Shown: positions 1 through 64,000 of the stretch, in pieces | How the letters are laid out: each line of letters opens with the position of its first letter | How positions within the stretch are numbered: position 1 is the first letter of the stretch | Program-made: the position numbers and the translations under genes | Source: Oopsacas minuta | Taxonomy: Eukaryota > Animalia > Porifera | NCBI GenBank assembly: GCA_024704765.1 | Contig: JAKMXF010000111.1 | Span: 1 to 64,000 of the forward strand | Reading direction: 5' to 3' | Length of the DNA: 64,000 nucleotides | The notes under the pieces: model-generated | The model's database searches: none | The model's input: only the letters and a program-made list of their open reading frames with translations | Told to the model about the DNA's origin: nothing

Positions 1-945
1 AAATCTACTTCAAAACAGACTTGACTTCCTCCGAGATCGTTCACTGATTAACTAATGCAAGCTCTAGCATCTTCTTAGCCAGTTCAGCATACTCTCATCG
101 ACTCACAGCCTTCAAATCCTTCTACAATCACATCAAAATCCTTCACTGCTATCCATTTCAATCATTTAGTTACTTGAACTTGTCCTGAATGTGTGTTCTA
201 TAATACGCAGAAGATACTGTCGCTCCTTTCCTTATTTTCCTAAAATTCTGAGCCCCCTCAGATTCCCAGAATGAATAGAAATAAAAGGAAAACTGAACTG
301 CCTCCATCAACTACTCAACTTCCTTAAATCCACTCAGCCAGCCATTTCAGTCACTTCTCAGCTACTATCCAATAAAAATCAATCCTTCAGAACACTAAAA
401 TCTACTTCAAAACAGACTTGACTTCCTCCGAGATCGTTCACTGATTAACTAATGCAAGCTCTAGCATCTTCTTAGCCAGTTCAGCATACTCTCATCGACT
501 CACAGCCTTCAAATCCTTCTACAATCACATCAAAATCCTTCACTGCTATCCATTTCAATCATTTAGTTACTTGAACTTGTCCTGAATGTGTGTTCTATAA
601 TACGCAGAAGATACTGTCGCTCCTTTCCTTATTTTCCTAAAATTCTGAGCCCCCTCAGATTCCCAGAATGAATAGAAATAAAAGGAAAACTGAACTGCCT
701 CCATCAACTACTCAACTTCCTTAAATCCACTCAGCCAGCCATTTCAGTCACTTCTCAGCTACTATCCAATAAAAATCAATCCTTCAGAACACTAAAATCT
801 ACTTCAAAACAGACTTGACTTCCTCCGAGATCGTTCACTGATTAACTAATGCAAGCTCTAGCATCTTCTTAGCCAGTTCAGCATACTCTCATCGACTCAC
901 AGCCTTCAAATCCTTCTACAATCACATTAAAATCGTTCACTGCGA
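1..945. repeat. 397-bp tandem repeat (about 2.4 copies, may continue left of the window)
   Basis: AAATCTACTTCAAAACAGACTTGAC starts at 1, 398 and 795 (period 397). Copies 1 and 2 look identical; the third diverges near 927-945. Confidence 0.95.
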
Positions 946-1143
946 TGCATTACTCTACTCAAATGCACTGCTTACCCCCTTAGTCAAACCTAGAAAACCT
1001 AATCCTGGCAAAATTTCATTCAGATAGTGAACTACCACCTAGATCCACACAGCCGTCTCTCTGGTTCACCTGTTTCATCTAGAATCCTATCAAACGCCAT
1101 CCGGCTACTTTAATGTACTTGAAATCACCTTGACTTCTTCCTC

Positions 1144-1480
1144 CATGCTGGTTATAAGAGCATGTCCTTATAAAACATGCTGGTTATAAGCATTTGTTCT
1201 TATATAAGACATGCCGGTTATAAGAACATGTCCTTATAAGACATGCTGGTTGTAAGAACATGCCTTTATTAGACATACTAGTTTTAAGAACTTGTTCGTA
1301 TATATGTCATATTGGCTATAAGAACATGTTCTTATTTAAGACATTTTGGTTATAAGAACTTCTTCTTATATAAGACCTGTTGGTTATAAGAACTTGTTCT
1401 TATATAAGACCTGTTGGTTATAAGAACATGTTATTATATAAGACATGCTGGTTATAAGAACATGTTCTTGTCTAAGACAT
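1144..1480. repeat. About 33-35-bp minisatellite (about 10 units) with palindromic core TATAAGAACATGTTCTTATA
   Basis: Repeated GGTTATAAGAACATGTTCTTATATAAGACATGCT-like units, head to tail, degenerate, with no unique spacers. Confidence 0.92.
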
Positions 1481-1677
1481 TCAAAGACATTTCTTATAAT
1501 ATATGAGCATTCCTTACATTCACAGGGTCTCTATCCAACGATATCAACATTGGTTTAATATTAAATATCGCGAATTTGCTATTATTTATACAATTACAGG
1601 TAACAGGAAGTTACATATTTATGTCCTTACAATAACAGCATAAATATACAAAATTTCATAAAATTCCTGGTGAGTCA

Positions 1678-2989
1678 TCATTTTTGGTTGAATTGGGAAA
1701 TTAGATTCTTTACGCCAGAGGTTGGTTTGCTAAAGGTATTGATATAACTACTGTCTATTACTGCTTCTGCGGTTGAAATTTTCTTTCCTACGCTTTGCTG
1801 ACAGTCTCGGCAACTGAGGCTCGGGATATACGAATATTCTGAAGTATTTCCGCCTATTATTCTTTCTTGTCTTACGTAGGAATAGTTAAGATCTCCTTCT
1901 TCTACTGAATCGCAGCTCAGAGGGAGAGCAGCATCTATTGTGAAGTCTCGCACATAAGTATAAGGAGATATCTTTCTAATCTACAAAGCAAATAATAATA
2001 AGAACTTAATCTATTTGATACACGACAGTACAAACCTTGTCTGCCCATAATTTAGCTTGATCCTCCTTAGGGAAGCGAATAGTATACATAGCATCTGATT
2101 CTTTGAGTTGAATCTCATTCTTAACAGCTTGTACTATCACACACTGCTCTAGGTTAATTACAGCTAAAGGAGGTGTGTAAGTCAATCTAGGTCCGAATAG
2201 TATAAATATATTCTGTAGACAGCAATATAAGTTCTTTACAAACGCTTTATTCTTTCCAGATTGGAGGCTAACGCAACTTTCTATCATTTGAAATTTCCCA
2301 TTTGATACCATTGTAAAATCTGTCATTTCCGCGGGAAATACATCTGAATATCTAAAATAAGAAATGATACGTTATAAGAGGCGTTAAATGTATTATACGT
2401 TTATCATAACTAACCTTGTAATTAAGGTATCATCAACACTAGGGATGTTAGATGTAGTGTTCCTTGGTGCATAATGTGTGTCAAGAGAGAAGTACTTCTG
2501 TTGTTTCTTCTTCTTAGATGGCTTAATGCTTGTAGAAACCTCGGTATGAAGAAGAGAAGTAAGATTAACATAATAAGACTCTGACATATCTTTGCTATCC
2601 ACAAGATTACCAACACTATTAGAACGTTTCTAAAATATAAACATGAGCTATTATCCATCGGTAAAATCACATAAATTGATGCTATTATATCTTACTTTAG
2701 TTGTAGAAAGCTTCCTAATTTGTTTAGACCTTTTATTCTTAAGGGTTTCTACTTCAACTTTAGGTTCTATTGACTTTACTCGTTGCCATTTCTCTAATAC
2801 AAATTCAAAACTAATCTTCATTTGATCTCTGCTCTTTATTAGATCTTGAGAAAGGTTGTCTGGGACTTTTTCAATAAATCCCAATCCTCCTATAAATTCA
2901 ATAGATAATATTTTAGTGAAATTACAGAATACACATTACTCACCGATTAAAACCATCATAGTTTCCCTCATTAATGTATCTCCATCCAT
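1678..2989 (-). CDS. Uncharacterised PH-domain adaptor with Tyr-motif C-terminus (multi-exon)
   Basis: Exons about 2989-2944, 2889-2690, 2630-2400, 2340-2035, 1979-1678 joined by GT-AG introns. PH-like exon (PPLAVINLEQC...YTIRFPKEDQAKLWADKV). Last exon has several Tyr motifs (YSYV, EYSYI, SSYINTF). Start codon uncertain. Confidence 0.65.
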
Positions 2990-3293
2990 ATCCCGGCCCT
3001 CAAATCAAATATTATCTCCATTCCCGGCGGACAAATATATATCTAAAGGTTTGTATCAAATAGAGCATATAGCAATAATTCTGCTGAATCTGAGCATATT
3101 AAGTTACAGTAATGCTAAGAACCATAAATCTGATATCTTTTTTGAACCAAAAAAGAACTATTTGATGATGCTCAAGGTAAATTATAATTTGCAACAAATG
3201 TATCACACTTGATAGAAAATAACGTTAAAGATTAAATTTACAGATAAAATATACAAATGAAATAATACAACAATAAAATCAAGCATGTACAAA

Positions 3294-5672
3294 CTATGAT
3301 GCATCTTCGTTATCTGACAAATCATCCCAGCTGGAAATTGTTGCCTTTGGATCATTTTCTCTCTGCAAATTATCTATTATAGGATTATGAACATTACCAG
3401 TGTCATCACTCATTAAATTGGTAGGAATAGTAAGCATAGGATTATCAGGTTTAGGAGCTAGCTTAGAATAAGGATTCTGGTCATCTTCTCCTATAACTGT
3501 GAATATAGAATCTCTATTATCATTAGCTATATTGATTGTTTCATCAATTGTATCTGTAATAAATGTATTAACTAAATCTGAGAGAGGTTCATATTCAGCT
3601 CCTTCATTAAACTCATTGCTATGCTGAAACACATTGAAACTAGTCCTTACAGAAGGAATAGGCTTAATATGAGCAGTAGCAGATGGTGGAGGTCTTGATA
3701 GTTGCGTTTCTGTTTGAGCTCGCATTCTAATCCTTGGAAGAGGTCTGGGTGGTGGTAAGGTAGCTGGAGGTTGATCAGGTACAAAGTTCAAATAATCAGG
3801 CTCCATTTCTATCCTTCTATCAGCTAACAACATATGTACTTGCTCACCAGAGCACATTATTATACTATTTCCCTGTCTAGCACTCACAAATCCGCTAGCA
3901 AAGTTAGTAGAGTTAATATGTAATACAGATAGACCAGGTTCAATACGATGGTCTCTATCAGCAGCTCCATCAGGTGAAATGCTAGCTATTACAACGTCTG
4001 AGCTATCACTCCCACTACTACTAGCTAGCTCTATACCAAATACCTCATGCTGTTGTCTTGTTAGTGTAATGTCCCGCAGTCCTAGCAACACAGGTTCGTG
4101 TCGGAATGTTATCTTAACAGGATCAGGACACATACTGAGTAGTTGTATGACGTCAGAGTGAGCAGCTTGGTCAAGAGATATCCCATTGATAGCTAAGATT
4201 CTATCTCCTATTTGTATATCTGGGTACCTGTGTGCTGCTCCAAACGGTTGAATCTCAGTGATATAAATACCAGGGATATCCTCTCTCCGTAGCACGTGTG
4301 TAGGTCTATCTACTCCACCCAGTAGCTTAATACCTAGCAGTCCACCGCCTCTATAAACCTCTACAGTATGTGTGCTGTATACCTGAGGTCTCTCTTTGAA
4401 TAGGACAGTGCCTTTTCCGCCTCTCTTGGTAGGGACAGGGGGAACAACCTCTCCATCAGGAAGCTTGTTCTTACGCTTTATTGCAGTCTCTACAATCTGT
4501 TTGGCATCTTGGAAGTTAGCTAATCTCGGATCTAGCAGAATTGATTCCAAGAATACTAAGTTCATTTTCACGAAACGAATTTGTGGAAATAAAATGGATG
4601 TTTGTAGCAATCTCTTCTTCGGATCTTCAGATACCCATTGCATTACTATCTCATACATAACCTAAGGCAAATAATGAAATACATTTATAATTATAACGTA
4701 ATCTCTTACCTCATCACTCTCAATTAAGAGTCTTTCTATCTGAATAATCTCTAGAAGATCAGGAGGAGAGAGCATCAAGAAATCTCGTACTTTAGACACA
4801 ACTACGAAATTCTGTCGAATAAACTCCTCTGCTATTTCAACCAAAGATCTACAATCAAATTTTCTAGCTAATCTTCTTATTCTAATGCAATTGCACGCGG
4901 CAAGTATTTGAAACATAAATCTATTGCAAGTCTCGAATAGAGAAGGAAATGTCATTAACTTAGCTGCACAGAATAAATCAAATACATTTTCATCTGTAAT
5001 CATTATCCTGCCTGTATAGATGTAACTTATCATTAATTTGAAGCAATTAATATTGAGATCTTCAATTTCTATTGTCGCTTGGGTGTCTGTCTCTGCGAAT
5101 TCTCCCAGGAACATTCCTACAAACATATTTCAGTAAATTAAATATATAAATATCTAGCAGCTACGAACCTTCAAAATAGTTAGTAGCCCCTGTTAATATA
5201 TTTTTATGAGCGTATACTTCACAGTTATCAACCTTGAAAGTGACGTCACATAAGTCTCCCTGCTCTCTCAAAGAATTGAGATAGTCTAGAGTGTACAGAC
5301 AATGAGCACTGTCATATAATTCTATTTCTTTTTGCTGTCCGTGTGCTACAACCTATATACATTGAATAAATAAAACCACTTGTTTATTATCAATACTATT
5401 TGTATTACCTTTGGAGAAGGAGCGTTAACAAGCGCAGAATTATATTGTTTGGCAGGATTATTGTTAGATAACTTGTTAGTAGAGTTAGATAGTGGATGAT
5501 CAGCACTGTTACTACGACGTAGCTTAGGAGCAGTTTGCAAATAAGCAGCTGATAATCTATTGCTTGAGATATGTTCTATTATGAAATCAGGACTAGAGGA
5601 TGGTGCAGATGCGAGGAGCGAGTTGGGAGAGAAAGGAAATTTGGGGAGAATATTCCTAATGCGCTTACTCAT
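3294..5672 (-). CDS. BTB-BACK domain protein with two C-terminal PDZ domains
   Basis: Spliced reading: LREQGDLCDVTFKVDNCEVYAHKNILTGATNYFE|GMFLGEFAE (BTB), NCIRIRRLARKFDC...SDE|VMYEIVMQWVSEDPKKR (BACK), then GGGLLGIKLLGG...IGDRILAING and EVFGIELA...GAADRDHRIEPG (PDZ x2). Introns near 5400-5355, 5170-5120 and 4710-4663. Confidence 0.9.
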
Positions 5673-6431
5673 CTAATTATTATGCTGCAAACAATAATTA
5701 TCCAATTATTGCAATATAAATTGTAGCTTTAGTAATATGATTGACTAGTAGGTGAAAGAGCTCTGAAAAAGACTGTATCATCGTAATTAATGCAATGATA
5801 TTTACATTAGCTCTATCATACAAATTGATTTGACGTAAATGCTAATTATCCGTCATTATAGCAAAAGAGCATAATGAGACCTTAAACTAAATAATAAGTA
5901 CGTTTAGTAAAAGTGAAAGTAAAACTAGAAGTAAAACTCGTAAAGTAATTACTATGTAAATATATGGACACAATGAATTATACCTTAAAATAATGAAAAA
6001 GTTTGCTTATGCAATTAGAGTATATTAATTAAAAGACAGACAAAACTAGCCTGAAGACAAAACAAACTATTCTCGCTGGTAATTTGTAAATGGTGCGATC
6101 AGCTCAACAAGACGAAAATTCAAAAAATCTGCAAACTATCGTTATATATTCTTGCACAATTATTTTTGATCTGTACATTCAGCTATATTTAGATCATTTG
6201 AAGGCGTAATTGTGCAATGGTTTTTATGATATTGAATATTTTACGAGAAGCATAGTTGTTGTACGCATTTACTGTCTAACTTGTTATTTCAAGGAAAGAT
6301 GAAAGTTGCAATCTGAAAAAGATAAATAGAGAATTATAAAAAGAAAATATCAGAATATTCAACAGCGAATTCAAGTAAGCTCGAAATAAATTTAGCCACA
6401 CTTATTCAATCTAAGTTATATTTCGAGTGAA

Positions 6432-6953
6432 ATGGACTCTCCAACAACCCCAACAACACCTAACAGTTGCAAATACTTTGAGGACTATGGACTAGATGCT
6501 ATTAGCTATAACATGTACTACTCTATGACCTGCAGCGCTTTGCAGTCGCCAGAGGAAGTACATAGAGACATATGCATACGCAAATGCGCTACAGTATCGC
6601 CTCTACTGAAGGATAATTGGATGGATCTCATATTCAAAGAGGATTTCCCCAATTTAATCTCCCTGGATAAAATTGTGCGTATATACAGCCTACAGCAGCT
6701 AACAGATATTCTTGCTAATGGAGATCTCCTGCCGGAGGAGAGAGAAATAATTAAAAAAATGCGTAGTAAAGCTAGAAACAATAAAGCAGCAAAGAACCTC
6801 AGGCAGAAGCATAAGGAGCAAGAGATGCAAGTAGATAAAGACGTGAGAACCCTTGAGAATCATAAGAAAGAGCTGATGAATGAGAAGAGTGAACTTACGA
6901 AGGAAATATTGCACTACCAATCCATGGGAATCTTACCTAGAAATAATGAATGA
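6432..6953 (+). CDS. Intronless CNC/Nrf-like bZIP transcription factor
   Basis: 173-aa ORF. CNC-type pre-basic segment (LPEEREIIKKMR), basic region RNNKAAKNLR, then a heptad zipper (V..L..L..L..I). Only plus-strand gene in the window. Confidence 0.8.
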   Translation: MDSPTTPTTPNSCKYFEDYGLDAISYNMYYSMTCSALQSPEEVHRDICIRKCATVSPLLKDNWMDLIFKEDFPNLISLDKIVRIYSLQQLTDILANGDLLPEEREIIKKMRSKARNNKAAKNLRQKHKEQEMQVDKDVRTLENHKKELMNEKSELTKEILHYQSMGILPRNNE

Positions 6954-7149
6954 TCCTACTTAACTATTCTACACATGGCCAAATAACTACACACAAAATA
7001 GCTTTAGCTGCCAGCTTGTCTAAACACATTATGATGCGCTAATTTGCTGCTTAATATTTGTATTAAATATTTATTTAAATTATTTTGCATTTACAAAGCT
7101 TAATTAAATATAATAAAAATATTAAAGTCCAAAATATACAAATCATTCG

Positions 7150-8253
7150 TTAGTTCTTGTTTGCTATTTTCCATTTTAGAAGTTTAACCCAATCGCCAGC
7201 TTCTGCATCAGAATTGGCTTGAAATAAGAAAGTTCTCTGTTCCGTAGAAAGAGAGAAACAATGAGGTTTATCATTAACAATCCTGTCACAAGCATTAGCT
7301 GTTTTAAGATCTATTTTACGAATTGGTTTAGAATCTCCTTTCCCGTCATAATAAGCTAATTGCATTTTTAGACATACAAACCAACGCAATTTCCAATTCT
7401 TACGAACTCGACCTATCTTTGTAAGGTAACCTTCTTTAGATGCAATACTCAATATAGAAGGAGTTGGTAATGATGTTGAGAAGTCTCCAGCCTCGTCAGT
7501 GTTCTTCCACTCAGCATGAACCTAAAATTAAAAAGAATAAATGCAAACTATTATACAATGGTTATTGCTTATAAGAACACGATTGGGAGTAGCAAAAAAC
7601 AATACCGTTACTAGCTAATTTTCTCAACCGCTGGTTATAACCCCGTGTACTTATAAGCCATTCCCACTGTATACAACTAATTTTATAGTCAAACTAACTT
7701 TAATTTCATCGTAGATGTTTGTTTCATCTATAGAACGAGGATAAGGGAACTTTAACATAGTCAGTGCTCCAGAGTCTCCGCCTATAACTGGATAGTTTGA
7801 GAAATGTTCCAACAATTCATCAACAGAATTAAATGTTCCCATTCCAAACTTAAACTCTATACCGTCCCAGGAAATTTCGTAATGTTTAACTGATTGAAAA
7901 CATCGAACAGAGAGGGCAAGCTTTAAGGCACGACATCCATTGTCCGTACTCGCCCTGAATAAATAGCTTCCTACCTGAATACAGCATATAATATACACGC
8001 ATATGGTAAATAGTGATCTCCATTCTACCTGCCCGTTTTCTAACAGAACACACTCTGAGATATGTCGTGACATCCCTGGATGGAAGAACTCAACCTTTTC
8101 CTTCATAATTTGCAATAGCTGGTGTTTATCAACTGGAATAGGTCCACCTCTCTCAGGGATGTTACAGGTTAGAGAAATCATTTGAGGAGTTAAGCCAGGA
8201 GTTTCCGGTTGATAACTGATCCGATTTATATCAATATCCAATTCTTGTGCCAT
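7150..8253 (-). CDS. DAPP1: DAPP1/Bam32-like SH2-PH adaptor
   Basis: SH2 (FFHPGMSRHISECVLLENGQ|VGSYLFRAS...VKHYEISWDG) followed by PH (SKEGYLTKIGRVRKNWKLRWF...WVKLLKWKI). Introns 8028-7975 and about 7695-7522. Confidence 0.9.
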
Positions 8254-8416
8254 TCATAAACTACAGCTACCTTATATATTAACCGAGCATTAATAGATTC
8301 AGTAAGAGGAGATATTAATTTGAATAATTACAAATATATATTCTGTAATTAAAATGTTTATGATTACAATATTAGTAATATGAAACAAATTCACATAATA
8401 CAGATTATGTACAATG

Positions 8417-11400
8417 TTACTGAGGCTTATTGATGAGAGAAGTTAATAACCGAGTGATGTCATCCATCTTAGTGTTGAGGGAAGAATACCTTGTGTTCAT
8501 ATCCGTTGCTAGGTTATCCAACTAAAAATATTAATAATATTAAGTCATATTACTAAACAAATAATTTCAGATTACCTTTTCATTATTTTGGGCAATCTGT
8601 CGTCTCAGCTCAGTAGAATCTCTCATCAGTGCATTCTCATTCAACTCATGTATTCTACTAGAATATCTCTGATGTTGTAATAACTGTTCATTGTCTACTT
8701 CAGGCAAATAATCTCTGGAGCTGAGAGATCCTCTCTCCACGAACTCATCAATACCATCTACCCCGTAGTACTTCTTCAATTTCCTAGTTGTGATAGATAC
8801 ATACTCAGTCCTCTGTTTGTGTCTAAAGTTGTAGAAACGAGCTATGAGAGAAGTGTCTTGAGATTGAATAATAAAGTTAAGTCTATACCAAGCCACTACC
8901 TTCAGGGCTACCTTCTTAACTTTTGAGTATCTGAATAAATGAACAAAATATTAACACAGAATTAAATACAGTCAACTCCTGTTATACCGAAACTCAAATG
9001 ACCGTGATAATTACTTCGATATAGCCGATGATATACGTTACTCTGACGGTTTTGCGACAATATTTGGACAATTTAGACTTCGATATAACAGGAGTTGACT
9101 GTACATTGATAGTACTAACCTATCTGTAAGCTGTGCGATCAGTAGATTGAGATATATAACACTAGTTATGAATACAAACACAAGAAATATGAACACAGAG
9201 AACCAATTGAGTCTCACGATATAATTATCAGCAAACACAGGACTCTGTTCTAACAGTACTCTGAGGCCCAATAAAGCAGAGTACCAAACCCGATCATCAT
9301 ATCCCTCTGAGTACATAGAAGGGTTAAGAGCGTCGAGTCTACAATCTGTCGCATTTGGACAGGTCCAAGAAACAGGCAGTCGTAGACTCACAAAATAAGC
9401 ACCAGAAAATACGAACAGTGTCCACCAGAAGAAAAGCAAGAAAGGCGGAATTTCAAAGAACGTAACACTAGCGAGGATTCGTATGTAAGTTCCAAAACTG
9501 TAATACACATTGAAAAGTTTGAAAATTCTCATACAATTCAATACAAAAGTGACAGGCATGAATATCCATTGTATCGGAGAAGACAAACCTCTCAGAATAA
9601 CCGTTATGAATAGAGAAATCAAACCTCCCTGATCAAACCAGTTGAAATTATCAGAGAAATAATCAATCAAAAATCTAGTAATAAATATATTAGAAAGAAA
9701 ATGAGCGAGTTTCTCTCTAAAAGTCATATCTTTCATTTTATAAAGACTTTGATCAGGTTTGGATTGTGAATCTTCTGGTGGCGGATCGTCATCTGCTTCT
9801 GGAGAAGATTTGAACATCATATGAGGGCTGGAGAACATACTAGCGTATTTCTCTTCAGCTTGTTGCTTCGTAGACAATCTTGCAACTAACTCTCTTTTGT
9901 GTTTAAGATACAAACTTGTCCTCTTCATAATCTCTACTATCTCTGTAATCTCTGTAATTACATTTGAGAACCAGAAACATACAACATAGAATTCTGCCAG
10001 GCCTCTCAGTACAGAAATAGCATCCAATCTGTATTCATTAGGATTTTCTTGTCCTGCTACTACCACAAATGAAGTGAACATAGAAAACAGAAACAGTAAG
10101 AATAGAACAGTTTTGTAGAACAGAAAGTATCTCCCAAACTTATTCATTTGCTGTTTGACATAGAGACGTACTGTGCCGTGGTAAGCCAAATCTTCAAGAC
10201 GATTGTCAGCTATGAGTTTCACAAAATACGGCTTAGAATACAGAAAGCCAGATTCACCAGGGAGATTGTTAGAAATATCTGTGTCTAAATACTTCAGCAT
10301 TACCTAAAATAAGATATAATAATGTACAGTGGATGCTCGTTATAAGCTCACAATTTCCTGTATATTTATGCCGGTTATAAGAACATGAATTTGCAACTCC
10401 CAAGGGTGTTCTTATAACCGGCATACATTGTTTAGATAAACAAATTTGTACAAGACAATACAGTGAAAATTCCACAAATGAGGTCAGTGGAAACGAGGTA
10501 GCAATTTCCAGCGTCTCTGGCCCCCATTTATAGAGGTTACACTATACCTTGAATTGACTAGTACTTCCATCGTCTGGTATAACCATTCTATCCAATAATG
10601 CTGCTGTAGATTTAAGAAGTTTCTGCTTAACAACTTTACACAGAGCATATTCCTGTGTACGAATATATTCATGTACATAATCCATATATGGACTCTCTCT
10701 TAATATCAACAGAGCAGCAGCAGAATCTCTACCGTTATCTAGCGCGATTTCAAGAGCAGAGTTACGCTTAGAATCTGTACAATGGAATGAGGCACCGCTG
10801 GTTACGAGCTCCATTATAGTAGACACGTGTCCATGCTCGCTAGCTACCATTAACGGAGTACGTAGATTCTCACGACACCGTACATCTATGCTAGCTCCGA
10901 ATGAAATGAGTATAGGGATTATGGAAGCACGACCCTTCGTAGCTGCTATGTAGAGACCTGTCTCACCTTCAAAGTTCGTCTGATCAACTGGACATTTGTT
11001 CCTATAACAATTAAGAGTACATTAATACAATGAAACCTCCATAAATGGGCTCTGTGGAAGCGGGGAACTTCTGGAAAAAGATATTAAAATGAACCTCTAC
11101 AAACGGTGTCCCTGATACTCTGTTTGTGGATGTCGATTATGAGAACACCATGTATAAGCACCATCCTCTGGAAATGGTTCTCATATATTCCTGCATGTTT
11201 ATACAGGTTATAAGAACACATATTGCTACTCACAAGAGTGTTCTTATAACCGGTATCCAGCGTACAAACTACCTTAATAACAACAGCACTACATTATCTA
11301 CACCAGATGCACAGGCATAATGTAGGGGAGTACATTGATAAACATCCTTAACATGAGTAGAAGCTTTGTTACACAACAAAAACTCTACTACAGTACTGTA

Positions 11401-12355
11401 TCCCTTCCTAGCAGCTAAGTGTAGTGGAGTACGTTCATCATCTGTACGTGCATGAATACTGCCATTATTTTCTATCAGAATCATCAGTACCTAATACATT
11501 AATGGCAATACCGTACACACATATGAGAAGTCTATAATTGGTACAAATATGGTCGCTAACCCATCAAATGAATATACAGTAAACTCTCGTTATAACAAAG
11601 TCGGATATCGCGAAATTCCAGTTATAACGAAGTGTTTTAGCCCATTAATAGATTTTACTCCGCTTATAAGGAAAATATAACGAATTAGTGTAGTCTCTTG
11701 AGCTCAGATATAACGGGAGTAAACTTACTTCCAAAGATCCTGAAAAAGCAGCATAATGCATAGCAGAGAATCCATATTCATCCTTCTCCCAGGGTGTAGC
11801 TCCCTCTTTCAATAATTTCTCTACAATATCCTTATTATTAAGCCTACAAGCTTGATGCAAACTATAAGTAAGATCGAATAATTCTTCCGGCTCGATATTC
11901 TCCTGTTTAAGTCTATTCAGTAGAATATACACAATATCAGTACGTCCGTAGGTGGAGGCAAGACAGAGGAGGTCTAGATTCTTCCCAGTACTCTCCGATT
12001 TCTCAGGGTCTGATAGTGGATTACTCTCGCCTTGCCTCATATATCTCATTGAATTTTCAGCTACAAATAATAATAATAATAACTTATCCATGGTACTATC
12101 AGTGAATAACCTACGCTGTAATGGGCAGTTACACAGTAACTGATGTTTAATAAGATCCATGTCGTGTTTATCCATTGCATCCTCTAGAGCGTTGAAATCG
12201 AGTATCTGTGAATGAAAATCTTTAACGCGAGTTTGCTTGAAAACTCGCGAAATTGACAACATAGGTAAAGGTGGGAGAGAAGCAGATGTTTCGACCTCTG
12301 GGTTGTTAGCTGAATTCACTTCCGTCAATTGTAATACATCAAAATTTGAGGCCAT
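8417..12355 (-). CDS. Ankyrin-repeat TRP cation channel (TRPA/TRPV-like)
   Basis: About 8 ankyrin repeats over exons 12355-11728, about 11490-11270 and about 11000-10545. Six-TM exon about 10300-9118 ends in S6 IYLNLLIAQLTDR|YSKV. C-terminal coiled-coil exons about 8922-8575 and 8520-8417. Confidence 0.88.
8969..9101. mobile_element. MITE family 1 (Tc1/mariner-pogo type, TIR CAGTCAACTCCYGTTATA, TA flanks)
   Basis: TIRs cagtcaactcctgttata / tataacaggagttgactg, flanked by TA, in a TRP intron. Related copies at about 11577-11726, 16845-16988, 23327-23413, 27602-27760, 30820-30863, 43232-43348, 47586-47660, 50621-50725, 56664-56820, 57760-57863, 63648-63799. Confidence 0.9.
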
Positions 12356-12573
12356 TACTAACTACACTGAAAATCCGTTAAATGAAATTCTCCCATTAAA
12401 TGTAACACAATAAAAGAAAATGTATTTCATATATCTTTATACAGCGAAAATATTGCAAGATCAAGATAAGCCATGAGTATATCATAACATATAACAAAAC
12501 ATAAACGGAAATAAAAACACTACAATAGAGATGTGGCAAGTGAGTTGCTGCTGCAGGGATCAAAGTGCGAAGT

Positions 12574-13949
12574 TCAGTTGAGCGTGTTAAGCGCCGTGTC
12601 GATAGGTTCATGTATGTTAGCTGGGCTAGTTAATGCATCATCCTCTGCCTCTGGGGGTAGTTCACCAATCGTCTTCTTAAACGTGCTAATATCAATAGAA
12701 ATACGTTCTTTCTCTGAAAAGAGTCGTCTTCGAATATTCCGTAAATTCTCAAATTCCTCCGACAAATGTTGTTCTTCACTCTTCTTTCGTCGTCTGCATT
12801 CCTCTGCCGCTTTCTTGTTCATAGCTTTACGTCTCAATTCGCGGATATAAGCTCTCTCTTCGTCTGAGAATGTAGCATTATCAATTATAACATTCAAATC
12901 TGTAACGGATAAATCTAATACTTTATTAATATCTATCATTGCTAAAAATGTTTTCAGTGAATTCTCGTTTGAAATCAAATCTTCGTGCAAAATTGGAAGA
13001 GCTTTTGAGCATTTCAGCTTATACTCCTCAGGTGTTAAAATAGGTTTATCTTGTTGTGAATGCTCCTTGATATAAACTACAAAATATATGATGTCATAAT
13101 TGTAATTTAAGAATATGCCAAACCACACAAATGGAAATAAGCAGAATAAGTGTAAATTAACTTTAATGGGACTAAAGTATAAACTTACCATCAAGTTTCA
13201 TCTTTTTCTCAGTGGAGGGAGTGATTACAGCATTCCGTTTGGTACCTAAAGTAATAGCTGATAAAGTTTTAATCATCAGAGAGCGTCAGTGAGAATATAA
13301 AGTTACACAGGTGCAAGTTCGTAGTACGTATAATGATGACCCCAAGTACATATCAGAAAGTGTGTGTTTTGTAGTTTACATAAGATTGTATTACAGATTT
13401 GTAAGTAGAGAGAACAACATTGCTTGATTAATGCTTACAAGAGAACGAATTTGATACTCATTTGAGCAAACAGAAGATTGAAACAATTCTTACCTGTGAT
13501 TGGAGTTTGTATTTTGAAAATAGTATTCCCTGTTTTATTTCCAACATTTTGAGCTGACACAAAGGCTCCTGGGAGTATGACAGGCTTGACTGGAGTAGCT
13601 AATTTTCCTTTAGCTTTGCCTTGTTCAGTTAAATTATGTATCAAGAGACATCGCCAATAGTTCTGCAACTGAGTTTGATACAAAACCCAGGCTACTTGTG
13701 GATTGATTAACAGCTGATTAGAGGGTAGATTAGATTCAGAATTGTTTGTTACTTCATCGGTAGAATAAGGAGGGGATGGGGGCTGTGATTTTAAAATATG
13801 TTCAATTGAGAAAGGATTTATTGGCTTAGAATCAGGCGAAAGCATTTCTGTCTGGAAGTGGCTAACCTGTAAACAAAATAATAAGTAAACAGTAAGTAAA
13901 CAAACAACAAATTTATGAAGGAATAATCTTAATAACTTACTTGAGCCAT
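12574..13949 (-). CDS. CNC-type bZIP transcription factor with N-terminal eh1-like motif
   Basis: Phase-consistent exons 13949-13941 (MAQ), 13866-13494 (contains FSIEHIL), 13245-13189 and 13076-12574 (FSDEERAYIRELRRKAMNKKAAEECRRRKK + zipper). Confidence 0.82.
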
Positions 13950-14367
13950 TGTAATTACTAATACAATTGGAGGTAAAATATTATTTAAATAGTAGACTCT
14001 AGGAATTATTGCGAGTATACATTTCACTCTTTATATATATATAATCCAGTCCAAGGTACATTTCTGCTGACAAAGTTTTCGTTTTCAGAATGAACGAGAA
14101 ACAAATAAAATACGCAATATGTATAAAATGCTGATTAGCCTCTTCAGGTTATGCAATATCCTGTTTAAAATTATTTCTCCCAATAAGCTATTTACCTGAA
14201 AAATCTATAGTAAAGCAAGTCAATTCCCTAGAAATTTACTTACGGGACATTCTTACTAAAATTTGTAAGAAAATTCTCAGGAAAAGATTAAGTAAATGCA
14301 TTCGAGGAATATATAGATTATCCTAATATCGCCTATAGCTAAATATGTCACTCATAAATGCACAGCA

Positions 14368-17300
14368 TTAATCCACTGTTAGAATACGAATAGTGTTCGT
14401 AGCAGCAGGGCCTGGCCTCCATCCGCTGACGACAATTATAGTAGACCCTGTCTCGACAACGAATCTGGACTTAGCTATTTCAATAGACTTCTTAATACGG
14501 AACTCTACGTCATCAACCCAGGGCTCCTTCTTCGGCTCGCGAATAAGAACAGGTAAAGTCCCTCTGTACAAATGCACGATTCTAGCCACATGAGGGTCCC
14601 GTGTAATCGTCACGATAGGACATCGCGGACGGTATTTAGCCAGGAGGGAAGCTGTCTGTCCAGTCGTGCTCAGGCAAATAATCGCAGACGCGTGATGTAC
14701 AAATGAAGCGTCAACAGCCGCGACGGCTATAGCTGTAGCAGTATCTGCTGGTGTTGGAGTAGAGTATCTATAAATATGACGTAATAAAATAATCCCCTTA
14801 TTATGATATTAATAAAATTATTGCTAGATTAGTAAATTGCACAATTGTTGCGTGATTATTCAGGTAAATATTAAAAACAAGTGACAAGGCATTCAAAGCA
14901 ATTATTACTTGCAGGATAAGTTATTGGAAATATTCAATAATTTAGAATTGTATTATTGCATAAGCGGAAATATTGCCGGGAAAATTAAAGATAATTGTTT
15001 ATCTTTCAGATAAATATTTGCCTAGGAAATAACAACGCTTACGAATATAGCACAGCTAACTATGCAATTTCCGCTGAATTATCGTTACATTAGCCATTTG
15101 GATATGCAAATTTCAAGAAAATATCTGTTGAAACTCTCTTCAACACTTTAATTGATTGTAAATCATTTCGTATCGTAGGCCTCCACTACCTAATTCGTAG
15201 TGTTTCAATATTAAATTACTTTACGTATTGAAATTGAATAAGAAATAATATAAAGTGCGATTCTAAAAGTTTTACACTAAAAGAATTGGTAAAATTAGAA
15301 TAGGAGGAAGACGCTGGATAAAGAAAGCTTTCTGATTGTTTAATCATTTGATTTTGCAATAATCATCCTAAATATCATTAAATATATGATAATTGCATTT
15401 ACGTATTGATTAGATACGACAAGTGTTCAACCTAAGCAAAATGAATCCAATAAACAATTACTACAATTTGCTACGAATCAGCAAAGTATAGATTTAGGTA
15501 AATACAGTCAAGTCTGAAGAATTGGCACACATCGATCACACGCATTTTGTCCCAATCAACCAGAAAATTCAATTAATTATAGTCGCAGACTCCCTAAAGG
15601 AAACATTCACACCCAAAGTACAAACTTTGAAATTACCTGAGTTCTTCAAAGTATGATTTATGGAACAAGCAAGCCTCAGCCTCCAAACATATCATAGACA
15701 TCATATGAACAGCTTCCACAGGGAACTTCCCTTTAGCAGTCTCTCCGCTTAGCATAACACAATCCGTACCGTCATGTACCGCGTTACCTACGTCAGATAC
15801 CTCGGCACGAGTAGGGCGTGGTCTCTCCACCATACTCTCAAGCATTTGAGTAGCTACTATAACTGGTTTGTTAACAAGATTACATTTAGCTATCATAACT
15901 TTCTGTGCTACAAATACCTACAAAAGAAGGTTAGTAGAATAGGTATCATACACCGGTTATAAGAAGATATTTTCGTGTTCTTACGAGCAATAACCACTTT
16001 ACAAGCTATTGTACATTTGTGCTCACTTATCAGCATTCGCCTATTAGTAATAATCGGCTAATAGCTTAAAAAAATCAATTATACCTTCTCAGGTCGTATC
16101 TCTATTCCCATATCTCCTCGAGCTACCATTACACCGTCCGTCTCTTCCAGAACTTCATCGAACTTATCCAAACCTTCCTGATTCTCAATCTTAGAAATTA
16201 TAAGAATATCTTTGCCAGCTTCTCCCAGAGCAGCTCTGATATCTAACAAATCTTCTTTCTTACGAATAAATGAAGCAAATACCATATCTACCTTCTGTTC
16301 AACTCCGAATTGAATATCTTTCAAATCCTTCTCAGACAGAGCAGGCAAATCTAAATACAAACGAATTGTAGTGAAGATTCTACAAACGGGTTTGTGGAAA
16401 CGGAGTGAAAAATATATGTCCCTACAAATGAACGTCCACACAACCGAGGAATCAGGGTGGGATTTTCTGCGTTGCTGTCACCCCGTGTATAGAGGTTACA
16501 CTGTGAGTTAATGTTACGTCATACTGAGCAAACTCACCGACTTCTGTAGTAGGAAGATTCACTCCTTTCCTACTCCCCAATTTGCCTCCATTCCTGATCA
16601 CAGTTGTAAGAGAATCACTACCAACTGCTACAACTTCTAAAGATATCAAACCATCATCTATGAATACTGTCTCTCCAACCTTCAATACTTTAGTGATATT
16701 TACATAATCTACGAATATCTTATCAGCTGTTCCCTTAGTGTAAAATGATTGATCTGTGGTCAATGTAAATTCCCTACCAAGTGTTAAAGTTACCTATAAA
16801 CAAACAAATAAGTAAACAATATTAATAAAATGTACACAAGGTTATCTCCCATTATCTCGAAGCTCGATGGTCCGTGATAATTACTTTGATATAACCGATG
16901 ATATTTATGTTACTTTGACCATATTTGTACAATATAAGACTTAGATATTTGGATATATATCCGTGTTCATATAACGGGAGTTGGCTGTAATAATTAACTC
17001 ACTTCAGCAGATCCACCTCCCACTAGTTCCCCAGTCCGTATTTCCGGTCCCTTGGTGTCCAGTGCGATAGCTACAGTATAATCAGGATTCAGCTTCTCAG
17101 CAGCTCTGACATTAGCTATAACCTCAGCATGATACTCATGAGAACCGTGACTGAAGTTAAGTCTAGCTAAATAAATAAATCTATAAAAGGTCAAATTACT
17201 GGCGGTGCCGACCGCCTGTTCCGTTGTCAAGGAAAGGATTTTTGGTATGTATTTTGAAATTGAATTTTGCAACTCACCAATACTCATTCCCGCCTTAATA

Positions 17301-17479
17301 AGTCTATCCAGTACTTCTACACTCTTAGAAGCAGGTCCAATAGTACATATAATACACGTATTCCTGCGGGAATGATGCATAGCTGTAGGCTTAAGCGAAG
17401 AGAGATGAGATACATGGCCCTGATGCTGGCTCCAGGGATAGTAGGTTGGTATCAGACTTGCTCTATGTTTGTGGGCCAT
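14368..17479 (-). CDS. PKM: Pyruvate kinase
   Basis: [69 protein letters not shown]...[34 protein letters not shown] across about 6 exons. Confidence 0.98.
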
Positions 17480-17522
17480 CTCTATCTATCTACGTATAAC
17501 TTAAAAGGAATAAGTAACTGCA

Positions 17523-17815
17523 AGCTCCTGTTAATGAGAAACTTGTTTCAGCTCTACATGATGTCTATCTAAGCATGCGACCAGCCACATTTCATTATCA
17601 TTATCTCATTATTCATAATGTTATTCTCATACAAAGTTGCCAAATCATGTAATATTAAATTACTTTACTTCGAAATATGTTAAATAGGTCAGTGAAGATA
17701 AAATCACTACTATTAACGGATAAAAATGGTGAATTTTGACATATTCATGAGACAGGTAAACTTGATGCGAGCGGTGAAACTGAAACAAGTTTCCAACTAA
17801 CACCAGTCTGTAGCC
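17523..17815. mobile_element. MITE family 5 copy upstream of pyruvate kinase
   Basis: ctgttaatgagaaacttgtttcagctctacatgatgtctatctaagcatgcg ... aaacttgatgcgagcggtgaaactgaaacaagtttccaactaac...gtagcc; both ends match the SNU13 copy. Confidence 0.8.
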
Positions 17816-17990
17816 ATAATATAACATTTCCAATCAAAATGCACAGCTTTCTATAATTATTAAATAAAAATAATTTTTAGGATAATATACCATAAGCCTT
17901 GCCAAGAACAACAATATTTACAAAAGAAGAGCAAAAGTTCAAAGCAGCGATAAAACACTGAAAAGTGCGAAATTTCGCGTATTTTCAGGA

Positions 17991-20900
17991 TCAAAAGAAT
18001 GAATGCAATTCGTCCATGAAAGAAGTTCGTTTGCATTTATGTTCTAATAATTCCAGTCTATCCTTCCCAAGAGCTTCCCATTTAAGGAAATAATTCATTT
18101 CTTGGTAAACTTTGGGATCAATATGACAACCTGTCCCAGTACTAATTACACAGTCTTTCCCTCTCAGCTGATCACCTCGGGATGAAGGTGTTGACAGATG
18201 AAATAGACATTTAACCTTAGACTTATGTGCACGTATCCATGACGTAATCTTATATCTATTAACAAGAAGAATATGTCCTGAGGTAATACCCAGCCATACA
18301 AGATCACGTGATAAACACATACTCTGTATTTCCAGCTGTTTGGGAGCTGAATGAGAATCTAGCGCGTTATTAATCTGATACAATTCATCAAATTCATGCC
18401 ATTTCTCCATAGTATGCAGGTCATAAACCATCAAATACCCTTTAGAATCTGCTACCCACATAACTCTATTAACCTGATCAGATAAAAGGTGTGAAACATA
18501 GAAATCACATATATTATCTTCAGGATTATCAGTATTTTGATGTGTGAGTATAATCTCCTTACAGGGAATAAGGTTATCCTCTTGCTCTTTGAATATGCTT
18601 AGTGTAGCTCCACAAGCAATCCACACAGTCCTGTCTTCCAGAATATCTATCACACGGACCTTAGAGCAGTTCCCTAACGCGTTAAGAGATATCCGACGAG
18701 TAGGGTTACTGAATGGGAACATACTAGACTGTGACGTCATAGAATACATAAGTATAGTACAGTTATTAAGTCCCAGGAATAACGACTGATGTGACGAGTT
18801 AATAGCTACTACCTCATCTTCTACACTAAACTGATACATTTTATTGAAACTAACAGGAGAGTAAGCATTGATTACTGAGCAAGATAAGGGAGTTATGAAA
18901 TTATTCCTGAAGCGTGTTTGCTTCTCAGCTGTCCATACGACACGTAATAGCGTACAGAAGTTAACAGCCACAATTTGGTTCAACACATCTATAGTGAACA
19001 ATAGCTTAACCATATCTTGATCATATATGTATATAACAGATAACTCGTACTCCAGGGAATTCAAATGAGCATCGTCTCCGATAGCCCAGACCTGTGCAGA
19101 ATTATCCGGTAGAGCAACCTGCACGAAGAAATGTATTAGGATAGGGTCAGGAGGCTGTGCAGCTGTTTGGAAGAGATGGAATTCCAATCGTGACAACTGG
19201 TAGTGAAGCAGAGAAGCAGGCGGACGATCACGTAGCACATGTGACCAGCATCTTATCATCATATCTGTATACAGCTTATAGCCAGGAAAATACACAGATT
19301 CACTTACAGCAGTCTGTTCAGCAGAACTATGTATAGACAAATTAGTAGATATACTCATCAGGGACTCAGAGAAACTAGAGTAAGGTTTCCAGTGAGTTCC
19401 CCTTGCAGGAAGTTCAGTAGTATTCGGTACGACAGCAGTAATCATATCCTTAAGCACATGACCAAACGCAAACACATCAATCAACTCGTTATACCATTGT
19501 GTACCCTCGTAACGTAGCATTTCCGGTGCCTGATACTCGGCCCTGTTAATATGCCCTCTTACACCGAGTGGAGTTATGAACGCAGCTTCCCTGAAGTCTG
19601 AAAGAATTAAATTCTTAGTATCCATGTAATCAAATGATGTTATGAGTATGTTAGCAGGCTGAAGGGATCTGTACACCACCCCTCTGCTATGTAGGTACTC
19701 AACAGCTGATATTATTTGGCGGGCAAAGCTAAACACAGTCAATCTATCCAGCTGATGAGACGGAGATTCAAGAAAAGCAGCCAATGACAACTGCGGGAGC
19801 TGTTCTGTAATAACATACAGAGCATCCGCATTAAATCCTAAAAGCCTAACTACATTATCATGCTGTAAGGAGTATAGCAGTCTAACTTCATTGCTCATGG
19901 TGTAGAATGGTAATAGAGGGGTTGAACTGTTGAAATGATATATCCTTATAGTAACCATTTGTCCTTGGTACTCGTACGTGTGATCAGCAGAACCTCCTCG
20001 AGTATTGGAGCGACGTAAAATTGATTTAGGGTGGAAATCCAGTGTACGGAGATGACGCGGTATATCATGGAAATATACATCAGGACGGAGGTTATCAAGA
20101 TTAAGCTCTACGTCATGCTGTGAGCAGTGCATCTCCTCTTCTTCATGTAGACATAGGAGAACTGAATCGAACACAAAATGCTTAGGAGAATGTATACTAA
20201 GCTTAATACAGGTAGAACAAGGTATACAAACCTGGAGAGATTTACAAATTTCATTTTTATGTCTTGTAAAGAAGAAATTCTGATAAATAAATGTATGTAT
20301 AAGACTGCAAGTAGTAGCCAGTACGTCAAAACTATCTCCTGACCCGTTAGTAGCGATTGAAAACCCATCGAACTCTGTTCTCTCTTTAATTTTAGACAAA
20401 CAGAATTGAGCTCCCATCCTCTCAAACAGCAGATACTCAGAAGTCAATGTTCTATTCTCATTCACGAATCCCTGAGCTAAATCCAACTTCTTCATGACCT
20501 GAGCTACTAATTTATTCCAGAATGAAGACTCAATACTCTCACGTTTGAATTGCATCTGGTAGATATACTCGGAAAGAGACAGGGGGGCCGCCTGACATGT
20601 AAGAGGGAGATTTAAAGGTATTAGGTATAGAGATTGTTGTATAGGTACTATCAAATCAAAATTTATCAAAATCTGCAAAATCTGTTTCAGAAATGTGAGA
20701 GAAGCCGTGAAGGCGTTCTGACATTTAGGCGCTAATTTCTCCTTCAGAGTATCCTCACTAATAACAGGGGCATGATGGTGTGTCATGACGTCACAAATAT
20801 GCATTATAAGTACTATAATCCAACCTGGATTTACAAACACACACAGAGACAAATCGTTAAGAGGAACATCAAAGAACAAAACAGCTCCGATCTCCTTCAA

Positions 20901-23626
20901 ATGCTCCAACATATTCTCCTGTAGCACGAAATCTCCCCCAAGGTTCTTTTTCAATTGTGCCTCCATCGCTCGTCTATCCATTTGCTGAGGGCAATCATTC
21001 GCGTAATCTCTAAAGCCAGATAGAAGATGTTCTACTTCTGAGTGTAAATGAGTTGTATGGAATTTAGGATCTTGTAGCAAAACCCCACCTGCTATATCAT
21101 ATAATGCTCTTTGTACTTCAGTAACGTCAGAGGATGGTAAATTCTCAAAATCAATATTCCTATAGATCGGATAATCGTTTATATGCTCAGTAAGATGGTA
21201 TTTCTCTAATAGTATCATTAGAGTATCTCTCTTCTCGCGGAATATCAAATCAGCATCTGGATCATCAGCCTTCAGATCGTGTACAAATAAGATAAGAGCA
21301 AATTTCTTTAACTATAGAAGACAAATAACAACAATAAATACAAGTTTGTTTGTTTACTTCAGCGGTTCCCCACCTAGCTCCATGGACCTCAAAATTGGAA
21401 CTACAGGGTATGGGAGGGGGCTTACAGAATTTATGAAATAGGTATAGGGGGTCGAGGGGTGAAAAATGTTGAGAACCGCTGGTTTACTTACATGTCCGAC
21501 CAGCTGAGTGAGAGGACGTATAAGATTAGCCTCCGTATCTTTAATAGAAGCTCCAGCATCATGTATAACACCAATAAGATGAGTTTCAGGCAGGAAACAA
21601 GATACAAACCTAGAATATTTACTACAATTTTTCAGCACCATAGTATTAAATGCTATCTTCTTATTCCTTAAGAAATTAGGTGTGTATATCCATGAAAAAT
21701 GCATGAGGGAGTCATGTACATGTGTGGTATAGTTCTGTTTATCAGTACTGTAGGCTTGTAGCTTATGAGCTATTGATAAATGTAGATTCTTCTCTCCAAT
21801 AAGTGTAAGACATATCTTACGAATATCTGGGGATTTGAATGTACTTCGCTTGATAACATTAAGTTTCTTAAGAGAGTTTAAAATAGTGTTTGACTGTCGA
21901 ATAGGTCGTCCTACAATAACTGTATTCTCAGTAATAGTCTCGTTATGTTGTGCTCTGAATATCTCACCATCTGGGTTAATAAACTTAACAGATTCAGACT
22001 GGAATTTAGCCATAATAGTTTCTATATCTGAGAAGCCGTTAATCAAGTTATCCTTCAAATCAATTATCTTCAGCGACGTCATGTTATATAAGGAATTAGG
22101 CAATTGTGGGAATGAATTGCCCTGGCATACTAGACACTCAATTTTAGCTGAGGACATACAACTAGGCAGGGTAGATAGTTTATTACGAGATATATCCAGA
22201 TACGTCAGTGAGGGAGGCCATATGATAGAGTTAGGAAGTTCCCGTAGCTTGTTATCAGATAGTCGCAATTTCTCAATAGTTTGTAATCTCATAAGATCAA
22301 TAATGACAAGTGTTCCAGTAAGATTGTTATGTGATAAATCCAGTACACGGATATTAAGCAGAGATAGGAAAGTATTCGGGAGTGACGTCAGTTTGTTTTT
22401 AGAAAGAATGAAATACTCCACCCATGGGCTGACATTATGCATCCAGATTTCATGAACGTTTTTCAGAGACAGATCTCCCCAATCTAAACAGAAAGATCCA
22501 TCTTCCTTCAAATGTCTACAATGCTTCAATAAGGTACCAGCTGTGAAGAAGTGTCCCTCTCTTAACGAGATTATTAACGCCGGTTTGCGTAGATACATGT
22601 CACTATGGAAATAAGTAGACAGATGTCTCTGGACCGTGGGTAAGTACCAGAGATTAGAGGGGGATGGCGGATCTCCCAATAACTCAGATACTTTATTGTA
22701 ATCGCCGTATTTAGCTGCTTGACACAGCAATAATTGCGATAAAGTCTTTGTACTATTGGTTTTCTCTGCGAAAAGTATCGCTTGTTCAAAGTTATCAGCT
22801 CCAGCGATAATACATTTCGCAGAAAGTGTATGCATGTCTCTTTTCGCGAAATATAACAGGCAAGTATTAGCACAATCATAATGAAAGTTAATGCCTAAAT
22901 TATCTAATTCTGACTTGAAATTTGATAAATTTGTTTGACTCTCATCTTTAAAAGAATTTTCCTCACACATCTCTCTCGCTTTTGTCACAATATCTAAGTT
23001 AATTATGACGTCATAAATATAAGAACATTACAGTGTTACACTATATAAGGTAATTACTTACCGTGAGATCTCAATAAGAATTCTATATTTCTTTTCTTTA
23101 ACTTCTGAGCTCTGTACATCGGCGTTTCATCGCTCTCATTAGGAATGCTAGTACACGCGTTCCTTTCTAACAACATCTTAATAATCTCTTCATTCCCTTT
23201 GTTTATTGCTGCAAGTAGTGGTGTGTTAAAGTTGCGATGAGCGACTTTACAATTAACATCAACTTCTTTACACAACAAGTATTGTACCTGATGAACACAC
23301 ATGTAAATATTAAGAACAATTATATACAGTTTACTCTCGTCATCTCGAAGCTCAAGGGACAGCGATAATTACTTCAATATAAGCGGGTATTACAATTTAA
23401 CGGGAGTTTACTATTATATAAATCTTACGATTAATGTCTGTGAGTGTTCAACAGCTTCGTATATGAGAGGAATTTTATACTTTCCAAAAGTCAAGTGTAT
23501 TTTCTGCTGATAATGATCCTCATCCTCTAGTAATCTCCTAAGCTTAATCAATTCTCCTTCTCTACACAAACGTAGTACATCTTCTTCAGAGATAGATAAG
23601 GTCTTCCTTCTCTCATTAGGATACAT
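17991..23626 (-). CDS. LRRK-type Roco protein (ANK-LRR-Roc-COR-kinase-WD40), predicted pseudoenzyme
   Basis: Ankyrin exons 23626-about 23430 and about 23290-23062, LRR + Roc-like exon 22993-21492, COR/kinase/WD40 exon 21311-17991. Kinase fold recognisable (LHSRGVVYRSLQPANILI, LSDFR, YQAPEM, DVFAFG). Confidence 0.88.
21360..21481. mobile_element. MITE family 4, hAT type, with perfect 8-bp TSD GTTTACTT
   Basis: gtttactt|cagcggttccccacc...tgttgagaaccgctg|gtttactt. Related copies (GGTCCACGGACGACAGC core) at about 25710-25822, 31700-31800, 33920-34005, 43530-43650, 46440-46620, 49700-49800, 56340-56430. Confidence 0.92.
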
Positions 23627-24160
23627 CTAGCTATTCAATTTTAATATTTTCAAACAATCATGAACAATCTTCATAGATTTGGCATTAGCAAGAACATGAC
23701 ATGAACATTGTTAGTACATTATGTGGCAACACTGCAATGAAAACCAGAATTGCATTAGTCTGTAAGGGCGTAGGCGATGGTAGGCTTGGCAAGACTATGG
23801 CTTTACGGATATTTCTGCTCTCTACGCCTGTACAGTCGTATCTCAAAAGCTCAGATATACAACAACCCTTTAATATAGTAATTATGGGATATTTGTACCA
23901 TCAATATAGAATATATAAAAGCCATCAATTGTAAACAGCTGTTCCATAAATCCCAATAATGCTACAGAGCCATAGAACATTCTCTAATAAACAGATGTGT
24001 GATACATTAACAAATGAATAAATATTAATTTGCTCTCAGTAACATTCAATAATTATGTAGCAATGAGGGTAATTAAGGAATATATACTCTTGGATCTTCG
24101 TTATGAATCGCTAAAAACACAAACTTAGAAAACCCTCTCCACCAATTATTGACCTTCTAA

Positions 24161-26773
24161 TTACTTCATTACGTCGCTAGGGAGTCGATTAATAAGAGGA
24201 TTGTTATATCTCCATTCATCACCTATAAGATCGAAGTGTCGTGTCATGAATACCTCCCCTCTTTCATTTCTTTCTCTCACGCCGGCACGCTGCGCTTCCT
24301 CAACCGCGTGTTTCGCATCAGTAGCCCTCTCAAGGTCCTCAGCTCTGAGGGCAGTAGTCAAATCCCTCCATACATATCTGCTTTCATACTTCTCCATTGC
24401 TTCAATCTTTTTAATCATTTTCCTAGCAGTTTGTAGGCTGTAAGTATCGAGGAATATATCACGATTCCCGTTAGGATAATCCGCATATATAACTCCATTC
24501 CATTCCCCATCAATCTTCATTACTAATCTCCCAGTAGTTTGATGTGTAATCTCTGCTGTAACTCTATGCTTCTTACCGCCGTAGAAAGGTTTACAGTGAA
24601 ATTCTATATTAGCTAAATAACCTGTCTTCTTGCATTCCATATAACATTTGCCTCCAATCTCAATCCATGGTATTGTTAGTATACTACGACCATAAGCCTT
24701 AGGTAACGTACAGGTATATTCCTCATCAAATGTGTGTAGATTCAATCGAATAATTCCTACGTTATGCACACCAAGAGACAGACCGAAGTACTTGCTCTGT
24801 GTCCAGTTATGTCCTGATACAGATATCCGTTTCTTGGGATATTCCGCATAGAATCCTGACACAGGTGGATGATGTGATACTTGTTCTGCTATGAATGTAA
24901 GAGAGTCATTCCCCGCCCAAGGGACAGGACCGCTCGTGACTAATTGGCTCTCTTCCTCTGTCATAGGGCGACGCTCACTCATATCCCAGTAGCATTTGAA
25001 TACCTCTCCTATGATTTAATAGATATAACACAGAATAGTAAACCGCAATAAACAGTGCTGTGAAAACGGAGTGAAAATAAATAGAGCGAATTACTGTCCC
25101 ATTCAAATGAACCTTGGAACAGGGTAGCATTTTTCGGCGTCTCTTGCGGTTAATGGACATTACAGAGTATTAACTATCCATCTTACCAATAACAGGATTA
25201 TACGGTTTCTTAGCTATAGCTCCCTTCCTAGCAGCACTGAATGTAGACAAGAAGTACTGTACACATTTAATGAATCTTTTCTCCTCTGTATCTCCCTCAG
25301 GTATACTTGTAAAGAGATGAGGATACGATAAGAACTCTGCGTACATTTCTAAGAGAGATCTTTTCTCTAGGATAAATGTAGGTAAAGTTATACGCGTCAG
25401 ATCCATGCCAACTTTAACCTAAAGATAATAAAGATAATAATATCATTAAGTATGCAAAATGACGTCATAATATACCTGAGATGCCATATGCATTAGCACG
25501 CCTCTATGCTGAGACACACCCTCAGATACATTATCTAGTTCCTCTAACTCCTCGTCCATTATAACGTCATGAGGGTGTAGACAGACTGGTTTAGATTCAT
25601 CATTTGATTTGTTGTGTCCAGGAGTGTTCTCTCCCTCTGTGGAGAATGTTTCTACGTCATAGAAGTAGTCAGTATCACTGTCACTATATAATACAGACAA
25701 GATCAATAAACTGGGTTCAGGGATCCATTGGTGGTCCACGGACGACAGCAGTGGGTCCACAGGATCTCAAAATATATGTGGGAGGGGATCCACGCGTGAA
25801 AAGGTTGAGGCCAGCACTGATTTAATATATCGTTATACATACAGCTCTTTACCATTCATTAGTATTATATCAGAATAAAATTACCATGGATAACATCATA
25901 CCTATTACAATCATTAGTTGTAACAGCTGTATTATTCTCATTAGAGACTGGTACAAACATCACTCCATTACTCCCTCTAGCTAGTATATCTTTAACGTTG
26001 CTCTCTTCCTTATTGGTTAATTCTGTAGCTGTACGACTGTCTCGTCTATCTGTAGGGGGATGAGGATCAGGGAGTGATATCATAGGGTGCATGGTGTCTA
26101 GACAGTCTCTGAACGCTATTGAGTATTCTTTGGTTAGGTCTTTAACTTGCTGTGAGTATTCTGATTGTAAATCTGATGTTAATGTTAGCTTTGTGTTAAA
26201 AGACTTTATTTGATCAGACAAGAGAGAGTAGTAACCTATAATAATGTAATAGAAGATATATTGTATGAGAATAATGGTTGTGGGCATATCATCTGGCTAC
26301 ATACCTTCAGCCTCAGCTACACAAGCTTGTATATCAGATGAATTAGCGGAAGTACGGTTACCTTCACAAGATAGTTTCCTTAGAATAGGAGGGGCTGATT
26401 GTAGCTGTATACTCTCTTGTAGAGCTTCTACCCATCTATCTCTATCTTCTGGGGATTGTGTCTAATAAGAAATACGTATAATTCTCAATCGAGTTGGCCT
26501 AGATCAGCTGTTCTAGAAAACGCATAATACCTGTAAATGAAACTGTTTACTGTCAGAAATAAGTGCAAAAGCTGTCTCATCACTGTCATCAATTTCTAAG
26601 ACAGCTCCTCTCAATTTAATACCTCCTCGCTTAGTTTCATTCACCATTTGTTCTCGCGAAATGTAATAACTCAAATACCCATTAGTTCTGTCTAACACGA
26701 ACCATCTGTATTGCCAACCTTTGACCACATTTGTCCATTTTGATAAAGGTCCTTGCATTATTTGATTATCCAT
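24161..26773 (-). CDS. OSBPL9: Oxysterol-binding protein-related protein, ORP9 type
   Basis: PH domain MQGPLSKWTNVVKGWQYRWFVLD. ORD lid MDLTRITLPTFILEKRSLLEMYAEF, KKPYNPVIG, and OSBP signature EQVSHHPPVSGFY. Confidence 0.93.
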
Positions 26774-26897
26774 GGTTAGCTAATTAGTCTTAAATATGAA
26801 AGTGCAATCTCGATTATACGGACTCGCTAGGACCTGTCAAGCGTCCAGTTAATCGCGGTTGTACCGTACTCTGGACATATAATATACTAACAATCAA

Positions 26898-27052
26898 AGC
26901 CACGGTTCGTTTGAAACTTGTTTCAGCTCCATCACCTCCATCAAGTCTAGCTGTCGCATGAATATTGTAAATAATATAATTCACTATTTTATTAGTGAAA
27001 TTCAATATGCTTAATTGACATCATGTGCAGCTGAAACAAGTTTCTCATTAAT
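26898..27052. mobile_element. MITE family 5 copy upstream of OSBPL9 (inverted, shortened)
   Basis: gaaacttgtttcagctccatcacctccatcaagtct ... atgcttaattgacatcatgtgcagctgaaacaagtttctcattaa. Confidence 0.75.
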
Positions 27053-27182
27053 CTAAATACAAATAACAAATAAATATTGTAAAGCATACAAATACTGTAT
27101 TGAATCATGCCAATAAGAAAGGAATAGATATACTCTCAATTCATAGCAGTTCTGTAGAAATACCAATTCACCAGATCTGTTG

Positions 27183-29414
27183 TTAGGATATGATACACCC
27201 AGATTGGGTCTTAGGCACTTGAGGGAACTGTGGGGCAATATCAGGCTCAGCTACTGGGGTAATCTCTTCTGTAGGAGAGGCGCCCTTAGAAGCAGATGGA
27301 GTAGCACCCTTATCTATATAAATATGACGTCATTAAATGGCATAAGTATAGTAGATGCCGATTATAAGCACCTGTGTTGCTACCCCCAAGGGTTTTAATC
27401 ACGTGCATACATTGTATATTTGTATATATAACTTACCTGCACTAGGAACAGCTGATTTGAAGTTAGAATAAGCTTGTGGTGTCCATAGTTCTGACATATC
27501 AGGTAGAGAGAAATCCTCTGGTTTAGCTAATCCGAATGTATCTTGATATTCTGGAGGTAGAGCAGCTTCAGGGATTTTATGATGATATCTATTGAATAAT
27601 ACAGTAAACTCCCGTTAAATCGAACACGGATATACCAAAATTTTCGCTAATATCGAAGTCTAAAATAGTACAAATATGGTCCCAAACTAACATAGATATC
27701 ATCGGTTATTTCAACGTAATTATCGCGGTCCCTTGAACTTCGATATCCGGGAGTTGACTGTATAGTGAAACCTCCAAAAACGGGGAAACAGATAGAATTA
27801 TTCGGCGTTCCTGACACCCCGTATATGGAGATTACATTGTAGCCTATAATATATTAATTATACATGAATCCATTCTCATGATTAGCCTTCTCTAGAAATC
27901 GTATAATCATAGGCCCCAGTTTCTGATAGAAAGGATGTCTGTCTGGTCTAGCTGCTTGTCCGGGGCCCTGAGCACTAGCGTATTCTCTACACAACTTGCC
28001 TGACTTGTCATATACTAGTAAACACAGAATAAACAACAATATCAACAGCAGTATATTCCAACTTACATGATTTACTCATTTGTAATACAGCTATAGCATC
28101 ACCACATTTATCTTCAGTCAACAGCTGTTGCCCCCAGAAACAGTATCCCTACAGTATATACATAAATAGGTTGTTTCGTAATTAATGGTCTTCATATTTG
28201 CTTATAAATCATAACCATAAATGATGGATTTAGGTTAATTTGAGGCGATTTCAAATAACATACACGAAATCCACCATCCATGGTTAAAATATCCAATAAG
28301 TATATAGTGGGAATTTTTCCATTATACTTACATAGCTCTGATAGAAGAGAGCTTTAAGAGATAAATAAGATCTCCATTTCCCAACTAAGAGCTTTTCCAG
28401 TGTTTCCAGAGAATGAGCTAACAAACAAACAAACAAACAAATAAATGGCGTCATAGAAAGATTATATCAATACACCTACCTGCATTCTCAAACATCTTAT
28501 GAGTATCCATTGCAAGAGCAAGAACAATTTGAGGTTTATGGCCTAGCTCTAAAGCTCTAGCTAGAGTAATCTCCTGAGCCTCAGCCTATAATCATTACGC
28601 CATAATTAATGTATAAGGAGGTTGTTATGACGTCATAACTTACCTGACACTGTAAGAGATAAGCTTCAATAACTCTAACATCCAAATCAGTAGCTTTCTC
28701 TATTTGTGCAGGTAAGTGAGCCTGTTCTTCCTTAGCGCAGTAGAATATACCAGCAGCTAGTTTGAGTGATGAGTGTACTTCTTTAGCTTCATCCATGGTT
28801 ATACTACACAACATTGATAGCAGTAAAAATACAATTCTTATGTAGCTTACAGCCGTTACACCATATTGTACCGATAATCCTCACCTGTCATTAGCTGATA
28901 CTCTAGCAGCATGTTTAGTAAACCATAGAGCCAAATTAACTAATACACTGATTACCTCAAACAGAGCATCAGCATGGATAGAGGGAGTCTTCCCGCCCAT
29001 ACTATTTGTCCATTTGAATGTTGTTAGAGTTCTTAGCTTTGATTCTGAGCTAGCAGCCGCTTCAGCAGGTGGAGTTATAAGACCTAGATATTAATGACGT
29101 CATAATTATAAGAGATTGATTATATGCGACAATATTTATTAATTAATTTACCTCTTAAAAGAGAGAGATAATTGAGTCCAGCTTCTCTAACTTCATCGGC
29201 TTGTGACGTATGATTAGATACCAGAGTAACATAACGAGCTCTTGTAACCTTCAGTTCTCTATAAAATAGGTGTGAAATTCCGCGTATAAGCAATAGATAT
29301 GTAATCATACCCGACTATTTTGTTAGAATCTCCTCCACACGATACTCTCTTTAATTCATCGAATTTAACAGGTACTGTATTCTTAAGGGTGTTTCTATGG
29401 AACCAATGAGCCAT
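27183..29414 (-). CDS. BROX: BRO1 domain and CAAX motif-containing protein
   Basis: N-terminus MAHWFHRNTLKNT, EAKEVHSSLKLAAGIF, LEKANHENGFMY, and C-terminal CAAX ...QSGCIIS*; about 9 small exons. Confidence 0.95.
27602..27760. mobile_element. MITE family 1 copy, directly followed by a family 2 copy (27763-27839)
   Basis: cagtaaactcccgttaaatcg...cgatatccgggagttgactg|ta|tagtgaaacctcc...ggagattacattg in a BROX intron. Confidence 0.85.
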
Positions 29415-29464
29415 GTTCTATACAAAAATATTCTGAATACAATCATTAATAAGAGAATATGTTA

Positions 29465-29700
29465 GGCTACTGTTAGTTGAGAGCTTGTTAAAGCTCCACC
29501 ACCCACACATGAATATTTCACCATTTTCTCAGTGAGATTCAACTACGCAATAAATGTACTAACTAATGAGTGAATAGTAGTGATTCATCTTCACAGACCT
29601 CCTTTAACACGCTTATTAACATATTTCGAAGTAGAGTCATTGAATTGGAAATGCTGCCCGTCCTCAGCTTGCTGAAACAAATTTCTAATTAACAGGGGTC
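29465..29700. mobile_element. MITE family 5 copy upstream of BROX (inverted)
   Basis: tta|ggctactgttagttgagagcttgttaaagctccacc...gctgaaacaaatttctaattaacaggggtc|tta: TTA TSD. Confidence 0.75.
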
Positions 29701-29848
29701 TTATCATATGAATAATCCCTTAGATAAATTGTCTAATTATTAGCCAATACAAATCTCATATACAGAGAAGAATCAGCATAGAATAAGGTAAATAAAGTGT
29801 AATATTTCGCGGTATAAGAGACAGGGTTGTATAAGATATGACGTCATA

Positions 29849-31421
29849 TTAATGACTCATCACAGACTGTACAGTACGGAAATTATTAACATTGACAGAT
29901 TTCATGACATTTTGTGACACGAGTGAACCAGATGGTTTCGTCTTAGGACCACCTGACGGATGAAATATTATCCGTTTAGTTTGATCTTTTCGCGTTTTTT
30001 CCAGCTGATAGAGGTCCTCTGAGTGTGAGGGGTACTTGTCAAATGTACCAGCTTTAGAACCTCCAAGATCTTTAGCAGGGGTAGAGGGTAGGAATGGTTT
30101 AGGTCTCTCCTTCTCACTAGGCTTATATTCTATCTCAGGAGGATTCGATTTGTCCTGTTAGATTAAATAATAGAGTAGAAGTAGTTAATAACGACAACCC
30201 AAGGGATTTGTCAAAGACGGACGATTGGGAGGCGACCACTATATAAATTGGCCGTTAGACAAAAGAAAGTGAGGGATTAAAAATGGTGGCCGCTGGCAGG
30301 ACGCTATAAAGAGGTTATGATAATTGGAAATGGAGCAGACGTTAAGCAGGTTTAGCCTATTGACAGTATATCATGAAATAAGAGCATATACCAAGTCTGC
30401 ATTAGCCAATTTTTTATACATATTACGTGTATATATATGATTAACAGCTAAGCTAATATACCTGTCTATATGGATTTCTATCAAATAGAGTTTGTGGATG
30501 ATTGAATAGTTTAAATGCTTGTCCTTTCAATTTAGACTTATGATCAGCTGTTTCCTTATGACGTAGCTGTTTAGCAGCTTCATAATCAGATTCCATATAT
30601 TTGAACTCTGCACCTATGGCTACACCCACATATCCGTATCCTGTTCCTCTCTTGCCTGGAGTTATTTGGAAGTTCTTACCAGGGGCACTGTATGGTGGTT
30701 TAGAGCGAACAGATCCTGCAGAATGTTCATATGATAGTTATAAACAATCAAACAGACAGACAGACAAATAAACAAATACAAAGTCAAAGTAACACATTTT
30801 CATAAGTTATATCGAATAAATTTTCGCGGTCTCTTGAGCTTCAATATAACGGGAGTTCACTGCAAACAAACAAACCAGGAAATGCTTCAATCTTCCCAGA
30901 GAAAGTACCACTTCCTGTCCCTGAGTATTTAGCAGGGGGGTTAGAAGGAATAAACGGTTTCTCTATAATTTGTTTCTTCTTCTCTTTAAGACGATCTTGT
31001 CTTTTACGCTTTATAGGATCAGTGTGTGCTTCTCCCTCCATTATACGGTCAAATCTCTCAGCAAAGTATCCACCAAGAGTTGCAGTACGAGTTTTACAAC
31101 CTAAAAAATAAATGCATACATAACCGAGCGTATTAGCAGTAAAAATGTGCATTTTGGATTGGAATAATTCCTCTAATAGAAATTTCGTGCAAAATATGAC
31201 TTGCTAACAGGCAAACTCTAGTGTAAATAAACAAATCAACCATCCATGGTTCCATTTCCTCTATAACAATATCTACCTGGTATTTGCAAAGGTTTCAATC
31301 CTTTATCCTGAGGAGCTTTCCCTCTGAACCCAGCTTCCTTCTTACCATAAGGATCAGATATAGTAGTATACCCAGGCTCTGAGAATAACCCTATTCTCTC
31401 CATCGCACGTTTTTCATTCAT
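29849..31421 (-). CDS. CFAP96: Cilia- and flagella-associated protein 96 (UPF0602/C4orf47)
   Basis: MERIGLFSEPGYTTISDPY, FIPSNPPAKYSGTGSGTFSG, PGKRGTGYGY and FHPSGGPKTKP motifs over 4 exons. Confidence 0.9.
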
Positions 31422-31983
31422 CCTTATGCAACTAACGCGTAATAATACGTGTATTGATGTAAGGTATATCTACACAGTTAATCCTATTAATTACTACATG
31501 TAAGTACACGTAAGGTAGTATTCATAGCAATCTGTTTACACAAGAATGATATTATTATTATCAGAAAGGATGTCACAATGTAAAGTTAGGCAAAAGTTCG
31601 TATAACAAATTAATTAGGTTCAATTCAGTTCCATTAGAGTCATGTACTTGAGTATATTTGATTATTAGGATAGAATAAGACTAGACAATATTGGGGGCTG
31701 AAATAAGACCCCCTCCCATAGACTGCGATACAAATTTTGAGATCCTATGGACCCATACTGTCGTACGTGGACCACCAAGGGGTCCTAGGACCCAAACCCA
31801 TCTCACCCAGTGTGTAACAATACAATAATATACTACTCAATACTTAATACAATAACTAAAGACACAAGTGAATAGTGCAGTTAATAATAGCAGTTCATAC
31901 AAGTACAGTAAACTACAAACAAACAAGAAAGCTCTAATGATAATAATAATCTTGAGTAGAGTACTGTATAGAGGAATGTAGCA

Positions 31984-32919
31984 TTAAGGAAGACAGCTGG
32001 AAAAGTTCCTGAAAGGGAAACTAGCAAACAGTCTGTATCCAGACAGCCGTGTTATCTGTATGCTTCTCTTACGGCGAGCTTTGTAGCTGTAGAGATACGC
32101 TAGTTGTTTGCTGTTGATACAACCGCGGATTTTACTAGAAAATACAAAATGACGTCACAATGTTATACAGTGAATGCAGGTTATAAGAACACATTGGAAA
32201 TAGTAATACATGTACTTATATGATATCGGCAACAACAAATCGTGAATATTTGTTATTCTTATGAAGCAAGCGAATAGCGGTAGTGATAATATAAATAACA
32301 AACCCTCTTAACATGTCTACAGTTTCTTTCGCACTCAGTCCTCGCTCAATGAGAGCAATAGCAGCTAGTAACGGGCCTCTACCCAGACCAGACTTACAGT
32401 GAATACAGATGGCTTCCTTAGGATTCACACTGACATTTTTTTGTCCGAGAAGGGTTATTAGACTCTCAATTAACCTTTCAGGAGGGACATCTCCATCTGG
32501 GTAGTCATAGTCCTATAAAGATTACGTCATAAATATAACGTCATCAGTTATAAATTTATATAGAATTTACCAGTAGGGTAATTCCTGCTTTCTTGAGAGG
32601 TTCGTCAGAATAGGATTGTTCACAACAACGTATTAGAGTAGTGACGTCATGTTCTTTAAGTGTCTACAAACAAATACTAATAATATAGTGTAACCTCCAT
32701 AAACGGGGTGCCAGGACGCCGAATGGTATCCCGCATGAGGAGGTTCATTTGTATGGGACTAGGAATTCGCTATATATATTTACTCGAAGTTCCCCGATTA
32801 TTTTGTTTATTAGAATAAGGCCTTACCTTAATAAATGCAGATAATGTAGTATCAGTAGGAGAAGGACACAATAAGAAATTGAGTTCCTTGTATTGTATTA
32901 GAGATGATGATAAACTCAT
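31984..32919 (-). CDS. PTP4A: PRL-family protein tyrosine phosphatase (last junction appears out of frame)
   Basis: FLLCPSPTDTTLSAFIK|TLKEHDVTTLIRCCEQSY, DYPDGDVPP, active site IHCKSGLGRGPLL, and RGCINSKQLAYL in the last exon; 4 exons. Confidence 0.88.
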
Positions 32920-34175
32920 TGTAGCTATTCTTATGAGGTTACTCGCTTGAGTAGTAAATTTAGCCGTCGAGAGGGGAGATATTGCAGTGATTATAGTCTG
33001 GGAGCGAAGCCTACAGCGAATACATTATATTAATATTACTACCCGTTACCCACAGCTTATTTTGATACAAAATTTGTAACACAAAATGCTGCATTTATAA
33101 CGAATATTTCCAAGTCAGTTAGCGTGGAAAATGATCTTACAATTATTCCGTAAGAGGCAAACAATTTGTAATTACAAGCGTGGGTTTTGTCGGTTCGCCA
33201 AAATTGCAATAACCGTGAAAAATACAAAATAACAAACAATGTAAAATATTTTGTGAATAAATATTACATATAACAAACCCGTGAAGTTTTTCTCATTTGT
33301 GTATGAAGCAGTTAGAACTTTGAGATGGTGACCTATCACTTTAGATGTAAATATTAGGAGAGAGGGTCTATCAGAGTTATTTACAAATAGCTTCAGAAAT
33401 TCAAAGATGATAATTGAAATAGTGAATAATACGATTTCATAAACATACAAGTATTTATAGGAACCGCTCAATAGACACATAGTTACATATACCACTGTAG
33501 GTTTCACTTAAGTAATTGAGATTATTCTAATTTAAGAACAAGTGTGTTAAAACCTTTGTATATGCTAGATCATGTCTCTTTATCTTAATATTATCAAGCT
33601 AGTTACATGTGAGACAGGTGGCTTGAAGATGGATTGCAACATCATGGTATATACCTTAATTACCCACGCCATAATACCTAAATTCACCAAGCATATTTCA
33701 TGGAATATTTCCCAGTAATCAATTAATAAGGAGGTCAGTCTGTGAGTGTAAAGTTCTGTTTCAATATATATATGTAACAGGAGTATTTGAAGTATAAGGA
33801 TGTTAAATATAAATGAAATATTAAATATAATGCCTGTCAGCAGCTCGAATTACGCTAGGGACTACAAAACGGAACGGAGCATTCACCCATGGCAAATTTT
33901 AATACATTTGGTAGACATAGACTGCAATAGAAATTTTGAGATCTTGTGGACCCCTGCTGTCTTCCGTGGACCACCTATGGGTCAATAAACCCCAGGTTTG
34001 GCAACTGCTACCCTCCGACACTGTAATATACAGCTTATCCCACAGTATACATTAGAAAATGGTATTAAATAAATGTATGATAAAGAGCTATAGCAAATCT
34101 CAACATTAACTATTTAACTAAGAATTATAAAGGAAGAAATTCAAATATACAAAAGACATAACAAAGTATTGATAA

Positions 34176-37100
34176 TCACACGTCAATTAGAAAAGCATTA
34201 GCTTCCTTCTGAGTAGGTGTATGAGTATTAACGCGTGTTTGTGAATCAAGCAGTGATCCGTTGTACTCTGTTTCAGTATTCGGGGGGGTGTCAATTAGTG
34301 TAGGGGGTGACGGAGCGTAGTATTCAGGGGGCGATCTGCTGGTCGGTGGTATATTACCCGGTGTAGGAGTGTCATTTAAGTCCTGGGTTACGACAGGCGG
34401 TCTGGGAGTAGGTTTATGCTTCATTGGTACAGTAGGACTGTTGAAGTGAGCCATGTTCTGTGGCATAACCTGTCTGGGGGCAAATGCTGGCATCATTGGA
34501 GGGAAAGGAGCGGGTGGGTAGTAGTTAGGGGGTGGTGGCATGAACCCTGGATGGTACCCGGGGAGAGGAGTAGGTTTCACTTGAGCTGTGGTTACTATCG
34601 GGGGTGCGTCTAGTCGCGAGGGGGGGCCTGATGTGAAGTTTGGCAATGTGGGAACAGCTGATGAAAATTGAGTAGGAGATTGGCGATTTTTGTCATTCTT
34701 AGCCTCGCTATCACTATTAGAAGACAGCTGTGAACTAGGAGATACAGATCGAGGACTGAGATAACTCTCAACTTGAGAACTAGGGAGAGAGGATTCACCG
34801 AGTTTCCGTTTCAATTCGGTAATTTCGCGATCTCTCCAACGAATTTCCTGCTCGTTTCTCCGCGAATTATATATATTCTCTTGCACACGCTTTTCAAGAG
34901 AAGCAATTTGTTCCAGGAGAGACTTTTCGCGTTGACTATGTTGCTGCTTCAACTCTGTAATCTCTGATTTAAGTCCTTCCCTCTCCGATCTAACAGAATC
35001 TATCTCATCATGAGATCTATGATCTTTCCCTTCTAACAATAATTGACTATTTCTAGACTCGTTCAATTGTCTATGTAGTTCAGATTCTTTCGTATTAAAA
35101 TACTCGTTTAGAACTTGTAGCTTCGTGTCAGAATCTCCCAGCTGTTTCTTGAGCAGAATATTAGAAGATTTGACACACGACAGGTTGTCATCTAAATCTT
35201 CACACCTCGCCTTAAGTGTCACATTGTCCTCACTCAGGAATTTATTTTGTAATTCAAACTTATCCTTGACTATTGTAACTTGTTCTAATTCACTCAGAGC
35301 CTTTGCAGTATTCGTCAAAGTGTCAAAAATAGTTTTTACTTGAGTATCAGTAACTTGGGATTTGCCAACAGCTTGTGGCTGTAATTTCAACAGTGAGTTA
35401 GTTAGCACATCAATCTCTCCTTCAAGTGTGTGTATACGTTCTGAATTCGCGGAAATTCTCACCTCTCTCTGTTTCAGTTCATCTTGTAATGAAGCCTTCT
35501 CTCGCTCCACTTCATCGCGGTTTTTCTCAACTTTTGCCAACCTTTCTTTGAGCTCAGCGAAGCTGTCAATATTCGCATCAAGCCGCAATTGTAACGTCAT
35601 CTTTTCCGTATCAACCTGCCTCATTTGACCATGGATAATATCCATCTTACTATTAAGAGAGAGTATTTCCTCTTGAGCTGACGAATTCAGTGTCCCTAAC
35701 CTCTCTGCTTCAATACACTTATCATTAAGTGCATTTTGTGTGGATAATAGCTCAGAATTGCATTGTGTAGATTCAGATTCTAATTGCATGATGTATCGGG
35801 ATTTAGATTCTAATTCCTGATTACAGGTTCCAAGATTCGATTTCAGGGAAATTAGCTCTTCTTGTGAGGCAGCGTTCGCTTCTTTTAAGGTGTCATTTTT
35901 TGCGATTTTCGACTCAAGCGTTTTCTTATCTTTCTGTAGAGTAGCAACCTTCTGTTCCAGAGCCTTGACATGATTAACTGTAAGAATTTTCTGCTTCACA
36001 ACTTCATTTCTAACACTACTTCTACTCACATATAAATGAGTTATTAATAGAGGTATAGCTGTGTATAGTGTTATGTAGAATACACCATATCTGTGGATAT
36101 AATCGCGGATTATGTCACCTAGAGGTGAGGGGATGAAGCCGAATAGTTTGGTATTTTCATGTTCAATGTGTTGTTCTTCTGGGTGGGAATTTTCGTGAGG
36201 AATATCTTCGCTAGAGGGAAGTTCAGTAGGTGATTGATCTATGGGTATTTCCTGTTGATTGTCTTCTATAGCATCTTCAAGTTGTGAAATTTCACGATCT
36301 GGATCATCCACAACTTCATGTACAAATTCATCAGTAGTCTCAGGCTGTGAAATTTCGAGAGTTGGATCATCCACGTGTTCATGTACATATTCATCAGTAG
36401 TTTCTGGCTGTGAAATTTCGAGAGTTGGATCATCCACGTGTTCATGTACATATTCATCAGTAGTTTCTGGCTGTGAAATTTCGCGATATGGATCATTCAA
36501 ATCTGCATATACAGACTCGTCCGTAGTTTCGAGCTCTGAAAGTTCACTATCTGAACTCTCAAATGGATCTAAGCTACCAGATTCATACTCAGGCTCGCTG
36601 TCGTAATGATCTTCCTGGTTTGAAATTTCGCGATATCCATCATCAATATGCGCTTCACTAGGCACTGTTACCTCCTCATATACATCAGGGGTTTCGTAAG
36701 TAAAATCTTCTCTGTGTGAAGTTTCACGATATTCCTCAACCGGTGGAACGTATTCTTCAACAATCTCTGGTTCATATAGAGGTGTCTCTACAGGAGTTAA
36801 GTCATCAATAGGAGGAGGAGGAGAGGGAACTTCCGGTTGTCTAGCAGCCTCCTCAGCTTCCAGTATAATCCTAGCAGCTGATGGATCAGATAACAGCTCA
36901 GAGTATCTATCAGGTTCTATCTCATCCAAACGCAATACTCCTTCAGCTTCTAGAATTCTATTCAAGAATTCTTGATCCATCTGTCTTTTGAGGTTATTCA
37001 TCGCTTCTGTGTCTGGCGCGTGAAAATCAGCTGTCTCAATTGGATCAGATTTTAGTCTCCATTCATTGACCGTATCAGGGATCTCTGGATTATCTCTCAA

Positions 37101-37511
37101 ACTTTCGAAGATCCCTCCGCTCCCAATTTCAGGATGTATTTGAGATTCATCCTCGCGGTTTTTCTCACCTTCATTGTCAATCGGTTGCTCCCATGTGTCT
37201 TCAATTTCCACCAGGTCTCTGCACAATACCATGTATTCACCTATCAATTGCTTAGGGAAGAAACCGTTCTTACCCCGAGATTCACCATACCACATTTCAT
37301 CACCCTCTTCATTTACTCCCATTTCTTTCATAAACACCCAAACCTTAACGTCACGTTCTAAGGGCAGTTCATCAGCTGCTTGGGGGGTGTACACACGGAA
37401 ACTCCGCCCTTGGGATATGACCTGTGAACAGTCGTGATTGCAGCATTTTTTCGCATGTAGGACGTGTAAAAGCGCGAGAATCGTAGCTAGTAACAAATAG
37501 GATATTCGCAT
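34176..37511 (-). CDS. MIA3: TANGO1/MIA3-like ER export receptor, single exon, 1111 aa
   Basis: Signal peptide, MIA-type SH3 (CCNHDCSQVISQGR...WYGESRGKNGFFPK), acidic lumenal region, TM (YGVFYITLYTAIPLLITHLYV), long coiled coils, proline-rich tail with PPP motifs. Confidence 0.9.
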   Translation of the reverse strand: MRISYLLLATILALLHVLHAKKCCNHDCSQVISQGRSFRVYTPQAADELPLERDVKVWVFMKEMGVNEEGDEMWYGESRGKNGFFPKQLIGEYMVLCRDLVEIEDTWEQPIDNEGEKNREDESQIHPEIGSGGIFESLRDNPEIPDTVNEWRLKSDPIETADFHAPDTEAMNNLKRQMDQEFLNRILEAEGVLRLDEIEPDRYSELLSDPSAARIILEAEEAARQPEVPSPPPPIDDLTPVETPLYEPEIVEEYVPPVEEYRETSHREDFTYETPDVYEEVTVPSEAHIDDGYREISNQEDHYDSEPEYESGSLDPFESSDSELSELETTDESVYADLNDPYREISQPETTDEYVHEHVDDPTLEISQPETTDEYVHEHVDDPTLEISQPETTDEFVHEVVDDPDREISQLEDAIEDNQQEIPIDQSPTELPSSEDIPHENSHPEEQHIEHENTKLFGFIPSPLGDIIRDYIHRYGVFYITLYTAIPLLITHLYVSRSSVRNEVVKQKILTVNHVKALEQKVATLQKDKKTLESKIAKNDTLKEANAASQEELISLKSNLGTCNQELESKSRYIMQLESESTQCNSELLSTQNALNDKCIEAERLGTLNSSAQEEILSLNSKMDIIHGQMRQVDTEKMTLQLRLDANIDSFAELKERLAKVEKNRDEVEREKASLQDELKQREVRISANSERIHTLEGEIDVLTNSLLKLQPQAVGKSQVTDTQVKTIFDTLTNTAKALSELEQVTIVKDKFELQNKFLSEDNVTLKARCEDLDDNLSCVKSSNILLKKQLGDSDTKLQVLNEYFNTKESELHRQLNESRNSQLLLEGKDHRSHDEIDSVRSEREGLKSEITELKQQHSQREKSLLEQIASLEKRVQENIYNSRRNEQEIRWRDREITELKRKLGESSLPSSQVESYLSPRSVSPSSQLSSNSDSEAKNDKNRQSPTQFSSAVPTLPNFTSGPPSRLDAPPIVTTAQVKPTPLPGYHPGFMPPPPNYYPPAPFPPMMPAFAPRQVMPQNMAHFNSPTVPMKHKPTPRPPVVTQDLNDTPTPGNIPPTSRSPPEYYAPSPPTLIDTPPNTETEYNGSLLDSQTRVNTHTPTQKEANAFLIDV
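36262..36490 (-). repeat. 63-bp (21-aa) coding tandem repeat in the MIA3 lumenal region
   Basis: EISQPETTDEYVHEHVDDPTL repeated about 3.5 times. Confidence 0.9.
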
Positions 37512-38227
37512 GGTTGTTGCACACTGCTAAATATATAAAATATCATATACACGTATAATTCTATCTTTATAATAGCTTACACTATAACATGAATATATGT
37601 GGGAAGCCACCGACTATCAATGTGGTTAATAATGCTGTATAACTTTATAATTAACTAAGTTAAGGTCAGTCATAATTGACTGAACACAGATTCTATGGTG
37701 CATTCCATACTGACAGATTGATAACCACGTATTTGTGGTTTCATAGGAAATGCATAAAAGTAATAATAATAAAGTGATTAATTAGCCATAAATGCTATAT
37801 TCAGCAACGCATTTTGTGATTAGTGAGAAATACGTAGAATCTATTCAATGTGCGTAACTACAAGCTTGATAAACTGTACAAGTGTCTACGCATAATATAC
37901 ACGGGGGCTGATCCAGGTCTGATATGTCAATACACAATATTAGATAAGAACTTGATAATCATAATTTATAAGGCTCTATAATGACCATATAAGGTAATAC
38001 TTATTATCACAATGGCTGCACAATTATATTGCAGTGTAACCACGCCCATTTATGGAGGCTATACTGTAACATGCAAATATGGATCCCCACTTTTCACAGT
38101 CATTCTACGGTCCTGTGGTGATAATTAGAAACCAGTGACGTAATTTGGAGAAACAGTGAATTAAGTGATGTGTACTAATCTAATAATATCTATCAATGCG
38201 ATACAAAACAATTGAAATATATCAAAA

Positions 38228-38638
38228 CTAAATCATCAGCTTCTCCATAGATAACTTAGACTCCTGTATCTGACTTTTGAGCTGTGAACCTTCTAAAACA
38301 ATCACAGAACATGCAACCACAGCCCGCGAAACTCCACAAGCCCTCCCAAGTGCTTCTTTAGACTGTATGAAGCAGTAAGGTATGTTCTTATCCTCACAGA
38401 GCAGTGGGAGGTGAAGAATTATCTCTAAGGGGTCACAGTCAGCAGCCATTATAATGAACTCTGCTTGACCTCTGTTTAGACTCTTGGTAGCTTCATTCGC
38501 CCCTCTCTTCAGCTGTTTATAATTGTTGCTTTGCTCTACCAGCTGTAATAACTTTAAGGTAAGGTCAGGGGGAGCTAGTGGAAATGCTTTCTGGTTGATT
38601 TCTGGGGCTTCTGAGCCAGTATCCATTTTCATAGCCAT
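38228..38638 (-). CDS. SNU13: 15.5K/SNU13 U4/U6 and box C/D RNP protein, intronless
   Basis: [10 protein letters not shown]...[18 protein letters not shown]...[25 protein letters not shown]...[13 protein letters not shown]. Confidence 0.97.
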
Positions 38639-38690
38639 TTAGCTTCAATATAGTGATAGACTTTAAAGGGCCGATTTGCCGGACAAATAA

Positions 38691-39015
38691 GGCCACTGTT
38701 AATGAGAAACTTGTTTCAGCTACACATGATCTCAATCTAAGCATGCGCGTTTCTATACTTACCAACCCATTATTATAATTTCCCGGATGCTATCTGATAA
38801 ATTACAAGATTTTCAAGTATTTCCGGGATTTCCAAGTTTGCGTCCATAAATAGCAATTCACTTTTATGGGGAATAAGTCATATAAATTTGCAAATATTTC
38901 CTTATTTCTCAAATCCTTTCCTGGCTAATTCACGAGTCTGGGAGGGTAGGCAAGTATGCAATCTAAACTTGATGCGGGCGGTGGAGCTGAAACAATATTC
39001 CACAAAACAGCGTCC
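38691..39015. mobile_element. MITE family 5, PIF/Harbinger (Tourist-like), upstream of SNU13
   Basis: taa|ggccactgttaatgagaaacttgtttcagct...agctgaaacaatattccacaaaacagcgtcc|taa: TAA TSD and GGC-starting TIRs. Confidence 0.8.
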
Positions 39016-39148
39016 TAAAATATCCTAATTGAAAGATATGTATATTAAACAAATTTATACAAACAAATGAGCACAAACAAATATGAACTCTTATACTGTA
39101 TCAGAATATTTCACAACAAAAGTTCAAGTGACAAAAAGCGCGATGTTC

Positions 39149-42100
39149 CTATTGTGGTGCGTGTATAACTTGAGTCTCTCCATACATCAAAATACAAGGT
39201 GGAAATTCGTCAGTCATAGTTGCTAAATTCTGTAAATACTCAGAGTATGATTCTACATCTGCCGGAGGCTTTGAGAGGTAACAAAATACAACTTTTGTGT
39301 TAAACAATCGATCCCTTATTGTCCTATTTAACCATTTATAAGGGTGTGCTGATAGATATTCTGGTGACGTATGTGTGTCATTCTCAGCTGTCGTGGTGTC
39401 GATAGAACCAAGTGGTGTGGTAGTAAGAACTACTTCAACTCTAGCGTGAATACGTAACTCTTCAATCGCGCTTTTTAACACTTTTAACCGTATTATCCCT
39501 TGATCATGTGATTGTGAACAAGTAAATACACGTAGTTTAGCGTTTTTCCAACCAGGGACCATCTGCATAATACAAGCAAACTGTAGCATAATTAACTGTG
39601 TATCATCCAGATCTCCTTGTATTAACACGTCTTGGACTATGGATTCAGGACTGACTAGCCATATGTCTATGTAGAAAGCTGATTGGAAGAGACTGCGAGA
39701 TATTTTCTCCATCTATAATGTAAAAATTACCATTTATGCCATGGATAAGTAAGATATTTCATAGTAATTAGATCCACAATTTTCACCATGGATAACATTC
39801 ACATATTTTGACCTACTATGTGTTAACAGATGATGTGTCAACAAAGTTCATGTCGTGTTCAGGGCAACACTGTCCACGCTATAACATTTCAAGACTTGTA
39901 GTTCCCAGTCCATTTATCCATGGTACGAATAATATTATGATAAGACTCTATATAAATATCCTTACTTTAGAGAAGTATCTTGTAATACAAACATTCTTTC
40001 CAAGTCTGAGAGCATCATTAATAAGCTGTACATACTCGATCTCTGTAAAATCTTTGTACAGTTCTACCTCATCCTTCATGGGTAGAAAAGTGTCCATTAG
40101 GTAAGAGAGTTTAGGATCTTTATCTAGTTTTTCTTTCTTTATAAGAGAATATAGAGCGTCATGTTGTGGTTGATCGTCGTAGAAGCCGAATACGATTGTG
40201 TTTGGCTTCATTCCTCCTAGTCCAGACACCTGTATATACAAGGGAATAATACAAACAAACAAACAAACAAACAAACAAAAAACAAACCTGTATAAGAGTA
40301 GCAATAGCATGTGACATTGACGGAGATATAGTAACCTCAACAAATGCCTTTACTTTAGCTAAATCCACTAATTTAAGCCAGGCCTGATAAGTAGTATTAT
40401 AATTACCAACTAATACGTCATCTTCCATAGATCCCTTCAGAACATGACCGAGTATAAATAAACCAGATTTCTTCATTTGATTCATAAATTGTATTTGTTG
40501 TACAGAAGCTCGAGGATTGGATACGAGCAGTAGGAGCTGAGGACGCCAATACTTTACATGATCTTTTCTGATATCCAGCATAAGTAAGTACTTCCTCACC
40601 TAATAGATAGAATAATAGCACAAGAGTGCTGTATTACCATATAAGAAATTTATAAGAGCTCTATATTACCATGTTAGGAATTGCATAAGAGTTCCATATT
40701 TCCGTATAAGGAATTGTATAAGAGCTCTATATTACCGTATAAGGAATTGTATAAGAGCTCTAACTCAAATAATACAGTCAACTAACCTGATGGAATATGA
40801 GGGCTTGTGTAATATCTCCCCAAGAAGTAGGAGTTTTCCTGTAATGTATAATAACTATGAGAGTTAAATACAGTACAATAGCTATACCAGCGTATAATGG
40901 GTTTACAACAAACATCATTATCACACACGCTAAGAAACCGAGCAGAGCTGTTGTCCAGTGGAAATACTTGAATGTAGGACGGAAATTAGGAGCAGAAGCC
41001 CATTCTAACGCAAGGCAGGATAGATTAACGTTAGCATAGGAAAGTAGAAATAGAATAGAAACCAGAGGAGCAATAGTATTCAGTTTACCAGCAAACAGAA
41101 CTAACTGAGCTATGAACCAGGATAGAAACACAGCTGGTATTGGGTTACCACCTTTAGTAGCCCAGCTGAATGGTTTCAATAAAATACCAAAAATATCGTC
41201 CTTAGCAACCGCCCAAAGAATGCGAGTAGATCCAATAAAGTTGGACAGAGAAGCAGACATAGTAACGACAATAATTCCAACAACCACAAGCGGTGGGAGG
41301 TAATTAATATGGACCATATAAGCATAGTCGTAATGCAGCATAGTGCGATGACAAGTGTATGCGGTTAAAAATGCTACAATCAAGTAAACTAAGAAAGTGA
41401 AACCAACGGCTTGTAGGGTACCCTGGGGAATGGATTTACTGGGGTTCTTCAGATCACCGCTCATATTAGCGCCTGCCATTATACCAGTACATCCGTTGAA
41501 TAAAATCGCGAAAATAGTGGCGAATGTCTGAATGGTTCCAGTTGTAATATCCGTTGTATAATGTGATAGGAAATTTTGCCACATAATTTCATTAGAAAAC
41601 CCGAAAAAGAATAGAGTATGGTTTTCTATTGGACCATTAGGTAAAGTTACTTGTATATTATAGTCCCTAGGTGGATGCCAGAAACTGATAATAACCGCGA
41701 GTAATGATACCATTACGATTATGAATATTAACAGTGTGGTTTTCGCGAACATTCCGGCGCCAACTACGCATACAATTAATCCTATACCTAGTGTTAAAGT
41801 GCCGTATAAATAATCCCAAAGATAACTGCTGGGTAACGTGTAGGTGAGAGAATCCGCGAATGTACCAGAAGCACCGAAATTATTAATCAAAACTTCTTTC
41901 AAACCAATTACGTACAAAGCGCAGCCGAAAACATTCGCGATATAGAATAGTAAACCGATAGCTCCTCCTAGCTCTGGTCCTAGAAAAATAGAACAAAAAT
42001 TAGGCTACTGTTAGTTGTTAGTTGTATCTTCACAGACTCCCTCTAAGACACTCAATACGAGCGTAACGGACAGTCAGAATTGTTCGTATTAACCAGAGTA

Positions 42101-42656
42101 ATACAAATTAACCTAAAGATTATAATTATCACTAACAGAGCCTTATATACATACCTAGAGCTCTGCTAATCATATAATAAGCTCCTCCAGCTTTTATAAC
42201 CTCATTAGTAGATATAGCACTAAGACTCAATACTGTCAATGCTGTTACAAGATAAGCAAGCATCAACATGCCTACTGTCTGTAGCAGGCCAGCTTGACCT
42301 ACTACCATCCCAATTCTAAGAAATAGAATAACAGAGAACATGCTTAAAGTGCATGGGACTATTACGCCAGTAAATGTTGAGAGTTTCGTAGGCCCTGATT
42401 TGAATACTTTCCTGTACGCCCAAACTATCCCTTTGCAACAGAAATTCCGTTCTGATTCCTGGTCCATCTTATACAATCCATCAGGTGTAATCTCAGGCGC
42501 CAATACAGTGCTTGTTATGAGTGAACCTTCATATCCATCTTCACTCTTGCCTCGGTAATAAGAGTAGTTAGGATGTCCAACTGTGTGAGCTCGCGGGGCC
42601 TCGACCAGTGGCTGTGACTCCAAATCCGGATTGTGTAATATATTGTCATGATTCAT
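39149..42656 (-). CDS. SLC12A9: Cation-chloride cotransporter family member 9 (CIP1)
   Basis: LSTFTGVIVPCTLSMFSVILFLR, GGAYYMISRALG, FNGCTGIMAGANMSGDL, ASAPNFRPTF, KDHVKYWRPQLL, GLGGMKPNT; about 5 exons. Confidence 0.93.
40251..40287. repeat. (CAAA)n / (TTTG)n microsatellite forming most of a 58-nt SLC12A9 intron
   Basis: Intron 40287-40230. Similar AAAC runs occur in introns near 13900, 16800, 21345, 28425, 30760 and 58735. Confidence 0.85.
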
Positions 42657-43881
42657 AAGGAGTACTACAAATATTGAACATTATAGGAGTACATTAAACG
42701 CTACAAACGGGGAATTTCTGGAAACGAAGTGAAAATAAATAGAGCGAATTCCAAGTCCCATACAAATGAATCTCCACAATCTGCGAATTTGGCAGAATCG
42801 GGGAAATGGGGTAGCAATTTTCGGCGTAAGAAAAAAAGAAAAATTTTGTTGTAAATGCAGACGCCTCTGCTAACCCGTTTGTGGAGGTTACATAGATGAT
42901 AAGTACTAGTTAGATTAGCATAACTATGAATAAATATATAGCATTTACGGAGTGGAGGTTGGCTTCCTGACTCATTCAACTAAACTTTATATTTTCTACT
43001 GTGTCAGCCATTTGTATATTAATAATTATGCCTAAACTTATGATTTCAGATATATTAAGCACTTTCAGAATTAGGAATTTGGGATAGGATTCCTATTTGT
43101 ATAGTTTGTAGGAGTGTAATGAATTGATTTTCCTAAAGATTTTGTTAGTACCTCACTGAATAGTGTATGTAAGCAGCAGATGGCAGTTAGTATAATGGCC
43201 TCAATCTGTAATAGGAATTATATTGCTACTTAAGTGCCCGTTATATCGAAGCTCAAGGGACTACGATAAATCCTTCGATACTCCTGATGAAACGAACTCT
43301 ACTTTGACGATTTGGGGCCGTATTTATACAATTTAAGACTTTTTTGATATAACTTGAGTTGACTGAAGGTAAATAAGCTAGTTAATCCATGGTTAAATAT
43401 AGCAAATTTGGCCTGAATTTACAAGGCTTTTCCTTTTGGAGATAAGAGCTATTAGATTCATATTTTGTCCAATAATATCAACACATTTCTTGTACAGAGA
43501 GATGAAATTATATGGGAGCTTGGGAAATATTGGCTGGTTCTCAACCATTTTGCCAATTTTACCACATTCTGTGGACCCCTCCAATATACTGCAATGCAAA
43601 GGTGAGACCCTGTGAACCACCAGGGAGCCAATGGACCCCTGATAGGACCGAAAAATATTCATATATAAATATTAAAAATGAAATAATTTAATACAAAACA
43701 ACCAATAATGCAATGCAATGCATGCCAGTAATTACAATAAATAAATAGAACACAGATGAGATGGAAGTAGTTACACAGTAAAATAAATATAACTATAAGC
43801 GCAATACTGAGAGAGGGAAATATATATACAATGACGGTCAGGAATTATTTATGTACAAGTAATTACAATTCATCCATTCTG

Positions 43882-46800
43882 TCACACAAGGGTAGTTTTG
43901 AGCGATGTTTCACTGGTCGAGGTAGCGTTAAGCTACCATGAATATTTGGTGTTTGTATTTTCGAGTTATTATTGTTGTTGACCGAATAGCTGTCATCATA
44001 TGACATTAATTGAGAGGAATTGGATGATGATGAAGATGACATATGACGTGTGGGGGATATTTTAGTTTGGGAGTATTTAGCATTAGGTCTTGGGAGTACT
44101 GATGAGTATTCTAATGAACTAGGATTACTGAGTTTAGGACTGTTAATTGAATCTCTTGCGTCTAGTCGCTTTATAAGACGATCTTTCTTCTTGTTGACTT
44201 GCTCTAGAATGCTTAATTCGTCTAAGATAGATAAAGATATAAAGGTTAGTATGCTTGCGACCCCTCTCTGAATTTCACTTCGTATTCAGCGAAAATTTAG
44301 CTACTATAGCCATAAAGTGTTTGTTGGTTATAAGAACTCGCAATATATGCTCTTATAAACAGCACATATAGTAAACAAATTTCAAAATTGAGGTAGAATC
44401 AGCTTTCAATGACTATGCTGGGGTAATCGAGTATTCTGAGTCTGAATATTGTAAACAACATCAATATTTTAAAATCTCAATTGTTGTTTGTCTGTTGAAT
44501 ACCTCGAGTCGCAATGCGACGAGCCAAAGGCTCGTTAACTTAGTAAAATGCACACTAAGCGAGAAATTTGTTGTCAGCCAAAATCACCACTGGCAACAAA
44601 TGTATCCATTAGTTTGCATGTAAATAATTTCGCCTCATAAAATATACAGGAATATACGAGAAATGTATTCCAGATGATGGTTCTTATAACCAGCATCCAC
44701 TGTATTTGTGGAATTTTCGGGTGAAGTAGGGGAAAGAAATGTGTAACAAATTGATAAGATTAAATTGTTATATAGCATAACCTCCACAAACGGAGCAGGG
44801 ACGCTGGAGAATGCTACCTCATCGCCCAGCTTCTGCGAAATTCCCCATTTGTGTGGGACTAACTCGCTCTTGCTATTTCACTCCGTTTTCAGAAGGTTAC
44901 ACTGTATTCCAATTACTAACCTTTAAGCCCTGCTATTTCTCTACTCAATGCATTAATAAGCTCCTTATCTTCCTGATTAGAAGGTGCGGGTGGTGAAGCA
45001 GCAGAATTTCCATTACCATTCATTTTATAATGCTCTAATTCTCTCTTAAGAGGATCTACCTGCAAGGCTTTCATCTCAAAGGTACGTAGTCTCTCTATCT
45101 CTGCATTTTGGTGTTCTATCTTAGAGGTTAAGCTTTCCTTTGTTGTTATATATTTCTCCTTTTGGTTTTTGAGTTCTTTATCTAGATTACTGTATCGTGA
45201 AATCTACAAATACAAAATTAGCTAAGAATTAAGGTTGAAACTTGGTGGTAAAGTGTCTACAATGTATGACAGCCTCTTTGTAAGGAATACAACCATTCTC
45301 TTCGTATATCAGCTAGGAATACTTAAGAAATAAGTGTTGGCATATACTGGCAGAATTTTAATGCTCTAATATTGCGTAATCACTAGATTGCAGAATTATA
45401 GCTTATCAAATCTGTTAAAGTAATTGTCTAGCCTAGCAAAATAGATGGTTAGATAACGAATATGAGTAATGCTTGAGTATTAGCAGTACACACACACAGG
45501 AAATATCAGTATTTTACTTGAAAGATATCAATGGAATAATTTGAAATATCCAGAGAATTATTAGCAAACTTCTGTGTCTATTCTGACAAATAATACAACT
45601 AAAATTGCGATTTATGGATGCAAAACTTGGAATTTCCAAGCAATCTTTCAAAAATCTCGCATATTATTATAGCAGTTGTTTGAAATATAGGGATGTGTTT
45701 TCAGGCTAGCAGGCTAGCACTGTAGTTATTATTTAAAGCAAAAAACCTGTTCACTTAGTTCTTTAAATGCTTCCCTCATCTCTTTTTCAGTATCCTCAGC
45801 TTTCTTCTTTTCATCAGTAGCTCTCTCTCTCTGACAAATAAGTCTATCAACATCATTCCTACTCTTCTGGTAATCTAATTTCAATTTCTCATTTCGTATT
45901 TGAAAAGCATCAACCTGCTCGAGAGCTTCACGTAAATCCTATCAATATAATAAGAAATTCAAACCCTGCAGTAACATATTTAATTATACAATAACACCCA
46001 CTGTACATAAATGACCTATAAACACGTCTCGTAAACTGATAATATACTGACAATATTGAATTGATTAAAAATACGACAGACAATTTCTGGAATATTTGTA
46101 AAAGGAAAATTAATATTTGTTGGGTAATTAGAACCCAATAAATGCAAATAATAATTAAGTTGATGTTCCACATAATTACACACATGCTTTCCAATATGCC
46201 CTGTCTATAAACGTAGGCAGTAAATGGTAATAAGATCTATATAATTATCACAGTAATGGCAGGATCATTGTACCCAGTCTATACGTATTACCTTGAATAA
46301 CTGTTGGGGCATTTCGTCAATATTATTACTCAAGTGTCTGTTGCGGCAGTTAAATATTCATAAAATGAGATTATAGTTTACGACAGTGGAATAGTAGTGA
46401 TATTAATTTATAATCAAGGGAATAAGATTACTGTAATGAAGCAGTTCTCAACCTTATTCACCCGTGTACCCTCTATACCATTTTAAACCATTCTGTGGAT
46501 ATTATCCCACATAGATTGCAATACAAATTTGAGATCCAATGGACCACTGGCTGTCGATCGTGGAACGCCAAGGGGTTGTTGGGTGGTCCACGGATGACAA
46601 TAAATTCGACGGTCTGGGACCATCTTTGTACTATTCAAACTTCGATATAAAAGGGTATTTCAATATATCAGTAGTTAGCTGTAATAAACTCACATCTCTC
46701 GTATAACTAAGCTCTAATTCCAATTGCATAACTTTATCATTAGAATCTACAGTAACATGTTGATCAGGAGCACACCATTGAGAGAACAGAGACTCAGTAC

Positions 46801-49800
46801 TAAGAGATTCCTTGTGAATTCTCCTATACTTATTCTCTAAAACAGATAACTGATTCTGTAGCAAAACAGCCTCTTCTTCGATATTAGAAGATTCAGTGGG
46901 TAGAGCTCTTGATTGCTCCAACTCTGTTAATTGTTTGCGTAGTATCATGACGTCATTAGAGCACTCCTGTAACTACATAATTAAGAGATAAAGAAGCAGA
47001 AATTTGCATGAACGTAATAAATGTGAATTCCAGATAATTAGACAAGATACGCCCAAACCTCCTGCTCCAAATGTAAATTTCATATACTTACATCAGTAAT
47101 ATTCATAATGTAAGTCCTCCCTAAAAATTCTAATAAATATCATATCAGGCCATTCTTTACCAAATTAACGTGGTGTCAGGGACGCTGATAAATGCTACAT
47201 TGACACGAATGTCTATATTTTCACTCCGTTTCCACAGGCCCCGTTCATGTAGGTTACATTGTATTAACTTAACTGCCAAATACCTTGTCTTGTAGTTCAG
47301 TATTATTCATAACCAATTCATCCATCTCTTTATTATGATCCATTATGAAAGTCTCTCTGTCCACAACGAATTGATTTTCAATCTCATCTCTACTTCTTAT
47401 GGCCTTCTCAAGCTCCATGGTTAGGTCTTTGGTACACTGATCCAACTGGTGTATTTGCTGTTCTCTAGTCGTTACCATTTCTTTAAGCTGACGTCTATAT
47501 GGTTAGATGATTACGATAAAAATAGTCACTCCAATGTGCGTATTAGCGATTCAACCATGGATTGTGGATTTCGTATATTTAATGTTAGTCAACTCTCGTT
47601 ATATCGGAGCTCAAGGGACGGCGATAATTACAACCGATGAAGTATATGTTACCCTCCAAGGTTAAATAACTAATAAATATATAGGCTTACCGTTGTTCTT
47701 GTAGCCTCTTAATCCGCTCTAAATCAGCAGAAGGAGAGGGTGTAGGAGAAGAAGTAGTATTACCATCACTAACAGGTCTAGATGGTGAGAACGGAGAATT
47801 AACATCTAGAGACGATTGTCTAATTGTTTGTTCCACAGAATTTACTCTCTCTAAGCTCAGCTGTTTATCTGATTGTTGAGGAGTTTGCTGTTGCTGGAGT
47901 TCTTTCTCTAGCTCGCGTACTTTACGTGCCTAATTAAAATCCATAGTAATCGAGTATGGTAGTATCCGTCTATTAGCAAGTTATTTCAGGGATCACTTTC
48001 AAGTATTTACTGATTATTATTTTTCGCAATTATTGACAGATTTTAGAAGTTTTACAACTTTCCATTAACACCAATATTCGTGTGAATACTCGTTAATGCA
48101 AATATATAAATTCTTTCTTGCAAAAGTCGCATTTGTTTACACTAAAACACCTGTAAGGGTGGCGTATTGTTTGTCTAATCAGCTGATAAGTTTATTGTGA
48201 TTCTTTGTTCTGCTGTATACACCTGGCGGTGCTCAAAATTTCGCGAATACTGCTTATGTATTAATTTGATTTTCCATTAAATTAGATACAAATCTGGACA
48301 GTTTCTATAATTTATTATCATGGCTTGTTACTTTTATAACATTATCACTAGAATGAAGTTCGCCAACATACGCCCCTGAACTGCTGGCTATATTTAAGCC
48401 TCTGTAAAATATATACTTACCAACTCAATTTCCCGAGTAGACACAACCTTCGGAGCAAGAATAGGATTATATCCACTACCATGAGCTTCACTAAACTTGC
48501 TAACAGTCAGTAGTTGTTTCTCTAACATTTCTCTTTCATTATCTAATCTCAGAACCTTGCTATTGAGGACATTAACAGCACTCTCTTTATCCTGTGCATA
48601 TGACTGTAGAGCTCTATAACGCTTGTATTCTTCTGCTGAGTCGTGTTTAGCTGCTTCATTCAATTCCTTTATTATCTGGTACATACGTATATAAAACTAC
48701 TGTAGAATTCGGATAAGATGTATTAGGTTTTGTCCCCTTTTAGGCTATGTTCCTAAACTTCTTGTCAAATATTTCCCTATTTAATACTCACCAAGTACCA
48801 ACCCCCAACCAGATGTCATAAAAACCAGTGAATCGTATGTCAAACCTCCAAAAGTGAACACCTCTCGTATGTGAACATTTTGGCTGGTCCCCAGGGTGTT
48901 TACTTACTGAATGTTTTTACTGTATATATTTAGATGGCAACATATTTTCCCATACAAAATACACTATAACTACCTTCTCCTGATTATAATGTAGAAACTT
49001 AATAGTATTAGCTTTCTCTAAATCAGAATTACGTATAGCAGATACACGTTCTTGTAGATTCTCCTTCTCTTTACTGAGTAGATTAATTTCTTTAGTTAGA
49101 CTATTCTCTCTGTGTTTAGATTCTTCCTGTATCTGTTTGAATAGAGTTCTGTATTTCTCTTCTGAGTTAGCTTTAGCAATCCTTATAGCGTTATCTCTCT
49201 CATAATCTAGCAAAGCATATAGTAAATACGGTAAAAAAATAAGTACTATCCGAGTGTCTGTCTTATCCAAAATAGACATTGTAAATGAATGGAAAGTAAA
49301 TTTTTGATTTGACAAAAGAAGTAAGTTTTAAAGTTCTACCGCAAACAAATAAATATTTATTAGACTACTATAGTCAGCTGTCTAATAAGGATTTGTCAGA
49401 CAATAGTATGAGTAATCAATGAATGTTTGCTTAACCAGTTAGACAAAACAACTGTTAATTACCTGATTTTTCTCGTAATTATATTCTACAGCGTAGACAA
49501 TAGACAATTAATTATGTTATCAATCATAAAATCGGTAGATTGGAATGTCGTATTCATTAATTCATTAATTTAAGGTAAGGCATCAGTATAATAATATTTA
49601 GCTGATATGGAGAAATATGCCAAATGATTTTATGCAAATATTTATAGCAGGGGCGGGTCTAGAGAGGGGTAGTGAGGTTGCACTCCCACCTGGAATTCCT
49701 ATAACCAGAGCTTGTGGACCCCTTGGTAGTCCACGGACGACAGCAGGGGTCCACAGAATGTGTTATAGGGTTCAACCTGTGAAAAGGTTGGGAACCGCTG

Positions 49801-51094
49801 TTTTATAATAGCTAAATAACATACTCATATTCTCTCTCATTCTCCTCAATTCACGATCCTTATCTGATAAAATCTGTGCTATATCTTTATCTTTGGCTAG
49901 CTTTATATTAGTTTCTAGGGTCAAATACATTTCTTGTCTCTCTACCTCCCATTTCTTGATGTTATGTGTTTTCTCAGCCTAAGGGAATACAATGCATAAC
50001 AACCGAGATGAGAAGATGGAATGTGGTGAGTGAAACCTCCACAAACCGGCCTGTGAAGACGGAACTTCTGGAAACAGAGCGAGTTCTTAGTCCAGTTTAA
50101 ATGAACCTGCACAAACAGGGAAACGGGGTAGCATTTTTCGGCGTCCCTGGCACCCCGTTTGTAGAGATTACACTGTACATAACAACCAAGATAAGAGGAT
50201 GGAATGCTGTTGTATTTTAAAAGACATCAAATATATGCCTTCATTAATACTCGACCGCAAGCATAATACTATTCCCTTTGACGTTTTAACAGGGTATGAC
50301 AGTTAACATGCTAAAAATCCTGAATCTCACAAAAAATGGCACAGTTTTAGAATATGTTATAACAGATAATATTGTGGAGTTTAGTGGAGAGTAAGTTGAT
50401 TCGTGCAAAACATGAACAAACAAATAAACCAATAATTATCAGTTGCGACATAAAGTACGCAATTATGCTATCAGTATTGCACTGAATTATTTTAATAGAG
50501 AAATGCTTACTACCTGATAAAAGTACATACACGTGTTGGTTGTACAATTTAATACGGAAGATGAACAAAATAGCGAAAGTATATAGGTATAAAGGAGAAC
50601 GCTATGCAAATGATGACATACAGTCAACTCCCATTATTTTGGACACGGATAATTTAGAATACACGCTCTTACGTATCGAAGTAATTATCGCGGTCTCTTG
50701 AGCTTGGAATTACGGAAGTTGACTGCAATATTTCTTCTATAAAGTCTTTAGCTCCTGGCAATAGAAAATTTCACAGGAATGTGTACGATAAAAGACATTA
50801 GAGTTAAATAAAACTTTTACATTAAGCTGCACACCCGACGGTAATTGTCCTCACACCCTGAAATTGTCATTCCTCAATCTATCATAGTTTTGGCTGTGGA
50901 GACGACACGGAGAAATAGCCCCCATTTCAATAACAGTATATAAAGTATATTTGGAAACATACCAAGAGTTTCTGATCCCACTCAGCATTTAGTCGACTGA
51001 CAGCCCTCCTTTTATCTTCTATAGCATCAACAACCTTCCTCCGTAGACCTTCTATTTCCTTCTGGAGTTGTAAATTCCTTACTTCATTTGCCAT
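43882..51094 (-). CDS. JAKMIP-like long coiled-coil protein (about 10 exons)
   Basis: MANEVRNLQLQKEIEGL start and SAIRNSDLEKANTIKFL segment recall the JAKMIP N-terminal region (from memory, not searched). Junction AGLK|DELSIL is phase-consistent. Ends ...SKTTLV*. Confidence 0.65.
50028..50175. mobile_element. MITE family 2 (TIR CAGTGTAACCTCCACAAACGG, TA flanks)
   Basis: agtgaaacctccacaaacc...ccgtttgtagagattacactg|ta. Related copies at about 10461-10544, 11027-11130, 16369-16504, 25052-25168, 27763-27839, 32686-32800, 42692-42894, 44773-44904, 47165-47264, 57557-57730. Confidence 0.88.
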
Positions 51095-52232
51095 ACTACT
51101 CGTTTAATATAATCAAGAATAATAATGACTGTTTACACAAGTTCACTGCAATTTATATAGTCAAAGCAATATAGACGTAACAAGATCCTCAAATTATCAC
51201 CGATAAAATTAGTGTATGGCCAATTCTTATTTAATCCGATAGCACAAAATGTATATTATAGCCCCTGCTTACATTGGTACACGTCAAAGAGCATGAACCT
51301 CCTTATAATTGAGCTTAAACAAGTGACACACAGATTACAAATATAAGACTGTATATTACCCTGCAAATCCTCTAACTAGTCGATATTAATATGTATTAAG
51401 AACGTGCTCCTAAAAGATAAATGGCACAGCGAAGTTGAAGATATATATCGCCATTAAATGCTGAGCTGTATCAAGTTGCATGTAATTACGTAGAAGCCTA
51501 CAAGTTTAATTCTCATGTTCCTAATATAATCTAGACCACATAATTACCATCAGATTAGAAATATAATTCAAACGGAAAATGTGCGTAGAATTATCGTATC
51601 TTTATCAAAGTCATTTCAAATAAATATTTAGTTCCAGTCAGGCGAATTAAATTCCTATCCCACTACTCGTGGGCAAATTATCCTTAACTCCAAATAATTG
51701 CAAAGAAATTAGTCTCTTAGGTAGAAAGAGGAATTTAAAATATGTATGTCGGAGAAGGTAATAAAATTGTCCTAAAGGACGAGCTATATGTAAGCAAAAT
51801 ATCTGAATTGCCTAGCACATATTGCGTTAATTAACTGTATTAATATTTCCCTAGAAGGGAATTAGATGTAGCCACATGATTATGGCACCAAGACCAAGTA
51901 AGTGATGTTGGTAATATTACTAATATAATATGAGACCAAGGATATACATATAAGTACATTAGAACAGACCATAAATGGCAGCAACGTAGAAATAATAGAC
52001 ATTTAGATTGTTAGGAGGTTTTTATAATTATAAGGAATGTTCTTATTCAACAAATTAATGATTTAGAAATACAGACAAGATAAGCTAAATAAATAATTCT
52101 ATCATATCAAATGTAATATCTACACAACACAAGTACTAACTGGACAGAGTAAATAATAGAGTACAATTCAAGAGTGAAATACTGTAACAAATAATATGAT
52201 AAATAAGAGGTTAGTGTACTAATCTATAAAAG

Positions 52233-54881
52233 TTACCAAGCTTGGGGAGCTTCCGCTGTTCTCATCTGGGTGAGGACCGGAGTAGGTGTCATTTCAATAT
52301 TGTCATTTTGATACGTGTAATTTGGCGGGGGCTGAAAATTCGAATCGAGGTAACCGTGAGTAGCGGGCGCGGTCGGTTGAGGAAAATTAGGGTCCGGTCT
52401 GAATTCGTCAGCCGCTGGCACACCCGAATGATCTTCCTCCTGAAACCATGATTCATGCTCACGACGTACAGCGTAACGCGCGACTATAAAAGAGAATATC
52501 CCAGACAGAAGCATAAAGATCAAAGCCCAACCTAAACAGAACCACAAGGCATTAAAATTTCTCAAAACTCCCAAACAAATAACATCAACTACAGCCGTAT
52601 AGAAGTCTGTTAAGAAACGACATTGTGGGATGTTATCCCTGACATATGCCAAATAACTCACAGCATTATCTTCTAATGTACCAACAGATGCATCAATAAG
52701 ACCATTCGTTAGAGAAGAGAGATTCGCAGCAAATTGTGTTACAGTCTCAAAAGCATTTGTAAGCGTTGCATTAACCTCGTTAAGACCATTAGTTAGATCG
52801 TTTAAATTAGTCATAATACTTCCTAGTCTAATATTAGCCATTGGCACTAGGTTATTTTCAACATTATCTAGACGAAGTAGCAGTGAAACAGCTGATGCTC
52901 TTAGGGCGTTGAGTGGAGTAGGAGAAGAATCAATCTGAGTAATCAATGCCATAATCGGGGCCCTGGCATTGTCGATACTCTGCGTAACAGCTGTAGTGTC
53001 TAAATCAGTGATTAGACTATTCGCAGTATCAAAATTGTAGTCACCAGTATTATACATTTCAATAGCATTCATATAGCTGTCGATTATACCATTAGATATG
53101 ACGTCAGGATTTATTTGTGTAGTTAGATTACTTACTTCGTTGTTAATCAGATCACTAACATCGTTAATAATACGATTAGCAAGTTCGTCTGCTTGCAATG
53201 CACTGAGTAGTGTTTCTCCATTTTGGCAGGCCTCAAAGATGTATGAAATATTAATCTGTAGAGATATATTACCGAATTCTCCGGCGTCTATTTGTGGAGA
53301 GAGATTGGCTACACAAGGGGAAACATAGTTTAAGATAGATTGATCGACAAGAGGCTGGCATAGAGTAGTTAGAATAGTGCCTAGTACGAAAATCACTACA
53401 AGAACTGGAACCAAAAACCAGGTCATGAAAAAACTCAAATAACCAGAGATAGTTAGCAGTCTCGCGCCAACATTTGATACCTGTGAGCGCATAGAAGCCC
53501 TTGCATCACTGTTGTAGCCAAAAAGCGAAATCACAAGCCCAACAAGAGCGAACAAAACCGTAATAATAATCAGCACAAATACGATTATCACCACAACTAA
53601 TATTATCGTGGAAACAGTATTATACGTCTGTATAACACTAGCAGGATCTTGTCCTAAAGAACTCAAGAGATTATTAAACATGAACATGGTTAAATTCTGT
53701 CCGACTGTATCAGAAATCTGTGAGAAAGTACTGCCTATATCAAACGAGGACAAAATGTCCATATTATCAAATGTATCGCGCAATGTGTTCAACTGTGTGT
53801 CTACTCTACTTGTCACGTTATCAACTACATTAGTAAGGTCAGATGTGTCAAGACTATTCAATTGATTGACAGGGGATGATATATCCGGTACAATGCTAGT
53901 AGATAGTCCAGTATCAACATTATCAGGTACTGAACTACAATCCACACTAACTGATGCACATTGTGTACGTAGATTCATTAAGTCGGTTGTTATTTCGCCA
54001 GCGGCAGTGTTCAGCGAATTGATAAGCGCAGTTGTGTCAATCAAATCGTCTTGGAGATTATTCGCAGCTGTTTTAAGATCTTCAATTACCCCAACACTCG
54101 AGTTAAGCTCTACAACGAGACCGTCTAAACGGTTACCAAACGATGTGTCAAAATGGCCTTGAACCTGTAATATAGTAGCCTCGAAAGTAGCGTTTAATTG
54201 GGTTTGTATTGTGAATTCTAATTGATCTGTAATGCCGAATAACGATTGATTTATGAAACTGAGGGAGTTATCATAGATTGTAGGTACATTAGAGATGTAT
54301 GCGTTTAGGCTTGAGTACGATATTATACCGAATATACAGCCGAATATAGACATTACTAGCAAACCAATTAGAATCGGCGACCAAACACAAAGATTTATGA
54401 GTGTGCATTTCGGCGATATATTCTGACTACGTTCTGCTCCGCAGTTTGCACAGAAGCATCGAGAGCAAAAGACACAACAGCAGCATAAGAGGACACAAAC
54501 ACACATCAACATACCAAATACAGCAAGTATAACTATACCGATAAGCCAGGTCACGAGAGGTGAAGGATCCTCGGTTGATACTTCAAGAAACGCATTGGGA
54601 TCAGCAGCGATACAAGATGAATTACCTGCTTCTAATACAGCATCAAGAATTGGGGTTAGTCCAGTAGAAATTCCGTTAGTAATCCCGTCAGTTGATGAAT
54701 ACAAGAAATTTAGATAGGAAGGGTTGGAGAAGGCTAAGAGCGTACTGTTGGTCTGTGGAGGGGGCGGGTCGAGGATTAGAGTACCGTTAGGAAGGATTTC
54801 GTATGTTTGCTGGGTGTACACGTAGGAAAGAGTGGTGAGAAAAACCGCGAGATAGATGAGAGGTCGTACGTTTGGTGTCAT
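52233..54881 (-). CDS. PROM: Prominin (5-TM), single exon
   Basis: Signal peptide, TM1 + Cys-rich CCCCVFCSRCFC, TM2, large loop, TM3/TM4, second loop, C..L..FY..VV..IC...L..FNALWFCLGW TM5. Likely Met at 54881 directly after TTTTAG. Confidence 0.93.
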   Translation of the reverse strand: MTPNVRPLIYLAVFLTTLSYVYTQQTYEILPNGTLILDPPPPQTNSTLLAFSNPSYLNFLYSSTDGITNGISTGLTPILDAVLEAGNSSCIAADPNAFLEVSTEDPSPLVTWLIGIVILAVFGMLMCVCVLLCCCCVFCSRCFCANCGAERSQNISPKCTLINLCVWSPILIGLLVMSIFGCIFGIISYSSLNAYISNVPTIYDNSLSFINQSLFGITDQLEFTIQTQLNATFEATILQVQGHFDTSFGNRLDGLVVELNSSVGVIEDLKTAANNLQDDLIDTTALINSLNTAAGEITTDLMNLRTQCASVSVDCSSVPDNVDTGLSTSIVPDISSPVNQLNSLDTSDLTNVVDNVTSRVDTQLNTLRDTFDNMDILSSFDIGSTFSQISDTVGQNLTMFMFNNLLSSLGQDPASVIQTYNTVSTIILVVVIIVFVLIIITVLFALVGLVISLFGYNSDARASMRSQVSNVGARLLTISGYLSFFMTWFLVPVLVVIFVLGTILTTLCQPLVDQSILNYVSPCVANLSPQIDAGEFGNISLQINISYIFEACQNGETLLSALQADELANRIINDVSDLINNEVSNLTTQINPDVISNGIIDSYMNAIEMYNTGDYNFDTANSLITDLDTTAVTQSIDNARAPIMALITQIDSSPTPLNALRASAVSLLLRLDNVENNLVPMANIRLGSIMTNLNDLTNGLNEVNATLTNAFETVTQFAANLSSLTNGLIDASVGTLEDNAVSYLAYVRDNIPQCRFLTDFYTAVVDVICLGVLRNFNALWFCLGWALIFMLLSGIFSFIVARYAVRREHESWFQEEDHSGVPAADEFRPDPNFPQPTAPATHGYLDSNFQPPPNYTYQNDNIEMTPTPVLTQMRTAEAPQAW

Positions 54882-55459
54882 TCTAAAATACAAAACAAGT
54901 TACTACTACATACATACAACTTCCTCTATATATATATATATAATATCAGGACAATAGTGCTTATAGAGCAAAGATATTATGAATTATGTCATGTGATGTA
55001 TACATTGTGATAATTATTTTGGAATACACTTTTGGGATTCAGAATCATAATATGTGTATGTAAAACGGGAAATTTGTAAGGAAAATGATAGGAATAGAGT
55101 GTAGGGTGATGAAATATGGAAAATTAGCCTTTAAGTTATAACAACTTAAAAAAGGTGTGAAAAGTGATTAATCATATGAAAAATCTTAGAGGTATAGGTT
55201 TTGAAAATATCAAAATTGTAATCTGCATACTTGATTACCCCTGACCACCCATTGGAACGAATTTCTAGCTTCATTTTGAAATATAATTACCAAAAAGGTG
55301 TGAAAATTTCACGGAACCTGACAACCCATAAGAACATCACACATATACACACATTAACAATTGTTGCTATCAAAATATACAGCTAAAACAAGATATACAC
55401 ACAAACAAATAAAAATGTATTTTTCAATAGAGGGGTGTATATAATACAATAACAATATC

Positions 55460-58400
55460 TTATAAGTCCTTTTCCTGTGAGAATGAGACAGAAAGGTTTC
55501 TGAATTCATTATCTTCAACACCCGGGCTATAAGTCAGTGAAGAATCAGCTTGTGGATGCAGAGCTATATCATTATATAGCCCTTTAAAATCGGAAGCAAC
55601 TGGAAGATCATTGATGTCGTTATAAGCGGATTTCTGTATTTTCTGGGCAGAAATACTAATAGAAAGATTTGGTTCAGCTTGATATACATTCTCTTCAGCC
55701 TGCAGCCCTGCGTAATGAGGATTTGAAGTAACAGCTGGGTTATTTGCCTCTTTCACGAATTCTATACCAGCTGTCGCGTATGCTGGGTTATTGGTAACAG
55801 CTTGATCATGAGGTTGTGCATTTGCTATTTCTTCATAGTTATTTGCAACATCAAGCGATAAGTAGTGATCTTCTAAATGCAAATATATAAAGAGACAGTA
55901 CTACACAGTAAATTCTAAGAAACTGATTTTAACAACTTTCCAAATTTAGATATTGAAACCAGAAAATACTTAGAATTATGGCGCAGACAACTCGAGCAAA
56001 TAAATCAACATATAATGTAATTAAAACGGATACAATACAATTATTATTATTACACAAACACAGATTAAGCAATATTACAAAATTCGAATGAGTCTACTCA
56101 GGTAAACACGCTGAACTACGTGGTTATGAAAATATATTTGGGGCATAATTTCATACCGTTTCCCTCCACCAACACTGATTGGACTACACAAGCGATATAT
56201 TCGTTGGCTAATTCATTGTTAAATGCAAAGAATTATTGAATATTAAACCATTAAAAACAAAACTAATTCCATTTGAACAAGAAGTGATAAAAATAGTTGA
56301 AATATCAAAGTTTAGATTTCATGAATTAGTCAACTTATCGGTTCCCAATCTTGGGTCCACGGACGACAGCAAGGGTCGACAGAATATGTTAAAATAGGTA
56401 TAGGAGTCCATGAGTAGGGTTGGAGGCGAGTGACATGGATAGATATATAGACAAACTATAGAATAACACGGGTATTACCTTCTGAAGATTGTGTATTCTT
56501 CTTATTGCTTCTCTTAATAAGACAACAGCAACAAAACAATAAGAATATAAATATAACAAGCGCTATTACTAGGAAACATATCACTGGTATAACCACGTAA
56601 TATAGATAGCCTTCTACAGAGAGTCCTAAATAATGTAGCAATTGAATAAATATGATTATAATAAAGTCAATTCTCGTTATATCGGAATTTCCGCATTTAT
56701 CGAAGTCTGAAACAGTACAATATAAGTTACTAAACTCTCAAAAGTAACAAACTTCACCAGTTACGTATAACGAAGTCATTTTCTTGGTCCGTTAAGCTTC
56801 GATATAACAGGAGCTGACTGTAGTTATTAATAATGAATATAAGTCCTTTATGTGTCTAGTTTGTTAATTATAGTTCGCTCTGATTTAATACGGACGTTTA
56901 TAAGGCTCAAAGTTTCACAGATTGAACTGATAAAAGCAATGCGCTATCATACGGATGACAGTATAATAATTCAGAGCGTAGTATTTAGCTGTTCATTTGT
57001 TGTATAATACATGTAGTCATCAGTTTGGTAATTACTCATAGTTACAGCTAGAACAAACCTTGGGAAGCACCTAAAAGTGTAAGAGATAAAATAGTATAAA
57101 AAGAGATGTATTCAAAATATAGAGAAATAAATATCGAAAAATAACTTACTAATCACTTCACAAGTGAGAGGATCGATTCCTATAAAAGGAAATAACTCAT
57201 AATAACTACAAAAATGCCTCGTAAATATATGTGAACCGATAGCATAGGTAGTGCGAATTCTCACTCCTCAATGCCACACCCATATTCGCGAAATTTCTCA
57301 GAGAAGAAAATACACACTCACCATTTCCTTCGTTAACACACTCACAGAAATACGATCCGATCGTATTGGTACAATTAGCATCTGATGGACACAAATCGTC
57401 ACCTGTCGTACACTCATCCAAATCAAGCTCACAATTATTCCCAGTTGTATAAGTTGGACACGTACAATTGTATGTACCAAGATCCAGATCTACATCTTGA
57501 CACTCTCCACTGTTACAAGGGTTAGGAAGACAGCTTGTGTTGTCTATAAGAAAGTATAATGTAACTTCTATAAACGGGTGTGAGGGACGGCGAAAAATGC
57601 TAACAAGTTTCCGCCTAATAGTGGAGGTACAATTGCATTTGTATATGGGACTAGGAAATCGCTCTATTTATTTCATTCCGTTTCCAGAAGTTTCCAGCTT
57701 CCACAGGCCCTATTCGCAGAGGTTACACTGTATAGTATCTTGATAAACAGCAATAAATACAGTCAACGATCAACTTCCGTTATATCGAACACTGATATGT
57801 CAAACTCCACTTATATCAGAATAATGACAGTCCAATGAGCATCGATGTAACGGGAGTTGACTGTAGTGAGATTTTCGACTCAATCTAGTTCTCTAGCCTA
57901 AATGCTCTAGCCTTATGAATCGTAGCTTAGCTTACCATATCTACAATTCTTTCCTTTCCAAGGAGGAATACAATCACAGAAATAATCATTACGTCTATCA
58001 GAACAAGGAGCAGCGTTATGACAAGGAAAACCAGCACACTCATCAATATCTACACAATAAAATCCTGTAAAATATGCACAAAGTGTGTAGTAGAAGTAAC
58101 TAACCGATTTCGCATTGAGGTCCAGTGAATCCTGGCAGACACAAACACTCATAAGTATCTGTAACACCGTCTAAGCATTCCACTATGTTAGAGGCGTTAC
58201 AGGGATTATCAGCACAAGTGATAACTAGAAACAAGGAATAAATATATAATAATATTGCGCTAGTAGGAGACTATCAAGTTATGATCATACCATCTCTACA
58301 TAAATCTCCTGTATAACGATCATTACAGATACAGTCAAACCCAGCTAGTAAATCAAAACATTCTCCATATACTCCACATACAGAGCTAGATCCTGGGTAC

Positions 58401-61400
58401 TCTAATATGACAGCACTGAGCTCTGTCACACACTCATCAAGTTCTAGAATAATAAGATAATATACGTATTATAAAGTATAGACAAGACTCTCTTTTTTGA
58501 ATGGTAACATATTGATCCTGTACCAATTTGAGTCTCACGTTTGGTACTTTGAGTCATATTAACTCACCAGTATCACACTCTAATCCAATATAGCCATCAA
58601 GACATTCACAATTAAACGTATTAACACCATCAACACAGCTACCATTACCACAGAACACTCCCATGCAGTCATCTATGTTCTCTAAGCAAAGATCTCCTCG
58701 GAATCTATAGGATAAATAAGTAAACAAACAAATAAACAATCAAACAAACAAACAAATATCACTTACCCAACCACACATTGACAAGTGTAATTGAATCTAT
58801 TATTAACACAAGTAGCTTCATTCGCGCATTCATTTCCCATAGCACAATAGTCAGTACGATCAATACATGTATCACCCTCAAATCCTACTGTACAAGTACA
58901 GTTAAATCCTCCATGGAAGTTGGAGCATACTCCATCATTGTTACAGGGTGATAGATCACACTCATTGATGTCATCAGCACATAGTGAACCTGTATGGAAG
59001 AGAGAGGTTATTAAACTTGCCAACTCAGGAGATTTCAGGTCTTATCCAGCAGGAAATTGTGAATATTCCGGTATTTGCAAGGAAATCTCGGAAAAGATTT
59101 TCCATATTTTGCGAATTTCTGGATATTTTCTGGTGGAAAAGGAGGAAAATGCGTGGAAATTGTAGAAGTTGGTACGTATTAAATAAAAATGTAGATATAT
59201 ATAGAATTGGGCAAATAGACCGCAATATTCTTGGGTAAACATGTATCTTACCTTCATATCCATCTTGACATCTACATCTGAAATCATTTCCAGGGAGATC
59301 TATACACACAGCATCATTATCACAAGGATTACTACTAGGATCAGATGGACAATTGTCTGTATTATCTCCACAGTAAGCACCAGAATAACCATCACTATAA
59401 ATAGAGAATTAACATAACTTTATGCATGAAAGTATATACAGAACATTGCGGTTAATAGAGCCACCACCGGTTAATCAGGCCAACACCTAATCGGGTCAAA
59501 ATGGTCTACTGTATTTGATAACTTACAGGCAACTACAGTTAAAGAAAGGCTCAGCTCCATCAGTATCACAGGTAGCGCCATTTAAACAAGAGTTGAAATC
59601 AACAGAACAATAATCAGGATTAGGATGATCAATTGCAGCTAGATAATACAAAAATTTTATAATATTAGTATAATCAAATCAAGTACTGTCCGTATACACA
59701 AATACATATGATTAATTGGAAGATCACAAGAGAGGGTAATACCAGTGATATGTGTATATATAGGCAGTTGTTCCCAACCTGGCTCCATGGGTGAAATCTC
59801 CCTCACAGATACAATTAACATTTCGAATAATCGAATCATAGATCACAGAGAATTCTAACTTACCAAGTGAGCAATTCCTTCCAACATAACCCGCATCTGT
59901 ACAATTGCAAACATATCCATTAACAAAGTCTATACAATCTCCAGTCACACAGGGATCTGGATGACACTCATTGATTTCTATATAGAAATAAAATCGAATA
60001 TTCTAGAATAAATAACTTGAAAATATTCGGGAAGATACCAAATTTCTATAATACATCAATACATAAACTCGTATTTCAATAAATAATAAACTGATTCAAG
60101 GTAAAGGCACAATAACCTCTACAAAAGCAGCAGGAAGATTACCAACTGAGCCATCTAATTCCCCCTCATACCATTCTTCATTCAACTTTTTCAATAAGCA
60201 AATCATATCGCCAGCTTTGAAACACAAATCTCCTGATACGTTTTCATTATAATCGTACAATGCTTTAGCTCTTGGCAGAAACTCGTCATGAAATTGAGTA
60301 GTCTTTGTGCTCGTTTTAACTGGAGAAATCTCATGAGCTGTTTTTGGAGTCGTTTCAATTGGAGAAAAATCCAGTTTTTCCTCTATAAATCCGATAGGAA
60401 AAATACCTTTTAACCCATTCAATTCACCCTGTAGCCACTCATCATTCACACTAGTTATATTATGAATGACGTCACCGATATTAAAGCTAAGATCACCATC
60501 AGTCCCGCTGGCAAACTCATAAATAGCTGTACCAATGTAGCCCGTGGGAGCGGGGATTTTAGGGACGGGTTCGGGTTCTTTTACAAGTTCCTTCTCGGGT
60601 AGTGCTTCTATTATTTCGATGAATCCCTCGGGGAAAATTCCCTCTTTATTCCCGACAGCTAACGACCCTTTATACCACCCACCATCAAGTTTATCAAGCA
60701 AATACACATAGCTATCTTTCACAAGAGGGAGGTCACCTGCTTGATCACCCGGAAAATCGAATATTACCTTCGCGCGTGCGCCAACCATTAGGTCTTCAGG
60801 AGCCGGGGGACCCTCTTCGAGGTCAGTGACAATTTCAACCTGTGCCTTCGGGAACATCCCAACCGCGTGGGTGCTTTCACACTCCCCCTCAATCCATTTA
60901 TCACTCAAGTACCTTATAAGGAAAATGACGTCACCCTTTTTAAAACTAAGATCACCATCAACAACAGAATTATAATCATGCATAGCAACAGCAAACGGTT
61001 TATCAGCTGATATAATTTGCCCGCCTTCATCAGGGATTCTACGCACTATTTTTATATTACTCCCTAACACGAGTCCTTCACTGTCACCCTCATTAGCGCA
61101 ATAGTACCAATTATCGTCAACTTTCTCTAACAATATTAAAAAATCTCCTTTGGAAATGGTTAGCATATCTGGTTGATTTGTTGGGTAGTGAACTAGTGCA
61201 AAACCGTGTGGTTCGGAACACACATATTTATATAGGGGGTGTCCAGGCTCGGGGCGTGGTGGGAGCGAGGGAGCCTTGCGGGCGGATTCGTCATGGGGAC
61301 GTTGTTTCAACGGGGGAGCATTAGGTTTTAAAGGCTTAGGGTTTCCTGGTCGTGTGGGCTTTGCGGGGGCGGAATGTTTCACCGGCGCTATAGCAGGCTT

Positions 61401-64000
61401 GACCGGTGCCTGTGGCCTTGAAGGAGAGGGCTGCTGCTTAGCTTGAGGGGCAGCGGGTCGCATGGGTGATGGTTTAGCAGGTTCTGGAGATTCAGCGGTT
61501 TTCGTCACTTCAACTTGTGTTTCAGCTAAATCAGATGGGTAGAATGCTTTAGGTTGTGCCGGCGCTTTACGTATTGAAGGTTTTTTGGTAACAACCGGGG
61601 GTGGAACAGCTGTCTCCGTTGTATCTGGTATTTTGCCTGGCCTAGGGGGAGGCGGATGTCGCCCAGCTGGAGCTGATTTAACCACTGGCTTTTCTGCTTC
61701 TTTCACAAGGATATTCGACAGGAAAATATCAGAAGGGGGAGACGTTGGTCTTATTGGGGGTCTATCGTCCGTTTTAGCTGTTACAGGAGGCTGACTTGGT
61801 CGAGTAGGGGAGCTGATCTCATTCTCAGGCGAATCAGAGATATCTAGATTAACGTAATTCTGAGGTTTAGGAGGGACAGGCTTAGAGGTAATGGGAGGAG
61901 GTCTGGCCCTAGGAGGTAGCGCTTTATCGTCGCTATTTTCACCTGGAGGTGGTCTTGTGACTAAATAATAAGGATGTGATTGTGTTATAGGCTCGGAGGA
62001 TATAATAGTTATATCTTTATTAATTAATGTTTGTTTGGGTTGTTTATTTGTTGTTGGTGGCGGGTTAGATGCATATTGCGGTGGTTTGGGTGGTGGAGGT
62101 CGTTGGGTACTAGATTTCCTGCCTGGCGGATGGTTGGGAGGTAAAGGAGGTGGTCCTCTTGATGATGGAATTACAGTTTGCTCCTCGGTCATATTAAACT
62201 ATATTATAATATCAGATTCTTATATTATTAATATACTTTCATTTTATGCATAAAGATGTATAAGATGGTGATATAACCATGGATATATAGCTGAATTGGT
62301 AGATTTATTAGCGCCAATTTGGAGAGAAATTATTAGGCAAAAAAGTGGGAGAGGAATGTCAATATATATTGGGATAATTGTCCGCTTAAAATTAGGACAT
62401 TACATCACAATTTGCACAAAATTAAAAAATTAAGCATAATTATAATTATGGCTGTAAGAAACGGTTGGCACCATATATGTGTAGGAAACCTGACCAATTG
62501 AAATATACTTGCTATGTCCTTGTTAATCATACAGTAACAGTCAGGATTACTTAATTTGAACTTATAGATACCAACCTGTGAAATTCCTTCTAAAATCCGT
62601 GAGAATTGGCATCCCTGTGACCCTGACTGTATAATAATTACCCCTTACAACCGAATAAATACATATACCCCATAAAGACTACTACAGATATAAACCAGTA
62701 GAGTACAATATTTGGGGCCCTTATGAATAAATAATATTATAATATAAGTGTCTACTAACCTGCATCACAAAGTGTTCCCATAAATCCAGGAGAACAATCA
62801 CAAGTATAACTACCAACTGAATTTTGACAAATACCATATTCACAGCTTGAAGTAGGACAATTATCGATAACTATAAATTGATGAACAATGAATATTTGTA
62901 CAGTGTGAGCCTGTTATAAGAACACCATTGGGAGTATCAATACGTGTTCTTATAACAGGTATAAGTATACAGGAATATGTGAGAACCGTTTTCCAGGGGA
63001 TGGTGCTTATATCAGGTATCCATTCTATAGTTTTTGACAAAAAAGGTTTCCTATGCTTATCAGATATTCAACCATGGATGGGGAAATTCGTATATTTTAC
63101 GCTATATAGAATTCCTTCTCCGAACAAGAGAGAGTGCTTCAAAATTACCTAAATAACATCCAAGCAGATAAAGGAAATCCAGTATCCATGGTTAAACATG
63201 TAATAAGCATACAGGGGGCATCATTACGTCATAACATTATAATTGTAAGGCACTTACCTTCTGTACAATTCTTGTCTTCATATCCGTTATCACAAACACA
63301 ATCATAATCTGTCATATGATTAGTACATCCTCCATTTACACATGGATCTGGATTACAGAGATCTATACCTAAACACAATAGATTCTGATAAATAAGTACT
63401 TAACTGGGATTCCAAGAAGGTTATCAAGTCTGTAAATCTATGTAGAAATTAACAAACCTGTTTCACAATTTATGCCAGTATACCCATCAGTACATGTACA
63501 CATAGAAGCATTGATACCAGTAGTAGTGCATACGCCATCGTTACAGACCTGGGGGTTGTGATCACAGAACGCAAGATCTATAAATAGGAGCGAATCAATT
63601 CGTAAAGTTGTTCTGAAAATTACTGGAATTTTTCATAAATTTAATACAACAACTCCAGTTATCGAACACGAATATATCAAAGACTCAAACTGTACAAATA
63701 TGGTCTCAAAACGTTAAAGTAACATAATTCAAAGGTTATACCGAAATAATTATTACTGGTCCCTTGAGCTTAGAGCCTTAGACATAACGGGAGTTGTCTG
63801 TAATTCATAAATCCATAGTCCAAATAAAAAAACTTACCATTCTGACAGTTGTTTCCTGAGTAATCAGGGTTACATTTACAGTTGAAAGGACCATCACAGA
63901 ATCCACCAGAAGGATCTAATAACCAATCACAATAATTTTATATAAACAAAGATTATACGTATATTGAATCTGTTACAAACCGCAATTCATTCTGGGTATA
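55460..64000 (-). CDS. Type-I membrane protein with many Ca-binding EGF repeats (Delta/Notch-ligand-like ectodomain); 5' part lies beyond the window
   Basis: EGF exons about 63920-63840, 63575-63258, 59977-59865, 59640-59525, 59395-59250, 58990-58765, 58705-58565, 58440-58290, 58225-58105, 58050-57935, 57545-57320; micro-exon about 57180-57150; TM exon about 56610-56478; tail exon 55870-55460. All checked junctions are phase 1. Confidence 0.85.
60096..62192 (-). CDS. SH3D19: SH3D19/EVE-1-like protein: Pro-rich N-terminus + five SH3 domains, intronless, nested
   Basis: 698-aa ORF. PRPEPGHPLYKY motif followed by 5 SH3 domains (e.g. AMHDYNSVVDGDLSFKKGD, AKALYDYNENVSGDLCFKAGD...WYEGELDG). Confidence 0.9.
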   Translation of the reverse strand: MTEEQTVIPSSRGPPPLPPNHPPGRKSSTQRPPPPKPPQYASNPPPTTNKQPKQTLINKDITIISSEPITQSHPYYLVTRPPPGENSDDKALPPRARPPPITSKPVPPKPQNYVNLDISDSPENEISSPTRPSQPPVTAKTDDRPPIRPTSPPSDIFLSNILVKEAEKPVVKSAPAGRHPPPPRPGKIPDTTETAVPPPVVTKKPSIRKAPAQPKAFYPSDLAETQVEVTKTAESPEPAKPSPMRPAAPQAKQQPSPSRPQAPVKPAIAPVKHSAPAKPTRPGNPKPLKPNAPPLKQRPHDESARKAPSLPPRPEPGHPLYKYVCSEPHGFALVHYPTNQPDMLTISKGDFLILLEKVDDNWYYCANEGDSEGLVLGSNIKIVRRIPDEGGQIISADKPFAVAMHDYNSVVDGDLSFKKGDVIFLIRYLSDKWIEGECESTHAVGMFPKAQVEIVTDLEEGPPAPEDLMVGARAKVIFDFPGDQAGDLPLVKDSYVYLLDKLDGGWYKGSLAVGNKEGIFPEGFIEIIEALPEKELVKEPEPVPKIPAPTGYIGTAIYEFASGTDGDLSFNIGDVIHNITSVNDEWLQGELNGLKGIFPIGFIEEKLDFSPIETTPKTAHEISPVKTSTKTTQFHDEFLPRAKALYDYNENVSGDLCFKAGDMICLLKKLNEEWYEGELDGSVGNLPAAFVEVIVPLP
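62901..63025. mobile_element. MITE family 3 (CAGTG..GTTATAAGAACAC ends, internal inverted repeat)
   Basis: Near-identical reverse-complement copy at about 11140-11262. Related copies at about 7550-7650, 10326-10430, 15950-16010, 32168-32220, 44314-44703. Confidence 0.85.

Follow-up and report, generated by a model that had tools for sequence, protein, structure and literature searches.

Nested genes in glass sponges

Nested single-exon genes have already been documented as abundant in glass sponges. The genome of A. vastus contains 2432 nested genes (12.4% of its genes), and 12,409 of its 19,578 transcripts are single-exon. In O. minuta, 9872 of 16,340 transcripts are single-exon, and 83 nested genes are annotated—a number attributed by the authors to the annotation method (PMC10282587). 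The SH3D19 gene within an intron of the Delta gene of O. minuta is one more such case. It shares with the described nested genes the class of sponges, the location of a single-exon gene in the intron of a multi-exon host, and the conservation between species. As with those genes, it was missed by the automatic annotation of O. minuta, which lacks SH3D19; the gene is a concrete case of the under-calling of nested genes that Francis et al. suspected for this genome. No mention of the gene pair was found in the glass-sponge nested-gene literature (PMC10282587), a source from which orientation statistics for sponge nested genes are absent. The locus lies at the edge of the window—the whole 64,000-nt stretch that was analyzed, from contig JAKMXF010000111.1 of the hexactinellid Oopsacas minuta—and the features described below are all located on the minus strand.

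The Delta host gene

The host gene is the single Delta gene of O. minuta and encodes a Notch ligand of the DSL type. It features a DSL domain, approximately 14 EGF repeats, a transmembrane helix, and a tail. The first-pass annotation had described it as an EGF-repeat membrane protein; the repeats and the transmembrane helix are indeed present, but the label is generic, and the host is a Delta/DSL Notch ligand. The depositors named the host proteins Delta and Delta-like, and the gene is the Om_Delta of the study that described Delta as a single gene in glass sponges, in which its best BLAST match was JAG2 (PMC5684314). The DSL domain is located at approximately 64743–64369, just beyond the window edge (L006:139–513; 44 bits against a Pfam cut-off of 24.2), and the exon that encodes it spans approximately 64743–64429. 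An MNNL/C2-like domain scores 28 bits in the relative L007, above the cut-off of 22.5; the N-terminus of the O. minuta protein is outside the window, and for that of Om_Delta a conserved cysteine pattern alone was reported (PMC5684314). The host shares its DSL domain, tandem EGF repeats, single transmembrane helix, and short tail with the Delta/Jagged DSL ligands, but bilaterian Delta has fewer EGF repeats than the roughly 14 of the host.

The exons were searched singly, and the continuity of the frame was verified with phase arithmetic and with the mapping of two deposited proteins: P0130 (APZ81095.1), a transcriptome-derived Delta of 997 aa, and P0135 (KAI6657272.1), a genome model. The window edge cuts an exon starting at approximately 64041, the 3' end of which (63981–64000) is placed by exact peptide mapping of both proteins. 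It is followed by the EGF exons E1 (63838–63915; phase 1-1, AG/GT, open frame, matching aa 253–278 of P0130 exactly), E2 (63458–63577), and E3 (63258–63368). E1 and E2 are conserved in relatives, and E2 and E3 are confirmed by protein mapping. Exon E4 (62760–62870) is 111 nt long, is bounded by AG/GT in phase 1-1, and encodes an EGF repeat with six cysteines that matches aa 356–392 of P0130 and P0135 exactly; its orthologous exon was found in five relatives (L001, L002, L003, L009, and L014). The 3' neighbor of SH3D19 is E5 (59864–59977), a calcium-binding EGF exon. The gene continues with E6 (59527–59638), E7 (59252–59394), E8 with two EGF repeats (58767–58989), E9 (58568–58704), E10 (58291–58443), and E11 (58105–58224). 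All exons from E5 to E11 are conserved in relatives and supported by protein mapping, E7 and E8 by domain search in addition. The acceptors of E12 (57936–58049) and E13 (57322–57543), at 58049 and 57543, were placed by protein mapping; E13 was also detected by domain search and carries two EGF repeats. A micro-exon of 30 nt (57150–57179) is part of P0130 and absent from P0135, and three further residues of P0130 have no placement on the locus. The transmembrane helix resides in E14 (56479–56625), with a Kyte–Doolittle 19-residue maximum of 3.49, and the cytoplasmic tail in the last exon E15 (55460–55872), with the stop codon at 55462–55460; both were placed by protein mapping.

SH3D19 within the Delta intron

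The SH3D19 ORF (62192–60096) lies wholly within the Delta intron 62759–59978 and on the host strand. This intron is 2782 nt long and leaves 567 nt upstream of the SH3D19 ATG and 118 nt downstream of its stop codon. E4 is read straight into E5 in both P0130 and P0135 (aa 392|393; junction 62760|59977), and the Delta mRNA is therefore spliced across SH3D19. Sense-strand nesting of SH3D19 in one Delta intron is thus shown. The first-pass annotation had recognized the shared strand of the ORF and the EGF exons as well as the 118 nt between the SH3D19 stop and the host acceptor, and both were recovered. It had, in addition, postulated an intron of 3280 nt (59978–63257). Its donor (63258|63257) and acceptor (59978|59977) exist and are both in phase 1. 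However, they are not partners: E4 had been missed between them, and the donor is that of E3. The intron is, hence, 2782 nt rather than 3280 nt long.

The SH3D19 ORF consists of a single exon of 698 codons and a TGA (60096–62192) and is absent from the GenBank annotation. Residues 1 to approximately 320 of its translation are proline-rich with abundant PPxP-type runs, and the GC content there is 0.50. The C-terminal two thirds carry five SH3 domains (Pfam SH3_1, five stretches, E = 4.8e-58). In a protein search, the named top matches are all SH3D19 or SH3D19-like, from 1.5e-86 downwards, the best named relatives being the SH3D19 proteins of hemichordates, amphioxus, vertebrates, a mollusc, and Oscarella. 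Judged by domains and matches, the ORF is an intact SH3D19 orthologue, and the earlier assignment of length and identity holds. The exact 698-aa protein has no record in the public genome and transcript assemblies that were queried, and the protein search returned no match above 64% identity. The GC3 of 0.34 is the same as in neighboring genes. Vertebrate SH3D19 (Eve-1, EBP) likewise carries five SH3 domains behind a proline-rich N-terminal region, but identity to the O. minuta protein is just 28–38% over the SH3 part, and the vertebrate proteins are longer (approximately 800–1100 aa vs 698 aa). As related at second hand in PMC4103893, which cites Tanaka 2004, vertebrate SH3D19 binds to the tails of ADAM proteases and plays a role in shedding.

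Conservation in other sponges

The first-pass annotation had proposed synteny in related species as a check, and this turned out in favor of the nesting. In five other hexactinellid assemblies (L001, L002, L003, L009, and L014), SH3D19 lies between the orthologous Delta exons, in the same intron and on the same strand, and in a sixth (L013) the locus covers the 3' side of the nesting only. The ORF is open in all relatives, with lengths of 708–758 aa. An alignment of the seven species has 281 invariant columns, with the SH3 domains far more conserved than the linker, and the four-fold degenerate sites are saturated (25–41% identity among the species compared). The nesting was kept in one intron across glass sponges with saturated synonymous sites. 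The SH3D19 gene of Oscarella, by comparison, is interrupted by introns and lies outside any such nesting; for O. lobularis, the introns follow from the span of 4088 nt for a gene of 834 aa. A 984-aa relative with 45% identity and AT-rich flanks is encoded on a Logan contig (L005; SRR2064712); the 775 nt before it and the 1 kb after it are free of EGF exons, and the contig is uninformative about nesting. The locus L012 was considered as syntenic and discarded, being a paralogous Prominin locus without synteny.

The flanks of SH3D19

The spacer between E4 and the SH3D19 ATG is 567 nt in O. minuta and 413–1339 nt in relatives and, thus, never falls below 413 nt in six species. This minimum is found in L001, where host introns measure 52–59 nt and yet 413 nt precede the nested ATG. 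The intergenic gap that separates Delta from Prominin, with 578 nt, is of comparable size. On the 3' side, 118–380 nt separate the SH3D19 stop from the next Delta exon across species.

Two strongly conserved non-coding blocks lie inside the SH3D19-bearing intron. The upstream one is a single-copy block of 59 nt (62659–62717), located 43–101 nt after the E4 donor and unique within the window and within the locus of each relative. Its identity to L001, L009, and L014 is 76–81%, whereas four-fold sites are only 33–41% identical for those three; for L002, L003, and L013, the four-fold sites are 25–31% identical to O. minuta. The block may act as a promoter or enhancer, form part of a non-coding first SH3D19 exon, or serve in splicing. 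A structured RNA was considered and dropped: a hairpin with two compensatory pairs is predicted, yet its folding signal is weak, with z-scores of −0.1 to −0.6. No part of the window matched Rfam. Closer to the ORF, the 10-nt motif ATCCATGGTT (62275–62284) starts 92 nt ahead of the start codon; L003 has an exact copy 117 nt ahead of its own ATG, and L001 and L009 have near-matches. The motif was rejected as a promoter element, being a dispersed repeat in the window that does not precede other genes and is only marginally significant.

The second block is located in the 3' flank (60019–60065). Its core TGTATTGA, found in six of seven species 31–42 nt after the SH3D19 stop, keeps a near-constant distance from this stop, no matter how far away the host acceptor lies. 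The block is a candidate for a 3' UTR or 3'-end processing element. The gap between the SH3D19 stop and the host acceptor contains neither AATAAA nor ATTAAA. The lack of AATAAA in these 118 nt had been pointed out before and is real, yet uninformative, since none of 10 genes in the window has AATAAA or ATTAAA within 120 nt of its stop. The motif TGTAWW is present in the SH3D19 3' flank and in eight of 10 gene ends of the window.

An acceptor-like AG (62199–62200) is located 6 nt before the SH3D19 ATG and 561 nt after the E4 donor. It has a PWM score of 5.7, which is the 96.6th percentile of all AGs. In a control test, it reached p = 0.044 in O. minuta and 0.10–0.30 in five relatives. An acceptor-like AG adjoins the ATG in four relatives as well, whereas in L002 and L013 the 20 nt next to the ATG are devoid of AG. 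The acceptor ascribed to the nested gene, hence, scores like a real one in O. minuta but is weakly or not conserved in relatives. Strong acceptors are also found 1–15 nt before the ATG of Prominin, ORF1111, and the ion-channel ORF. Such ATG-adjacent acceptors, at SH3D19 and at its neighbors, could reflect trans-splicing or 5' UTR introns.

Origin and expression of the nested gene

SH3D19 is probably a nested gene of the ordinary kind, though an ancient one, that forms its own transcription unit inside the intron of the single Delta gene. An autonomous gene is favored because of the spacers and the conserved non-coding blocks; the TGTAWW in its 3' flank and a GC3 like that of its neighbors point the same way. 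Transcription of SH3D19 would start from a compact promoter within the approximately 410–1340 nt that separate the ATG from the preceding Delta exon, and it would end at its own 3'-end signals in the 118–380 nt before the next Delta exon. Polymerases transcribing Delta would read through these 3' signals, and splicing would then remove the whole unit. Some SH3D19 mRNAs may additionally gain a spliced leader, like some hexactinellid mRNAs.

Of the 15 recognizable genes in the window, 14 lie on one strand. Such an array is what polycistronic transcription would lead one to expect and counts against autonomy. The same holds for the ATG-adjacent acceptors and for the 59-nt upstream block, the latter insofar as it could be a splicing rather than a promoter element.

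The arrangement itself could be deceptive in two ways. The DSL/EGF and the EGF/transmembrane exons might belong to two genes flanking SH3D19, or the region might be misassembled, as the first-pass annotation had allowed for. The probability of this is close to nil: APZ81095.1 (997 aa) maps exon by exon to the locus from the signal peptide and DSL domain across E4|E5 to the transmembrane helix and tail. The full arrangement recurs identically in five independent glass-sponge assemblies made with different assemblers, a sixth adding the 3' side, and in those assemblies the E4 donor and the E5 acceptor are conserved in phase 1. Alternatively, the ORF could be a retrocopy, either dead or recent, whose multi-exon SH3D19 parent is located elsewhere, in line with its intronless state as opposed to the intron-bearing gene of Oscarella lobularis. 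An ORF that stayed open in seven species with saturated synonymous sites and selectively conserved SH3 domains makes this extremely improbable. The protein search revealed no second SH3D19-like protein from these assemblies, neither a poly(A) remnant nor a target-site duplication was seen at the O. minuta locus, and genes with a single exon make up approximately 60% of the O. minuta gene set in any case. An origin by ancient retroposition, with the parent gene replaced, is conceivable.

Given a genuine and old nested gene, two further explanations concern its expression and make it depend on the host. Both bear on the earlier suggestion that a membrane protein, a soluble isoform, and the SH3 adaptor may all come from one transcription unit. 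In one, SH3D19 would be promoterless: a spliced leader (SL) would be trans-spliced to the AG 6 nt before the ATG in the Delta pre-mRNA, and 3' cleavage would take place in the 118-nt gap. SL trans-splicing is known in hexactinellids, with a leader of approximately 37 nt in A. vastus (PMC10282587, PMC7986045), the AG at 62199–62200 scores like the acceptors of the host itself, and the strong ATG-adjacent acceptors at Prominin, ORF1111, and the ion-channel ORF, together with the 14 of 15 genes on one strand, fit this scheme. It is nevertheless unlikely. The leader was found on only 4% of A. vastus long reads (PMC10282587), operons are unreported in sponges (PMC7986045), and in most relatives the acceptor is weak (p of 0.10–0.30) or no AG is found within 20 nt of the ATG. 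The upstream spacer measures at least 413 nt even where host introns are approximately 55 nt long, and the gaps between same-strand neighbors are 0.5–1.1 kb, compared with gaps that do not usually exceed 100 nt in known operons. The short spacer to the acceptor that marks SL operons is, hence, missing here (561 nt; 413–1339 nt to the ATG in relatives). In the other explanation, the AG serves as the acceptor of an alternative last exon: the E4 donor would be cis-spliced to it, yielding a bicistronic mRNA for a truncated, secreted Delta (MNNL–DSL and a few EGF repeats) and SH3D19. The acceptor-like site is plausible, and the immediate stop that had been predicted for a host donor joined to this site is arithmetically correct in O. 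minuta (G + TT TAA): the phase-1 donor followed by TTTAAT gives Val and then a stop. However, this stop is confined to O. minuta. The same splice runs on in another SH3D19 frame in L001, L009, L014, and L003, and L002 and L013 lack an AG within 20 nt of the ATG. The early stop is also not a designed feature because simple intron retention likewise stops after one codon. Moreover, downstream cistrons are generally translated poorly in animals, and such a bicistronic mRNA is, on balance, very improbable.

Comparison with known systems

A broader proposal joins Delta and SH3D19 into one regulated unit, in which the SH3D19 mRNA would be produced from the Delta pre-mRNA via SL trans-splicing and intronic 3'-end cleavage. 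We regard this as a long shot. If true, an ADAM-shed Notch ligand and an adaptor binding to ADAM tails would arise from the same transcription events or compete for them, and the unit, taken with the array of genes on one strand, would provide sponges with their first described case of operon-like transcription. Bilaterian Delta is a substrate of ADAM proteases and vertebrate SH3D19 an ADAM-binding adaptor; the pairing of the two genes is suggestive, and a functional link in sponges would be conjecture.

The SL trans-spliced operons of nematodes, Ciona, and Oikopleura resemble the O. minuta locus in having same-strand neighbors, an acceptor near the ATG, and an SL—which, for O. minuta, is known from its class. 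They differ in spacing, with approximately 0–100 nt in SL operons and 0.4–1.3 kb at Delta/SH3D19. In addition, the acceptor at the O. minuta locus is weakly conserved at best, and operons do not usually have a downstream cistron placed within an intron.

The nested genes of human and fly offer a closer parallel: they lie within introns, many are single-exon (approximately 41% in human), and they face potential transcriptional interference and intronic polyadenylation (PMC3192792). The Delta/SH3D19 locus is a compact place to study how host and nested genes on the same strand avoid or use premature polyadenylation and interference. Approximately 63% of human nested genes are located on the strand opposite to their host, so that sense nesting as in SH3D19, with approximately 37%, is a minority but not rare (PMC3192792). 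Compared with the human and fly cases, the gaps at Delta/SH3D19 are very tight, with 118 nt from the SH3D19 stop to the host acceptor.

Host Gene Delta

The host gene on the minus strand consists of 15 complete exons in the window, E1–E15, and one further exon cut by the window edge. Every traced exon features AG/GT sites, an open frame, and compatible phases; the exons were searched singly, with frame continuity judged by phases and by mapping of deposited proteins. The series closes with the exon for the transmembrane helix, whose hydropathy peaks at 3.49, and then the exon for the tail, with the stop at 55460. The DSL domain exon lies just outside the window, in O. minuta DNA extending past it (L006; 44 bits), and an MNNL domain was found in a relative. 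A search with the tail exon yielded P0130, a transcriptome-derived protein of 997 aa identical to APZ81095.1 ("Delta [Oopsacas minuta]"), which clusters with a genome model of 1041 aa, KAI6657272.1 ("Delta-like protein"). Both map by exact peptides onto the traced exons. Glass sponges have a single Delta, known from transcriptomes, and Om_Delta was deposited as KX932092 (Schenkelaars et al., PMC5684314). We infer that APZ81095.1 is the product of this entry, which fits with P0130 lacking the last 41 residues and using a 30-nt micro-exon (57179–57150, minus strand) that is absent from KAI6657272.1. In the latter, the next exon is lengthened upstream instead. Three residues of APZ81095.1 could not be placed on the DNA.

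The first-pass annotation had described an intronless SH3D19 gene on the same strand inside a 3280-nt host intron. The donor 63258|63257 and the acceptor 59978|59977 are both present and both in phase 1, but they are not partners: an EGF exon, E4, lies between them (62870–62760, minus strand; AG acceptor, GT donor, 111 nt, phase 1-1, six cysteines). Both Delta proteins join E3 to E4 and E4 to E5 (59977–59864), the latter junction being residues 392|393 at window 62761|59978; hence, the SH3D19-bearing intron is 62759–59978, with a length of 2782 nt. Splicing of Delta mRNA thus bridges SH3D19, which settles, with a corrected donor, the refuting condition that the first-pass annotation had set. 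The intron between E3 and E4 carries a near-perfect hairpin at about 62935–62985, with arms of about 15 nt and a short loop; similar arm sequences recur 3′ of other genes.

Identity and Conservation of the Nested Gene

The nested gene is one open reading frame of 698 codons (62192–60096, minus strand). Its C-terminal 380 residues contain five SH3 domains as judged by Pfam, and its N-terminal 320 residues are proline-rich in translation. In a search among about 5.8 billion proteins, the best named relatives are SH3D19 or SH3D19-like—a hemichordate match at 1.5e-86 and further matches from amphioxus, many vertebrates, the sponge Oscarella lobularis, and a mussel—and four unnamed relatives with 52–64% identity stem from uncurated assemblies. 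Domains and named relatives together uphold the assignment to SH3D19. The gene record of JAKMXF010000111.1 lacks the ORF; this contig belongs to GCA_024704765.1, the genome project on Oopsacas minuta, a glass sponge (Hexactinellida; PMC10280926). Around the ORF, the record features a gene of 778 aa besides Delta, Prominin, and SLC12. The window is not of human origin, and no virus-like feature was seen in it.

In other sponge contigs, the gene order on one strand is EF-hand gene, Delta 5′ exons, SH3D19, Delta 3′ exons, Prominin, and SLC12. SH3D19 sits between the E4 and E5 orthologues in the glass-sponge loci L001, L002, L003, L009, and L014, and a further locus, L013, covers only the 3′ side of the nesting. 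The ORFs of the relatives are all open and comprise 708–758 aa. The spacers before the ATG and after the stop measure 567 and 118 nt in O. minuta, 413 and 140 nt in L001, 455 and 140 nt in L009, 654 and 136 nt in L014, about 1016 and 299 nt in L002, and 1339 and 380 nt in L003. An alignment of seven species features 281 invariant columns, with an invariant share of 40–59% in the SH3 domains versus 3% in a linker, and four-fold degenerate sites are 25–41% identical, that is, saturated. SH3D19 is hence subject to purifying selection, and its nesting is old. The SH3D19-like gene of Oscarella lobularis spans 4088 nt for 834 aa and therefore contains introns, and its neighbours are unrelated; thus, the nesting is not general to sponges.

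Flanking Elements and Likely Expression of SH3D19

The absence of AATAAA past the SH3D19 stop, noted in the first-pass annotation, is confirmed but uninformative, because neither AATAAA nor ATTAAA occurs within 120 nt past the stop in any of 10 gene ends of the window (e.g. stops 52233, 55460, 34176, and 17991). TGTAWW is found in eight of the 10 (expectation about 0.38 per 120 nt), which hints at a non-canonical 3′-end signal in O. minuta. SH3D19 bears two copies, at +33 and +41, both inside a block conserved in relatives. In six of seven species, the block core, TGTATTGA, lies 31–42 nt past the stop, and the distance from stop to host acceptor varies from 118 to 380 nt. This steady position relative to the stop suggests that the block belongs to SH3D19 rather than to the host splice site, and it is best read as a candidate 3′ UTR or 3′-end element.

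Host introns 1–3 of L001 are 52–59 nt long, yet 413 nt precede the nested ATG, the shortest such spacer among six species. A spacer of at least 413 nt despite tiny host introns, comparable to the Delta–Prominin gap of 578 nt, suggests that promoter-sized space is needed. Within this spacer in the Delta intron lies a single-copy, conserved non-coding block of 59 nt (62717–62659), in which O. minuta and three other glass sponges share 76–81% identity despite saturation of neutral/synonymous sites; folding predicts a weak hairpin, and the block has no Rfam match.

The "own acceptor" ascribed to the nested gene, an AG lying 6 nt ahead of the ATG, is on a par with host acceptors in score (96.6th percentile) and reaches p 0.044 in a control test in O. 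minuta, but p is 0.10–0.30 in five relatives, and L002 and L013 lack an AG within 20 nt of the ATG. The GTT TAA stop foreseen upon cis-splicing to this site exists, but only in O. minuta, and simple retention of the intron likewise reaches a stop after a single codon. Release of SH3D19 mRNA from Delta pre-mRNA by SL trans-splicing to such an acceptor appears unlikely: a spliced leader does exist in hexactinellids (PMC10282587, PMC7986045) and strong acceptors adjoin the ATG of several neighbour genes, but just 4% of the long reads from A. vastus bear the leader (PMC10282587) and operons are unreported in hexactinellids (PMC10282587, PMC7986045). An intron-embedded, leader-resolved unit coupling Delta with an ADAM adaptor is more improbable still. 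Taken together, the 3′ block, the promoter-sized spacer, the 59-nt block, the weakly conserved AG, and the species-specific stop moderately favour SH3D19 as an autonomous nested gene, which would have a promoter and a 3′ end of its own.

Genomic Surroundings

The minus strand carries 14 of the 15 recognisable genes of window 1–64000: PDZ, SH2, ion channel, ankyrin, bZIP, pyruvate kinase, LRR-kinase-WD40, OSBP, a 1111-aa ORF, SLC12, a helicase-like gene, Prominin, Delta, and SH3D19. The sole plus-strand gene is a bZIP-Maf-like ORF (6432–6953), and the co-oriented run recurs in relatives. The single-exon 1111-aa ORF (ORF1111; 34176–37511) features a sub-threshold SH3 match and otherwise no recognisable family. 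Strong acceptor-like sites 1–15 nt ahead of the ATG, in the 97th–99th percentile among all AGs, occur at Prominin (54882–54895), ORF1111 (37512–37540), and the ion-channel ORF (10301–10315); a strong ATG-adjacent acceptor is likewise present in four of seven Prominin orthologues (p <= 0.06). These sites point to putative 5′ UTR introns or trans-splice sites. A second, divergent Prominin (L012, same sample as L001; 44% identity) resides in a different neighbourhood of transposase-derived and endonuclease-like ORFs and is a non-syntenic paralogue.

A dispersed repeat with the core TATAACNRGAGTTKACTG occurs in 14 copies on both strands of the window versus 0.09 expected, with sites including 8969–8986, 9084–9101, 11577–11594, 47586–47603, 56664–56681, 56803–56820, 57846–57863, and 63783–63800. 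About 20 nt past the core, ATCCATGGTT often follows (nine exact copies). Several copies lie within Delta introns and directly past gene ends, and the repeat is probably a small non-autonomous element.

Comparison with Known Nested Genes

The association of vertebrate SH3D19/Eve-1 with ADAMs, stated in the first-pass annotation, is backed by PMC4103893, and two ADAM10/17 genes are known from glass sponges (PMC5684314); a functional link between Delta host and SH3D19 guest is speculation. Overall, the observation of nesting is real, with one exon corrected, and its interpretation is supported in part. Glass-sponge genomes are small (Francis et al., PMC10282587), and single-exon genes form the majority (9872 of 16,340 in O. 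minuta; PMC10282587). Nested genes abound in these sponges, with 2432 (12.4%) in A. vastus, and many of the nested genes are conserved; the count of 83 in O. minuta reflects the annotation method (PMC10282587). Being off the gene record of its contig, SH3D19 is one of the missed nested genes of O. minuta. Among human nested genes, about 63% run antisense and 41% have a single exon (PMC3192792); sense nesting like that of SH3D19 in Delta is a minority there, but not exceptional. SH3D19 in Delta is a new, unannotated, and anciently conserved case of an already known kind of nested gene.
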